From contig OZ024742.1 in assembly GCA_964016885.1 (NCBI GenBank), positions 226,858,001-226,922,000 of the forward strand: 64,000 bases of DNA, given 5' to 3'. Position 1 is the stretch's first letter. Each line of letters opens with the position of its first letter. Below are positions 1 through 64,000 of the stretch, piece by piece. The DNA is from Eledone cirrhosa. Taxonomy: Eukaryota. The notes below the pieces were generated by a model, which saw nothing but the letters and a program-made list of their open reading frames with translations, searched no databases and was not told where the DNA came from. The translations under genes and the position numbers were made by a program.

Positions 1-672
1 ATAGTTTACCTCTGATCCCACTACATCTTTTATGCATCCATATTTTGCATTTGGGACATAGAATGGAGTTTCTACCTACTCTTTTCTTACACACTGAACA
101 TGGCCATTTCCCAGAGGGTACCTGTGCCCTATTCTCCTTTCTGCCTACTAGAACCTTAGTCTTAGACAAGTTGACTCTAAGGCCTTTTGATTCTAGGCTA
201 TGTTTCCATGTTTGGAACTTCCTCTCTAGTTCAGCCATAGATTCAGCTATGAGAGTTAGATCATCTGCATATAGAAGTTCCCATGGGCAGCCAGTCTTAA
301 ACCCCTCTGTTATAACATGTAGGACAATAATAAACAGGAGGGGGCTAAGAATGGAGCCCTGGTGTACCCCTACCATTACGCTAAATTCATCACTATATTC
401 TTCGTTAATTCTAACCTTGCTGACTGTTCCTCTATACATGGCTTGTATAGCTCTCACAAGCCATTTTCCCACCTAGTTTTCTAAGAGCCCACTAGATTAA
501 GGTGTGTGGGACTCTGTCAAAAGCCTTCTCCAGGTCGAGGGGTTTACTGTTAGCCAGGTACTTCTCCTGCAATTGCTGTACAAGGAAAAGAGCATCCGTG
601 GTACTTTTACCTGGCACAAACCCAAATTGCATTTCATCTAGATCAATTTGGTCTCTGATCAGTTGAGTAACA
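1..672 (-). mobile_element. RTE-clade LINE RT fragment
   Basis: Minus strand reads MQFGFVPGKSTTDA, DLEKAFDRVP, GVHQGSILSPLLF, ELLYADDL, with disruptions; same subfamily as 32860..33990. Confidence 0.9.
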
Positions 673-1219
673 ATAATATATATATATATACGCATACATA
701 TATATGTGTGTGCATGTATATATATATATATAGTAAATTTATAGAAAAACACTTGCTGGGGTTTGGTGGGAAATTGTTTTTTTCCTGTGTTTTTAACTAA
801 TCTAACAATTCATTCACAATCAACTTTTTTTCTGAAAACAGAAATGGGTAGGTAGCAGGGAGCCTTTGTGTTTTCTTTACAGTAATGTTGTGTGTTTTCA
901 ATAAATCTGACTACTTTTAAAACTGTTGGAAATTATTTTTTATTTCACCATATCTCACATGAAATGTAGGAAGATTAGGGTGGCTAGGGTTTGGGTGGGG
1001 GTAGCAAAACCTCACTGAGATTGTTCCTAAGTTCTCAAATTAGTGCATATCAACAAACACCGACCTTTAACCTCAGTCAGCTTTAATTTAGATACCAGAA
1101 AAATTCCTTTATTTGAGCTAGCACTGTCCGGAGCAAGACCCAAAGCACATACTGAGAGTCATGTAAAATTTGTTGTTTATGTGAACACTCAGGCTTAATA
1201 TTAGTGTTTAGAGGGCGAT

Positions 1220-1437
1220 GAATTGACAGTATTGGTAGAGCATCGGTCAACATGCTTCGCAGCATAGAGTTACGTCCCTTTCCAATCTGCGTTCAAATCC
1301 TGCCTAGGTTAGCTTTGCCTTTCATCCTTACAGGGTCGATAAAATAAAGTACCAGTAATGCATTGGGGTTGATTTAATTGATTTTTTCCTACCCTCCAAA
1401 AAATTGTTGGCCTTATCCCTAAATCAGAAACTAATAT
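1220..1437 (+). mobile_element. tRNA-derived SINE family A
   Basis: A-box-like head, gttcaaatcc B box, core gcctttcatccttacggggtcgataaaataaagtaccag; other copies near 6785, 11235, 14895, 16105, 20826, 36790 and 61422. Confidence 0.85.
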
Positions 1438-1895
1438 TAGTGTGTTTAGAGGTTATGAACAATGAAGATGGCACCATTATGAAAAACAGTACATTCTGTG
1501 GAGTAGCTGGTGATAGGAAGAGAATTCAGCTGTAGAAACCATGGCAAAACTGGAACATACAAGTGAGATATGGTTCTTTAATGTTTTATACTTCAAACCA
1601 TGAGACCATGCCAAGAGGAAAAGTGGACTTAAATTATATAAAATGATGATGATGATTATATATGTGTGTGTGTATGGGTGTATACATATATTTATATATG
1701 TGTATGAATACATATATATGTTGCATGCATACACATATGTGTGTGTGTGTGCATGCATATACATGTGTGTGTGTGTGTCCATGCATATACATTTGTGTGC
1801 ATGTGTGCATGTATATACTACATATACATGCATGGGTGTATATTTATATTTAGATTACAATGTAGCATTAAAATAAAAAAAACACACAGTAAAGT

Positions 1896-1901
1896 TTTAT
1901 T
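1896..1901 (-). promoter_or_regulatory. candidate polyadenylation signal of CFAP90-like gene
   Basis: AATAAA on the minus strand about 95 nt after the stop codon; AT-rich context lowers specificity. Confidence 0.4.
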
Positions 1902-1994
1902 TAAATTCAACAAAAAGATTTTTAATAAAAAACAATGAAAATTTTTTTATGCCACTGATGTCTACAATTTCAGTCTTAATCAAAATTGAAGTAC

Positions 1995-2156
1995 TCAATA
2001 CTTGTGCAGTATATTTATATCATTGTTTCGATAAAATTCATTTTTCACCACGCTAATTTTAACGTGACTCCTTTCTGCTTCCTCAAATGGACCGATTTTC
2101 GTAGCACGATGGCCATATATTGAGGAAGAGCGACATGGCACAACTTTGGAAATTTC
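1995..2156 (-). CDS. CFAP90: CFAP90 (C5orf49)-like ciliary protein, terminal coding exon 3
   Basis: Strong acceptor (ttttattttattctaattttcag|GAA). Encodes EISKVVPCRSSSIYGHRATKIGPFEEAERSHVKISVVKNEFYRNNDINILHKY*, resembling the recalled human C5orf49 C-terminus (PVGVLTSSVYGKRINQPIEP...HVQADFYRKNDI). Joins in frame to 9884..9991. Confidence 0.88.
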   Translation of the reverse strand, partial: EISKVVPCRSSSIYGHRATKIGPFEEAERSHVKISVVKNEFYRNNDINILHKY

Positions 2157-2284
2157 CTGAAAATTAGAATAAAATAAAATAAAAAGAATCAAAAGTGCAG
2201 GCATATCCTCCTTGTCATAACATTATTATTTAACAACCTTTTTCCCTGTTAGCAAAGCTTGGACATGTATATATCATCATCATG

Positions 2285-3310
2285 ATCCTCATCATTTTAC
2301 GTTTGTTTTTTCATGTTTGCATGGATTGGACAGGTCCTTTTTAGCACAGCATCTCTACACTCACTGCGATCCTTAGTCATCTCTTCTTTGAGTTTCAACA
2401 ATTTGAGATTAGCTCTCACGACTTCCACCCAGGTTTTCCTTAGTCTTCCTCAATTGTGGTTTCCTTCAACTGGGATTTATTGCCACTTCTTTACCCATCG
2501 ATCATCATCCATGTGTATCATATGTCCATACCAATAGTCTTCTCTACAGCACACAACATCTAATTCCTCTTATACTCAGTTTTTCTCTCAGTTCATCCAT
2601 ACTTTGTCATTCATGCAATTAAAATTGCACATCCATTGAAGTATGTTCACTTCATTTTTCTCCGGCCTTCACATATCCTCTTCAAGTTACTGTCCACGTT
2701 TCACTACTATGCAGCATTACACATTGCCCACAGCCATCATACAGCTGACCTTTCATTCATAGGGAGAAACCTTTTGTTGTCAACAAGGGTAGAAGCTCTC
2801 TAAACTTCTTCCAACCTGTTTTTATTCTAACTATTATGCTCCTGGAACAACCTTCTCCATGGTTAATTAGATCACCTAGATAGCAGAAGCTATCAACCAC
2901 TTCTATGGATCCTACCCAACATACCCGTTAAAGTCGCCTGCAATGATTATGAATTCACTATCACTTATTAGGGAAGTGGTGTGCTTTAGGAATTCATAAA
3001 ACTTGTCTATTAGTTTGTCTCACAGTCTAGATTGAGGTGCATATGCAGATATAATTGTTACATTTGTTCTATTTAGGATTTGTCTAAGTTTAATGATTCT
3101 GTTGTTCACTTTATTTACCGTCTACTCATTTTTCTGCTAACAAATACCTACCCCACCTAGCCCATTGTCACTGCCCACCCAGAAAAATTGGTAGCATCGT
3201 TTTTTTGCTAACATTCATCTCCCTTTAGGGCTCTTGTACACAACACTCATCAATTTTCTTTCCTTCCAGCAGCTCTACAATCCCCCCGATTTTCCTTTCA
3301 TTGTGCTTAC
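2285..3310 (-). mobile_element. degenerate RTE LINE (endonuclease remnant joined to 3' end)
   Basis: Minus strand has ISAYAPQ-type APE motif near 3040, then VDSFCYLGDLI and the RTE 3' tail ending in (GAT)n. Confidence 0.75.
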
Positions 3311-3774
3311 ATTGATGTGCCAGCTCTGAAGTTATGGAGCTCTCTAGAAGAATGAGAGGAAGAAGATAAAAACTTTGGGAGGAGAGTGATAGATGAATTA
3401 GCGTTGGTTTTCCATGTTTGAAATAAAGAAGAGAGTTCACGTGGTTGGTTCATATTCATCTTTAGAAATGCTCCATGGTGTGTGTGTGTGTGTGTACAAG
3501 TGTGTGTGTGTACATGTGTGTGTACAAGCGTGTGAATGTACATGTGTGTGTGTGTGTGTGTCCTATACACACAACTATGAAGTGAATCAGTGCTGGACAC
3601 ATATCAACAATTTTATTTTCTGTTACAGACTTTCATATATAATTATTACCAGTTGTGGCTGTTGCATAACTGCAATACTCTGTTGTTACTGAAATGTACA
3701 TAAACATTTATATAATTATGTAATTACACAAACTAGTCTTAATGTTTATTCCTACATACATGTATATATATAGT

Positions 3775-4030
3775 GGAGGCATGTGGCCGAGTGGTAAAGG
3801 TGTTGGACTTACGATCATAATGTTGTGGGTTCGATACCTGGGTTGCGTGTTGTGTTCTTGAGCAAAACACTTCATTTCACGTTGCTCCAGTATACTCAGA
3901 TGAAAATGAGTACCAACAATAGCTGGAGGTTTAACCCTGCGATGGACTGGCGTCCTGTCCAGGGGGAAGTCTTGTACTTTCAGTCACTTCACACCATGAA
4001 ACCAGGATAAGCACTTCTGGCTTAAGGCAG
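3775..4030 (+). mobile_element. tRNA-derived SINE family B
   Basis: tggccgagtggt A box, ggttcgatacc B box, ttgagcaaaacacttcatttcacgttgctcc core; relatives at 10055, 37195, 37295 and 41440-41712 (-). Confidence 0.8.
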
Positions 4031-4089
4031 ACTTTAGACTTTTAGATATTAAAAAAAGCCCGCATAACTAAGTCTTTAGTTATGGATGT

Positions 4090-5643
4090 CTCTAATGAGA
4101 AGGAGAATGATTTGGTGGTAGAATAGTAGGGTGGATGATACAAATAAGGTCAAGAGATAGGCATGGAAAGAATGGCAGAATGGGGGGGAGTAGGGAACAT
4201 TACCAGAATGCTAGGAGAGGAGCTAGATGACAAGAATACTTTGCAAGAAAGGAAGCAGAAAATAAAATATTTAAGCATTTTTTGCTACGTATGGACCAAA
4301 TGTGTGAGGTGTTCGGAATTGCAAGGCAGTGTGTCAGGGAAAATGATGATATTGTTAGGCAGAAGTGTGATGAGATGATAATTGTGTACTTGCCCTCACT
4401 AATGTTGAAAAGAAAGTAGCATGGAAGTGCTTCTATGAAAGAATACTGAATGAAATAAATGCAAGGGAGAAAGACAGCTTACTCCGAGGAACCAGCAATA
4501 CAAGTCAGCAAAGGAGATGTTCTAGACAGAGAAAACTATAGAAGCATGAAGTTGATGGACCAGGTCATGAAGGTCTCAGAAAGTGATATAGTACAGCTGA
4601 TTAGGCACCAAGTTAATCTAGATGAGATGCAGTTTGTTATTTGTGCCAGGTAAAAGTACTACTGATGCCCTTTTCATTCTGAGGCAATTGCAGAAGTAGA
4701 TAGCTAAAAGTAAACTCCTCTACTACTAGATAGTGGATTGTGAGGACAGTATAAGCAATGTATAGAGAAGCAGTCAGCAAGGGTAGAATTAACAATGACT
4801 ATAGTGAAAAATTTAGTGTGCAGATAGGAGTCCATCAGGGCTCCGTTCTTAGCCCTCTCCAATTATTATCATCCTGCAGGCTATAACAGAAGAATTTAAG
4901 ACTGGCTGCCCATGGGAAATGGCCTTGCTCAGTGTGCAGGAAAAGAATGAGTTCTAAAAGTACAGTAGCCTGAGTGAGAACAGGATGGAGAAAGTTCAGA
5001 GAGCTACTACCACAGCTAAGTACAAAGGGTTTTTTTCCCTCAAAATAAAGGGCAAATTATGATGTGTGTATATGAACAGAATGCTGCATAGTAGTGAGAC
5101 CTGGGCACTGTGTGCTGAGGACTTTCGAAGATTGAAATAAATTAAGCTTGCAAGCTCCAATGGATGTGTAATAGTAATATACATGAATAGCAAAATGTAA
5201 ATGAACTGAGAAAGAGACTGTGCATAAGAGGAATCAGAGGCAATGTGCAGGAGAGGAGATTGTGGTGGTATGGACATGTGATGTGTATGAAGGATGACAG
5301 CTGTATAAAAAGGTGCAGGACTCTCAAACTCAAAGTTGATGAAAGCTATATGAGAGGAAAACCTAGGAAAGCTTGGGATGAGGTGATAAAAACTGACCTA
5401 ACCCAACTGTGCTTTTCACAGGCGATAACAGGGGCTTGATTTACGCTTTACCCTTCATGTATATTACTATTACACATCCATTAGAACATGCAAGCTTCAT
5501 TTCTTTCCAATCTTTGCTGGTCTTCGGCACACAGTGCCCAGTTCTCACTACCTTACAATATTGCTGTTCATATACATGCATCATACAATCTGCCCTTCAT
5601 ATTAAGGAAAAATCCTTTGGTAACTAACAGCGGTAGAAGCTCC
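4090..5643 (+). mobile_element. degenerate RTE LINE (+, about 4090-5420) followed by an oppositely oriented RTE fragment (-, about 5450-5643)
   Basis: KGDVLDRENYRSMKLMDQVMK, VHQGSVLSP and RRLWWYGHV motifs; the second piece is the reverse complement of the 5000-5190 region. Confidence 0.8.
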
Positions 5644-5856
5644 CAGGTGGACCATAACACACCAAAGTACTCGATACTTAGGGTAGTAGAGTGGGTAATA
5701 TGAAAAGAGGCCGACAGCTGAGTTCCAGCCGTTTCGACAGCTAGATCCAAACTGTTGGGATCTAGCTGTTGAAACAGCCAAAGCTCAGCCGTCAGGATTC
5801 TGACTATTTTCATATATATATCGTTGTCATTTATGCCTGTTGGCATGGTGATAGTG

Positions 5857-5899
<43 letters not shown>

Positions 5900-5960
5900 C
5901 AATAACATAGTTTCTAACTACCAAATTTTATGCATAAGGTATTAGTTGTGCAGAAATATA

Positions 5961-8142
5961 ACTAGCAATAAATAAACAGGCAACATCTAACAGATTGAGC
6001 ATAGCCAAACCTCAACTATCCATTATTACAACAACCAACAACAATAACAACATCCACCAGCGATTTTAGTAAAAGACAGAACTAAACGAGAAGAATCTAT
6101 CGAGATGTTGAATTCAATGAGAAAATGTCAGTGGTGTCCATTCTTGTAAATGGCAAATTTGCTGAAGTACCATTGTCCACTGGAAGAATGTCCATTTAGA
6201 TTTATATATTGTTACTTTTTCAACTGGAGGATGGCTGGCAGAAGAAACATTGAAAATGGAAATCAATAATTTTGTCTCCATTCCAGTCTGGATTAACAGA
6301 GGATCTCATTTTTGTTTGATGTATAGAGTCCAGTTTTTATTTTATTTTATTTTATTTTATTTTATTTTATTTTATTTATTTATTTATTTTTTGAAAATTA
6401 CTACACAGACATAGTCTTGTATACTGATTGTGAAAAATCAGAACCATTTTTGAAGAGATTATCAGTAAGAAAAAAAGCTACAGCTTTTTTAAAGTTTCCA
6501 TTTTAACCCTTTAGCATTTAAACTGGCCATCTCAGGCCAGAATTCTCTCACCTCTTTCTGTTCAAACTGGCTGTAACCAGCTGCTCATACTGATGTTAAG
6601 GTATTGTTCTCAAAATAAATAATAACAAAATCTCATAGCTTCGATATTATGTGAGATAAAGCCTTTACCATGAAAACACAATAGTAAATATAAAGTAATG
6701 TAAATGCTAAAGGGTTAAAGTAATTTTAGCCAATCAAATCCATCCATTTTCTACACCTTCGTTAAGTGAGTGGCACAATAACAATAATGGCTTCTAGTAT
6801 AGACACAAGGCCAGCAATTTTGGGGGAGGAGGGGAACGTCAATTAAATCGACCCCAGTACGTTAGTGGTACTTTATTTTATCGGCCCTGTAAGGTGAAAG
6901 GCAAAGTTAACCTCGGAGGGATTTGAACTAAGATCGTAAAGGGCCGTAACTCTATGCTGCAAAGCATGGCCTCCGACCCTCTACCTTTATGGCCAAACAA
7001 TAACAACAAAACCTATTATTGTAAGTGACAACAACAAATGACCAGTCAGTGGCTGGCTACGAAACAAAATACAATCCTCCAGACAAGTAAAGATGAAGGT
7101 TCAACTACTCTGACAACAAAAACAACAAAGGATGAATCAAATCATCATCATCATCATCATCATTATCATAATTTTACATCTGTTTTCCATGCTGACACGA
7201 GTTGGACAGGTTGTCAAAGTCTGAAACAAGCCATGGTAGGATAACCATGTCTTGTTCATACATACCATATTTTGGTATGGTTTCTACAGATGGATGACCA
7301 TTTTTGTCAACCCCTTGGGATCCTTTGTCAAACATTCTATTCTGTCTTGTCTCAGGCCGTGCTAACCTGCCCAACCCATGTCAGCCAGCATAGAATAACG
7401 ATCGTGATGATTATGTCTACTCTTCCCTCTGACTGTCTGTCTATAGCATGTATGAAAGGACCTGTAACTCATGATGGTGTCATAGAAGTACTGTAGTGAC
7501 ATATGTGTTTTGGGCATTTTAAACCTGGCAGAATCCATTCCTCTTCAGGTCTGAACATAGCTGATTTCTTCCAGAGAAGGTGAGAGAAAGTGTGTGTGTG
7601 ATAGAGAGAAAGTGAGAAATAGATCTAGAGGAAGAATTAACCCCAGTACTGGACCGGTACTTTGAAAGGTTAAAAGGTAAAGTTGACCTTGGTTGGATTG
7701 GAACTCAGAGTACAGAGAACTGGAATGAATACTACAAAGTATTCTATCTGACATTCTAATGACTGCCAATTCGCCACCTTGTCTATTACTAGCAACCAAA
7801 AATAATTAAAAAAACATACAACAGGTTGAGCATAGCCAAACCTCAACTATCCATTACTACAACAACTGCAACAACAACAACAACAACATCCAACAGCGAG
7901 TTTGGTAAAAGATAAACCAGACAGAACTAAACGAGAAGAATCTATCGAGATGTTGAATTCAATGAGAAAATGTCAGTGGTGTCCATTCTTGTAAATGGCA
8001 AATTTGCTGAAGTACCATTGTCCACTGGAAGAATGTCCATTTAGATTTATATATTGTTACTTCTTCAACTGGAGGATGGCTGGCAGAAGAAACATTGAAA
8101 ATGGAAATCAATAATTTTGTCTCCATTCCAGTCTGGATTAAC
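5961..8142. repeat. direct duplication of about 330 bp (5961-6298 and 7788-8142)
   Basis: Near-identical ttgagcatagccaaacctc...ccagtctggattaaca blocks. Confidence 0.92.
6503..6718 (-). mobile_element. piggyBac-type MITE (TTAA-CCCTTTAGCATTTA termini)
   Basis: TTAA at both ends, TIR ccctttagcattta/taaatgctaaaggg. Confidence 0.85.
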
Positions 8143-9024
8143 ATAATATTATTGCCTTCTTTTAGTACAGCTCTAGGTTAGTTACAGCAACAACAACATA
8201 GAAACAACAACAGCATGGAGAAGACATTTAGGTGGTCATTAGAGTGAAGAGGTAGTGGTGGTGGGCATTGTAGTGGGGGAAATGGTGGTGATGGGCATTG
8301 TAGTGGGGAAGTGATGGTGGTGATGTTTAAGTTGATGTTAGTGGTGTTGGTGATGGAGGCAGATACTCATGGTCATTGTAGTGAGGAGGAGCTACTGGTG
8401 GTGGTGGTGGAGCATTGTAATGGTGGGAGTGGTGGTGGTGGTGGGAAATATTATCATCATCATCATGATTATTTAATGACTGTTTTCCCATACTGGCATG
8501 ATTGGATATCTAGGTGGTTATTGTAGTGGGAGAAGGAACAGGATGGCATCTGTGTGTGTGGGGTGGGGGGTGGGGGGTGACATTCAGTTGGCAATTGAAG
8601 AGAAGTGGCTGGGCGGAGGTGGTGGTGCAGTAGAAGATGATAGATTTGCAATACAAACTTGAAAACCATTCAGTCATACTTACAGAGGTAAACTTCAGAT
8701 ATATGTAATGGCAGTGAATGCGTGTTGCTACTCCTGTATTGTCAGAAACAACAGATATATGTGCCATTTCATTCCTTATTGTCAGTCAGGTGACATAGGT
8801 GAATAATAAGCCCCCATCCCACCCTTTTGGTCATGACTGACCATGGGTATGCACCTGGAAAATTCCTCTTGCCTTGGCAAGATGCTTTAAGACCAGCAGT
8901 TAGCCATGCTTGCCAGTCTTGCCTCTCCACATCACTGATATTGTCCAAGAGAAAGGCAAAGGCTGATATAGCTTAGCACTAGTGTCATTGCAACTCCTAT
9001 ATACACTATACATATATCATCATC

Positions 9025-9520
9025 ATCATTTTATGTCCACTTTTCCCTGCTTGCAAGGGTGGGACGGGTCCTATTCAGCACAGCATCTCTCCATTCATCA
9101 TGGTCCTTCGTCATCAGCTATGTGAGCTTCAGTGATCTGAGGTCAGCTCTCAACACCTCCACCCATGATTTTCGTGGTCTTCCTCTACTGCGTCTTCCTT
9201 CCAGTGGCATTTCTTTGCACTTTTTTACCCAGCGGTCATCCTCCATACGCATCACATGTCCATACCAATCCAGTTTCTCTCCCACATACTACAGTTTATC
9301 CCTCTTATACACAGTTTCTCTCTCAACACATCTATGCTTGGTCGTTCACGCACATTGATATTGCACATCCATCGGAGCATGCTTGCTTCATTTCTCTCCA
9401 GCCGTCGCATATCCTCCGCAGTTACTGCCCATGCCTCACTACCATGCAGCATCGTGCATCTCACATAGGCATCATATAACCGGCCTTTTGTTCGTAGGGA
9501 GAAACCCTTCTTTGTCAACA
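9025..9520 (-). mobile_element. RTE LINE 3' fragment
   Basis: KGFSLRTKGRLYDAYVRCTMLHGSEAW...RLERNEASMLRWMC, then tail and (GAT)n. Confidence 0.88.
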
Positions 9521-9639
9521 TATATATCACTGCATATATATGCATTGTCCATATGATATTGTCCAAGAGAAAGGCAAAGGCCGATACAGCTTGTCATCAC
9601 AACTCATATATACATTATACTTTCTTTCAATTTCTCTCG

Positions 9640-9687
<48 letters not shown>

Positions 9688-9883
9688 CCCATATGATGTT
9701 GTCCAAGAGAAAGGTAAGCGGTAATACAGCTTGGCACGAGTTTGTTTTTTTCCAGCTGAGTGGAACAGATACAATGTGAAATATGGTGCCACTTGGTCTT
9801 GGAATCAAATTCCCAACCTTTCATTTGTGACCCCAACTCACTAAACACTAAGCTCTACGACAGAAATGAAATCCAATACTTAC

Positions 9884-9991
9884 TTCCTCACCAATCCGTA
9901 ATCCCTCCAGTTTACTAAATCTTCTGTCATCTCGGTGTGCTTTGATGTTTAGTTCATTACTGGTGTTACACAGGGACAATGGTTGTTTTTC
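9884..9991 (-). CDS. CFAP90: CFAP90 (C5orf49)-like ciliary protein, coding exon 2
   Basis: 108 nt, ttccctttgttccag|...|gtaagt, phase 0/0. Encodes EKQPLSLCNTSNELNIKAHRDDRRFSKLEGLRIGEE, compare recalled KLHRDDREHAKSLGLHVNEE. Confidence 0.88.
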
Positions 9992-12894
9992 CTGGAACAA
10001 AGGGAAATAATCAGTTACTTACTATGTATGTCAGTCAATTGTACAACACGTATAGGGACGGTGTGTAGCTTAGTGGTTAGGGTGTTTGGCTCACGTTTGT
10101 ATGGTTCTGTGTGCAATTTCCAGACTGAACGACATATTGAGTTGTAGAGCAAGACACTTTATTTCACATTGCCCCAGTCAACTGAGCTAGGAAAAAATGA
10201 GTTGTACTTGTGATTCAAAAGCCCAGCCATGTCCCACACAGTGTCATGCTGAATCTCACTGAGAACTATGTTCAGGGTTCAAATGTCTGCAGAATGCTCA
10301 GCCACTTGCATGTTAATTTCGCAAGCAGGCTGTTCCATTGATTGAACAACTGGAATACTTATTGTCAGAATTGATAGAGGTCCAATACCCATACACTTAA
10401 ACACAAACATACATGTACACCACTCTTTATATATCTTCAGTTAAATATCCAGTAATATACACTAGTACAACGCATGCAGGGCTGGTGCCTGTATATTCAA
10501 AACCCTAGACTAACTATAGTAAAATAATTTCATAAGCTGACAAACCTAGTTTTTGACATCTCTTGCTCTGTTTACACTATGAAAATTGCTAAACTAGCAT
10601 TTTCCAATACACAGTCCACACTCACCCATACCAAATCATGTTACAGGTCATGATAATACCATACAACCCTCTCCACCACTTTGGATATTTTTACAATGCT
10701 GATATACAACAAAGATGGTCAGTGATTTATTTATTGATCACAGGAAATTATCATATATCTAAATTAATTATACTAATTTGTATACACCTTTGATCCTTTA
10801 AGATTCAGTAATTCAGCCCACTGAGGTGACTGCTTAGATGGTCATGATATTAATGCCAACCATGTATACAGAGTCATGTAATGGGCAAGCCTAGGAAGAC
10901 TTGGGATGAGGTAATAAAAGCTGGACCACCCCTCCCAAGTTCCCAACCCCCTCCATTAAATAATCCTCCCCTGGAGCCATTACAAAAGAGCCCAGTCCAC
11001 ACTATATAGTGGTTGTGTAGGTGTCATGACAAAAAGAACCCACTCCACACTGTAAACGTGGTTGGTGTTAGGAAGGGCATCCAGCCGTAGAAATCATGCC
11101 AAAATCAGTTGTGTGAGCAAATCATGGTGCCCCAGCCTGACCTTTCACAAAGGGACAGCCCTTCTTACCCATGCTAGCATGAAAGATGGACGTTAAATGA
11201 TGATGATATATATATACAATGTATATATTTATATAATTGTTTCTACTTTAGGCACAAGGCCAGCAATTACCCAGTGCATTACTGGTACTTTATTTTATCG
11301 ACCCCGTAAGGATGAAAGGCAAAGTCAACCTCGGCAGGATTTGAACTCAGATTGTAAAGGGACGTAACTACGCTGGAAAGCATGGCGTCCGACCCTCTAC
11401 TGATACTGCCAATCCACCGCCATTCATGTATATATTTATATAATGGCTGCATCTTGGTTTCAAGAATTGACCTTTTTCTTATTAGCCCAACAAGGACCCA
11501 GATTCCTTTCTGCATATAATGCAGTGAAAGAAAAGAAAAAGCCATGCTCACACAACATGTGAAAGTCGTTTAGATCAAGTGATGCAGATGCAGATGCTTG
11601 AAGCTTTTGTAAATGAAGAAAAGCTTTGCACTGAAGTAATCTCTGAACAACTGTGACAGTTATCCAAAAAGAAGAACAAGTCAACATCATTGGCTGCCAT
11701 TGAGTTGCAGATTTTAAATCAGAGTTTTCCTTCTAAAATGATGTCCTATCAAGGAGTCTCTCATTTACAGTGGGCTAACTGCATATATTGATTGCTGGAC
11801 ATTTTTATATATAATTTAATTATACAAATTGTATAAAACTGTGATCCTTTATGGTTCAGTAATGTACCTTGTTTGTTTTAATGGTAGCACCAGCCTTGTA
11901 CACACATATATATATACCAGTCTTTAAGTACCTACAAGTAAACATCCAGTAATATACACATGTATAACACATACACACACCATTCTCTAATTATTCATGG
12001 TTATATAGTGATATACACATGTACAAACCACAGTATACCATCTTCATTTAATGTCCATTTTCTTACATAGATTGGGTAGGTCATCACAGACGATGTCAGC
12101 ACTTGAGCCACTGATCTCTTAGATGGACCAACACATAAATTCCTACAGTCTATAGAGTAATAAATGCCATGTAATAGTGACACCAACAATAGGGATGTTG
12201 TCATGTCTTTGACACAACTAAAGAGCCCTCTCTACCCTTTGTTTGGCAAGTTTTCTATGGCTGGATGCCCTTCCTCTTGTAAATTACATTACATAATGTG
12301 CATGGTGTGTTTAATTATGTCACTAACATATTCTAAATATAGCATTAAGTCATCGATAGAGTGATATCCCCTTAATACATAATGCAGTGTCAAGGGAAGC
12401 AATTCATAAAAATTTCTAGCGTGCTAAAGACTAAGAAATACAGGGTGAATCATTAGTAACCATGCAGTCAATGCATTTTTATTGTAAGGTTCACAATGTA
12501 TTGAGGAACTGGGTCAGCTTTTCAAACACTCTCTGTAATTATATTTTTTAACTACTTTTGTTTGATGTATTAATAATTTCATACTGTATGGCTAGAATCT
12601 TAGTAAATATTATCATTTGGAATATAAATATTGGACTCCCAGTTACTTATGACTCACCCTGTATTAAAAAAAAACATACAAAAACACTGATTAAAATTAT
12701 TAACATTTTTTCAGATTCAGTTCTATGGATGAAAACTGGAACCACTGCCACCACCACCACCACCACCACCACCACAGCCTGAAGTTACTAAGAACAATTC
12801 CTGACTATTATATGGTGTGGATTATCTGCAACACCCTAGCCAACTGAAGCTTTGTCCTGAAGACCAACAATGAACAGAAACAGACTGCATCACC

Positions 12895-13260
12895 TTCATA
12901 ATGGCGTACAAGACTCATGACTATCCCCATGTTATTCAATCTGTACATCAGTGACCATACTCCAAACAACATCATATCAGTATGGCTAGGCAGATGACCT
13001 CCCTCTTCTCCACTCTAATAGAGTCTGGACTATTGTAGAGTGTACTAACAGCAGACATGACTCAACTGGCAACATATTTCAAGATCTGGAGATTGAAGCT
13101 GAGCATGGGAAAGATGACTGCAACATCATTCTACCAGAATACTAAGGAGGCCAAACATCAGCTCACCATTAACCTCCATGACATACCCCTCTCATATAAC
13201 CCCACACTGATTTATCTCGGAGTGAAATTGGACCAACAGCCAACCTACAGACAGCACCTA
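12895..13260 (+). mobile_element. non-LTR retrotransposon RT/thumb fragment (non-RTE, I/Jockey-group-like)
   Basis: PMLFNLYISD, YG*ADDL, WRLKLS...YLGVKLD motifs with disruptions. Confidence 0.7.
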
Positions 13261-13783
13261 AAATATTCAATTTTGAGTTTGTCATTTGTTAAATTCATTT
13301 ATTCATATATAATTAAGTACTATATATATTATTTGAGTGTGTGTGTGTGTGTGTGTATAGACTCATCCAACCCTTGTTAGCAGGGAAAGTGGATGTTAAA
13401 TGTTGATTGATGATGATATATATATAACTTATGTGTAAAAGTGTCTATGAGGAACAACCTTCTATGCCGCTTGGCAGGTTCATCATGGTTTGCTGCACAT
13501 TCACCCTACATACCAGTGGCCTAGCCTTGATACACCTCCCCTGCATGGTGCAGGAACTCCCAAACTAAGAAGTTTAATTAATAAAACACTGTTGATAAAA
13601 TGACCAAGTCAACACAGGCAGGATTTGAACTCACAATACTAGAAGGACGAAATTATGTCTTTGTCCAACATTTGATTGTCCCAACAAACTCATTATCATC
13701 CCTGTTGCACAAGGGATCAATATTATTGATTGGACTTATTGAACTAGAAAGCTAACACATGCAGCAGAGATATTGTGTGTGCT

Positions 13784-14460
<677 letters not shown>

Positions 14461-14499
14461 ATGCACACACCATATGTTTATGCTTCTCTTCCTTGTGGT

Positions 14500-14680
14500 T
14501 GATTGCCGTCGAGAGCTCAGGCATAGTTGGACCCCGTACTGCCAAGCTCCTCCTCAAGATCAGAGCGTGAGCAGCCCGTTTGAGGAGGGGGCCCCACAAG
14601 GTTGGTTGGCTATTGCAGCGGATGTCACTGGCCATCGTCTGCGGGAATGCTTTTGCCGTCTTGTCCTCGGGGTGCAGCCC
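14500..14680 (+). mobile_element. CRE-like non-LTR element, restriction-like endonuclease C-terminal fragment
   Basis: [16 protein letters not shown]...[19 protein letters not shown] resembles the AVETxG...QRxSxAxxRGNA motif; internal stop. Confidence 0.6.
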
Positions 14681-15640
14681 TCCTGCTCTCTTGCCCAATC
14701 ACCCCCCCTCTCTCTTCTGCGACACCAGAGCTCTTGCCATATCCTCCCCTCCCCATCCTTTTCTTTCTTTCTTTCTTCTCTCTTTTTTTCTCTATATTTC
14801 CCTATCTTTCTTTTGGTCGATAAAATAAAGCACCAGTAATGCACTGGGGTAATTGCTGGCCTTGTGCCAAAAGTAGAAACAATTATTATGGATTAGGAGT
14901 ATCGGTAGAGGGTCAGACGCCATGGTTTCCAGCATAGAGTTACGTCCCTTTACGATCTGAGTTCAAATCCCGCCGCGGTTGACTTTGTTTTTCATCCTTA
15001 CGGAGTCGATAAAATAAAGTACCAGTAATGTATTGAGCAATTGCTGGCCTTGTGCCAAAAGTAGAAACAATTATTATCATTATTGCTACTGTAAATAATA
15101 TCATGTTTATACAGTTTTTCTCAATAGACTACAGTATCATATACGTCTTCCGTTGAGGGTCCAATTAGACCCGAAAATCGATTAAAGATGTTTATTATTT
15201 TTCCAATTTACAGGTAAATTCGTATTTTTTGGCATGTTTACACATATATACACACACGTGTGTGTGTAAACATGCCAACAATATGAATTTGTGCAAAAAA
15301 CAAGTAAACATGCCAGAAAATGTGTTTTTATTGGCAACATGACCCTCCTATGTATAACAGTATATATAATATATATATATATATATGTAGACACACACAC
15401 ATGCATTACATAAATACGTACAAAACTATACACACATTATGTATTAATAAATGCATAAAGGGGAACATATATTGATATTTACGCCAGCAATTGTCTTATT
15501 ATATATATATAATATATACATCCGTTCTATAGTGTTAGTTGTGTATAGCAGTAACCATTAACAACGGTATTATTAAACACGGTGTCATAATGACGATGAT
15601 GATGATGATGATGACAGCAGATGAGGGGTGGGATACTTAC

Positions 15641-15787
15641 TCGTATAACAGTAGTATTGTTATAAAAGGTCCTTTGGGGTGGAACCCTCTTTAAGGGAGG
15701 CAGGTAGAAGTACCCAGATAACTCACAAAGCCTTCCAGTTAATAGGAATTCGTCGGTTGGTGTTTTAACAGAGATTGTATTGGACAT
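15641..15787 (-). CDS. CFAP90: CFAP90 (C5orf49)-like ciliary protein, coding exon 1
   Basis: ATG at 15787, donor CGA|gtaagt, phase 0. Encodes MSNTISVKTPTDEFLLTGRLCELSGYFYLPPLKRVPPQRTFYNNTTVIR, compare recalled SAQSAFSYIPPRRLDPKEHSYY. Total 49+36+53=138 aa. Confidence 0.8.
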
Positions 15788-15860
15788 AGTTGAATAGTTA
15801 CCAAGTCCTAATTCACTCTCTCTCCCTCCTCTCTATTTCTGTGTCTCTCCCTATCAATTG

Positions 15861-15899
<39 letters not shown>

Positions 15900-16490
15900 T
15901 TAACAGTCAAACCTGTTGATTACTTTCGTTTATTTTGTGCCGCTACTGTTTACCTTTTAAATGAGATATATGTCATAATCAGTTTTATTTATTTATATCT
16001 ATTGATAATTGTTTTCAAAGAAAACTAAATAAAATAAAATTATAACTTAAATATTTTTAAATTTCGTGTAACAAAACTAATCTGTACGTATTATATCCCC
16101 TCCGGTCTGAGTTCAAATCCCGCCGAGGATAACTTTGCCTTTCATCCTTACGGGGTCGATAAAATAAAGTACCAGTAATGCACTGAGATAATTGCTGGCC
16201 TTGTGCCAAAAGTAGAAATAATTATATCCCCTCCCCTTTCTTTTTCTCTCACCCTCTTTCACATTCATTCTCTCTCTTTTACACATTCAAGCACTTTCTG
16301 TCTCTTTCTCTCTCATCCATTCACTTTTTCTTATACATATACCTATCAAAAGTACCAGTAATACACTGGTAAAATTGGTGGCCTTGAGCCAAAAGTAGAA
16401 ACAATTATATTAACGTGCTAACAATAGATTGTGTGTGGTGTAAATTGTCGGTGACCCTGTGGGAGGGGAATGGTAAGAGTGTGTGTACGG

Positions 16491-16524
16491 GAGAATGAAA
16501 GCTGTGGTGAGGGCGGCTTATATA
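16491..16524 (-). promoter_or_regulatory. candidate TATA box + initiator
   Basis: TATATAAG (16524-16517) followed 28 nt later by TCATTC (+1 about 16496), in unique sequence about 700 nt upstream of the CFAP90 ATG. Confidence 0.3.
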
Positions 16525-16568
16525 CCAGCGAACACTGAATTCTTTATAGACAGTGTGTGTATGTGTGA

Positions 16569-16683
<115 letters not shown>

Positions 16684-16847
16684 GCTAGTGGAGGTAGTGG
16701 TGTCAAATTTTTTTCTTTTGAAACTTATGCTTTACAAAAAAATATTGTATATCATCAAATTATAAATGAGTAAAATATTCCATTTTGAGAGTTTCAGTCA
16801 TTTGTTAAATTCATTCATTCATATATAATTAAGTACTGTATATATTA

Positions 16848-16885
<38 letters not shown>

Positions 16886-18045
16886 CTCGTCACACCCTTG
16901 CTAGCAGGGAAAGCGGATGTCAAACGATGGTTGATGATGATATATATATATATATATATAACTTATAAATAAAAAAAAATTAATATGTCATATTAATCTT
17001 TAATACTTGTTTCTAAAAATGTTTTCCAATTCCACCCGGCCTGTCCCTTCAATCTTTCTAATTTCTCATTCTTTTTTCTGATGAAGGACTAGCGTCTAAA
17101 ACGTTAAGACCCTCTTCCTGCTATCTATTTTAAGCGTTAACCTAATATATTCTTTCCAAATACTGTAGCGATTGTGTTGTTATTTCTGTTTACCTTTTAC
17201 ATACATACATACATATATATGATGGCTAGTAGACCACTGATGATGGATAGTCCTGGCTTCTATTTCTAATTCTTCATTTTAATTTGTATATCACATTTGC
17301 AACAACACAGCATGCCATTTTTCATTCCTATATGCTTTCCCCTTCGCTGTGACCTGTCTTTTTCTCTTCCCTTACTGCTATCCTCTTTCTCTCTTCCCCT
17401 TCTATCTCCTTCTCCCTCTTACTTTCATTCACCCCCTCTGCTAGTCACCCTCTCTCGGCTAGCCTCTTCCTCGCACTTTCACTCACTCACTCTCTGCTAC
17501 TCACCCTCTCTCTCACTTCCTCCATCGTCCCACACCGTGCAAAATTCTTTCCTCGCTTACTTTTCGCACGGTTAAGATGTGTCTTTCGTCTTCTCGTCAA
17601 TATTCGCCAGTTCTTATGTTCAAATGAATCATTGACTTGATTTTCTCATTTTTTTCCTCTCTTTACGTTGCCTCATCATTCGTGTTCCACCCAATTCTTT
17701 TTATCCCAATAACTTATTTTAGTTATTGTTCGCGCTAGCCTGAGGTATCTGGTCTTTAATGCGAAGAAATACCTATGATGGCTAGTAGGCCACTGATGAT
17801 GGATATTGTAAGGCAAGTTGTGTCGGGTGATAGTGTCTTGCTCATATAGGGGTATTTCTGGCTGGTTTTCTATGGCTGGATGCCCTTCCTAACGCCAACC
17901 ACATTTACATAAATATATACCATGTATGCTGATCCAGTGCCACAACAAAAGCACCCAGTCCATGCTGTAAAGTGGTTGTATTGGCAACACATCAAAAAGC
18001 ACCCAGCATGGAAAAATGGACGTAAATGACGATATTGATGATGCA

Positions 18046-18392
18046 GGGATCAAAACATGTTTTATTCTACATTCATTTCATTAACGAAATGTAACTGATC
18101 AATAATTTCAATTAATTGATCAATCAATTTTCGTCAACCTCATCAGAAATAATAAACAAGTAAAATTGTACCTTAGAGTACTAAAATTAAATGTGTAATT
18201 ACTTAATATGTCATATATTGTCCAGAGTAATCCTATTTATTCATTAACATGAGTAAATACGATTACTTCTCTTAATACACCTTTTATTTTCTACTCTAAG
18301 GGACACTTTTTCTTATTTTAATTAATCGAAATTATTGATTATCTACATTTTGTTAATGAAACATTACATAGAATAAAAAATGTTTCGATCCC
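18046..18392. mobile_element. AT-rich MITE-like fold-back element
   Basis: Imperfect terminal inverted repeats of about 70 bp, gggatcaaaacat...atgtttcgatccc. Confidence 0.5.
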
Positions 18393-19081
18393 AGCAAACT
18401 CTTTGGTTTTCTTTTCAATACATATTAATACGCTGCGATGCTTCTTATTTTCCAATCTTTCAGATCTTACCTCGGATTTATTTGATCTGCAGGATTAATA
18501 ATCATAACAACACACTGAGATTACTTTCATCTTGTTTAGTCAAAACTGAGTAGATTTCTCTATTTATAAATCTTTGTATGTGTGTATATATATATATTAA
18601 TTCAAAATATTAAGAAATATAGACATTCACTTAATCAAAATATATTTTATTATATGAATGTATATATAGTGTATTTTGCAATACACTGTATGCTTAATTA
18701 AAAGCAATTCGAAGACCTTACGCTATTGTTTTAGAGTAGTGACAGTCTCACTTACTTTAAATTTTCAGCAAACAGGGGAGATAAAGCTGACAGAGCTGTT
18801 TCTTACTGATTGGTACTTATCAAAGCCAAGTACTCCACCTGTTTGCTGAAAATCATGAATGTTTGATTCTTATAGAATTCTAGTAATAATCAGGAACTGA
18901 TTATGCAGAGCAGTTGCCGGTCAAGCAGAAATTGAAAATTAGAATTGGTGCTCTGAAATAGTGATATATATATGAATGTATATATAGTGTATTTTGCAAT
19001 ACACTGTATGCTTAATTAAAAGCATTTCGAAGACATTACGCTATTGTTTTAGAGTAGTGACAGTCTCACTTACTTTAAATT

Positions 19082-20140
19082 CCTGATAGCATATTATTCC
19101 CGGCCTTGACTCTCTACAGTCTCTCGCCATGTGCGGGCCCTGGCACCTAAAACAGTGACCTCTAAACGTTCGCGGGCGACCGCGTGCCGTGGTTGCCTCC
19201 CTTTCACCATTTCTCTGCCAGCTGTCTTGAGCCTCTGTAGTTGCTATCGCCGCGACACTCTTCTTGGCATCTTTTGCTATGATGCGGGCTTGCTCCACCA
19301 GTGCATGCAACTCCATTTCTTTGTAACCCGAACTTGCTGTAGTTTCACCGCTATGTCGTCTGGAAATCCATTTATGAACGCCAACCGCACCGTGCGTTCG
19401 CATTCCACCTGATATCCAGCCAACATGGCCAATCGCCGTATTTCGGCTGCGAAAATGTCAACGCGTTCACCGTTCCATCTAATTCTTGCCAGCTTAGCAA
19501 AAGCGAGTAACGGTCCCTCTGCGAACGCTTCCATCATGCGCCTCTCAATCTTTTGCGTATCCCTTTGGCTGTGTTCATCCATTTCAAGGAAGAGTACCAA
19601 CGCGTCCCCCTCGAGGTACAGTGCCATGAGGCCAGCCACATCTTCTATCTTCTGTAAGCTTGCGACCAGCCGGACTTTTCGCAGCCAAGCGACAACATCG
19701 CCTTCACCGGTAAATGCCCTAATCGCTTCGCTTGTTCGTAGTCTCATCGCCATATCCTAATTTGTCTTGCGGTACGTAATAAAAAAAATAACAGACTCCT
19801 CTCTGTTTTTCCAGTAGCTTTGTTTTCGAGAAAGTTCTTTTTTTTTTTTGATCAGTTCTCAGTTTCCAGTGCCGAAATAGCTTGTGGTTAGAAAAAGCTA
19901 TCTCACCCCATGGCTGGTTTCTCCTCTTCCACGTGCGTACAATCCCACTCGTTAACACCGGGAGCTGCAAAACTCGCGTCCACCACGTTCCTGGTCACTG
20001 TTAGAGAGAGGCCGACCTGCTGGCTCTTCCGGTAGAGCACCCTTCCGGCCAAGCATCCTTCCGGTCAAGCACTCTTCCGGTCGAGCACTCCCCAGCTTCC
20101 GGCCACCGCGCACCACACCATACCCACACAGAGCACCAAT
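19082..20140 (-). mobile_element. gag: Ty3/Gypsy-type LTR retrotransposon remnant: PBS-like site, leader and frameshifted gag
   Basis: ORF from 19753 (FTGEGDVVAWLRKV...LYLEGDAL); frameshift near 19320 to zinc knuckle CFRCQGPHMARDC; truncated at a second knuckle; TGGTGCTCTGTGTG at 20139-20126 resembles a tRNA-Met primer-binding site; GC-rich relative to flanks. Confidence 0.75.
20023..20090. repeat. 16-bp tandem repeat (about 4 copies) in the gag leader
   Basis: cttccggtcaagcact-like units. Confidence 0.8.
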
Positions 20141-20143
20141 TCT

Positions 20144-21418
20144 AATTTTATTATATATATTTCGGAGGTACTGTGCTGTTTTTTCAGTACGTTCTCATCA
20201 GATAAAATACATAAATTGATGTATGACATACCTCAACTGTGCTGATGGTTCAATTCCAGTCTTGGCAGTGATTAATTACAACAAAACTCAATATTTATAT
20301 ACCATAAGTACTAACATGACAAACTAAATATAATGGAGAGGGTGAATAGGAGAAAGTGTAGAAAAAATAAATACATAAATAAAATAAATAACTACAGAAA
20401 CACATAAGTACATAACTGTTAAATATTTAAATATTTAAATATCCGTATTAGAGAAGAAAAAAAATGAGAGAGAGAGAGTGAGCTAAATAGAAGAGAAAAG
20501 GAAAAGAGAAAGAGATGAAGATAAAAACAAAGAGAGGGAGATAGAGATGGTAGAATATATAACAGTATAAGGAAAAGAAAGAAAGAAGAGAGAGACATGA
20601 TGCGTGACCGTTTTTTTTTCTCCAAATATTAAGTCAGGTAGAAGCGATCAATTAAATACCGTGAAATTTTTAATCTATTGTATTTGATAGAAATTATACT
20701 ATTATATTATATCAAAATTAAACAATATACAATAATATAAAATATTTTCAATGATAATCTGGAGCATAGTTAAATTAATAAATACATTCAATAATTTAGT
20801 TATAAAATTCAAAGTTAGAAACATTTGGCAGTATCGGTAGAGGGTCGGACGCCATGCTTTGACGCATAGAGTTACGGCCCTTGCCATTCTGAGTTCAAAT
20901 CCCGCCGAGGTTGACTTTGCCTTTCATCCTTACGGGGTCGATAAAATAAAGTACCAGTAATACACTGGGTAATTGCTGGCCTTGTGCCAAAAGTAGAAAC
21001 AATTATTAACTAACAGTGATGCTTACAAATATAGTAAATAAGTATGAGAGTGTTTAACATAACTTACTTGGATATTAGCATCTGTATATGCATTTGATAT
21101 AATTTTTAGAAATATAAATATTATAAACAATACTATTTAAATCAATATTTGTCAATTACATATAGGATTAATTATTAGTTATATTTACTCTTGAGAGTAT
21201 TATTATTTCGATTCAACCAAATCTTACTGTATTCAATACTATAGATCAAGTTAAATACAGATTATTAATCAATTTGGATAAAACGAAAATTATACACGAT
21301 AAATGTAAATAATAGCTCCGTACAGTTGAGGTATGTCATACATCAATTTATGTATTTTATCTGATGAGGACGTACTGAAAAAACGGCACAGTACACCCGA
21401 AATATATATAATAAAATA
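20144..21418 (+). mobile_element. non-coding Penelope-like remnant with inverted pseudo-LTRs (SINE inserted inside)
   Basis: Inverted arms of about 97 bp at 20144-20240 and 21321-21418, each carrying a hammerhead motif. Confidence 0.7.
21355..21416 (+). ncRNA. type I hammerhead ribozyme motif (inverted copy at 20146..20207, -)
   Basis: ttttat-CTGATGA-G(gacgtactg...cagtacacc)C-GAAA-tatata-TA-ataaaa: core intact, stem I ttttat/ataaaa, palindromic stem III. Confidence 0.75.
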
Positions 21419-21470
21419 TATTTTGATAAAGTGAATGTCTACATTTATTAATATTTTGAATTAATATTAA

Positions 21471-21844
21471 CTAGCTGACGTACCCAGCTTCGCCCGGGTA
21501 AACAGATGATAAGAGAAGACAGGTAAAAGAGAAAATGACTGTATTGGATGGTTGTCTGGTTACAGTATGAGGCGAGTCCGTGGTGTTTGTGTGATACAAA
21601 AAATAGTAAAAAAATCTTCCAGATATACCAGATTCTTCGTTGTACCGTTTGTGCATAGTATATGAACAATTGTAGGTGCTCCCACCTAGAATAGTGACCT
21701 CTAGGAGATGGTTCATCTTCTGCCTAACTGTAAAACGTGTATCATTGCATAGACGAGGTTGTTGCACGTTTCTCAAAAGGATGATGGAAGTTCCAATCTT
21801 TTATATTATATGTAGATATAGATATAGATAATTAATATAAAAGA
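21471..21844 (-). mobile_element. non-autonomous Helitron (copy 1)
   Basis: 5' TC, 3' hairpin acccgggcgaagctgggt then CTAG, inserted between A and T; internal Pif1-helicase remnant LLRNVQQPRLCNDTR. Confidence 0.85.
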
Positions 21845-22050
21845 TGATGCTCAGCCAGTTCGTCTTCAACCATCGCAGCACGCCGTCGCTGCTTGGCTCC
21901 AGTGTTTCGTTGGCGTTGTTCAGCCAGCTCCTCTTCATTCATGGCGGTACGTCATCGCCTCTGAAGTTCGGCGTTCCGATGGCGTTGTTCGGCCCGTTTT
22001 TCTTCATTCCTGGCTGCACGCCGTCGCCGTTGTCGTTAACTGTTTGATAA
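21845..22050 (-). pseudogene. STPR-like 23-aa repeat remnant, probably the N-terminus of a Helitron Rep/helicase
   Basis: RRRRAARNEEKRAEQRHRNAELQ / RR*RTAMNEEELAEQRQRNTGAK / QRRRAAMVEDELAEH. Confidence 0.6.
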
Positions 22051-22318
22051 AGTCGAATTGCTTTTACTTTCTGTGGAACGCTGCACACACACATAAACAT
22101 ATGCGCACGTACATACACACGCACACATGGTAATAGTTACAGCGTTCACTTTGCCTCTCTGTTTCTTACTCTCCCCTCTCACTCCCTCATTGGCATTATG
22201 CATATTAATTTAAGTTTGGCGTCGTTGAGGTGGGAGGAGTCGTTTGAAACCTAAGAACCAATGATAATCGAGAATTATGACACACGGAATAATGACATTG
22301 TTGAAATTAATATATAGA

Positions 22319-22692
22319 CTAGCTGACGTACCCAGCTTCGCTCGGGTAAACAAATGATAAGAGAAGACAGGTAAAAGAGAAAATGACTGTATTGGATGGT
22401 TGTCTGGTTACAGTATGAGGCGAGTCCGTGGTGTCTGTGTGATACAAAAAACAGTAAAAAAATCTTCTAGATATACCAGATTTTTCGTTGTACCGTTTGT
22501 GCATAGTATATGAACAATTGTAGGTGCTCCCACCTAGAATAGTGACTTCTAGGAGATGGTTCATCTTCTACCTGACTGTAAAACGTGTATCATTGCATAG
22601 ACGAGGTTGTTGCACGTTTCTCAAAAGGATGATGGAAGTTCCAATCTTTTATATTATATGTAGATATAGATATAGATAATTAATATAAAAGA
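22319..22692 (-). mobile_element. non-autonomous Helitron (copy 2)
   Basis: 374-bp near-identical copy of 21471..21844 with the same TC...hairpin-CTAG termini. Confidence 0.85.
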
Positions 22693-23932
22693 TGTCTGTC
22701 AATGTAAAAAAAGGTCCCTATTTACTCCCTTCACAACTCTGTGTATGTTAGACTGACAGACAGACACACAGACAGATAAACTGCGTGGCGATTGTGGGAT
22801 GCCGCACGTACACACACATACACGCATGGAAACGCGCACACGCACTTTTAATATTTTGATATTTGTAGAATTCTTTTGTTTTTAAGTTATATTGATATAA
22901 TTATATTTCCAAAATATAATCCTTTTGTATTTTATATACTCAATTGTACTATGTAATATATTGATGTATACTTATCTCTATACGACTATGTATGTATATA
23001 TGTGTATTAACATACATATACATGTGTTATATGCTTTTTATGAGTATATGTCTGTCTATATATATGCATGAGTGACACGTGTCTACCAATTGGGTGAAGA
23101 TGCACACACATATTTATATATGTATATCTAAGAATTGTGTGTGTACATGTACATGGTTACCCATGCAGTTTTGATTGCAGATATGCATAATTTAACAGCC
23201 ATAAATGCATGAAAGTTAATCCTATATATTTATATATATATACTAAAATTTTTTATTTAATAACACAAGGAATGTATAGCAGTAATAAAAAAAATCACTT
23301 ATGCTTTGTATGTATATATTATATGCGGGAGTAGATATAATGTGTATTTTCTGAGTGTGTGTGTATATATATATTTATGTATCTTTGCCTATATGTACGT
23401 GCTATATGATAGGTAATTTCTCTAGCAATATATATATTTCGTAATGTTTAAATTCCAATTTTTAATATATTGATCTCAATTTTTAAACTAAATATCTAAT
23501 CATAATTAAACAATGATTAATTTCTCATATTATATATGTATATTCCATTCATGAATAGTAATATTTCTAATTTTATTTATTCATTTCATCTCAATTGTTA
23601 ACTCAACTTAATATGACATGACTTAAGGTTTTCGTTCTCTCCCCCTCTCTCTATCTCTATATTTCTCTCTCTTGATTTTTTCTCTCTGTCTGGTGGTTTG
23701 ATATCTCTCTGCTGTTTTCCTCTGTTTTCTTTTTTTCTTTTTTCTTTCTTCTTTTTCTTTATTTATCTCTCCCTTTCTTTTCTCCACGTTTCTCTCTCTC
23801 CGTCTTTTTACTTCTCCTTAACACAACGACTTACTAAAATAAACAAACCACTATCCTGATGTCTTCCAAAAGTAACGGTTGCATTTTGAAAGGGTACGTT
23901 AATGTTTATTTATAAAACTGGTATATATTGTA

Positions 23933-23993
23933 TTTTGTCTGATGAAGGCATACTATAATTTAACTTGGTATCCTTGAAATATGTATAATGAAA
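23933..23993 (+). ncRNA. type I hammerhead ribozyme motif
   Basis: ttttgt-CTGATGA-aggcatac...gtatcctt-GAAA-tatgta-TA-atgaaa, followed by a short tail and (TA)n. Confidence 0.65.
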
Positions 23994-24097
23994 TAAATAT
24001 GGTTTTATAAATATAGTTTCCATTTGTTAATATCGTATATATATATATATATATATATATTTTGTCTGCCTCTATGTTTTGTTCCCGTATAAATTTG

Positions 24098-24133
<36 letters not shown>

Positions 24134-24167
24134 ATACTTTGGGAGGGTCAATATATATATATATATA

Positions 24168-24750
24168 TATATTGTTATACTTTGGGAGGGTCATGTTGCC
24201 AATAAGAAACACACGCACCAGTTGTTTCACTTCAATTTATTATAATCAATATATAAATTTAGGAATTTATAAATTTCCGGTTTGTTGGTTGGTTCCACAA
24301 CCAGATGATTGTTTATATATTGTCAAAGTTCTTTCGTCACACATTCTGTGACCTCTTCAGTGACTGGGGATTCTTTTCTTTGTTTTTGTGCTTCTCCTTT
24401 ATTCTGTCATACGCCATCTTTGTTCTGTCCTACGCCATCAAGATGGCGTAGGACAGAACAAAGGAGAGGCACAAAAACAAAGAAAAGAATCCCCAGTCAC
24501 TGAAGAGGTCACAGAATGTGTGACGAAAGAACTTTGACAATATATAAACAATCATCTGGTTGTGGAACCAACCAACCAACCGGAAATTTATAAATTCCTA
24601 AATTTATAAATTTATTATAATAAATTGAAGTGAAAGCAACTGGTGCGTGTGTTTCTTATTGGCAACATGACCTTCCCAAAGTATAACAATATCGGTTTCA
24701 ACACACGTTTGCAGATAAAGAATCTTGCTAAACAAATTCAGAAACGAAAT
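24168..24750 (+). mobile_element. fold-back non-autonomous Penelope-like element (about 520-bp palindrome plus 60-nt tail) in (TA)n
   Basis: 24168-24440 is the near-perfect reverse complement of 24441-24692; degenerate relatives at 15320-15362, 50160-50390 and 52520-52550. Confidence 0.8.
24496..24538 (+). ncRNA. minimal type I hammerhead ribozyme (inverted copy at 24322..24364, -)
   Basis: gtca-CTGAAGA-ggtcacagaatgtgtgac-GAAA-gaac-TT-tgac; stem I gtca/tgac, stem II gtcac/gtgac. Confidence 0.75.
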
Positions 24751-24809
24751 ATATATATATAACCAAATGTTATATATATAAAATAATATAAAATATTTTC
24801 AATGATAAT

Positions 24810-25108
24810 CTGGAGCATAGCTTAGTGGTTAGCGCATTATCCTTGTAATCGAAAGGTTGTGAGTTTAATTCTCAGACCGGGTGATTTGTTGTTTCCTTGA
24901 GCAAGACACTTTATTTCACATTTCTCCAGTTTACTCAGCTGTAGAAATGAGATGATAGGACTGGGGTCCCTATCATTCCACTGCAAAGTGGCCTTGGAGG
25001 TGCCATGGCAAAAAATGAGGTTGGTGTTAGGAAGGGCATCTAGCTGTAGAAATCAAGCCAGAATCAGTTCCCGTCCCACCCTTGCAAGCAAGGAAAAGCG
25101 GACGTAAA

Positions 25109-25140
<32 letters not shown>
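24810..25140 (+). mobile_element. SINE with tRNA-like head and RTE-type 3' tail
   Basis: Closely matches 52175-52520; tail ggttggtgttaggaagggcatccagc...ggacgtaaaa(tga)n is shared with RTE 3' ends. Confidence 0.75.
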
Positions 25141-25141
<1 letters not shown>

Positions 25142-25484
25142 CTGATGATATATATATACCAGTGTAAAGTGGTCGTGTAGGCGACACGGCAAAAAGCACC
25201 CAGCACACACTGTAAATGTGGTTGGCGTTAGGAAGGGCATCCAGCCATAGAAACCAATCCAAAATCAGTTCTGTGTGAATGAATCATGGTCCCCCGACCT
25301 GATCCCTCTCATGGGATAGCCCATCTTACTCATGCTAGCATGGAAGATGGACGTTAAGCGATGATAATGATAATGATAATGATGATGATGATATATCTAC
25401 ACATATATATGTCCGTTTTTTTCTGTTAAAGAGGTTTATATTTCCCATAATTTAATTTCGACTATTTCTCTGTGGTCCAAAAAT

Positions 25485-25515
<31 letters not shown>

Positions 25516-25547
25516 AGAACAAAAGATGGTTAAAAGAGTTCCATGTA

Positions 25548-25614
25548 TTTTATTATGCGCATTTCAAAAACAAATATCATCATGCAATAATATTTGTGTT
25601 TTCATCAGATAAAA
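25548..25614 (-). ncRNA. type I hammerhead ribozyme in the 3' pseudo-LTR of the PLE
   Basis: Minus strand: ttttat-CTGATGA-aaacacaaatatta...tgatatttgttttt-GAAA-tgcgca-TA-ataaaa. Confidence 0.75.
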
Positions 25615-25980
25615 TAGGAAGACATGATATGAAGGTTAAAAAACACTTGTGGATAGTGCAGTTTTAAATCAACATATGAAAAGTAGCTTTAGATTGATGT
25701 GTGATATTGGGAAAAAAAAATTTTTGAGGGGGGTGGGGGGTGGAAAGGATGAAAAAGAGGGGGAGATGAGAGTAAAAAGTGGAGAGGGAGGAGTATAATG
25801 AGGAAGGATGAGATAGGAGGAGAGATGGGTGATAGAGAGAGAGAGAGGTAGCTTTTATAACTGAGAGAAATATATTGTTTTACATAGAGAGGTTGAAAAA
25901 CCGTTGGAAGATAATGTATAAATTAAAAGAATTTGAAAATTAACGAAGAGAAAAATAATGTAAAGTTAATGTTTGTAATG

Positions 25981-26148
25981 AAGGGTTTAATAATATGTGC
26001 GATGAAAAGAAAATGTTAATATGTATTAAGAATAATATTTAAGGGTTTAATAATATGTGCGATGGAAAGAAAATGTTAATATGTATTAAGAATAATATTT
26101 AAGGGTTTAATAATATGTGCGATGGAAAGAAAATGTTGATATGTATTA
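25981..26148. repeat. 60-bp tandem repeat, about 2.8 copies
   Basis: aagggtttaataatatgtgcgatg... repeated at 25981, 26041 and 26101. Confidence 0.95.
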
Positions 26149-26563
26149 TTAAAAGAACAACAAGTAATGTAAGTAAGGATATATTGTGAGATGAGCATGA
26201 GTAAGTTAGATGAAAGGGAGAAAAAAATAATGAATTGAGGATGAATAATCGAACGTCAAAAAATGTTTATGTTTACGAAGGATTTTTGCAAGGTAATATA
26301 AAGTAAGAATGTATTGTATTGTGTAATAATTGTTTCTATGTTAGGCAACAGTGAGAAAAGGTACAGATTAGGGGTTAGATATTAAAAGAAAAAGAGAAGA
26401 AAGGGAAGTGATAAATAGGAGTGATATAGAATGAGTAACAAGTATTATATAATGTATAATAAATAACTTTGAAATAAGGTAGAAAGATGGGTATATTTTT
26501 AAAGAAGTATATATATATATGTGCCTTTGAGAAAAAGATTCTAAATTGATAAAGTTTTGGATG

Positions 26564-27757
26564 TTAGCTGTATACTTTGTGGAATGTTTTGTGGAATGTA
26601 TGCAAGCAGAGAGAAAACAAGTCAGTGCGTCTATTTATTATAGAATCTAAATTAGATATAATGGTAAATTTTTCATTTAGACAGAGATTGCAAATCTTGG
26701 ATAGAGAACTGTTCAAGTATAAAGACGCAGAAGAAACCTTTTTCCAAAAGATGCTATATTTAATATTTTTGTCTTTCAAGGACCATATGAGTTCTGAGAG
26801 AGCCGTCTTGGTTCTTTTAAGTTTGTATTTAAAAGACGAATGATGGTTATAAAGACGAGCTTTAAAGGAGGTGGAAGTGGAGCCAAAATAGGTGAAGGAA
26901 TTGGTGTCAGTTATAACTTTACATTCGTAAATTAAGTTTTTATCAAGACAATGGTTGTTGAGAGGACATTTATTTTTAACAGGGCAATTGCAATTGCGAT
27001 TAGAGAGATTATTAACGAGTGACCTAGTGTTATCTATAGAAGGAATTGGATTGGAGAAGTTATTTGCGATAGGAATAATAGTTTCTTGATTTAGAATGGG
27101 ATTAAGAACATTTAGCGAAGTTGTGTTTGACGTTGTATTTGGGTTTGCAGAAATTAGCCTAGGGTTTACAATGACGTCGGGAGTACTATTACTATTATTA
27201 TGATGTTCAGTGTTGGAAGGAAGAGATTTAGTATTTAGTATTGTATTGTTGTGTTTAGAGATAATGTTGGAAATGTTGGAGGATGTCGAATAGGAAAATT
27301 TTATAGTGTGTTTGTTAAATATTTTACTATAGATATGTGAGGGAGGGAAGCATTTATTTAAGGCACTAAAGAATAATTTAGGAATATTATTATTAATAGA
27401 GATGGAGAAAGGAGCATTATACCAGATTATGTTTTTGTATCTAGGTCTTTTATTAAAGTTATTGGAATGATCATGATTAATTATTCTACTGTAAAATCTT
27501 CTAGAATTTGTTTCTTTACTATATTTGATTTTATCAGGATAGCCGGCTTTAGAAAGCGCGTTATTATAGCAATTGGCGTTAGCATCAAAGATGTTTTTAT
27601 TAGAAGATAGGTTAGATATTCTTTTTCCAATATTACTAACTATAGCATTCTTGATATTAGTAGGATGGTTAGATTTAAAATTAACATAATTTAGGTTCTC
27701 ATTGTTTTTATGGTAAGGGTAATATAGGCCAGTGTCAAGATTAAGAGATACATCCAA
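26564..27757 (-). pseudogene. Penelope-like RT thumb + GIY-YIG endonuclease ORF (truncated, frameshifted upstream)
   Basis: SNHP, IIWYNAPFS, FSYS, CNC-x5-CPL-x3-C, LIY...YFGST..FKARLYNH, TALSELIW, CNLC, CLH motifs. Confidence 0.85.
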
Positions 27758-27941
27758 GAAATTAGCTAGTTTGAGGCTGTTATCAAATTCAATTTTTAGG
27801 TTATGTTGGTTAAAGAGATTACGTATATTGTTCTTAATAATATGTTAACTATGTTGCAATTTAAGATAGTAAAGAGTCCATCGTCACGATAAATTCCACC
27901 GCGAAGTTGAGGAATTTTCCGACTCAAAGAGTTCAAAATAA

Positions 27942-28005
<64 letters not shown>

Positions 28006-28049
28006 ATATATATATATATATAATTTATATATATATATATATATATATG

Positions 28050-28358
28050 TTACGTAATTCCAAAGGAAAGGCAAAAGAAAAAAGAGTGCTCTATGTATAG
28101 AACAGAGCCATTTAATTAGAAAGTGAACATCACAAAATATAACTACTCCATTACCAAAGGTTTCTGGATCATAGATGATAATAATATATATCTGGGTCGT
28201 TCGTCCGATAGAGATGTTATGTTTTTTTCTTCATTTCATATCTTTTTTCCATAACATCTCTATCTGATGAACGACCCAGACATATATATTATTATCGTCT
28301 GTGATCCAGAAACTTTTGGTAACAGAGTAGTTATATTTTGTGTTGTTCACTTTCTAAT

Positions 28359-28362
<4 letters not shown>
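28050..28362 (-). mobile_element. fold-back non-autonomous Penelope-like element in (TA)n
   Basis: Inverted arms 28111-28221 / 28250-28362 plus unpaired tail 28050-28110. Confidence 0.75.
28258..28327 (+). ncRNA. type I hammerhead ribozyme motif (mutated inverted copy at about 28146..28213)
   Basis: ctctat-CTGATGA-...-GAAA-cttttgg-TA-acagag; the other arm gives GAAA-cctttgg-TA-atggag. Confidence 0.6.
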
Positions 28363-28440
<78 letters not shown>

Positions 28441-28443
<3 letters not shown>

Positions 28444-31285
28444 CACAAGAATCAAAGCTATGTTCAAAGCATTTATTCACTTACAATTGTTTCATCCAAA
28501 CCTAGGCTTGGAGTCTTCGGAGAATTTTTCAATGTTTGTACATATAATTGACCTCCTTTCCGATGCAAGAGACATACAGATACATATATATATATATTGA
28601 TGTAATAAGAATAATAACCACACACACACTAGTACGAAGGGTGGCAACAAACGTAATTCACACCAGAGAGGTCACCAAAATACCATAAACGAAAACATCT
28701 CACCAGACATAAAAAACAAAAATAGAAGAAGAACTAATACATTTTTCAACCCCCCTTTCAATCTAAATATCTCTACCAACCTACCTAAGGCTTTCTTCTC
28801 ACTCCTGGATAAAAACTTCCCATCTGGCCACAAGTACCATAGTCTTATAAATAAAAACACCATTAAAATCTCCTACTCTACCACGCCTAACATAGCATAC
28901 CACAGAGCTAGTAGCAATAAAAGAAAGATTAATACTTACTTTCAACAAACTAAAATACAGCAGGGGGTAAACTTTCAAAACAATGTAATATCTGCAAACC
29001 CTGATGTCAATAGTAATAATAGTAATAACACTAGTGAAATCAATAACACTGGGAGCGACAGCCCCCATAGCCATAATGCAATACCTAGCAACCAGACTTC
29101 TACACAACATAATAACCGGCAGGTTAGCATCCAAAAAAATTGTAACTGTAGATCTAATAGAACCTGCCCTTTAGATAAAAACTCATGCACCGTCAGAACT
29201 AGCAACTCTTCTGAAACCTATATAGGCTCTACTTCGAACTGCTTCAAAACCAGATACAATTCAAAACCTCCATTCTTTCAAAAAACACAGTCTAGCCAAC
29301 TCCACTTCACTATCTAGCTACATACACTATCTAAAAACTAGAAATAGATCTTATACACTTCAATGGGAAGTGATAGGTAAGGCGGCATCGTACAGACCAC
29401 CTAATAAATTCTGTAACCTCTGTCTTCTAGAGACCCATACTATAATCTTCTCGAACCTTAACCTCCTTAATAAAAAATCAGAAGTGTTTGCGTCGTGCCA
29501 ACACCGCTTCTGGCACTTCTTCCAAAACTTTAAACCCAATATATAACAATGTCAGACTTGAACCCATCACCGCTTCTAACACCACACCTCAAGGGCACGC
29601 CTTACACCACAACACCACACTCTCTGATCCACTCTATCTCGACACAAATCATTCCATCTATCTATAACTTTATACCCTAGAAATATCCCCATAAACACCT
29701 ACTTTTATTATAATTACTTTCAATTACTTATAATTATGTAGTGATATAATACAGTCTATATAAACTTTAAATACTAGATACAGCAGTGAATTATATATGC
29801 AATTGTAATTAAATGTATGGAGTAATAACATTGGTTATATATAGGATTAATTTATTAACATAAGGGATCTGTCTAACTTATATGTAGGGTGCTGCAATGA
29901 ATTATATGTGAATTATATAAGAATTATATATGCAAGTATAACTTGATGGATAGATTAATGACATTGTAAATGAGGGATGTATTTGTCTACCCTAGAGTTG
30001 TATTTGGTTTTGTCATGTAAACAGCCATACGCTGCTCCATAACTTACTAGGGGTTATGTAGACAAAATTCTAATAGGCCCTCTGATGTGTTTTGAGAGTA
30101 GACTGTATTTACAGTGAACTTTGATATAAAGATATGGCACTTTGTATGGAAAATTCAATTGTAGCACTATATAATGAGGAGTAATCAACTTACTATAGAT
30201 ACCTTTAGTACATTATGATAGAGTAGACTGTATGTAAAATTGAAAACTAGATATAAATATATAACCGTTTATATAAGGGACTCAATTGAGGCACCATATA
30301 ATGTATGTTAGAATAGTGAATTTAGTTATGAGAATCAGCTAGTTACCCCCCCCCCCCCCTTACGCATTAACTCCCCTTAATTACACACATACTTCTGGGT
30401 AATAAACCACTGTACATTCTCGCAGCAGAAAGAACCTATTCTATAAATATGGATTAAAATAACACTGAGCCTCAATACACTACATCAATTTAATGCATCA
30501 AACATTCACTACGGAATCATTGTTACTTATGTGATGGATGTAAAAACTATTTCTTACTTTTTCTGAATGTGAAAATGGTGGTGGATACGAAAACCATAAC
30601 TTTCTTTTGCATCTTCTTTTTATTTTTATTTCTCTGCACACATACTTTTTTGATCTATACTAAAAATACCCTACCACTACAACCACCATAATACTCTTGC
30701 TTACCCGCTTAAAGTGCTTGCATTACATGTAACACCTTACCACACAATAATCGTATAAAAATGAGACACACTTGCATGCTCCATGTGTAACTAACACATA
30801 CACTACCTACTAGATCTGACTATCAAACTATCCTCCTGCATTATCTGTTTTATCTGCAGAATGAATTTTAATTTTGATTTTTATTTTAATTTGATTTTGA
30901 TTTTGATCTTGAATTTGAATTGCTGTACAAAAATAGTATAGTGTAATATATGTCACTCCACTGTACATCAATATATATATATATGTATCTGTATGTCTCT
31001 TGCGTTGGAAAGGAGGTCAATTATATGTACAAACATTGAAAAATGCTCCAAAGACTCCAAGCCTAGGTTTGGATGAAACAATTGTAAGTGAATAAATGCT
31101 TTGAACATAGCTTTGATTCTTGTGAATTCTATATAACTGCTCTGTAGAACAACTGATGTTATTACATTGAGCTATTTATCTTACTGGTAATAAGGTAGTA
31201 ATAAATTACTGACCTTCATTGTTTAAGGTTTAAAATATACATAACTATAAAAAGTTTAATATATACATAACCATAAATAGTATCC

Positions 31286-31290
<5 letters not shown>
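28441..31290 (+). mobile_element. degenerate Naiad-type Penelope-like element with inverted 5' pseudo-LTR
   Basis: FFNPPFNL, KISYS, CNCRSNRTCPL, ETYIGST, CNLC, CQH remnants at 28700-29545; about 150-bp inverted repeat 28441-28590 / 30975-31127 with hammerhead-like ccgaaga-ctccaagcctaggtttggat-GAAA-caattg-TA. Confidence 0.85.
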
Positions 31291-31342
<52 letters not shown>

Positions 31343-31351
<9 letters not shown>

Positions 31352-31562
31352 ACAAGAGGCTGGACTGGTGTAATAAACCTTTCAAGGATTTACACCAGTC
31401 CAGCCTCCTGTTATTTTATAATAATTAACTCCGTACTCGCACCACCAACTACACAAACGAAGACGGTTGAGTTGCATTACGTTGAGTGCTCTCCATAATA
31501 TTACATCAAGGTTGACCATACCGAATGACCAGTTCTATCCAGTGGTGAACCAACAAACCTAA

Positions 31563-31563
<1 letters not shown>
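31343..31563 (+). mobile_element. small hairpin-headed element in (TA)n
   Basis: About 78-bp hairpin 31343-31420 followed by a 140-nt unique tail, (TA)n on both sides. Confidence 0.55.
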
Positions 31564-31594
<31 letters not shown>

Positions 31595-31596
<2 letters not shown>

Positions 31597-31786
31597 CGAA
31601 GGAAATGTGGTAAGGAACCAGGTGGACCATAACGCACCAAAGTACTCAATACTTGAGGTAGTAGAGTGGGTAATAGGAACCAGTAAGACCCCGACAGCTG
31701 AGCTCAAGCCGTTTCGACGGCTAATTCTGGTCCAGAATTAGCCGTCGAAACGGCTTGAGCTCAGCTGTCGGGGTCTTACTGGTTCC

Positions 31787-31790
<4 letters not shown>
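31595..31790 (-). mobile_element. fold-back element with perfect 117-bp palindrome centred on hammerhead stem II
   Basis: 31673-31789 has perfect 58-bp arms; GAAA-cggcttgagctcagctg-TC; relatives at 5643-5805, 35570-35655 and 35951-36148. Confidence 0.8.
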
Positions 31791-31842
<52 letters not shown>

Positions 31843-31849
<7 letters not shown>

Positions 31850-32860
31850 GTAAGTTTGAAGAATTATTAGATAAAATATACCCAGTCTTTCCTCACTCTA
31901 GTCCGTAGAAATCAACCAGATAAATAATCATTTAAATGAGGCTATAAGTTTAAAATGTAACTATGAAGAAATAATAGACAAATGATACAGACTATTTACT
32001 ACGAGCAACAGTCAGATAAAACTTATCTAGTCATTCCTTTTAGCCCGTAGAAATTAACTAGACAAATAATCAATTAAACGGAGTTAGGTCTAAAATATGA
32101 GTAAGAAGAAAAATGCATATAAACTTTACCAAAATTCCTCTAGTCCCGACTATCGACAGTTTCACTCACACTTTGTGGATATATCCGATCCTGGTATTAT
32201 CCATGAGGCTTCGAGCTTATCAAGAGACTCCTCAGGTTTGAACTAAAATTTCCACAGTGATCACTGCCAGAAATGAATTCAAAAATGGCTAAGAATCATC
32301 ACGTGGCTAGTGGTCAAAGTAGAAGGACGTGAATGGTGGCCAGGCGGCAAGTAGGCTGGCTGCTAGAAAGTGCAGCCAGATACTGCCTAAAGTTTTACTC
32401 TACTGTACGGGAGTATATATTAAATTTATAGGGATATATGTATATATTTAGACATATATTTAGACATAGTCACAGATACATATATGAGTGTGGCTAGCTT
32501 TCACAGTGTGGCTCAATGAAAAATTTAATTAAGCAAATAATTATCAATCAGAGTTATATATAAAATTGCAAGTTTGAAGAATTATTAGATAAAATATACC
32601 CAGTCTTTCCTCATCCTAGTCCATAGAAATCAACCAGATAAATAATCATGTAACTATGAAGAAATAATAGACAAATGATACAGACTATTTTCCGAGATAT
32701 ATATAACAGTCAGATAAAATTAACTAGACAAATAATCAATTAAACGGAGCTAGGTCTAAAATATAAGTTAGAAGAAAAAATGCATATAAACTTTACCAAA
32801 ATTCCTCTAGTCCCAACTGTCGACAGTTTCGCTCGCACTTTGTGGATATTTCCAATCCTA
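31843..32860 (-). mobile_element. tandem pseudo-LTR / retrozyme-like element
   Basis: Direct repeat 31843-32190 / 32557-32860; degenerate hammerhead 32142..32229 (-): agtctc-TTGATAA-gctc...gagt-GAAA-ctgtcgatag-TC-gggact. Confidence 0.6.
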
Positions 32861-33990
32861 CTTAGCTTTTGTTGACTTGGAGAAAGCCTTTGACAGAGTC
32901 CCACACTCCATTATCTGGTGGGCCCTTAGAAAGCTAGAAGTAGATGAATGGCTTGTGAGAGCTATACAAGCCATGTATAAAGATACAGTCAGCAAGGTTA
33001 GAATTAACAATGAATATAGTGAAGAATTTAACGTAAAAGTTGGTGTTCATCAAGGCTCTGTCCTTAGCCCCCTCCTGTTTATTATTGCCCTTCAGGCTAT
33101 AACAGAGGAGTTTAAGACTGGCTGCCTATGGGAACTTCTATACGCAGATGATCTAACTCTCATAGCTGAATCTATGGCTGAACTAGAGAAGAAATTCCAA
33201 ACATGGAAGCATGGCCAAGAATCAAAAGGCCTTAGAGTCAACTTGTCTAAGACTAAAGTTCTAGTATGTAGAAAGGAAAATAGGGCACAGGTGCCCTCTG
33301 GGAAATGGCTATGCTCAGTGTGTAGGAAAGGAGTAGGTAGAAATTCTATTTTATGTCCCAAATGCTAACCATGGGTACATAAAAGATGTAGTGGGATCAC
33401 AGGCAAGCTATCTAAGAACGTAGATTTTATATGTGGCCGATGCTCAGGTGCAATAAGTACAAATGGATGTGTAATAGTAATAAACACGAACGGCAAAACA
33501 TAAATGAACTAAGTGAGAAATTAGGAATAAGAGGGATCAGATGCTATTTACTTGAGAGAAGATTACATTGGTATGGTCACGTGATACGCATGGAAGACGA
33601 AAGCTGTATAATAAATTGCAGGGCGATCAAAATTGATGGAAGTTATGGAGTAGGTAGACCCAGAAAAACCTGGGACAACATGGTAAATTCCGACCTTGCA
33701 CACTTGCACCTCTCTAAGACAATGTCACTGGATCGAGATCTTTGGCACCATGCAGTATTAGAGAAGACCCGGCTTCCCTACATGCAAAGTTAACCTACAG
33801 TCAGTAGGCACCTCTTAACCAAATATACACCCCTACTCCATCCTCCCACTCCCACCAAAAACCACCCTTTCTCTATAAATTTATGTTGGTATCACAACAT
33901 CCAGTCCAAACTAAAGAGGTTGTGTAGGTGTCACGACAAAAAAAAAAAAAAAACACACACGGTCCACGCTGTAATGTGGCCATGATGAAG
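32860..33990 (+). mobile_element. RTE LINE, 5'-truncated with internal deletion
   Basis: DLEKAFDRVP...GVHQGSVLSP...LLYADDL...CSVC..., RRLHWYGHV...GRPRKTW, then 3' UTR. Confidence 0.92.
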
Positions 33991-34038
33991 GAATTGTAAT
34001 TCTTCCAATATTGGTTATTCCAATGTCTTGGAATCGTC

Positions 34039-34403
34039 AATCAAGTATATTTCGTAGTTATTTATATTTCATGCTTAGAAAACGAAAGCATGCTTGTTTA
34101 TTTATTTATTGTCTGCAGAATTAGAAACATATTGGAAACATGTTGAATGTGAGAAAAGATTAAGTTATTGTACAATTATATATAACTTATCTAAGGTTAA
34201 TATTCTAATATTCTAATGCATATATTTAATTATTTGCTGTATAGAAATATTTTATCAAATTTTCACTTATAAAATAACTTAATCTTTTCTCACATTCAAC
34301 ATGTTTCTAATGTGTTTCTAATACTGCAAATAATAAATAAATAAACAAGCATGCTTTCGTTTCCTAAGCACGCAATATAAATAAGTACAAAATATACTTG
34401 ATT
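34039..34403. repeat. inverted repeat, arms about 130 bp, spacer about 100 bp
   Basis: aatcaagtatattt...gattaagttatt / aataacttaatc...aaatatacttgatt. Confidence 0.8.
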
Positions 34404-35201
34404 CTAACCACAAATACTCCTCTGAATCTTCAACAATAACTTTTCAAGTATGTCATCTTTTTAAAGAACTTCTATACCAGCTTCATTTCTGAGAAACTAC
34501 ATCTTATCATGTATATGCACCATTAAATACATCACAAAAAATAATGCATTCCACCATTGATTACACAATTAAACAACTGCAACTAAACAAACTTTTGGTG
34601 ATGCTTTCTCACTTTTTAGGTTATTAAAGCACACCGTAAAAACTTTTAGTAAATCATACAGGTCTTCCAGTGTGGAATACCTTATTAGTTGAGGACTTCT
34701 TTTAATTCATCATCTGAAATTCATTCTGTATATATTATTGTTTTTGCCATCTCTATAATTGATATATATGTAAGCTGAGAACTTGTGAAAATAAACTCTG
34801 ATGATACCGTTTTTGAGCCTATTCGCGATCGTCGCATTATAAAAACATAAGGAAATTTAGATAATAATTTTTTTATCATAATTTTCTTAAAAAATTATAA
34901 AATTTTTGTTTTTGTAACTTCATATCCTTGGGATAAAGTTCTAACAGCTGAAACGTATTAGTTTTATAGCACATTGACTCTTTGGTGTTTCTTAATCTTT
35001 ATATATATATATTTAATACAATAACAGAGATAGTTTAAAGCTAAACTCTGACTGGTGACCATCTCACTCAATAAACATTAGGTTATATTTAAATATAAAC
35101 CCAATTTAAGTGTTTGGGGTGCTAACAATATGTATAATGTGGAAAAACCAGTTGTATTATTTTATGAGATATAATTAAAGTTAAAGTATATATATATATA
35201 T

Positions 35202-35357
35202 ATATTTATTATAAGAACAGATTAAAGTTTAAGCAAAGAATCGCTGCTTTCACCCTTAATGGGATCTTCAGAAGATCCCGTTAAGGGTAAAAGCAGCGAT
35301 TCTTTGCTTAAACTTTAATCTGTTCTTATAATAAATATTTGCTCTACGGTTTTTCTA
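35202..35357 (+). mobile_element. 137-bp palindrome plus short tail in (TA)n, axis at a hammerhead core
   Basis: Arms 35202-35269 / 35271-35338; minus strand from the axis reads CTGAAGA-tcccattaagggt-GAAA. Confidence 0.7.
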
Positions 35358-35539
35358 CATATATATATATATATATATATAAAATCCTTATCGAGCCCTC
35401 TTCGGATTCTAGTATTCACATTTATTATTATTTATTATTACTATGTATATATTACTATATATTACTATATATATATATATATATCATCATCATCATCATC
35501 ATCATCATGGACATTAAACGATGATGATGATGATGATGA

Positions 35540-35572
<33 letters not shown>

Positions 35573-35912
35573 ATAAGGTATGACCCCGACGGCAGAGCTC
35601 AACCCATTTCGACGGGGTCATACCTTATCCTATCACCCATTTTACTACCCTAAGTTTTTTTTATTTTTATTTTTATTTGTACTTTTAAAAAAATTTCCAT
35701 TACTCTTTAAAAATTGTTCCCCCCCCCCTTTTTTTTTAAATGTCTTTCCACCACTCCCCCACGCACCCTCGGAACTCTCTTCCTACCCACTGTTCTCCTG
35801 ATGAAGGGCTTATGCCAGAAACGTTGTCCCAAACCCTCCACTCTCAAGCGTGACACTAAAAACCATATCATTTGTACTGCCTCTCTGTTTTTTGTTCTCT
35901 GTTCATTTATTC

Positions 35913-35950
<38 letters not shown>

Positions 35951-35955
<5 letters not shown>

Positions 35956-36148
35956 AAAATGTTTGGCCCCAACGGCAGAGCTGAAGCCATTTTGACGGCT
36001 ATTTCTGGACGTCCAGAAATAGCTGTCGAAACGGCTTGAGCTCTGCCGTTGGGGCCAAACATTTTCCTATTACCCACTCTACTACCCTAAGTATTGAGTA
36101 CTCTGGTGCAGTATGGTCCATCTGGTTCCTTACCACACCTCCTTCGTT
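35951..36148 (+). mobile_element. fold-back element, same family as 31595..31790
   Basis: 120-bp palindrome 35951-36070 plus shared tail tacccactctactacc...ccttcgtt, in (TA)n. Confidence 0.8.
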
Positions 36149-36164
36149 AAATATATATATATAT

Positions 36165-36278
<114 letters not shown>

Positions 36279-36540
36279 GTGTGTGTGTGTATATATATAT
36301 TGGGTGGTTTGTTATGATCCATAGCAGTATTTATTCAACATTACTGTCCCCTTAGAGAGGCTGGGGAACCACGTCATGCACTTTCACAATTAATAATACA
36401 CTAATGCAATTGAGAATATGTGGTAGAAATGTAAATCGTTTACCTTAGGAGGTCCTCTCTTTCTTCATTTCTATATCTAACTACACATCCGAGAACACCA
36501 CTTATTCAATTTCTGGCCTGTAACAAAACACAATAGTTTG

Positions 36541-36750
36541 ATGCTACCATGTAAAAAAGAGCCTGTTTTGGTCCCTTCTACTAAGAAGAGGTTACTTCCC
36601 AGCTTGTCTGCTACTACATGAAAGAGCCTTTCTTTGTTGCTTTGGTTAATGTGATGTCACTTTCTAGTTCAACTGCTACCTCATGAAAGAAAGTCTGTCT
36701 TGATCCCTTCCACTGATGTGATGTCACTTCCCCCCTTTCACTTGTGTAGC
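36541..36750. repeat. diverged tandem repeat, unit about 65 bp, about 3 copies
   Basis: Recurring tgctac...atg(t)aaa...tccctt...gtcactt units. Confidence 0.45.
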
Positions 36751-37681
36751 ATGATGCACTACTCCCAGACTACATTATTATTCTTTAGAGCGGTGGATTG
36801 GTAGAGGGTCGGACGCCATGCTTTGACGCAAAGAGTTACGGCCCTTGCCATTCTGAGTTCAAATCCCGCCGAGGTTAACTTTGCCTTTCATCCTTACGGG
36901 GTCGATAAAATAAAGTACCAGTAATGTACTGGGTAATTGCGGCCTTGTGTCAAAAGTAGAAAAAATTAGAAACAATTATATTTTCATGGTAAAGGCTTTA
37001 CCTCACATAATATCGAATCTATGAGATTTTGATATTATTTATTTTGAGAACTATTCCTTAACATCAGTATGAGCAACCAGTTACAGCTGGTTTGAACAGA
37101 GATGAGAGAATTGAAAAGAGATGAGAGAATTCTGGCCGGGTACAGCCAGTTTAAATGCTAAAAAGATAAGCTAATGTGTTTTGAAAACAAGTGAGGACAC
37201 ATGGACTAGTGTTTAGGGTGTTTACCTCATGTTAGTAAAGTCATGGGTTTGATTCCTTGTCTGGGCAGTATATTGTGTCCTTGAACAATTGTGACGATGT
37301 GTGGCTTAGTGGTTAGGGTGTTTGGTTCATGATTGTAAGGTCATGAGTTTGTTTTCCAGTGGTGTTTTGTGCCCTTTAACAAGACACTTTATTTTACATT
37401 ACTGGAAAAAATGGGTTGTACTTGTAACTCACAGGGTCAGCCTTGTTACATATTGTACTACACTAAATCTCCCAGCGAGTTATGTTAAGAGTACACATGT
37501 CTGAGGAATATTCAGTCATTTGTACTTTTATTTCACAAGCAGAGTATTCCATTGATCAAACAACTGAAACATTTGTCCGAACTACAAAACACATACACAT
37601 ACACATATGTTCAAAACACATACACACACACACACATGCACACGCTCACACTCACACGTATTTTCCATTGCTCTAGTTCAC

Positions 37682-37899
37682 TTAACCCTTTAACATTTAT
37701 ATTACTCTATATTTACTATTGTATTTTCATGGTAAAGGCTTTATCTCATATAATATCTCACATAATATCAAATCTATGAGATTTTGATATTATTTATTTT
37801 GAGAACAATACCTTAGCATCAGTATGAGTGGCCAGTTTAAACAGAAAGAGGTGAGACAATTCTAGCCGGATACGGCTGGTTTAAATGTTAAAGTGTTAA
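37682..37899 (+). mobile_element. piggyBac-type MITE (partial copy also at about 36978-37165)
   Basis: Same family as 6503..6718. Confidence 0.8.
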
Positions 37900-39039
37900 C
37901 TGAACAAAAAAATAATACCAGCAGCAGTTGTAGGTTAAATCTGTGGCTAACCATTTTCACTTGCATGCTTTGGGTTAACCCAAAGCCATTATAAATGATA
38001 TTTGCCCAAGATGCCATGCAGTAGGATTGAACTCAGGACCTTAGAATTGTGAATCAAAATTCTTAACCATTCGTCCAAGTTACATCCATAATGTCCTCTT
38101 AATTATAGTAACAACTACAACCAAACAGCTCCAGCTGGCCACAGAACTCACCTCTGATATTAACCCAGACAACATATCCTACTTTTGTGTTCATTAATAA
38201 TTTAAACCTCATAATGACTGTTTCGGCTAATTATCACTACAATACAAAGTTTTAGCTTTCAATTTATGAATAAATAAACTCTATCTCTATTGTACAATTT
38301 TCTCCTCTAGTTTCTACAGACACAAATATACATATGCATAAAAAAAACATATATATACATTTTTCGTTTTGTGTTTTATGTGCAGAATTGAGGAATTTGC
38401 ACAAGTTAGCATGGTTAGCTGTTTCATTACTATATTTCTAATGAAAGACACTGTTTATGGTTTTCAAAGAAATTTGGAAATAATCCCGGTTGCAAAGAGA
38501 TTTATTAATAAGTAACTATCTCATTAAGTTGGTGTGAATGAAGGCCACAGTGGGATTTGAACTCAGAACACAAAGAGCCAGAACAAATACCACAGATCCA
38601 ACATTCTAACAATTCTCCCAATTCCCCACTCCTGGATTGGTACTTTATTTTATCAACAATAAAAGGATGAAAGTTAAAGTTGACCTAAGTGAGATTTGAA
38701 ATCAGGGCACAGAGAGCTGCAACAAATACCACAAGGTATTTCGTTCTCTGCTCCCACAACTCTATCAATTCTCCATATATGATCAGTCAGTTGCAAAATT
38801 AACAATTCCTATATTTTATTACTAATGTAAATTACATACATACATACTTATATATATACACATATACATATAACTATATATGTATACATGAATATATACA
38901 GATATAACTTTATCATACACTTTGACTGCTTAGTACATTTCTTAATATATATATATATATCTTAATTAACTACCAACACAAGCGCTAATTATATACAAAT
39001 TAGTATGTCCATTTCAGAATACTACAAAGAGAAGACAAG

Positions 39040-40130
39040 GAGTTCATCATGGTTCGGTTCTAAGCCCACTATTGTTCATTATAGTTCTCCAGGCCATAAT
39101 AGAAGAGTTTAAGAATGGCTGTCCATGGGAACTTCTCTGTGAAGATGACCTGGTTCTTATAGTTGAATTCATAAAATAACTAGAGAATAAGTTTTGACTG
39201 TGGAAACAGAATTTACAATGAAAAGGGCTGAGATCAAACTTAGCAAAAACTAAAATGTAGGTAACCAGGAAAGAAGACAGGACCCCGATCCTATCAGGGA
39301 AGTGGCCCTGCTCAGTATACATAAAAGGGACAAGCATAAACTCTATAGGAGGCACACAATGCAAATATTGGGTACACAAGAAGTGTAGTGGGATAACGGG
39401 CACTCTAACAAGAAAAGACATCTTCGTATGTACTACATGCACAGGGGTAATTGATGGGAAGAGCGACAGTGACAAACTTTTTCCATTCACGTGAAGGGTC
39501 CATAGAAGTGGTTGATAGTTTCTGCTACCTAGGTGACCTAATTAGCAGTGGAGGAGGGTGCTCCAAGAGCATAATAGCTAGTATAAGCATAGGAGCTATT
39601 CCCTCTGTTGACAACAAATGGTTTCTTCTTATGAATAAAAGGACAGCTGTATGATGCCTGTGTGTGAAGTGTGATGCTGCATGGTAGTGAAACATGGGCA
39701 ATGACAGAAGAGAACATGCATAGGCTAGAGAGAAATGAAGCAACTATACTTTGTTGGATGTGAAATGTAAGTGTGAGAGAAAAGCAGAGGTTGAGTGAAC
39801 AGAAGGAAAAACTGGGTTTAAGAGGAATCAGAAGTGGTGTGCAATAGTGAAGACTGTATTTGTAGAGGCGTATGGTGCATATGAATGATGACGGCGGGGT
39901 GAACAAAATCCCATTTCCATTCCAATGAAATCCCATTTCATTGGGAGGAAGCCACAGTAAAGGTAGTCCATGGAAGACCAGGGTGGAGGTGGTGAGAGCT
40001 GATCTCAAATCATTGAAACATCTCACAGAAGAGATGAAAAAAGAATGTGATGAATGGAGAAATGCTGTGCTGAAAAGAACCCTTCTAACCCATGCACACG
40101 CGGAAAAATGGACATAAAAGTGACGACGAT
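39040..40130 (+). mobile_element. degenerate RTE LINE
   Basis: VHHGSVLSPLLF, VVDSFCYLGDLI, MLHGSETW remnants, then tail. Confidence 0.85.
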
Positions 40131-40429
40131 GATATATATAATTATTGTATATAAGTGTCCAACTGAAGCAAAGATGGAAAAAGGATTAATGATGGTAATA
40201 ATGAATTCATCATCATCATCGTTTAACATCTGTCTTCCATGCTAGCATGGGTTAGACTTATATGTATATACATGTCAGGAGCAGTGGAAACAATTCTTAA
40301 GGGGGGGGTCAACTTAGTTGTAGTGATTAGTTTAGCTATTATTATCAAATATCAACCAAGATATTAAAAACTTTGATATGTGATAAACATAACATGTACA
40401 TAAATTGTAGCACATATATAAATAGATGT

Positions 40430-41347
40430 AGGGAGGGTGCTCTGAAAGTACAGTAGCTAGAGTCAGAACGGGATGGAAAAAGTTCAGAGAGCTTATACCA
40501 TTATTGGCCGCTAAAGGGTTCTCTCTAAAAATGAAAGGCAGGTTGTACGATGCCTGCATACGAACAGCAATGTTACATGGCAGTGAGACCTGGGCATTGT
40601 GTGCAGAGGATATACGCAGACTGGAGAGAAACGAAGCTTGCATGCTCCGCTGGATGTGTAATAGTAATATACGTGAACGGCAAAGCATAAACGAACTAAC
40701 GGAGAAATTAGGAATAAGAGGGATCAGATGTTGTTTACTCGAGAGAAGGCTACGTTAGTATGGTCACGTGATGCGCATGAAAGACGACAGCTGTATAAAA
40801 AAGTGCAGGGCAATAAAGATAGACGGTAGCCACGGAGTAGGCAGACCCAGAAAAACCTGGGACGACTTGATAAATTCCAACCTCACACACTTACACCTCT
40901 CCAAGACAATGTCACTGGACCGAGATCTTTGGCGCTACACAGTCATACAGAAGACCCGCCTTGCCTAAGTACAAAGCGAAATCTACAGTCAGTAGGCACC
41001 TCTAACAAAATACACCCCTCGTCCCACTATCCCCACCCCCTCCACACCACCCCCTTAAATGTGAAGTTATGTTGGTACCACAACATCCAGTCCGAAACAA
41101 ATGAAGTCGTGTAGGTGTCACAACAAAAAAACACACAGTCCACGCTGTAATGTGGCCGTGTAGGTAACATGGTAAAAAGCTCCCAGTCCACACTGTAAAC
41201 GTGGTTGGTGTTAGGAAGGGCATCCAGCCGTAGAAAACCCGCCAGACAGTCCTATACGAGCAAGACAACCAATCTTGCCTCAAGTGGGAAAATTCCCGTC
41301 CAAACCCATGCAAGCATGGAAGATGGACGTTAAACGATGATGATGAT
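40430..41347 (+). mobile_element. RTE LINE 3' end with UTR and (GAT)n tail
   Basis: KGFSLKMKGRLYDACIRTAMLHGSETW...GRPRKTW; 3' UTR shared with 33790-33990 and 51700-52150. Confidence 0.92.
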
Positions 41348-42189
41348 GTGTGTTTTGGTAGTTTGGGCAGAAAAATATAATTATTGGAGGACCCACACTC
41401 CACCTTCTCCACCACCCCTGCATGTATCTAAAGTCGAAAGTCTGTCTTATGCCAGAAAGCTCATTTGGCTGGTGCTTATCCCGGTTTCATGGCGTGAAGT
41501 GACTGAGAGTACAAGACTACCCCCTGGACAGGACACCAGTCCATCTCAGGGTTAAACCCACCAGCTATTGCTGGTACTCATTTTCAGCTGAGTATACTGG
41601 AGAACGTGAAATAAAGTGTTTTGCTCAAGAACACAACACGCAGCCCAGGAATCGAACCCACAACATTATGATCGTAAGACCAACACCCTTACCACTAGGC
41701 CACATGCCTCCACAACTGCATGTATATATATAAGTATATGAATGAACCTCCATTGGTTTCAACAATGAGTGTTCCAGTCATTCAACCAACAGACCAGCCT
41801 GATTGTGAAATTAATTTTGTAAGTGGCTGAGCTTGCCACAGATATGTATCCTCTTAATATAATTCCCAGGGATATTCAGGGTCACAGTGACAAGCTTGCT
41901 CTTTGAATTACAGGCGCAATCCATCTGATTGGCTTCAAAAATGTTTCCATCTATCCAGTTTCATTCACAAAGCAATGGTTGACTCTAGGTTATTGTTAAC
42001 GACACTTGCCTAAAATGTCATGGAATGGAATCTAACCCAGGACCTAATGATTGTGAAGCAAACTTCTTAATCATTTGCACACACACATACACACACACAC
42101 ATCCATACACACTCACACACACACACATGCATACACACACACACACGCACACACGCGCACGCACGCACACACACACACATACACACACA

Positions 42190-42550
42190 TATGGGTGTGT
42201 AATGTTAATGTGCTTAAACAACAGCATGTAGATGAACTGAGAGAAAAGCTAGTATAAGAGCAATCAGATGTAGTGTGCAGGAGAGAATGTGCTGGTATGG
42301 ACATGTGATGTGTATGGATGATAAAGACAGGGTGAAGAATGTGCCAAAAGATGCTAGTGGAAGGAAGCTGCAGCAGAGGAAGCTTAAGAAAAATTTAAGT
42401 AGAAGTGGTCAGAGCTGATCTCATAATGCTGAACTTCTCAGAGGGGATGGTGAAGGAACAATTCTAGTGGAGGGAGACTGTGCTAGAAAGAACCTATCCA
42501 ACCCATGCAAGATTGGAGAAGCAACCACAAAATGATGATGATAATGATGA
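42190..42550 (+). mobile_element. degenerate RTE 3' fragment
   Basis: DELREKL...WYGHVM remnant and tail. Confidence 0.7.
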
Positions 42551-43399
42551 TATATAATTTATATATAAATTTGAGTGACTTCCGTCCATCCGTTCATCCG
42601 TCCATCACACAATGTGTGTTTGTGTGAATGTATGTGTGTGTAAAAGGAAGGAAGAGGGTGGTGAAAAAACTATGACAAAACAGTGTCTGGCATTCCATTT
42701 GCTACACTGTGTGTGAGTGTATGTGTGTGTTTGTGTTAATGTATGTCTATAAGTGTGACTGTGTTTGCAGATTTATAACAATATACTTATACAAGCGTCA
42801 GTGTGTTGAAAAACATTCTAATTGTATAAACAATACAAATATTCTCTTTGCTTAAATTTCATTCATTATTGTATCAATATTATTTAATTTCACTAATTAT
42901 TGATTAATTGCCAGAGTTACAGCTCATTAACAAGTCCTAAATGTCATTAAAAAATAATTATTTATAACCCGAATAATTTGAAAATTTGTTTAAATCATAA
43001 AGATTTAATTAGCTTTTCTGAACTAAATGAAATTCTTAATATGAGAACTGTAATGAAACTCATTAAATTGTGAAATATTCAGTCTAGTTGCAGAGTCTAT
43101 ATTATTCTTTTATTATTTTACTTGTTTCAGTCATTAGATTGTGGCTGTGCCTTAAAGGGATTTTAGTTGGTCATATCAGTACATATATTGTTTTCAAGTC
43201 TGGTAGTTATTTTATCAATGTCTATTTGTCAAACCAGTAAGTTATGATATATAACCAAACAGTAAACATAAACATTGACACATGTACATTCTCTAAATGC
43301 TAAACTCTGCCAGTTGCATACTGCACATCAGCATGAAATATTTTCTCCACAAAATTCGATCACCAACAGCAGATTTTAAAGAGCAAAGGTCAAATCCTG

Positions 43400-43990
43400 T
43401 CCATAAGTTAACATTATCAAGCCATCATTTTGGCTGCTGACCTCTGCTTCTCTTATTAGCCAACTTTCCTTCTAGGCATAACCTACTCACACGAGTTGAT
43501 CTTTTGATATGACCGTATAGTTTAAGCACTCTTGATCTAACAATTGATGCGATTGGTCTAAGCCTGGTGATGTTGAGTAGCTCACTGATACAGATACGGT
43601 CGCTGAGCTGCTTGCCAGTCACAAGTCTCATGATGTGGTTCTGGAATGTAGAGAGCTTCTGAAGTGACCCTGTCGTCCAATTAACACAGTCAAGACTATA
43701 TAGACAACTTGTAGGATGTAAGTATCAAAGATCTTAGCCTTCAAATGATAGGAAACTCATTTTGGTATAAGTATTTCCTTGTTCTTGTTGAAGGCTGCAC
43801 AACTGAGAACGATACGATACTGCACAGCATCCATTCCATTGTTGTTTGATGATAGTTTGTGACCAAGATATACAAATTCCGTAACTTGAGCAATTTGCTG
43901 GTTGTGAGTTGGAGGTTGGCATTGTTTTTATCAGTTGTCATACACTTTGTTTTGGAGATGTTGATGTGTAAGTCAGCCTCCAGCAAATGT
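43400..43990 (-). mobile_element. divergent RTE-like LINE fragment
   Basis: LHINISKTKCM; LKLYGHIKR...LEGKL..KRSRG. Confidence 0.65.
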
Positions 43991-44847
43991 TTGGCCAGTA
44001 CATGCACACACACACACATGGCTATATATACATATATTGCAGGTTTCTGCACACTTTCCATCTACTAAATTCCACTCACAAGGCATTCATCAACACAAAA
44101 CTATAGTAAAAGTCATTTGCCCAAGGTACAACATAACAGGACTGAACTTGGAACCACATGGTTGTGAACCAAACTCTTTAACCACTCAGCTATGACTGAC
44201 TATTATTATTTATAGATTTTCATTGGTTTATTTTTAGTGCATGCCTTAACTGCACAATTGAAGTGCCCATCTGTTCAGCTTTGTCCTCCTCTATAGAGCT
44301 CTGTGCGGCTCTGCCCCCCCCCCCCCCTGTGCAGCTCTGTCCCCCCATGTGCAGCTCTGCCCTCCCTCTGCATCTCAATGTCCCTTTGTGCAACTCTATG
44401 CCCCTTGGTTCCCCTCATTGCTGCTCTGTGCCCCCCCCCCTCTGCATTCTTTGTTGTTGTTGTTGTCGGTGGTGGTGATGGTGCTGCTGCTGCTGCTGTG
44501 TTGCTACTGCTGCTACTTCTGCTACTGTTTCTGCTGTTGTTGATGATGGTGCTGCTACTACTGATAATGACAATGATGCTAATGATGATGGTGGTGGTGT
44601 TGAACTGGGAGTGCTGCTGCTGTTGATAATTGATAATATCAATAATGACAATGATGATGATGACAACAGCAAAGATGATGTTGTTGACAGTGATCCTAAT
44701 GATGATGTTGAAGATACTGCTGCTGCTGATAATGATGGCGTCCTCAGCTTCTATTTCTGAACAATGTCTATCTCTGAGTTATGTAACACTAAGAAAAATA
44801 AAATTTATTTCCCAGAATTTGAAGATTATTCAGTTTCCAGTTATCAT

Positions 44848-45762
44848 TTGGCAGTATTGGTAGACCGTCAGACACCATGCTTTGCAGCATAGAGTTATGG
44901 CCCTTTACATTCTGAGTTCAAATCCCGCTGAGGTTAGCTATGCCTTTCATCCTTACAGGGTCGATAAAATGAAGCACCAGTAATGTACTAGGGTAATTGC
45001 TGGCCTTGTGCCAAAAATAGAAAGAATTATTTCAGGGTAGTGGATTGGCAGTATCAGTAGAGCACCTGACGCCATGCTTTGCAGCATAGAGTTATGGCCC
45101 TTTGCGTTCTGAGTTCAAATCCCGCTGAGGTTAGCTTAGCCTTTCATCCTTACAGGGTCGATAAAATAAAGTACCAGTAATGCACTGGGTAACTGCTGGC
45201 CTTGTGCCTAAAGTAGAAACAATTATTTTAGAAAAAAAATCTTTTAAATATTTTCCAAGACATTTAATTATCCATGGTTCCAGGTTTCAGGTATTCTGCA
45301 GAATCCAGTCGAGTTTCTTTGGAAAAGACATTGCTTTATTATCATCAACATCATCATCATCATCGTTGTCATAGATATGATGAAGATGATGATGGTGGTG
45401 GATCCTCTGTCGATTTCAATAAAGAAATACTCAGTTGTTCAATCAACAGGTTGTCCAGCTTGTGAATTATCATGTAAGTGGTTGAGTATCCCTCAAACAC
45501 TCCTTAACTTACTAGGCACAATCAGCATGACATAATATGTGACAAGGCTGGACCTTTGAATTACAGGTATAATCCATCTTGCTGGCAGTATTGGTACAGC
45601 GTCAGACACTATGCTTTGCAGCATAGAGTTATGGCTCTTTACATTCTGGGTTCAAATCCCGCCGAGGTTAACTTTGCCTTTCATTCTTATGGGTCGATAA
45701 AATAAAGTACCAGTAATGTACTGGAGTAATTGCTGGCCTTGTGCCCAAAATAGAAACAATTA
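44848..45762 (+). mobile_element. cluster of SINE family A copies
   Basis: Three copies at about 44848, 45038 and 45583. Confidence 0.85.
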
Positions 45763-45964
45763 TTGTGTAAGTGGCTGAGTATTCCACAGAAATGCATACC
45801 TCTCGCATAATTCTTAGACAGCATCAGTGTGACATAATATGGGACAAGGCTGAACCTTTGAATTATAGATACAATCCACCCAACAGGCTTCCACACAGTC
45901 TCTGTCATCCCAGTTTCACCCTCAAGACTTGGGTCTATCTGAGGCTTTGGTAAAGACAACTGCC

Positions 45965-46225
45965 AAGAACCAACACCAACCACTAGCAACACCAACACTA
46001 CCACCAACACCACCACCAACACCACCACGACTACCACCACCACCACCACCATTACCACCACTACCAACACCAACACCACCACCACTATTACCACCACTAC
46101 CACCACCACCACCACCAACAACACTACCACCAACACCACCACCAACACCACCACCACCACCAACACTACCACCACTACAACCACTATCACCACCACCCAA
46201 CACCACCACGACTACCACCACCACC

Positions 46226-46257
<32 letters not shown>

Positions 46258-46308
46258 CAACACCACCACACCACGACCACCACCACCACCAACCAACACC
46301 ACCACCAC
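45965..46308. repeat. degenerate (CAC)n/(CAA)n tract
   Basis: Direct inspection. Confidence 0.95.
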
Positions 46309-46477
46309 TGATTACAAGAGGAGGAGAGACAAGGTAGTCAGGAGTACCTGAGTAGAGGTGGTACAAGATCAACCAGATCCAAAGAACAGAGGCTATTGTA
46401 GTAGTGGTAGAAGAGGTAGAGAGAGGAGACAGCACATCTTAGGGCCAGGGGACTGGCTTGCAATGGACTAACATATT

Positions 46478-48368
46478 TTCTTCTTCTCCTTCTTCTTCTT
46501 CTTCTTCTTCTTCTTCTTCTTCCTCCTCCTCCTCCTCCGCCTCCTCCTCTTCTTCTCTTCTTCTTCTTCTTCTTCTCCTCCTCCTCTCTCTTCTTCTTCT
46601 TCTTCTTCTGCTTCTCTTCTTTTCTTCTTTTCTCTTCTTCTTCTTCTTCTTCTTCTCTTCTTCTTCTTCTTCTTTTCTCACCACCAACCTCCTCCTCCAC
46701 CTCACCTCCTCCTCCCCCTCTCCTTCTCTTTTCTTCTTCTTCTTCTTCTTCTTCTTCGTCTTCTTCTTCTCGCTCCTCCTTCTTCTTCTTCTTCTTCTTC
46801 TTCTTCCTTCTTCTTCTTCTTCTCCTTCTTCTTTTCTTCTTCTTCTTCTTCTTCTTCTTCTTCTTTTCTTCTTCTCCTCCTCCTCCTCCTTCTTCTTCTT
46901 CTTGCTCTCTTCTTCTTCTTCTTTTCTTCTTCTTCTCTTCTTCTTCTTTTTTCTTCTTCTTCTTTTTCTTTCTTCTTCTTTTTCTTCTTCTTCTTTCTTT
47001 TCTTCTTCTTCTTCTTCTCTTCTTCTTCTTCTTCTTCTTCGTCATTCTTCTTACTTCTCTCTCCTTCTTGTTTTTCTTTTTCTTTTCTTCTTCTTCTTCT
47101 TTCTTTTTCTTTTCTTCTCTTCTTCTTTTTCTTCTTCTTCTCTCTTCTTCTTCTTCTTCTTCTTCTTCTCCTTCTTCTTTTTCTTCTTCTTCTCCTTCTT
47201 CTTCTTCTTCTTTTTTCTTCTTCTTCTTCTTTTTCTCTCTTCTTCTTCTTTCTTCTTTTCTTCTTCTTTCTTCTTCTTCTTCTTCTTCTTCTTCTTCTTC
47301 TTCTTCTCCTTCTTGTTTTTTCTTTTTCTTTTTCTTTTTCTTCTTCTTCTTCTTCTTTTTCCTTCTTCTTCTTCTTTTTCTTCTTCTTTCTTCTTCTTCT
47401 TCTCTTCTTCTTCTTCTTCTTCATCTTCTACTCTTCTTCTTTTCTTCTTCTTCTCCTTCTTCTTCTTCTTCTTCTTCTTCTTCTTCTTCTTTTCTTCTTC
47501 TTCTCCTTCTTCTTCTTCTTCTTCTTTTCTTCTTCTTCTTCTTCTTCTTTTTCTTCTCCTTCTTCTTCCTTCTTCTTCTTCTTCTCTTCTTCTTCTTCTT
47601 CTTCTCCTTCTTCTTCTTCTTCTTCTCTTTCTTTTTCTTCTTCTTCTTCTTCTTCTTTTTCTTCTTCTTCTACTTCTTTCCTCCTCCTCCTCCCCCTCTT
47701 CTTCTTCTTCTTCTTCTTCTTCTTCTTCTTCTTCTTCTTCTTCTTCGGTGTTCTCTTCTTCTTTTTTTCTTTCTTCTTCTTCTTCTCCTCTCTCCTTCTT
47801 CTTTCTTCTTCTTCTTCTTTTTTCTTCTTCTTCTTCTTCTTTCTTCTTCTTCTTCTTTCCTCCTCTTCCTCCTCCTCCTCCTCCTCCTCCTCTTCTCTTC
47901 TTTATCTTCTTCTTTCTTCTTCTTCTTCTCCTCCTTCTCCTTCTTCTTCTTCTTCTTCTTCTTTTCTTCTTCTTCTTCTTTTCTTCTTCTTTTTCTTCTT
48001 CTTCTTCTTTTTCTTCTTCTTCTTTTTCTTCTTCTTCTTTTTTCTTCTTCTTCTTCTTCTTTTTTCTTCTTTTTCTTCTTCTTCTCTTCTTCTTCTTCTT
48101 CTTCTTCTTCTTCTTCTTCTTCTTTTTCTTCTTCTTCTTCTTCTTCTTCTTCTTCTTCTTCTTCTTCTTCTCCTTCTTGTTTTTCTTTTTCTTCTTCTTC
48201 TTCTTCTTTTCTTCTTCTTCTTCTTCTTCTTCTTCTCCTTCTTGTTTTTCTTTTTCTTCTTCTTCTTCTTCTTCTTCTTTTTTCTTCTTCTTCTTCTTCT
48301 TCTTCTTCTTCTTCTTCTTCTTCTTCTTCTTCTTTTTCTCCCCCCCCCCTTCTTCTTCTTCTTCTTTC
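46478..48368. repeat. about 1.9-kb degenerate (CTT)n polypyrimidine tract
   Basis: Direct inspection; source of the spurious long S/F/L and K/R/E ORFs. Confidence 0.98.
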
Positions 48369-48794
48369 ATGTAAATGATAATAATGGTGATAACGACAAA
48401 GACAATGACGACGACGACGACGACGAAGACAACGACGACGGCGACGACGACGACGATGATGATGATAATGATGATAATGATGATAATGATGATGGTTGTA
48501 GCGTTGAAAAACAATATAAGAAGGCAGTATTACTTTTTGATCCAGTTTAAATTATTTGTGATTGCTGGAATTGGTGGAGTATCTCTCTGTTGAATATTGA
48601 AGAGGATTATAAAAGAATTTCCTCAAAATCACAACGAACCATTTCTTATTCCTTTTCAAATCACATCACTTTACTATTGGAATCGGACACTGACAATATC
48701 TGCAAGATGACATCAATTATAGATACGGCCTTCACTAGAGAATATTGCAGTTTCATTAAAAACCATAACAATAATAATAGTAATAATAATAATA

Positions 48795-49390
48795 ATGTTT
48801 CTATTTTGAGCACAAGGCCAGCAATTAACCCCAATGCATTACTGGTACTTTATTTTATCGACCCCCCGTAAGAATGAAAGGCAAAGTTAACCTCAGCGGG
48901 ATTTGAACTCAGATTGCAAAGGGACGTAACTATGCTGGAAAGCATGGCGTCCCACCCTCTACCGATACTGCCAATCCACCGTTCAATTAATAATAATAAT
49001 AATGTTTCTATTTTGAGCACAAGGCCAGCAATTAACCCCAGTGCATTACTGGTACTTTATTTTATCGACCCCGTAAGAATGAAAGGCAAAGTTAACCTCG
49101 GCGGGATTTGAACTCAGAACGTAAAGGGTCATAGCTCCTATGCTGCAAAGCATGGTGTCTGATGCTCTACCGATACTGCCAAATAATAATGATTTCTAGT
49201 ATAGGCACAGGGCCAGTAATTTGGGGCGAGGGGAAAGTCAATTAAATCGACCCCGGTGCGTGACTGGTACTTTATTTTATCAACCCTGTAAGGATGAAAG
49301 GCAAAGCTAACCTCGATGGGATTTGAACTCAGATCGTAAAGGGAAGTAACTATGCCACGAAGCAGAGTGTCCAACGCTTTACTTATACTG
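48795..49390 (-). mobile_element. three head-to-tail SINE family A copies
   Basis: Copies at about 48795, 49003 and 49190 separated by (AAT)n. Confidence 0.85.
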
Positions 49391-49399
49391 ACGACGATG

Positions 49400-50110
49400 G
49401 CAATGATGATGATATTGATGATTTCTTTTATTTGTCACAAGGATGCTAAATGAGAGGGACATAAAAAAGGCAAGTTAGATAAAATGTGGGGTTTACATAT
49501 AGATCAGATGAGAAAAAATATATATATACATATCATACATCATGATGATAAACAGTCTTTCAGATACAGGAAAATCAAATAGGGATGATCCAGGAACCCC
49601 ACAAGTCCACAGTCACCTTGATCACCAGGGGTGAGGGCCCTCTTCTGATTTTCCAAGTGCAGAGCCATTCACTTTTGTCATTTTTGCCAGCCACCCAACT
49701 TTTATAAAATTCATTGGATGAGGGAAGCCCCCTCCCTCTCCACTCACTTTTATTTTCAAGTGGAATTTCAAAACGTTGATGAGAGCTTGACTGAAGAGGA
49801 AAGTGTTGGTTCTCTCAATCTTGTCCACCACATTTTGCTGTAGCCACCAGACAGAGAAACACTTCCTACCCCTCCCAGTTAAAGAGGGACAGTGGAGTGA
49901 TCTTCACGGTGAATTTGGCTGATGACCAGATCTTTCCTACATGCGATAGCAGCAGTTTGACATAACTACACAGATCAGTGATGTCTAGAGATTGAATGAG
50001 TGCATGCAGAACAGTTCATCATCCTGCATGGTCAACTTAGATAGAATCCATAAAGAAGGGTCTAGTTACTAGAAACTGAACATGCCCTTCTCGGCACATA
50101 AAGCCTACAG
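49400..50110 (-). mobile_element. L1/Tx1-like LINE 3' fragment
   Basis: TNTFLFSQALINVLKFHLKIKV resembles Tx1 ORF2 C-termini; family call is tentative. Confidence 0.5.
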
Positions 50111-50664
50111 AAACTGTATTAGCTAATCCATTCCTTGGTTAGTTTAGTGACACATACACACCACAGAAAGACAAGATGAACAAAGAGGAGACACAGAGAA
50201 GCAGAAATACTCATTGAGGTCACAGAATGTGTGATGAAAGAGTTATGATAATTAAATATGCCAAACATATATGGTTACTAAACTAAGAGAGGAATAAATG
50301 AGTTACCTAACTAATAATAAAGTTGAAGTGAAACATAAGGAGTGCTTGAGTTTTTATTAACAACATAACCCTCCAAAAGTATAACAATATTTACATGCAT
50401 GTGTGTGTGTGCATGTGTGTATTTGTGTGTGTGTGTGTGTGTGTATGTGCGTGCGCGTGCGTGCGCGCATGTGTGTGTATTTGAAAATGTGGGAATCCAA
50501 AACTGCAGGTCACTTTTTCCATCCCTATAGGTATTTTACCTGATTTTCTAAGTTAATATTTATAGCAATTGACTGTTATTACAGTAATTTTCTGTTTGGG
50601 ATTTCCACATTTTCAAATTCCAAATCACCCAAGCGCTTCGATAATTCATAAGATATATATATAT

Positions 50665-51141
50665 ATAATCAAAGAAATTAAAGAAAGAGAAGCAGACCAT
50701 TAAAATATATTTATAAGGAACTCTTACACATGTTACACCCAAGTTGGGCTCCTCAGAGGCTCAGAATAAAGTAAAGGGTTTAATTAGGAACCCTGAATGG
50801 GTATGAATACGATTTTAACATCGAAATTCATATCATATATGAATTTCGATGTTAAAATCGTACTCATACCCATTCAGGGTTCCTAATTAAACCCTTTACT
50901 TTCCTCTGAGCCTCTGAGGGGCGTAACATGTGTAATATATTTTAACGGTCTGCTTCTCTTTCTTTAATTTCTTCGTTTATAATTGCTCTGCTTAAATTCG
51001 CACAATAAATATTAACGCTTCTAATATTTAACCCTGTCTGCACAAGCATCGAGCACAAAAGTACCTGCTTATGGCAATTAATTATCTGTATCGTCTCCTT
51101 CTATAACGCTTCCTCTCTCTATTCTATCTCACAATACTGTA

Positions 51142-51148
<7 letters not shown>
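50665..51148 (+). mobile_element. fold-back element (about 315-bp palindrome plus tail) in (TA)n
   Basis: Axis about 50834; arms to 50665 and 50980; degenerate hammerhead-like CTGAGGA-gcccaacttgggt-GTAA on the left arm (-). Confidence 0.7.
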
Positions 51149-51198
<50 letters not shown>

Positions 51199-51699
51199 TA
51201 ACAGTTTAAATAACACCAAAGATTTCAAGCATTTTTTAAACTGACAGCTGTTTCTACCTGTGCAGAGCCACTTACACTGAGTCATATAACTTCTGATTTG
51301 TAATTCAGCATAGGTGTCCACTGTAATGAGTTATAGATCAACCTGTAAATTAGTTTAATTATTACCATTAATATTATAACTATAATATTAATACTACAGT
51401 GCCATGTGGTTAGGCGGAATCGCTAACCACTGTCGTCATTCAAACATGTATCACAGCCTTATCAAGAAAGAACTTTAACATCTGCAACTACTTCGCATTT
51501 TCTTATTCTAAATATACTCCATCATTCCTATGTGGAAAAAGTACATAGAGTGCTTGAATTGAATTGCATCAATATTTACTGTGGTTGGTGTTAGGAAGGG
51601 CATCCAGCCATAGAAAACCTGCCAGAAACAGTTCTATGAGGGAGACACGGTCACCCAAACAATGGACGTTAAATGATGATGATATATATCATCATCATC

Positions 51700-52143
51700 A
51701 TCATCATCAACGTTTAACGTCCGTGTTCCACGCTTGCATGGGTTTGGACGGGGGTAGTCCCACTTGAGGCAAGAGTGATTGTCTTGCTCGCATAGGACTG
51801 TCTGGCAGGTTTTCTACAGTTGGATGCCCTTCCTAACACCAACCACATTTACAGTGTGGGACTGGGAGGTTTTTACCGTGTTGCCTACACGGCCACATTA
51901 CAGCGTGGACTGTGTGTTTTTTTGTCGTGACACCTACACGATCTCATTTGTTTCGGCCTCGATGGCGCGGCACCAACATAACTTTACATAGAACAGGGTG
52001 GTGTGGATGGGGTGGGGGTGGGGGTGGTGGGATGGGGTGTATTTTGTTAGAGATGCCTACTGGCTGGAGTAGGTTTTACTATATATTTAGGTAAGGCGGG
52101 TCTTCTCTGTTACTGAGTACCGCCAAAGGTCTCGGTCCAGTGA

Positions 52144-52150
<7 letters not shown>
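51700..52150 (-). mobile_element. RTE 3' UTR/tail fragment
   Basis: Reverse complement of the 40905-41345 region. Confidence 0.8.
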
Positions 52151-52174
<24 letters not shown>

Positions 52175-52705
52175 GGCACATGGCTTAGTGGTTAGAGCAT
52201 TGGCCTTGCAATCGAAAGGTTGTGAGTTCAATTCTCAGACCGGGTGATGTGTTGTTTCCTTGAGCAAGACACTTTATTTCACATTGCTCCAGTTTACTCA
52301 GCTGTAGAAATGAGATGATAGGACTGGGGTCCATATCATTCCACTGCAAAGTGGTCGTGGAGGTGCCACGGCAAAAAAGCACCCAGCACTCACTGTAAAT
52401 GAGGTTGGTGTTAGGAAGGGCATCCAGCTGTAGAAATCAAGCCAGAATTAGTTCTCGTCCCACCCTTGCAAGCAGGGAAATGCGGACGTAAAATGATGAT
52501 GATGATGATGATGATGATGATATATTGTTATACTTGGGGAGGGTCATATTTGTGTAATATTGCCAGAATTAATAACAGAACACACTCACTGTTTGGTTGG
52601 TTTTCGCTTTTCGCTTCTGTGTCTTTTATATCGGTTAATTTAATTTATTCGACACACGATTTCACGATTTCATATCAAAAACCTTGCAAAACTAATTCAT
52701 CGCAG

Positions 52706-52753
<48 letters not shown>

Positions 52754-53773
52754 AATAGAATGAAACGAAATTTCATTTCTCACTCTTAGTACGGCACTTA
52801 CTTAAATGTAAGTATGTATGTATACGTACATACATATATGTATACAGACGTACAGCAGCATGTATATATATATACATACAGGCACACATATATATATGCA
52901 CGTATCAGTTTACCGATACGTGCATAAGTTGGATGGGTTATTATGGTCTGTGACCTTGTCTGGCTCCTATCTTACATATTTGGTATCGTTTCTTTGACTT
53001 TACAGAGTATATAGGTTTCATTTTATAGTGACACCAGCACTGTCACTTTACAGAATGTACTGGGCACATTTAATTGTGCACTAACACTAGAGAGGTTGTC
53101 ACATTGACTGAAGAACTCTACTCTATACTATCTCCATTTGATCACCAAACAATGTAGCTACCACTCTAATAATGGTTTCTTATATAGGCACAAGGCCAGC
53201 AATTTTGGGGGAGGAGAAAGCCAATTAATTTGACTCCAGTGCGCGACTGGTAGTTTATTTTATTGACCCCATAAGGATGAAAAGCAAAGCTAACCTTGGT
53301 GGGATTTAAACTCAGAATGGTGGCTGACTCTCTACCGATACTGCCAATCACCTAGCCTCTTCCAGTCTAATAATAATTGTTTCTATTTTTAGGCACAAGG
53401 CCAGCAATTACCCAGTACATTACTGGTACTTTATTTTATCGACCCCATAAGGATGAAAGGCAAAGTTAACCTCGGCGGGATTTGAACTCAGATCATAAAG
53501 GGACGTAACTCTATGCTTCAAAGCATGGTGTCCGACTCTCTACCGATACTGTCAATCCAATAATAATGGTTTCTGACTTAGGCACAACCAACAGTTTGTG
53601 GGAAGGGGAAAGCTGATTATATTGACCTCAGTACTTGACTAGTACTTATTTTAATAACCCCAGGATGACAAAAGGTGAAATTAGCCTTGAGAGGATTTGA
53701 ATTCAGAACGGAAAGGGTCATGGTATCTAATTTAAGCACAAGGCCAGCAATTTTGTGGGGAAGTGAATATTGA

Positions 53774-54002
53774 TTAACCCTTTAGCATTTACATTATTCT
53801 ATATTTACTATATCATTTTCACAGTAAAGGTTTTATCTCACATAATTAGCTCACATAATATCGAATCTATAAGATTTTGATATTATTTATTATGAGAACA
53901 ATACCTTAACATCAATATGAGTGGCTGGTTATGGCTGGTTTGAACAGAAAGAAATGAGAGAATTCTGGCTGGATACAGCCGGTTTAAATGCTAAGGGGTT
54001 AA
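53774..54002 (+). mobile_element. piggyBac-type MITE inserted in a SINE
   Basis: Same termini, TTAA both ends. Confidence 0.85.
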
Positions 54003-54562
54003 ATGACAGTATTTGACTGGTACTTTATTTTACTGATACCCCTCTCACTGCCACTAACACCACAACCATCCCCAGAAAGATAACAAGCAAAGTTGACCTC
54101 AGCAGGATTGGAAATCAGAGTGTAAAGATCTCATCATGGAATAATAATTGTTTCTACTTTAGGCACAAGGCCAGCAATTACACAGTACATTACTGGTACT
54201 TTATTTTATCGACCCCGTAAGGATGAAAGGCAAAGTCAACCTCGGCGGGATTTGAACTCAGACTGTAAAGGGACGTAACTATGCTAGAAAGCATGGCATC
54301 CAACCCTCTATCGATACTGCCAATTCGCCGCCCTCATCATGGAATAATAATTGTTTCTACTTTAGGCACAAGGCCAGCAATTACCCAGAGCATTACTGGT
54401 ACTTTATTTTATCGACCCCGTAAGGATGAAAGGCAAAGTCAACCTCGGCGGGTGAACAATGTGGAATATGAAAGCAAAAAGTTTTATTTTGAAGATTTCA
54501 GAGGAAATTGCCTTCGTCTTCTCATTTCAAGTTTGTTTCTCAATGATTACCAGAATAACTGC

Positions 54563-54598
<36 letters not shown>

Positions 54599-54607
54599 TT
54601 GAGAGGT

Positions 54608-54621
54608 GTTGCTATAGTAAC
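54608..54621. promoter_or_regulatory. candidate RFX X-box
   Basis: GTTGCTATAGTAAC fits GTTRCY-AT-RGYAAC and lies within a near-palindrome gagagg...cctctc. Confidence 0.3.
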
Positions 54622-55462
54622 CTCTCCAGATATGTTGAAAACAGAACATGGTAATGTGTGTGGGAGTTAGAATGTCGGTGTTCTTTTCTGTTACACACTA
54701 ATGAGTTTAGATGCACAGGTTATTATTATATATGGTGGTGGTGTGTAGTGTTTGTAGCAGGCCTGTTATTATCAAAGATATTCCAGCCATGACTATCCCA
54801 TCGTTTATTTTAAATATTTTATATCTAGGACAACACAGCAGAGCTACCCTTCTTTGCTGAGGCTGATTGGGCAGTAGATAGGGGCCCCACAATATTTAAA
54901 GGGCACCAAATTAATATTTTTGCTAATATTAATAATGGTTTCTGATTTAAGCACAAGGCCAACAATTTTGGGGACAGAGAAAGTTGACTAAGTTGGCCCC
55001 AGTGCATTACCGGTACTTTATTTTATGGACCCCATAAGGATGAAATGAAAAGCTAATTTCAACAGGATTTAAACTCAGAACATAAAGGGCCATAACTCTA
55101 TGCCACTAAGCATGTTATCCAACTCTCTACTGATACTATCATAAATAATTGTTTCTACATTTGGCACAAGGCCAGCAATTACCCCAGTGTCTTACTGGTA
55201 CTTTATTTTATCGACTCCATAAGGATGAAAGGCAAAGTACCTTGGTAGGATTTGAACTCAGATCATAAAGGTCCGTAATTCTATGCTGCAAAGCATGGCG
55301 GCCAACCCTATGCTAAGATCCTAGTGAAATTTAATGGACAAGGGCTCCATAGAAACTTAATCCGGCCCTGATTCTTAGTAAAACACTAATGAGTTCAAAT
55401 GCACCCAGTACACTCTGTAAAGTGGTTGCAGATCAGAAGAATATCCAGCTGAAGAAACTGTC

Positions 55463-55497
55463 CCACCACCACCACCACCATCACCACTACCACCATG

Positions 55498-55596
<99 letters not shown>

Positions 55597-55652
55597 ACTA
55601 CCACCACCACCACCACCACCACCACTGCCACCACCACAACCACCACCACCAC
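55463..55652. repeat. compound (CAC)(ACT)(GCT)(ACC) trinucleotide repeat
   Basis: Direct inspection. Confidence 0.95.
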
Positions 55653-56159
55653 CTATCACATTTCAACAAGTCCTCAGTGCATGACCACCCTTATTTCTGA
55701 CATTGTTATTATTGGTGTGGTGAAATATGTAATGGCTGACATGGTTTACAAAACTCCAGATTTGTATGTTTAAAAACAGCCACTTAATTGCTATGATACT
55801 AATCACAGCCATGTTAAACAATCCCCCCCCCCCTCTCTCTCTCTCTCTCCCAATAAAGTTTAGCCCAGTCCAAATTTTAAAAATTGAAAAGACATTCCTC
55901 CCAAAAATATTAATTTGGGGTTTCTCTTTTTACTTTGCCTTAAATGTAAAAAAATGTGTAATTACACTGTGAAATAGTCATTTTAACCATTGAAAAGCAC
56001 ACAAAACCTATTAAATTCACTTTACATACATTTATCAATTTATTTCTTGGTGTCAAATTTTTCCCTGCATTGTTTGTGACCTGGTCATTGACACAGCTAT
56101 TCTATTTTAGTTGATTTTTTTTTAATGACTAAAATGTAATTGCTTTATTTTCAACATAC

Positions 56160-56545
56160 CATCTCAGATCAATTCACTTCAAGACATGTACAACTGTGGC
56201 TAAAACAACTCTTCCTTGATGTAATTGCAATAGTCTAAACACAGTCTCAAACCAAGTCATTTGTCAGAGAAGTACAACTATTGTTGAAATGACTCTTCCA
56301 TGATCAAGGTTTAGATTCAACACACAGTCTCAGGTCAAGTCATTTGCCAGAGAAGTAAAAATGTCGCTAAATTGACTCTTCCATGATCAAGGTAAATGCT
56401 TTAGTGCTTTAGATTCAACACAAAGTCTCAGATCAAGTCACTTGCCAGAGAAGTACAACTATGGCTATAATGACTCTTCCATGATCAAGGTTATTGCTTT
56501 AGATTCAAAACACAGTTTCAGATCAAATCACTTGCTAAACAGATA
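56160..56545. repeat. minisatellite, unit about 82-97 bp, about 4.5 copies
   Basis: Recurring tctcagatcaagtcacttgccagagaagtacaact...gactcttccatgatcaagg...tagattcaacac. Confidence 0.85.
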
Positions 56546-56717
56546 TAACTTCCAAATAAACACAAGTTTCTGGAAAAGTGGTGGGCTTCTTCCATGAGTT
56601 GTGACCAGTAAATAGTATCAGCAATAGAAAGACCAATGGAAATATTGTTTCCTTGTTCCAATCTAACTATCAGCTCTGTTTCTTAATTTTTTCAAACTTG
56701 TTGGTATTATCAGACAT

Positions 56718-56994
56718 TTAATCCTTTAGCATTTACATTCCCGTCTAACCCATGCTAGCGTGGAAGATGGACGTTAAACGATGATGATGATGATGATGAT
56801 TTCTCTATATATACTATTAAATTTTCATGGTGAAGGCTTTACCTCATATAATTATGTCATAATTTGAATCAATGAGATTTTGATATATTTTGAGAACAAT
56901 ACCTTAATGTTGGTATGAAGGACAAGTAACAGCCAGTTTGAGCAGGTGAAAGAATTCTAGCTAGATACAGCCGATTTAAATGCTAAATGATTAA
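56718..56994 (+). mobile_element. piggyBac-type MITE carrying an inserted RTE/SINE tail
   Basis: Family termini; acccatgctagcgtggaagatggacgttaaacg(atg)n inserted at 56740-56800. Confidence 0.75.
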
Positions 56995-58315
56995 AGGTTT
57001 GAATAATCATTGCTCTTTTATAAGATTGTAACTTGGACATGAGTACAGTTTAGGGACCAAACCATAGATCTGTTTCCCCATAATTTTTAATGAAATTTTA
57101 CAGACAAATTTTTGAAGGTGTAGATAAGGATTATATTAATGGAATTAAACAACAGCGATAATAATTAATTAAAAAAATACTTTCCTTATTGTATACCTCT
57201 GTTTGTTAATACTTTCATTTATAGAATACTTTCAATTTGTATTTGTAGTTGGCTAAACATAAACTTGGAAAAATTTTCATCATACCTTCCAATTTTATGT
57301 TGATAAGGAATAATATCAATCAGGATAATGTCATAGATTTTATACTTTTATACTCATTTCTACAACTATGAACTGTGAAAAAATATTTTTTTAAAATGAA
57401 ATCAACAGAATCAACATAATTGTAATCTACACATTCGAAAATGTATCTCTACAAAATTTAATTAAAAAAATATGCAAGAAAGTTATGAGGAGTTTTCTCC
57501 CTTACATTATGGGATACAGTTTCTTATGGAACAGGATGTTAAGAGTTTTACAGTATATTTTAATTAAAAATAAAAAATTTCCAACTGTGTATGTTCAAAA
57601 CCACACTAATTAAAACTATGTAAATACTGTGTAAGATGCAGGGAGCCTACTGTACAAGGACATATGATAAAATGGCTGCTTTTTTTCTCTTTAAAAGATA
57701 AAATATATAATTTAGTCATTCGTTTGATTTGTCTCAACTGTCAAATAAACCTGAGTTAATTTCTTGAAGCTGGTGGCCATTTTTCAGACATTTGAAGGTT
57801 TAAATAATCATTGCTTTTCAATAAGATCATAATTTGAAACACTAAATCCTAGTTGTTGTTGTCGTCGTCGTCGTTGTTGTTGTTGTTGTTGTTGTTTAAC
57901 CTTATTTCAATGGTCCAACCAGAATGCAGAAAAAAAAAAGAAAGAAAAACGTCACAGGTAAAAAGTGATATTTTATTTAAATACCACTAATAAAAAGTAA
58001 TTTATTTAAAATAGTGGCAGCTTGCATTTATAAAGATATAAGAAGAAATAAACCGACCAAAAGCACTTAAATTCTGGTTTCATCCTTTTGATAATAGCCT
58101 GACCAAAACCAACTCTAGTTCTATGAAACAAAACCACCCATTTTAAGGGTTCCTTTTTAAATGAAAATCTTCCAACATATTTTTATATAAGAACCATATG
58201 TTACTTTGTAATAAAATAATTTAAAATTTAATTAAATCCCTCAAAATGATCCCTTCATTAATTGAAATAGAGTGTACTACTTTAGAAAAATGGCTACAAA
58301 AGGTTAAAAACTGAC

Positions 58316-59431
58316 TTAACCCTTTAGCATTTACATTACTCTATATTTACTATTGTATTTTCATAGTAAAGGCTTTACCTCACATAATTATCTCACATAA
58401 TATAGAATCTATGAGATTTTGATATTATATACAAGGTGTGTCATAAAAGTTCCAGGACAGATGTCACAAAAGATTTATTTCAAACCCAAACTTCACACTA
58501 AGAGTTTTCTCCTTCAAAGTAATCCCCCTGGAGTATGTAACTGTAATCTTAGCTCTCTGCAGCGATCAAACTTTTTTCTTCATAATTTTATATACATGTC
58601 CTCTGTTTCAGGTCGTCAAGCAATGAGCACAGAGCAATGAACAAACTTGAAGTTTCTGGTACGGTTGGGGAAAACTCCGTCAGAAACACTGGGATTGCTG
58701 CAGCAAGTGTATGGAGATGAGACGATGTCACGCTCACGTGTTTTTGAGTGGTGGAAGATGATTCCAGGAGCGGAAGGCCCTCAACAACCAGGACTGAGGT
58801 CAACGTTGAGCACGTCAGGCAGATGGTGCATAGCGATCGTCGGCTGACAGTTCGACTGATGGCAAATGAGCTGGGCATGAATCGGGACAGCGTCTGGAAG
58901 ATTCTCACTGAAGATTTGGTCATGCGGAAAGTCTGCGCGAAGATGGTGCCAAAACTGCTGAACGATGACCAGAAGGGTCGACGCATGCAAGTGTGCCAGG
59001 ACATCCTCGAGCGTCTTGAAACCAAACCAGACTTGCTAGGGACAGCCATCACCGGTGATGAGTTATGGAACTTCGAGTACGACCCGGAGAGGACCCGTTT
59101 TGAAGACGTGGACGACATCAAAAAGGCCATGACGACAGAACTGCGGAGGATCCCGAAAGAATCCTCCCAGGAGTGCATGCGAGCATGGCAGAAAAGGATG
59201 GAAAAGTGCATTAGACTCAGGGGGATTACTTTGAAGGAGAAAACTCTTAGTGTGAAGTTTGGATTTGAAATAAATCTTTTGTGACATCAGTCCTGGAACT
59301 TTTCTGACACATCTCGTATTTTGAGAACAATACCTTAACATCAGTATGAGTGGCCAGTTACAGCCGGTTTGAACAGAAAGAGGTGAGAAAACTCTGGCTG
59401 GATACATCCAGTTTAAATGCTAAAGGGTTAA
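58316..59431 (+). mobile_element. piggyBac-type MITE split by the mariner
   Basis: MITE halves 58316-58431 and 59317-59431 rejoin to the family consensus. Confidence 0.85.
58432..59316 (+). mobile_element. internally deleted mariner (Tc1/mariner) transposon
   Basis: TIRs of about 100 bp, TA on both sides; KFLVRLGK, RSGRPST, CAKMVPKLL, ITGDE; rest of the DDD domain deleted. Confidence 0.93.
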
Positions 59432-60244
59432 ACCTTTTTTCCAAGCCAAAAGTAAGACCTTTTATGTAATTTTATTTCCAATCACTGGTTCAACACTGAT
59501 TGGGCCAACTTATGACCAAAGACTTTCCAGCTGAGACCACCCCATCTTCTTTTCAGGCACTGTGTACCTAGGATCTTGTACAGCAGGCCTATGATCAAAT
59601 ACTTTCCAGTTGTGACCATCTCATCTTCTTTTCAGGTAATGTGCACCTAGACTAACATTATCCAATATGTCCTTCATATTTGAAGATAACAGGATGTGAT
59701 ATAAAGAAAATTTGGTTGCTATTTCTAGCAGGTCAAATGACCAAGTTGAGGCAAGTTATTTTCAGGAAATATTGAGGAACATTAGTTGGTTGAATAAAGT
59801 AGACTCCAGCATGGGTTGAAAAATATCAATCAACTGAGTTTATCCAAGCAATTAGTAAGCAAGTACTCCCTCTAGGAAAGGGTTCCCTTTGATCATGACT
59901 AGGTTATGTACTCATGACTGACTGTCCATGGGTTTGCTTATCAGTTGATCAAATATTGTTGAACTGTATAGACAATGCCGATTGGAGTGGATCTGGTCTT
60001 TAAAGCTAACTGGTGAAAATGGCAGACATGTTTCAATAAAGAATGGTTGGAAAAGAAATTTTTATATATATATTTGTCTCCAGCAAGAATTATTTCTGAG
60101 AAACTGTTATGTTAAAAGTATTACCAGAATATAGATAATAGTTTATTTATTTAATGACCTGCTAGAAACATTAACACAATCATATTAGGGTAACATATGG
60201 ATGTAAGTGTGTGTGTGTGTGGGGGGGGGGGGGCACCCACACGG

Positions 60245-60975
60245 GTAAGTAACACATAGCTTTCTCACTCTCATCCGATATCCATCTCTAAAATTGTCAA
60301 GAAGGCCGAGGGTGTCTTAGCATCACTCAACAAGACCTTTGTCAGCCGCTCTCCAGCTATCTATTTAAAGCTGTATATAGCTATGGTGCGGCCACACTTA
60401 GAATTTGCATCACCAGTCTGGAACCCCTATCTTGCTCAGAATATTGACTGCCTGGAAACTGTTCAGAGACGTGCAACCAGGCATCAACCATACTCTGAAC
60501 GCCTTGCTTCCCTGAGCATGGATACATTGAAGCTCCAACGTCTGGCAACTGACTTGGTAAACACCCACAAAATTGTTAGCCATCTTGCCAACAACAACTC
60601 TGAGTACCTTTTTGATTTCCATGTGTCTAACACACGTGGGCATGCCCACAAAGTCAGAAAACAGTACAGCTCCCATGACTTTTGGAAACATTTTTTCATG
60701 CTCAGAGTTGCTGAAGCTTGGTACAAACTACCTGCATCAGTTATTAGCTGTCGAGACACTGCATCCTTTAAGGACTCCATGCTTCCTGAGATTCACCAAC
60801 ACTACATCTAATATTCCCCCTCCATACACACGCACACATGTATATCATGACTCATACACTATTCACTTCCCTGACATTTGTATATTATTCTATGTACTAT
60901 ACATGCACCTTTGACGAGTTGTAGTGCACCTGAGCACTGTACACAATAATTTCATTCATTATTATCATTATTATT
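60245..60975 (+). mobile_element. CR1-group LINE 3' fragment
   Basis: LYIAMVRPHLEFASPVWNPY...LETVQRRATR...TRGH...FFMLRVAEAWYKLP, (ATT)n tail. Confidence 0.9.
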
Positions 60976-61719
60976 ATCCTGAACTTTCATCACAGCTTCA
61001 ACAGCTTGGCCAAATATACAACAATCACCTTAGTGTTGTAATGAGGTAGTGTTGGTCCCACAATAAAAAAGCACCTAGGACACACTGTTAAGTGGTTGGT
61101 GTTAAGAACGGCATCCAAAAACGGAGCGAATGAGCAAGAAATAATCCCATGATCAGTCTAGTCTCAGAATGGGACAAAGTATTTAACCCATGCAAGCATG
61201 GAAAATAAACATTAAATGGGGAGGATGATATCTATGTGTATATATATATATATATAAACACCTACCTCCACTGTTAATTAGGTCACCCAGGTAACAGAAA
61301 CATCAACTACTTCTACTGAGCCCTCTGGGCATTTGAAGGAGCTAGTATCTTGTGGGTTCTTGCTACTTACTGCACCTGTGCAATTACCACATATAAAACC
61401 TGCATTATTTGCTAGCCTATGGGCAGTGGATTGGCAGTATTGGTAGAAGGTCGGACGCCATGCTTTCTAGCATAGTTACGTCTCTTTACAATCTGAGTTC
61501 AAATCCCGCCGAGGTTAACTTTTTCTTTCATCCTTACGGGGTCGATAAAATAAATTACTAGTAATGTACTGGATAATTGCTGGCCTTGTGCCTAAAGTCG
61601 AAACAATTATTTGCTAGCCTATATATCTATAGGAAAAATGTTGATATCTATAGGAAAAATTCCACTCACAAAGTTGTAGTAAAAGACATTTGGCCAACGT
61701 ACCACACTGTGGGAGTGAA

Positions 61720-62330
61720 CAGTAGATTGCGTTGGATTGGGAATGTTGTTTAGTTTGTGGGTGAGAGACTCTGAAAATAATTGTTGTATGGAGTGATAAA
61801 AATATCGAAGAGATCTGCATGTAAGCCAAAGATGCAATTTTGTGACAACATAAAAATCAACTTGAAAAGATTGGTAGCTGCATTGAAAATGTGACATTGA
61901 GCTACCTGAGGGTAGCTTGTTTAAGGAAGAGTTGTCATCTTCAGTTTGTGGTCGAATTCTTCTATCGAAAGCTGGGCATAGAGAACATTTAACCCTTTAG
62001 CATTTACATTACTCTATATATACTATTGTATTTTTGTGATAAAGGCTTTATCTTACATAATATCGAATCTATGAGATTTTGATATTATTTATTTTGAGAA
62101 CAATACCTTAATATCAGTGTGAGCAGCCAGTTACAACCAGTTTGAACAGAAAGAGGTGAGAGAATTCTGGCCGGATACGGCCGTTTTAAATGCTAAAGTG
62201 TTAAAGATTCCTAAGAAGGGAAACCGTGTGGAATACACAGGTCTTCAAGTTAATGATGCAGCCTTAACTTACCCTGTGTGTGGTAAAATATGCATTTCAA
62301 GTCAGGCATATAACACTATAAAATACACAT
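61720..62330 (+). mobile_element. very degenerate RTE-like 3' end with C2H2-like remnants, interrupted by a TTAA MITE
   Basis: DNIKINLKRL, VCGRILLSKAG, PVCGKICIS remnants. Confidence 0.45.
61989..62204 (+). mobile_element. piggyBac-type MITE
   Basis: Same termini, TTAA both ends. Confidence 0.85.
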
Positions 62331-62759
62331 AGGTGAGCAAGTTGCTTATATAGGCTGCTCATAACAACAAAAGTTAGGTCCTATATGTAACATCATCATC
62401 ATCATCATCATCGTTTAATGTCTATCTTCCACGCTAGCATGGGTTTAGACGGGAATTGTCCTATTGAGGCAAGATTGGTCGGGTGACCATGTCTTGCTCG
62501 TATAGGACTGTCTGGCAGGTTTTCGACGGCTGGATGAATATAAATCACTTGGTGGACTAAAAAGCCACCATAGGAAGAAAATTGTGAAACTTGAAATCAA
62601 GTGAACAACTGTCATGTAGGTATATATGTGCATTACACACATATATATATATATATATATGTTATCAGATGAACATGATCAAACTGGTTTTTCCATTTCA
62701 TTTTTTATTTTTCCATGACAGATAAAATAAGGAGATAATGTGACTGTTGTTGTTCTCAT

Positions 62760-64000
62760 CATCATCATTTTACGTCCGCTTTTCCCTGTTTGCAAGGGTG
62801 GGATGGGTCTTATTCAGCACAGCATCTCTCCACTTGTCACGGTCCTTTGTCATCTCCACCGTGAGCTTCAGCGATCTGAGGTCTGTTCTCACCACCTCCG
62901 CCCATGTTTTTCATGGTCTACCTCTACCACGTCTTCCTTCAACTGGCAATTCCTGGCACTTCTTCACCCATTGGTCATCCTCCATGCGCATCACATGTCC
63001 ATACCACCTCAGTCTCCTCTCCCGTACACTACATTCTATCCCTCTCAGACACAGTTTCTCTCTCAACACATCCATGCTGGGTCGTTCATGCACATTGACA
63101 CTGCACATCCAGTGGAGCATGCTTGCCTCATTTCTCTCCAGCCGTCGCATATCCTCTGCAGTTGCTGCCCATGTCTCACTACCATGCAGCATCACGCTCC
63201 TCACACAGGCATCATATAACCTGCCTTTCATACGTAGGGAAAAACCCTTCTTCATCAGCAGAGGAAGCAGCTCCCTAAATTTCTTCCAACCCGTCCTTAT
63301 TCTAGATACTATGGCCGTGGACCCCCCCCCTCCCCCATGCTAATCTGATCACCTAGGTACTGGAAGCTATCAACCACTTCTATAGCACCCGTCTGCATTT
63401 GAAAAAATGTGTTTATCAATGCGACTTCTACTGTCTAATTTCCCTGTACATCTACTGCATACGTATTTCTCCCTACCTGTTAGTTTTCCTGCTATCCCAC
63501 TACATCTCTTGTGTACCCAGGATCTGCATTGTGTGCATTTTATAGAATTTATGCCAGTTCCTTTTCTACATATCGAACATGGCCATTTCCCTGACGGAAT
63601 CAGGGTTTTGTCCTCTTTTCTACTCATCAACACTTTTGTTTTAGCTAGGTTCACTCTCAGTCCTCTTGCTTTCAACTGCTGTTTCCATAGCCAGAATTTA
63701 TTCTCTAGCTCCTCTACTGATTCTGCTATAAGAACCAGATCGTCAGCATAGAGAAGTTCCCATGGACAGACAGTCTTAAACTCCTCTGTTATGGCTTGGA
63801 GGACTATAATGAACAAGAGCGGGCTGAGGACCGAACCTTGATGTACTACTTGTATCTGGAATTCCTCACTAAACTCCATTCCTACCCTCACTTTACTGAC
63901 AGCACCTCTGTACAAAGTTTGCACTGTCCTCACAAGTCATTCCTCAACACCTAGTTTCCTTAGGGACCACCAGATGACAGATCAGGGTACCCTATCAAAG
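62760..64000 (-). mobile_element. RTE LINE RT + 3' end (continues past the window)
   Basis: ORFs 63370..63933 (HQGSVLSP, LLYADDL, CSIC/CTQC) and 62911..63255. Confidence 0.93.

What the first reader, a model, noticed from the sequence alone, without database searches (positions are those of the whole stretch)
20144..36150. Island of hammerhead-bearing fold-back retroelements stacked in (TA)n, next to Naiad-type PLEs
Seen: roughly ten sequence-unrelated elements in about 16 kb, most flanked by (TA)n. Most share the layout inverted arm / spacer (1 nt to 2.4 kb) / arm + unpaired 20-170 nt tail. Most carry a CTGANGA...GAAA...TH motif with closable stem I and short or palindromic stem III that reads away from the axis (21355, 23933, 24496, 25548, 28258, 31044, 32142, 35270). 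Two encode Naiad-like GIY-YIG proteins; the rest are non-coding. Known: Penelope-like elements carry minimal type I hammerheads in pseudo-LTRs and can have inverted 5' pLTRs. Inference: a diverse, probably uncatalogued set of non-autonomous ribozyme elements mobilised by Naiad enzymes, which target (TA)n and regenerate it, so insertions pile up locally.
Basis: partly seen in the sequence, partly recalled or inferred. Interest (0 to 1): 0.75.

Follow-up and report, generated by a model that had tools for sequence, protein, structure and literature searches.

The report
Piled-up Hydra-Penelope retroelement ends
The mirror-image repeats with hammerhead-ribozyme motifs are real, but most are cut-short ends of ordinary protein-coding Penelope-like jumping genes (Hydra group, not Naiad) piled up in TA repeats; two are non-coding passengers, and a small hairpin shared by their tails likely tells the copying enzyme where to start.

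Summary
The layout is real: 12 repeat families in 16 kb, mostly head-to-head arms with one tail, in (TA)n. The reading is mostly wrong. The two ORFs have reverse transcriptase first and a C-terminal endonuclease with Hydra-clade motifs; Naiads have an N-terminal endonuclease and lack canonical hammerheads. Eight families trace upstream to an ORF (seven Hydra, one Neptune/Nematis type), so the short pieces are truncated, inverted insertions of autonomous Penelope-like elements, a published architecture. Two families (0.7 and about 2 kb head-to-tail units) show no ORF and look non-autonomous; two are unresolved. The island is about eightfold denser than 40 background samples; these families are genome-wide (56,814 exact hits for one). 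Not found in print: a covarying bulged hairpin behind the insertion ends, shared with the passengers; one long plus one short arm in 20 of 20 fold-backs; and family-fixed inner stops, often with an extra G, suggesting run-off at a capped RNA start. The scan noted these before on other DNA of this genome. Cleavage and expression are untested.

The parts
20145..21323 (-). E1 main copy: 5'-truncated 3' UTR of a Hydra PLE family, hammerhead core at 20201, interrupted by a short dispersed repeat at about 20825-20988
   Evidence: same-strand Hydra endonuclease about 1.1 kb upstream in L052, L062, L063, L064
21322..21470 (+). E1 inverted arm, core at 21361, short 3' end
22846..24043 (+). E2: 5'-truncated 3' UTR of a Hydra PLE family, core at 23939, no inverted arm here
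   Evidence: Hydra endonuclease upstream in L136, L139, L143, L146, L220, L221
24169..24761 (.). E3 fold-back (24169-24428 minus, 24439-24761 plus with tail); 3' end of a PLE with a C-terminal endonuclease carrying CX4CxxC and CCHH-type motifs (Neptune/Nematis type); cores 24360- and 24500+; lacks the Hydra tail hairpin
   Evidence: (Pfam GIY-YIG, E 8.6e-5)
25485..27941 (-). E4: 5'-truncated copy of a young Hydra PLE; ORF part 26564-27844 (RT thumb, linker, endonuclease), about 0.9-kb 3' UTR, hammerhead core at 25608
   Evidence: 809-aa open frame in L030; 15,714 exact hits of a 25-mer
28049..28361 (.). E5 fold-back (minus arm with tail 28049-28220, plus arm 28231-28361), core 28264+; 3' end of a Hydra family
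   Evidence: broken Hydra endonuclease about 1.1 kb upstream in L012 and a weaker link in L013/L130
28088..28108 (-). Tail hairpin of E5
   Evidence: read by eye; the same hairpin scored in L002
28433..28604 (-). E6 inverted arm, variant core CCGAAGA at about 28514-28520
28601..31292 (+). E6 main copy: frameshifted Hydra ORF end (about 28649-29546), 1.5-kb 3' UTR, mutated hammerhead core 31048-31054, tail 31136-31292
31139..31172 (+). Tail hairpin of E6
   Evidence: pair probability 0.97
31343..31562 (.). E7 stub: post-hammerhead end and tail of a non-coding head-to-tail unit of about 2 kb (non-autonomous); tail hairpin 31428-31487
31590..31789 (.). E8 fold-back stub (tail on the left, hairpin 31644-31667 minus); holds only the 3' half of a U3-A8 hammerhead; end of a Hydra family
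   Evidence: (L094, L105)
31845..32870 (-). E9: one full 712-bp non-coding unit (32556 to 31845) preceded by a partial copy of its own 3' end; U3-A8 hammerhead core at 32223 (non-autonomous, retrozyme-like)
34039..34403 (.). E10: old palindrome (79% arms), few relatives, no hammerhead core or TA flank seen; unresolved
35202..35462 (.). E11 fold-back stub with tail split by a TA run; family core CAGAAGA (35269-35275 plus); end of a Hydra family
   Evidence: (L217, L219)
35571..35660 (.). Second, shorter E8-family fold-back with partial tail
35661..35915 (+). E12: 3' end of another repeat with a minimal hammerhead-like motif (core 35798) and weak stem I; parent not found
35954..36150 (.). Third E8-family fold-back with tail

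Best explanation
The stretch is a pile of separate insertions into (TA)n, most of them truncated, head-to-head ends of protein-coding Hydra-clade Penelope-like retrotransposons plus two non-coding passenger families, each likely made when the element's enzyme nicks both strands of a TA run and copies its RNA twice from two start points marked by small tail hairpins. Shown: parentage of 8 of 12 families, Hydra motifs, TA flanks, two alternative 3' ends, one long and one short arm per fold-back, a covarying tail hairpin shared with the passengers, family-fixed inner stops. Inferred: transcription starts inside the upstream pseudo-LTR; a protein dimer binds the hairpins in the leader and primes one cDNA from each nicked strand (as the anole PAc enzyme nicks and extends both strands and starts at two internal RNA sites in vitro); priming near the RNA's 5' end runs off the cap and gives short dead-end stubs with an occasional extra G, while priming at the downstream repeat gives longer, variably truncated copies; the two cDNAs are joined head to head; TA sequence is left on both sides and stays a target, so insertions pile up. 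The hammerheads ride along in the pseudo-LTR; cleavage is untested.
For: Domain order and motifs in an 809-aa open frame match the Hydra description and alignment in PMC8557442. ORF links: E1, E2, E3, E4 and E6 (window), E5, E8, E11. TA follows the 3' end in 23 of 29 E4 loci. One tailed and one short arm in 14 of 14 E4 and 6 of 6 E7 short pairs (102, read by eye). [quoted passage not shown] Inner stops: 23 of 30 consecutive E8 arms end within 13 nt of one site; 56,814 hits for the 3' half of the E8 hammerhead against 4,285 for the 5' half; 8 of 30 head-to-head E4 pairs have 243-253 nt spacing. Extra G where the template has C: 6 of 10 scorable E4 arms and 4 of 5 E7 arms. E9 and E7 are preceded by their own 3' end or tail and hold no PLE ORF (48, 55, 75, 80, 81).
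Against: No Rfam hammerhead hit; none of the motifs was tested for cleavage; most do not fold into the hammerhead shape as minimum-energy monomers. The extra G is not clear in E8 (8 of 27 rows, with duplicates and microhomology). Pair probabilities of the tail hairpin range from 0.21 to 0.97, the E1 copy tested (L064) failed the strict descriptor, and families are related, so the covariation count is not independent. The E5 link rests on one clear locus. One E9 locus (L158) has a weak RT hit about 490 nt upstream. No tree was built, and the RWK motif reads RWI in E4. No RNA data set was listed, so the start site is inferred from DNA alone. The 19-mer and 25-mer patterns differ in length and degeneracy, so 13:1 is approximate.
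Confidence: 0.8

Rival explanations
1. One reading: a set of independent non-autonomous ribozyme elements mobilised by Naiad enzymes.
For: Two families (E7, E9) do look non-autonomous; Naiads exist in octopus and prefer (TA)n (PMC8557442 supplement).
Against: Every ORF tied to these ends has a C-terminal endonuclease; 8 of 12 families join such ORFs; the passengers carry the Hydra tail hairpin; Naiads lack canonical hammerheads.
Confidence: 0.03
2. The short fold-backs (E8 above all) are self-propagating mini-elements copied whole from master palindromes.
For: 40 of 40 top E8 matches are identical over about 142 nt and most have an inverted arm at the same axis; tens of thousands of copies.
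Against: That sample was selected for identity to the query; in consecutive hits the junctions differ from locus to locus and the tail sits on either arm (42, 76); stubs lack the 5' half of the hammerhead; arms end at the two normal 3' ends of the parent.
Confidence: 0.1
3. The fixed inner stops are reverse-transcriptase stalls at RNA or cDNA hairpins, or at a splice acceptor, not run-off at a capped start.
For: The E7 stop lies at the 5' edge of a 14-bp hairpin; the E8 stop lies a few bases beyond a 6-bp hairpin and next to an acceptor-like AG; the E11 stop lies at the edge of stem I.
Against: The E4 stop has no such hairpin evident and shows the extra G; stops begin at an A after a pyrimidine, as initiator elements do (recalled; an initiator-like sequence in a pLTR is noted in PMC3846280); no common upstream exon is seen at E8 junctions.
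Confidence: 0.2
4. DNA MITEs with terminal inverted repeats, or assembly fold-back artefacts.
For: Inverted repeats bound several units.
Against: Arm length varies between copies, tails are one-sided, arms continue into retroelement ORFs, arms differ by several percent, and strand-switch joints occur in independent short reads.
Confidence: 0.02

Closest known systems
Hydra clade of C-terminal-endonuclease Penelope-like elements, including Hydra-1_Obim of Octopus bimaculoides (Craig et al. 2021, PMC8557442)
   Same: Single ORF RT then GIY-YIG-type endonuclease, DKT, CxCX5C, CxxC and CxH, no CCHH, hammerhead near the 3' end, (TA)n target, inverted truncated copy and one-sided tail.
   Different: At least seven families with hammerheads unlike that listed for Hydra-1_Obim; 3' UTRs of about 0.8-1.7 kb and tails of about 60-155 nt (the paper says generally under 3 kb and 30-40 bp); copy numbers in the tens of thousands; variant cores; tail hairpin not described in the parts read.
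Poseidon PAc of the green anole in vitro (Frangieh et al. 2024, PMC11167929)
   Same: AT-rich target, two alternative ends that define the tail, both strands nicked and extended, predicted dimer, hammerhead not needed for insertion.
   Different: Other clade; PAc starts in an AC-rich stem-loop inside the ORF start, whereas here the ends lie 5-15 nt before a bulged hairpin in a non-coding leader.
Animal non-LTR retrozymes (PMC7229834; bioRxiv 10.64898/2026.07.22.740005) and non-autonomous Chlamys elements such as MRC1
   Same: Non-coding head-to-tail units with one type I hammerhead, likely moved by PLE proteins (E7, E9).
   Different: E7 (about 2 kb) is longer than the 51-972 bp range reported; E7 and E9 occur as dispersed partial tandems and fold-backs, not long arrays; circular RNA not shown.
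Minimal PLE hammerheads, including the U3-A8 variant and opposite-strand pairs (Cervera and de la Pena 2014, PMC4209133)
   Same: Type I topology, palindromic or short stem III, extra base after the core, U3-A8 core in E8 and E9, head-to-head pairs from truncated PLEs.
   Different: Cores with C or A at position 4 (E6, E11) were not found in the texts read or in one search.
Naiad PLEs
   Same: (TA)n preference, inverted copies and tails.
   Different: Endonuclease N-terminal with CCHH, no canonical hammerhead; none found here.

Membership tests
Hydra-clade PLE (E1, E2, E4, E5, E6, E8, E11) | Single ORF with endonuclease C-terminal to RT | tested here: met
   809-aa open frame in L030; order also seen in L131, L132, L220-L222, L219
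Hydra-clade PLE | CxCX5C linker, no CCHH, C-terminal CxxC and CxH | tested here: met
   E4, E8, E2, E1 endonucleases; E5, E6 and E11 copies are broken or partial and show only some motifs
Hydra-clade PLE | DKT motif | tested here: met
   E4 ORF in L030; not examined in the other families
Hydra-clade PLE | N-terminal RWK motif | tested here: inconclusive
   E4 reads RWI at that place
Hydra-clade PLE | Insertion into (TA)n | tested here: met
   23 of 29 E4 3' ends; flanks
Hydra-clade PLE | Hammerhead motif near the 3' end | tested here: met
   CTGANGA cores in E1, E2, E4, E5; variant cores in E6, E8, E11
Hydra-clade PLE | RT tree placement with reference Hydra proteins | not tested
   Compared by eye with the paper's alignment only
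Naiad PLE | N-terminal GIY-YIG endonuclease | tested here: not met
Naiad PLE | CCHH motif inside the endonuclease and absence of canonical hammerhead | tested here: not met
Neptune or Nematis PLE (E3) | [quoted passage not shown] | tested here: met
   L124/L223, L224
Neptune or Nematis PLE (E3) | RT-based assignment to one of the two clades | not tested
   No copy with a usable RT was fetched
Non-LTR retrozyme / non-autonomous PLE (E7, E9) | Non-coding head-to-tail unit with a type I hammerhead | tested here: met
   E9: 712 bp, longest frame 50 aa, own 3' end upstream in 9 distinct loci and in contig joints; E7: about 2 kb, own tail upstream in 4 of 12 loci, no PLE protein hit
Non-LTR retrozyme / non-autonomous PLE (E7, E9) | Two or more consecutive complete units with hammerheads | tested here: not met
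   Only partial tandems seen within 1.5-kb flanks; longer arrays elsewhere not excluded
Non-LTR retrozyme / non-autonomous PLE (E7, E9) | Self-cleavage and circular RNA | not testable with these tools
   No RNA holder listed
Type I hammerhead ribozyme | Conserved core with three closable stems | tested here: met
   Descriptor; the full E8 motif folds as a three-way junction; compensatory changes in the E9 stem III palindrome. Rfam models do not score them
Type I hammerhead ribozyme | Catalytic activity | not testable with these tools
   In print only 1 of 9 Xenopus dimers cleaved and minimal PLE motifs were weak
TIR DNA MITE | Fixed-length terminal inverted repeats at both ends | tested here: not met
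   Variable arms, one-sided tails, ORF links

The most novel reading that the evidence does not exclude
Hydra-clade Penelope elements use a pair of conserved bulged RNA hairpins in their leader as landing pads for a protein dimer; each subunit primes one strand of a nicked TA repeat just before its hairpin, which explains the one-long-one-short fold-back, and any RNA that keeps the hairpins, such as the 0.7-kb and 2-kb non-coding ribozyme units here, becomes a passenger.
Probability: 0.45. Interest if true: 0.65.

Novelty: new member of a known kind. Interest (0 to 1): 0.42.

Why it matters
How Penelope-like elements insert is still largely open. This genome holds young Hydra families with open ORFs of about 800 aa and, by rough extrapolation, some 450,000 arms of these families, so it records the reaction many times over. 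A 20-nt-scale RNA signal shared by autonomous and passenger elements, and predicted start sites, give a direct bench test and a possible minimal cis-element for RNA-templated insertion at TA repeats. As a catalogue item, the island itself is an ordinary dense patch of a known element type, and the full ORF has no Pfam hit, so such elements are easily mis-annotated.

Tried and rejected
Rfam scan: no hammerhead family, only hairpin-driven microRNA noise. Pfam: nothing for the Hydra ORFs, GIY-YIG only for the E3 parent. E7 first looked like a short element with a fixed 5' end (14 of 14 loci), but that sample was selected by the query; longer copies exist. E8 first looked like a clonal master palindrome; consecutive hits show varied junctions. 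A tRNA-like Pol III head for E8 was considered from sequence and dropped because the B-box-like stretch is not kept across subfamilies; ARAGORN finds no tRNA in the window. The sharp depth drop at 1518 in the RAD reads sits on a probable restriction site and was not used; the contig depth drop there is only a crude agreement. No RNA holder listed. E12: no ORF within 1.5 kb upstream in 12 loci. E10: 6 candidates only. Literature searches for octopus hammerheads, non-autonomous octopus PLEs, position-4 core variants and a PLE tail stem-loop gave no description of these families or of the hairpin; the library lacks most subscription journals and Repbase/Dfam, and the supplements of the 2026 preprint and the repeat library of PMC13282606 were not seen, so prior cataloguing is not excluded. 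Motif positions of the hairpins and the long/short arm classes were read by eye rather than computed.
Full report
Setting. The window is G000:C3:226858001-226922000 in a 3.0-Gb assembly. It is inferred to be an octopus-type genome: the one named protein relative of the main ORF comes from Argonauta hians.

Observation. Self-comparison finds ten close inverted-arm pairs between 20145 and 36070 with (TA)n runs between most. I sort them, with four single-arm pieces, into 12 families (E1-E12). A strict type I hammerhead descriptor gives 4 hits in the stretch against 0.1 on average in 100 simulations; Rfam gives none. Three are variants or junction products: E6 has C at position 4, E9 has the U3-A8 core, and E11 has A at position 4, its CTGAAGA arising at the palindrome centre. 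The fold-backs are not artefacts: arms differ and are asymmetric, and E8 strand-switch joints occur in raw reads of three other samples.

The enzymes are Hydra, not Naiad. The ORF at 26564-27844 runs RT thumb, linker, endonuclease. All 98 scored genome matches are 93-100% identical and one (L030) is an 809-aa open frame with DKT, CxCX5C, CxxC and CxH and no CCHH. Craig et al. 2021 (PMC8557442; seen: main text parts 1-6 of 10, supplement parts 2, 52, 53 and search passages) define Hydra by these features, report canonical hammerheads and (TA)n targets for it, list an octopus member, and state that Naiads have an N-terminal endonuclease and lack canonical hammerheads. Their Fig. 2 legend describes the inverted truncated copy and one-sided tail. 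No tree was built here.

Parentage. Same-strand Hydra endonuclease sequence lies upstream of E1 (4 of 14 loci within 1.5 kb), E2 (5 of 12, confirmed in L220 and L221), E5 (1 clear of 19), E8 (L094, L105 of 30) and E11 (L217, L219, L198); E4 and E6 show it in the window. E3 joins a C-terminal endonuclease of Neptune/Nematis type. Most loci simply stop earlier, as truncated copies do. E9 is different: a 712-bp unit with no frame over 50 aa whose first base is preceded by its own 3' end in 9 distinct loci among 14 plus 30 partly overlapping ones, and in contig joints; one locus has a weak RT hit nearby. E7 is a unit of about 2 kb preceded by its own tail in 4 of 12 loci, with no PLE protein hit and 1,795 exact hits of a 25-mer. 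These two fit non-autonomous PLE partners or non-LTR retrozymes (PMC7229834, part 2 of 6 and passages; bioRxiv 10.64898/2026.07.22.740005, parts 1-3 of 5). E10 and E12 remain unresolved.

Is it an island? The same library finds 60 arms in 40 evenly placed 10-kb samples (19 with none, maximum 7) against 19 in these 16 kb: about eightfold denser, with a bias because the library was cut from the island. Arm number tracks TA-run number (Spearman 0.65), partly by construction. The crude extrapolation is about 450,000 arms genome-wide; exact patterns give 56,814 hits for E8 and 15,714 for E4. The island is the dense tail of a genome-wide clumped pattern.

Clues to mechanism. (a) Each family has a short and a long 3' end. 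In 14 of the 16 shortest E4 pairs among the first 100 hits (two not fetched) and 6 selected E7 pairs, every fold-back had one long and one short arm (read by eye). (b) A few bases behind the short end, and in E4 and E7 again behind the long end, lies RCTC, an inner stem, a 2-nt bulge and GAGY. It was scored in 11 places in 9 families (one of them, F9, from flanking DNA, not the window); the first pair is A-T in 5 and G-C in 6; E3, E12 and the one E1 copy tested did not match. By eye it is also in three of the six published Hydra consensus sequences and in altered form in the others. I noted it before opening the scan's notes. (c) Inner stops are family-fixed: 23 of 30 consecutive E8 arms, some from the same fold-back, stop within 13 nt and none between 14 and 66 nt; E4 arms cluster 112 nt before the GAAA. 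(d) The run-off idea came from earlier notes of this scan and was tested here: an extra G stands where the template has C in 6 of 10 scorable E4 arms (two loci unscorable) and 4 of 5 E7 arms (two rows dropped as not truncated arms); two E11 fold-backs have a single central G-C pair; E8 is not decisive. Frangieh et al. 2024 (PMC11167929, parts 1-2 of 4) showed for an anole PLE that both strands are nicked and extended, that cDNA starts at two internal RNA sites matching the tail ends, and that hammerhead cleavage is not needed. Arkhipova et al. 2013 (PMC3846280, passages) note an initiator-like sequence in a pLTR and mobilisation in trans by pLTRs. Together these give the model in Best explanation; the enzyme steps are inferred.

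What is known and what is not. Architecture, clade, TA target, minimal hammerheads, the U3-A8 core and opposite-strand pairs are in print (PMC8557442; PMC4209133, parts 1-2 of 4). A 2026 O. vulgaris repeat annotation counts 31 recently active Penelope-like families but has no occurrence of Hydra, Naiad or ribozyme in its main text (PMC13282606, passages). The family diversity, the two passenger units, the hairpin, the long/short rule and the position-4 cores were not found in searches. The scan has reported the Hydra reading, the hairpin and a non-autonomous partner before on other DNA of this genome; those notes are not independent evidence.

Verdict. Real feature, known kind, wrong clade, mostly not non-autonomous; moderate interest for the mechanistic signals.

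Noticed in passing
window 19000-20143: Decayed gag-like frames with a zinc-knuckle-like motif on the minus strand, probably an LTR-retrotransposon remnant, abutting the E1 3' end.
   Followed up: no
window 21463-22750: Two near-identical copies of a roughly 380-nt repeat (starting about 21471 and 22320) sit where the E1 right arm ends; type not determined.
   Followed up: no
window 32811-33793: RTE-like LINE fragment (Pfam RVT_1, E 1.6e-23) directly upstream of the partial E9 copy.
   Followed up: partly
window 17078 and many loci: A further abundant family with a minimal hammerhead-like motif similar to E12.
   Followed up: partly
L006, L085, L100 flanks: Another hammerhead family (F9) with a longer stem III and the same tail hairpin; not in the window; parent ORF not sought.
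   Followed up: partly
window 50664-50981 and 18042-18396: Other old inverted repeats with CTGANGA-like motifs (50756-, 18146-) outside the finding.
   Followed up: no
L081:1700-2100: Fold-back distantly related to E9 (75% identity) with the same tail motif, suggesting more passenger families.
   Followed up: no
L268 and L329 (E7 unit): The 2-kb E7 unit contains internal repeats and GC-rich stretches resembling its own hairpin region; function unknown.
   Followed up: no
window 46338-48550: A 2-kb CTT/GAA-type simple-repeat block.
   Followed up: no
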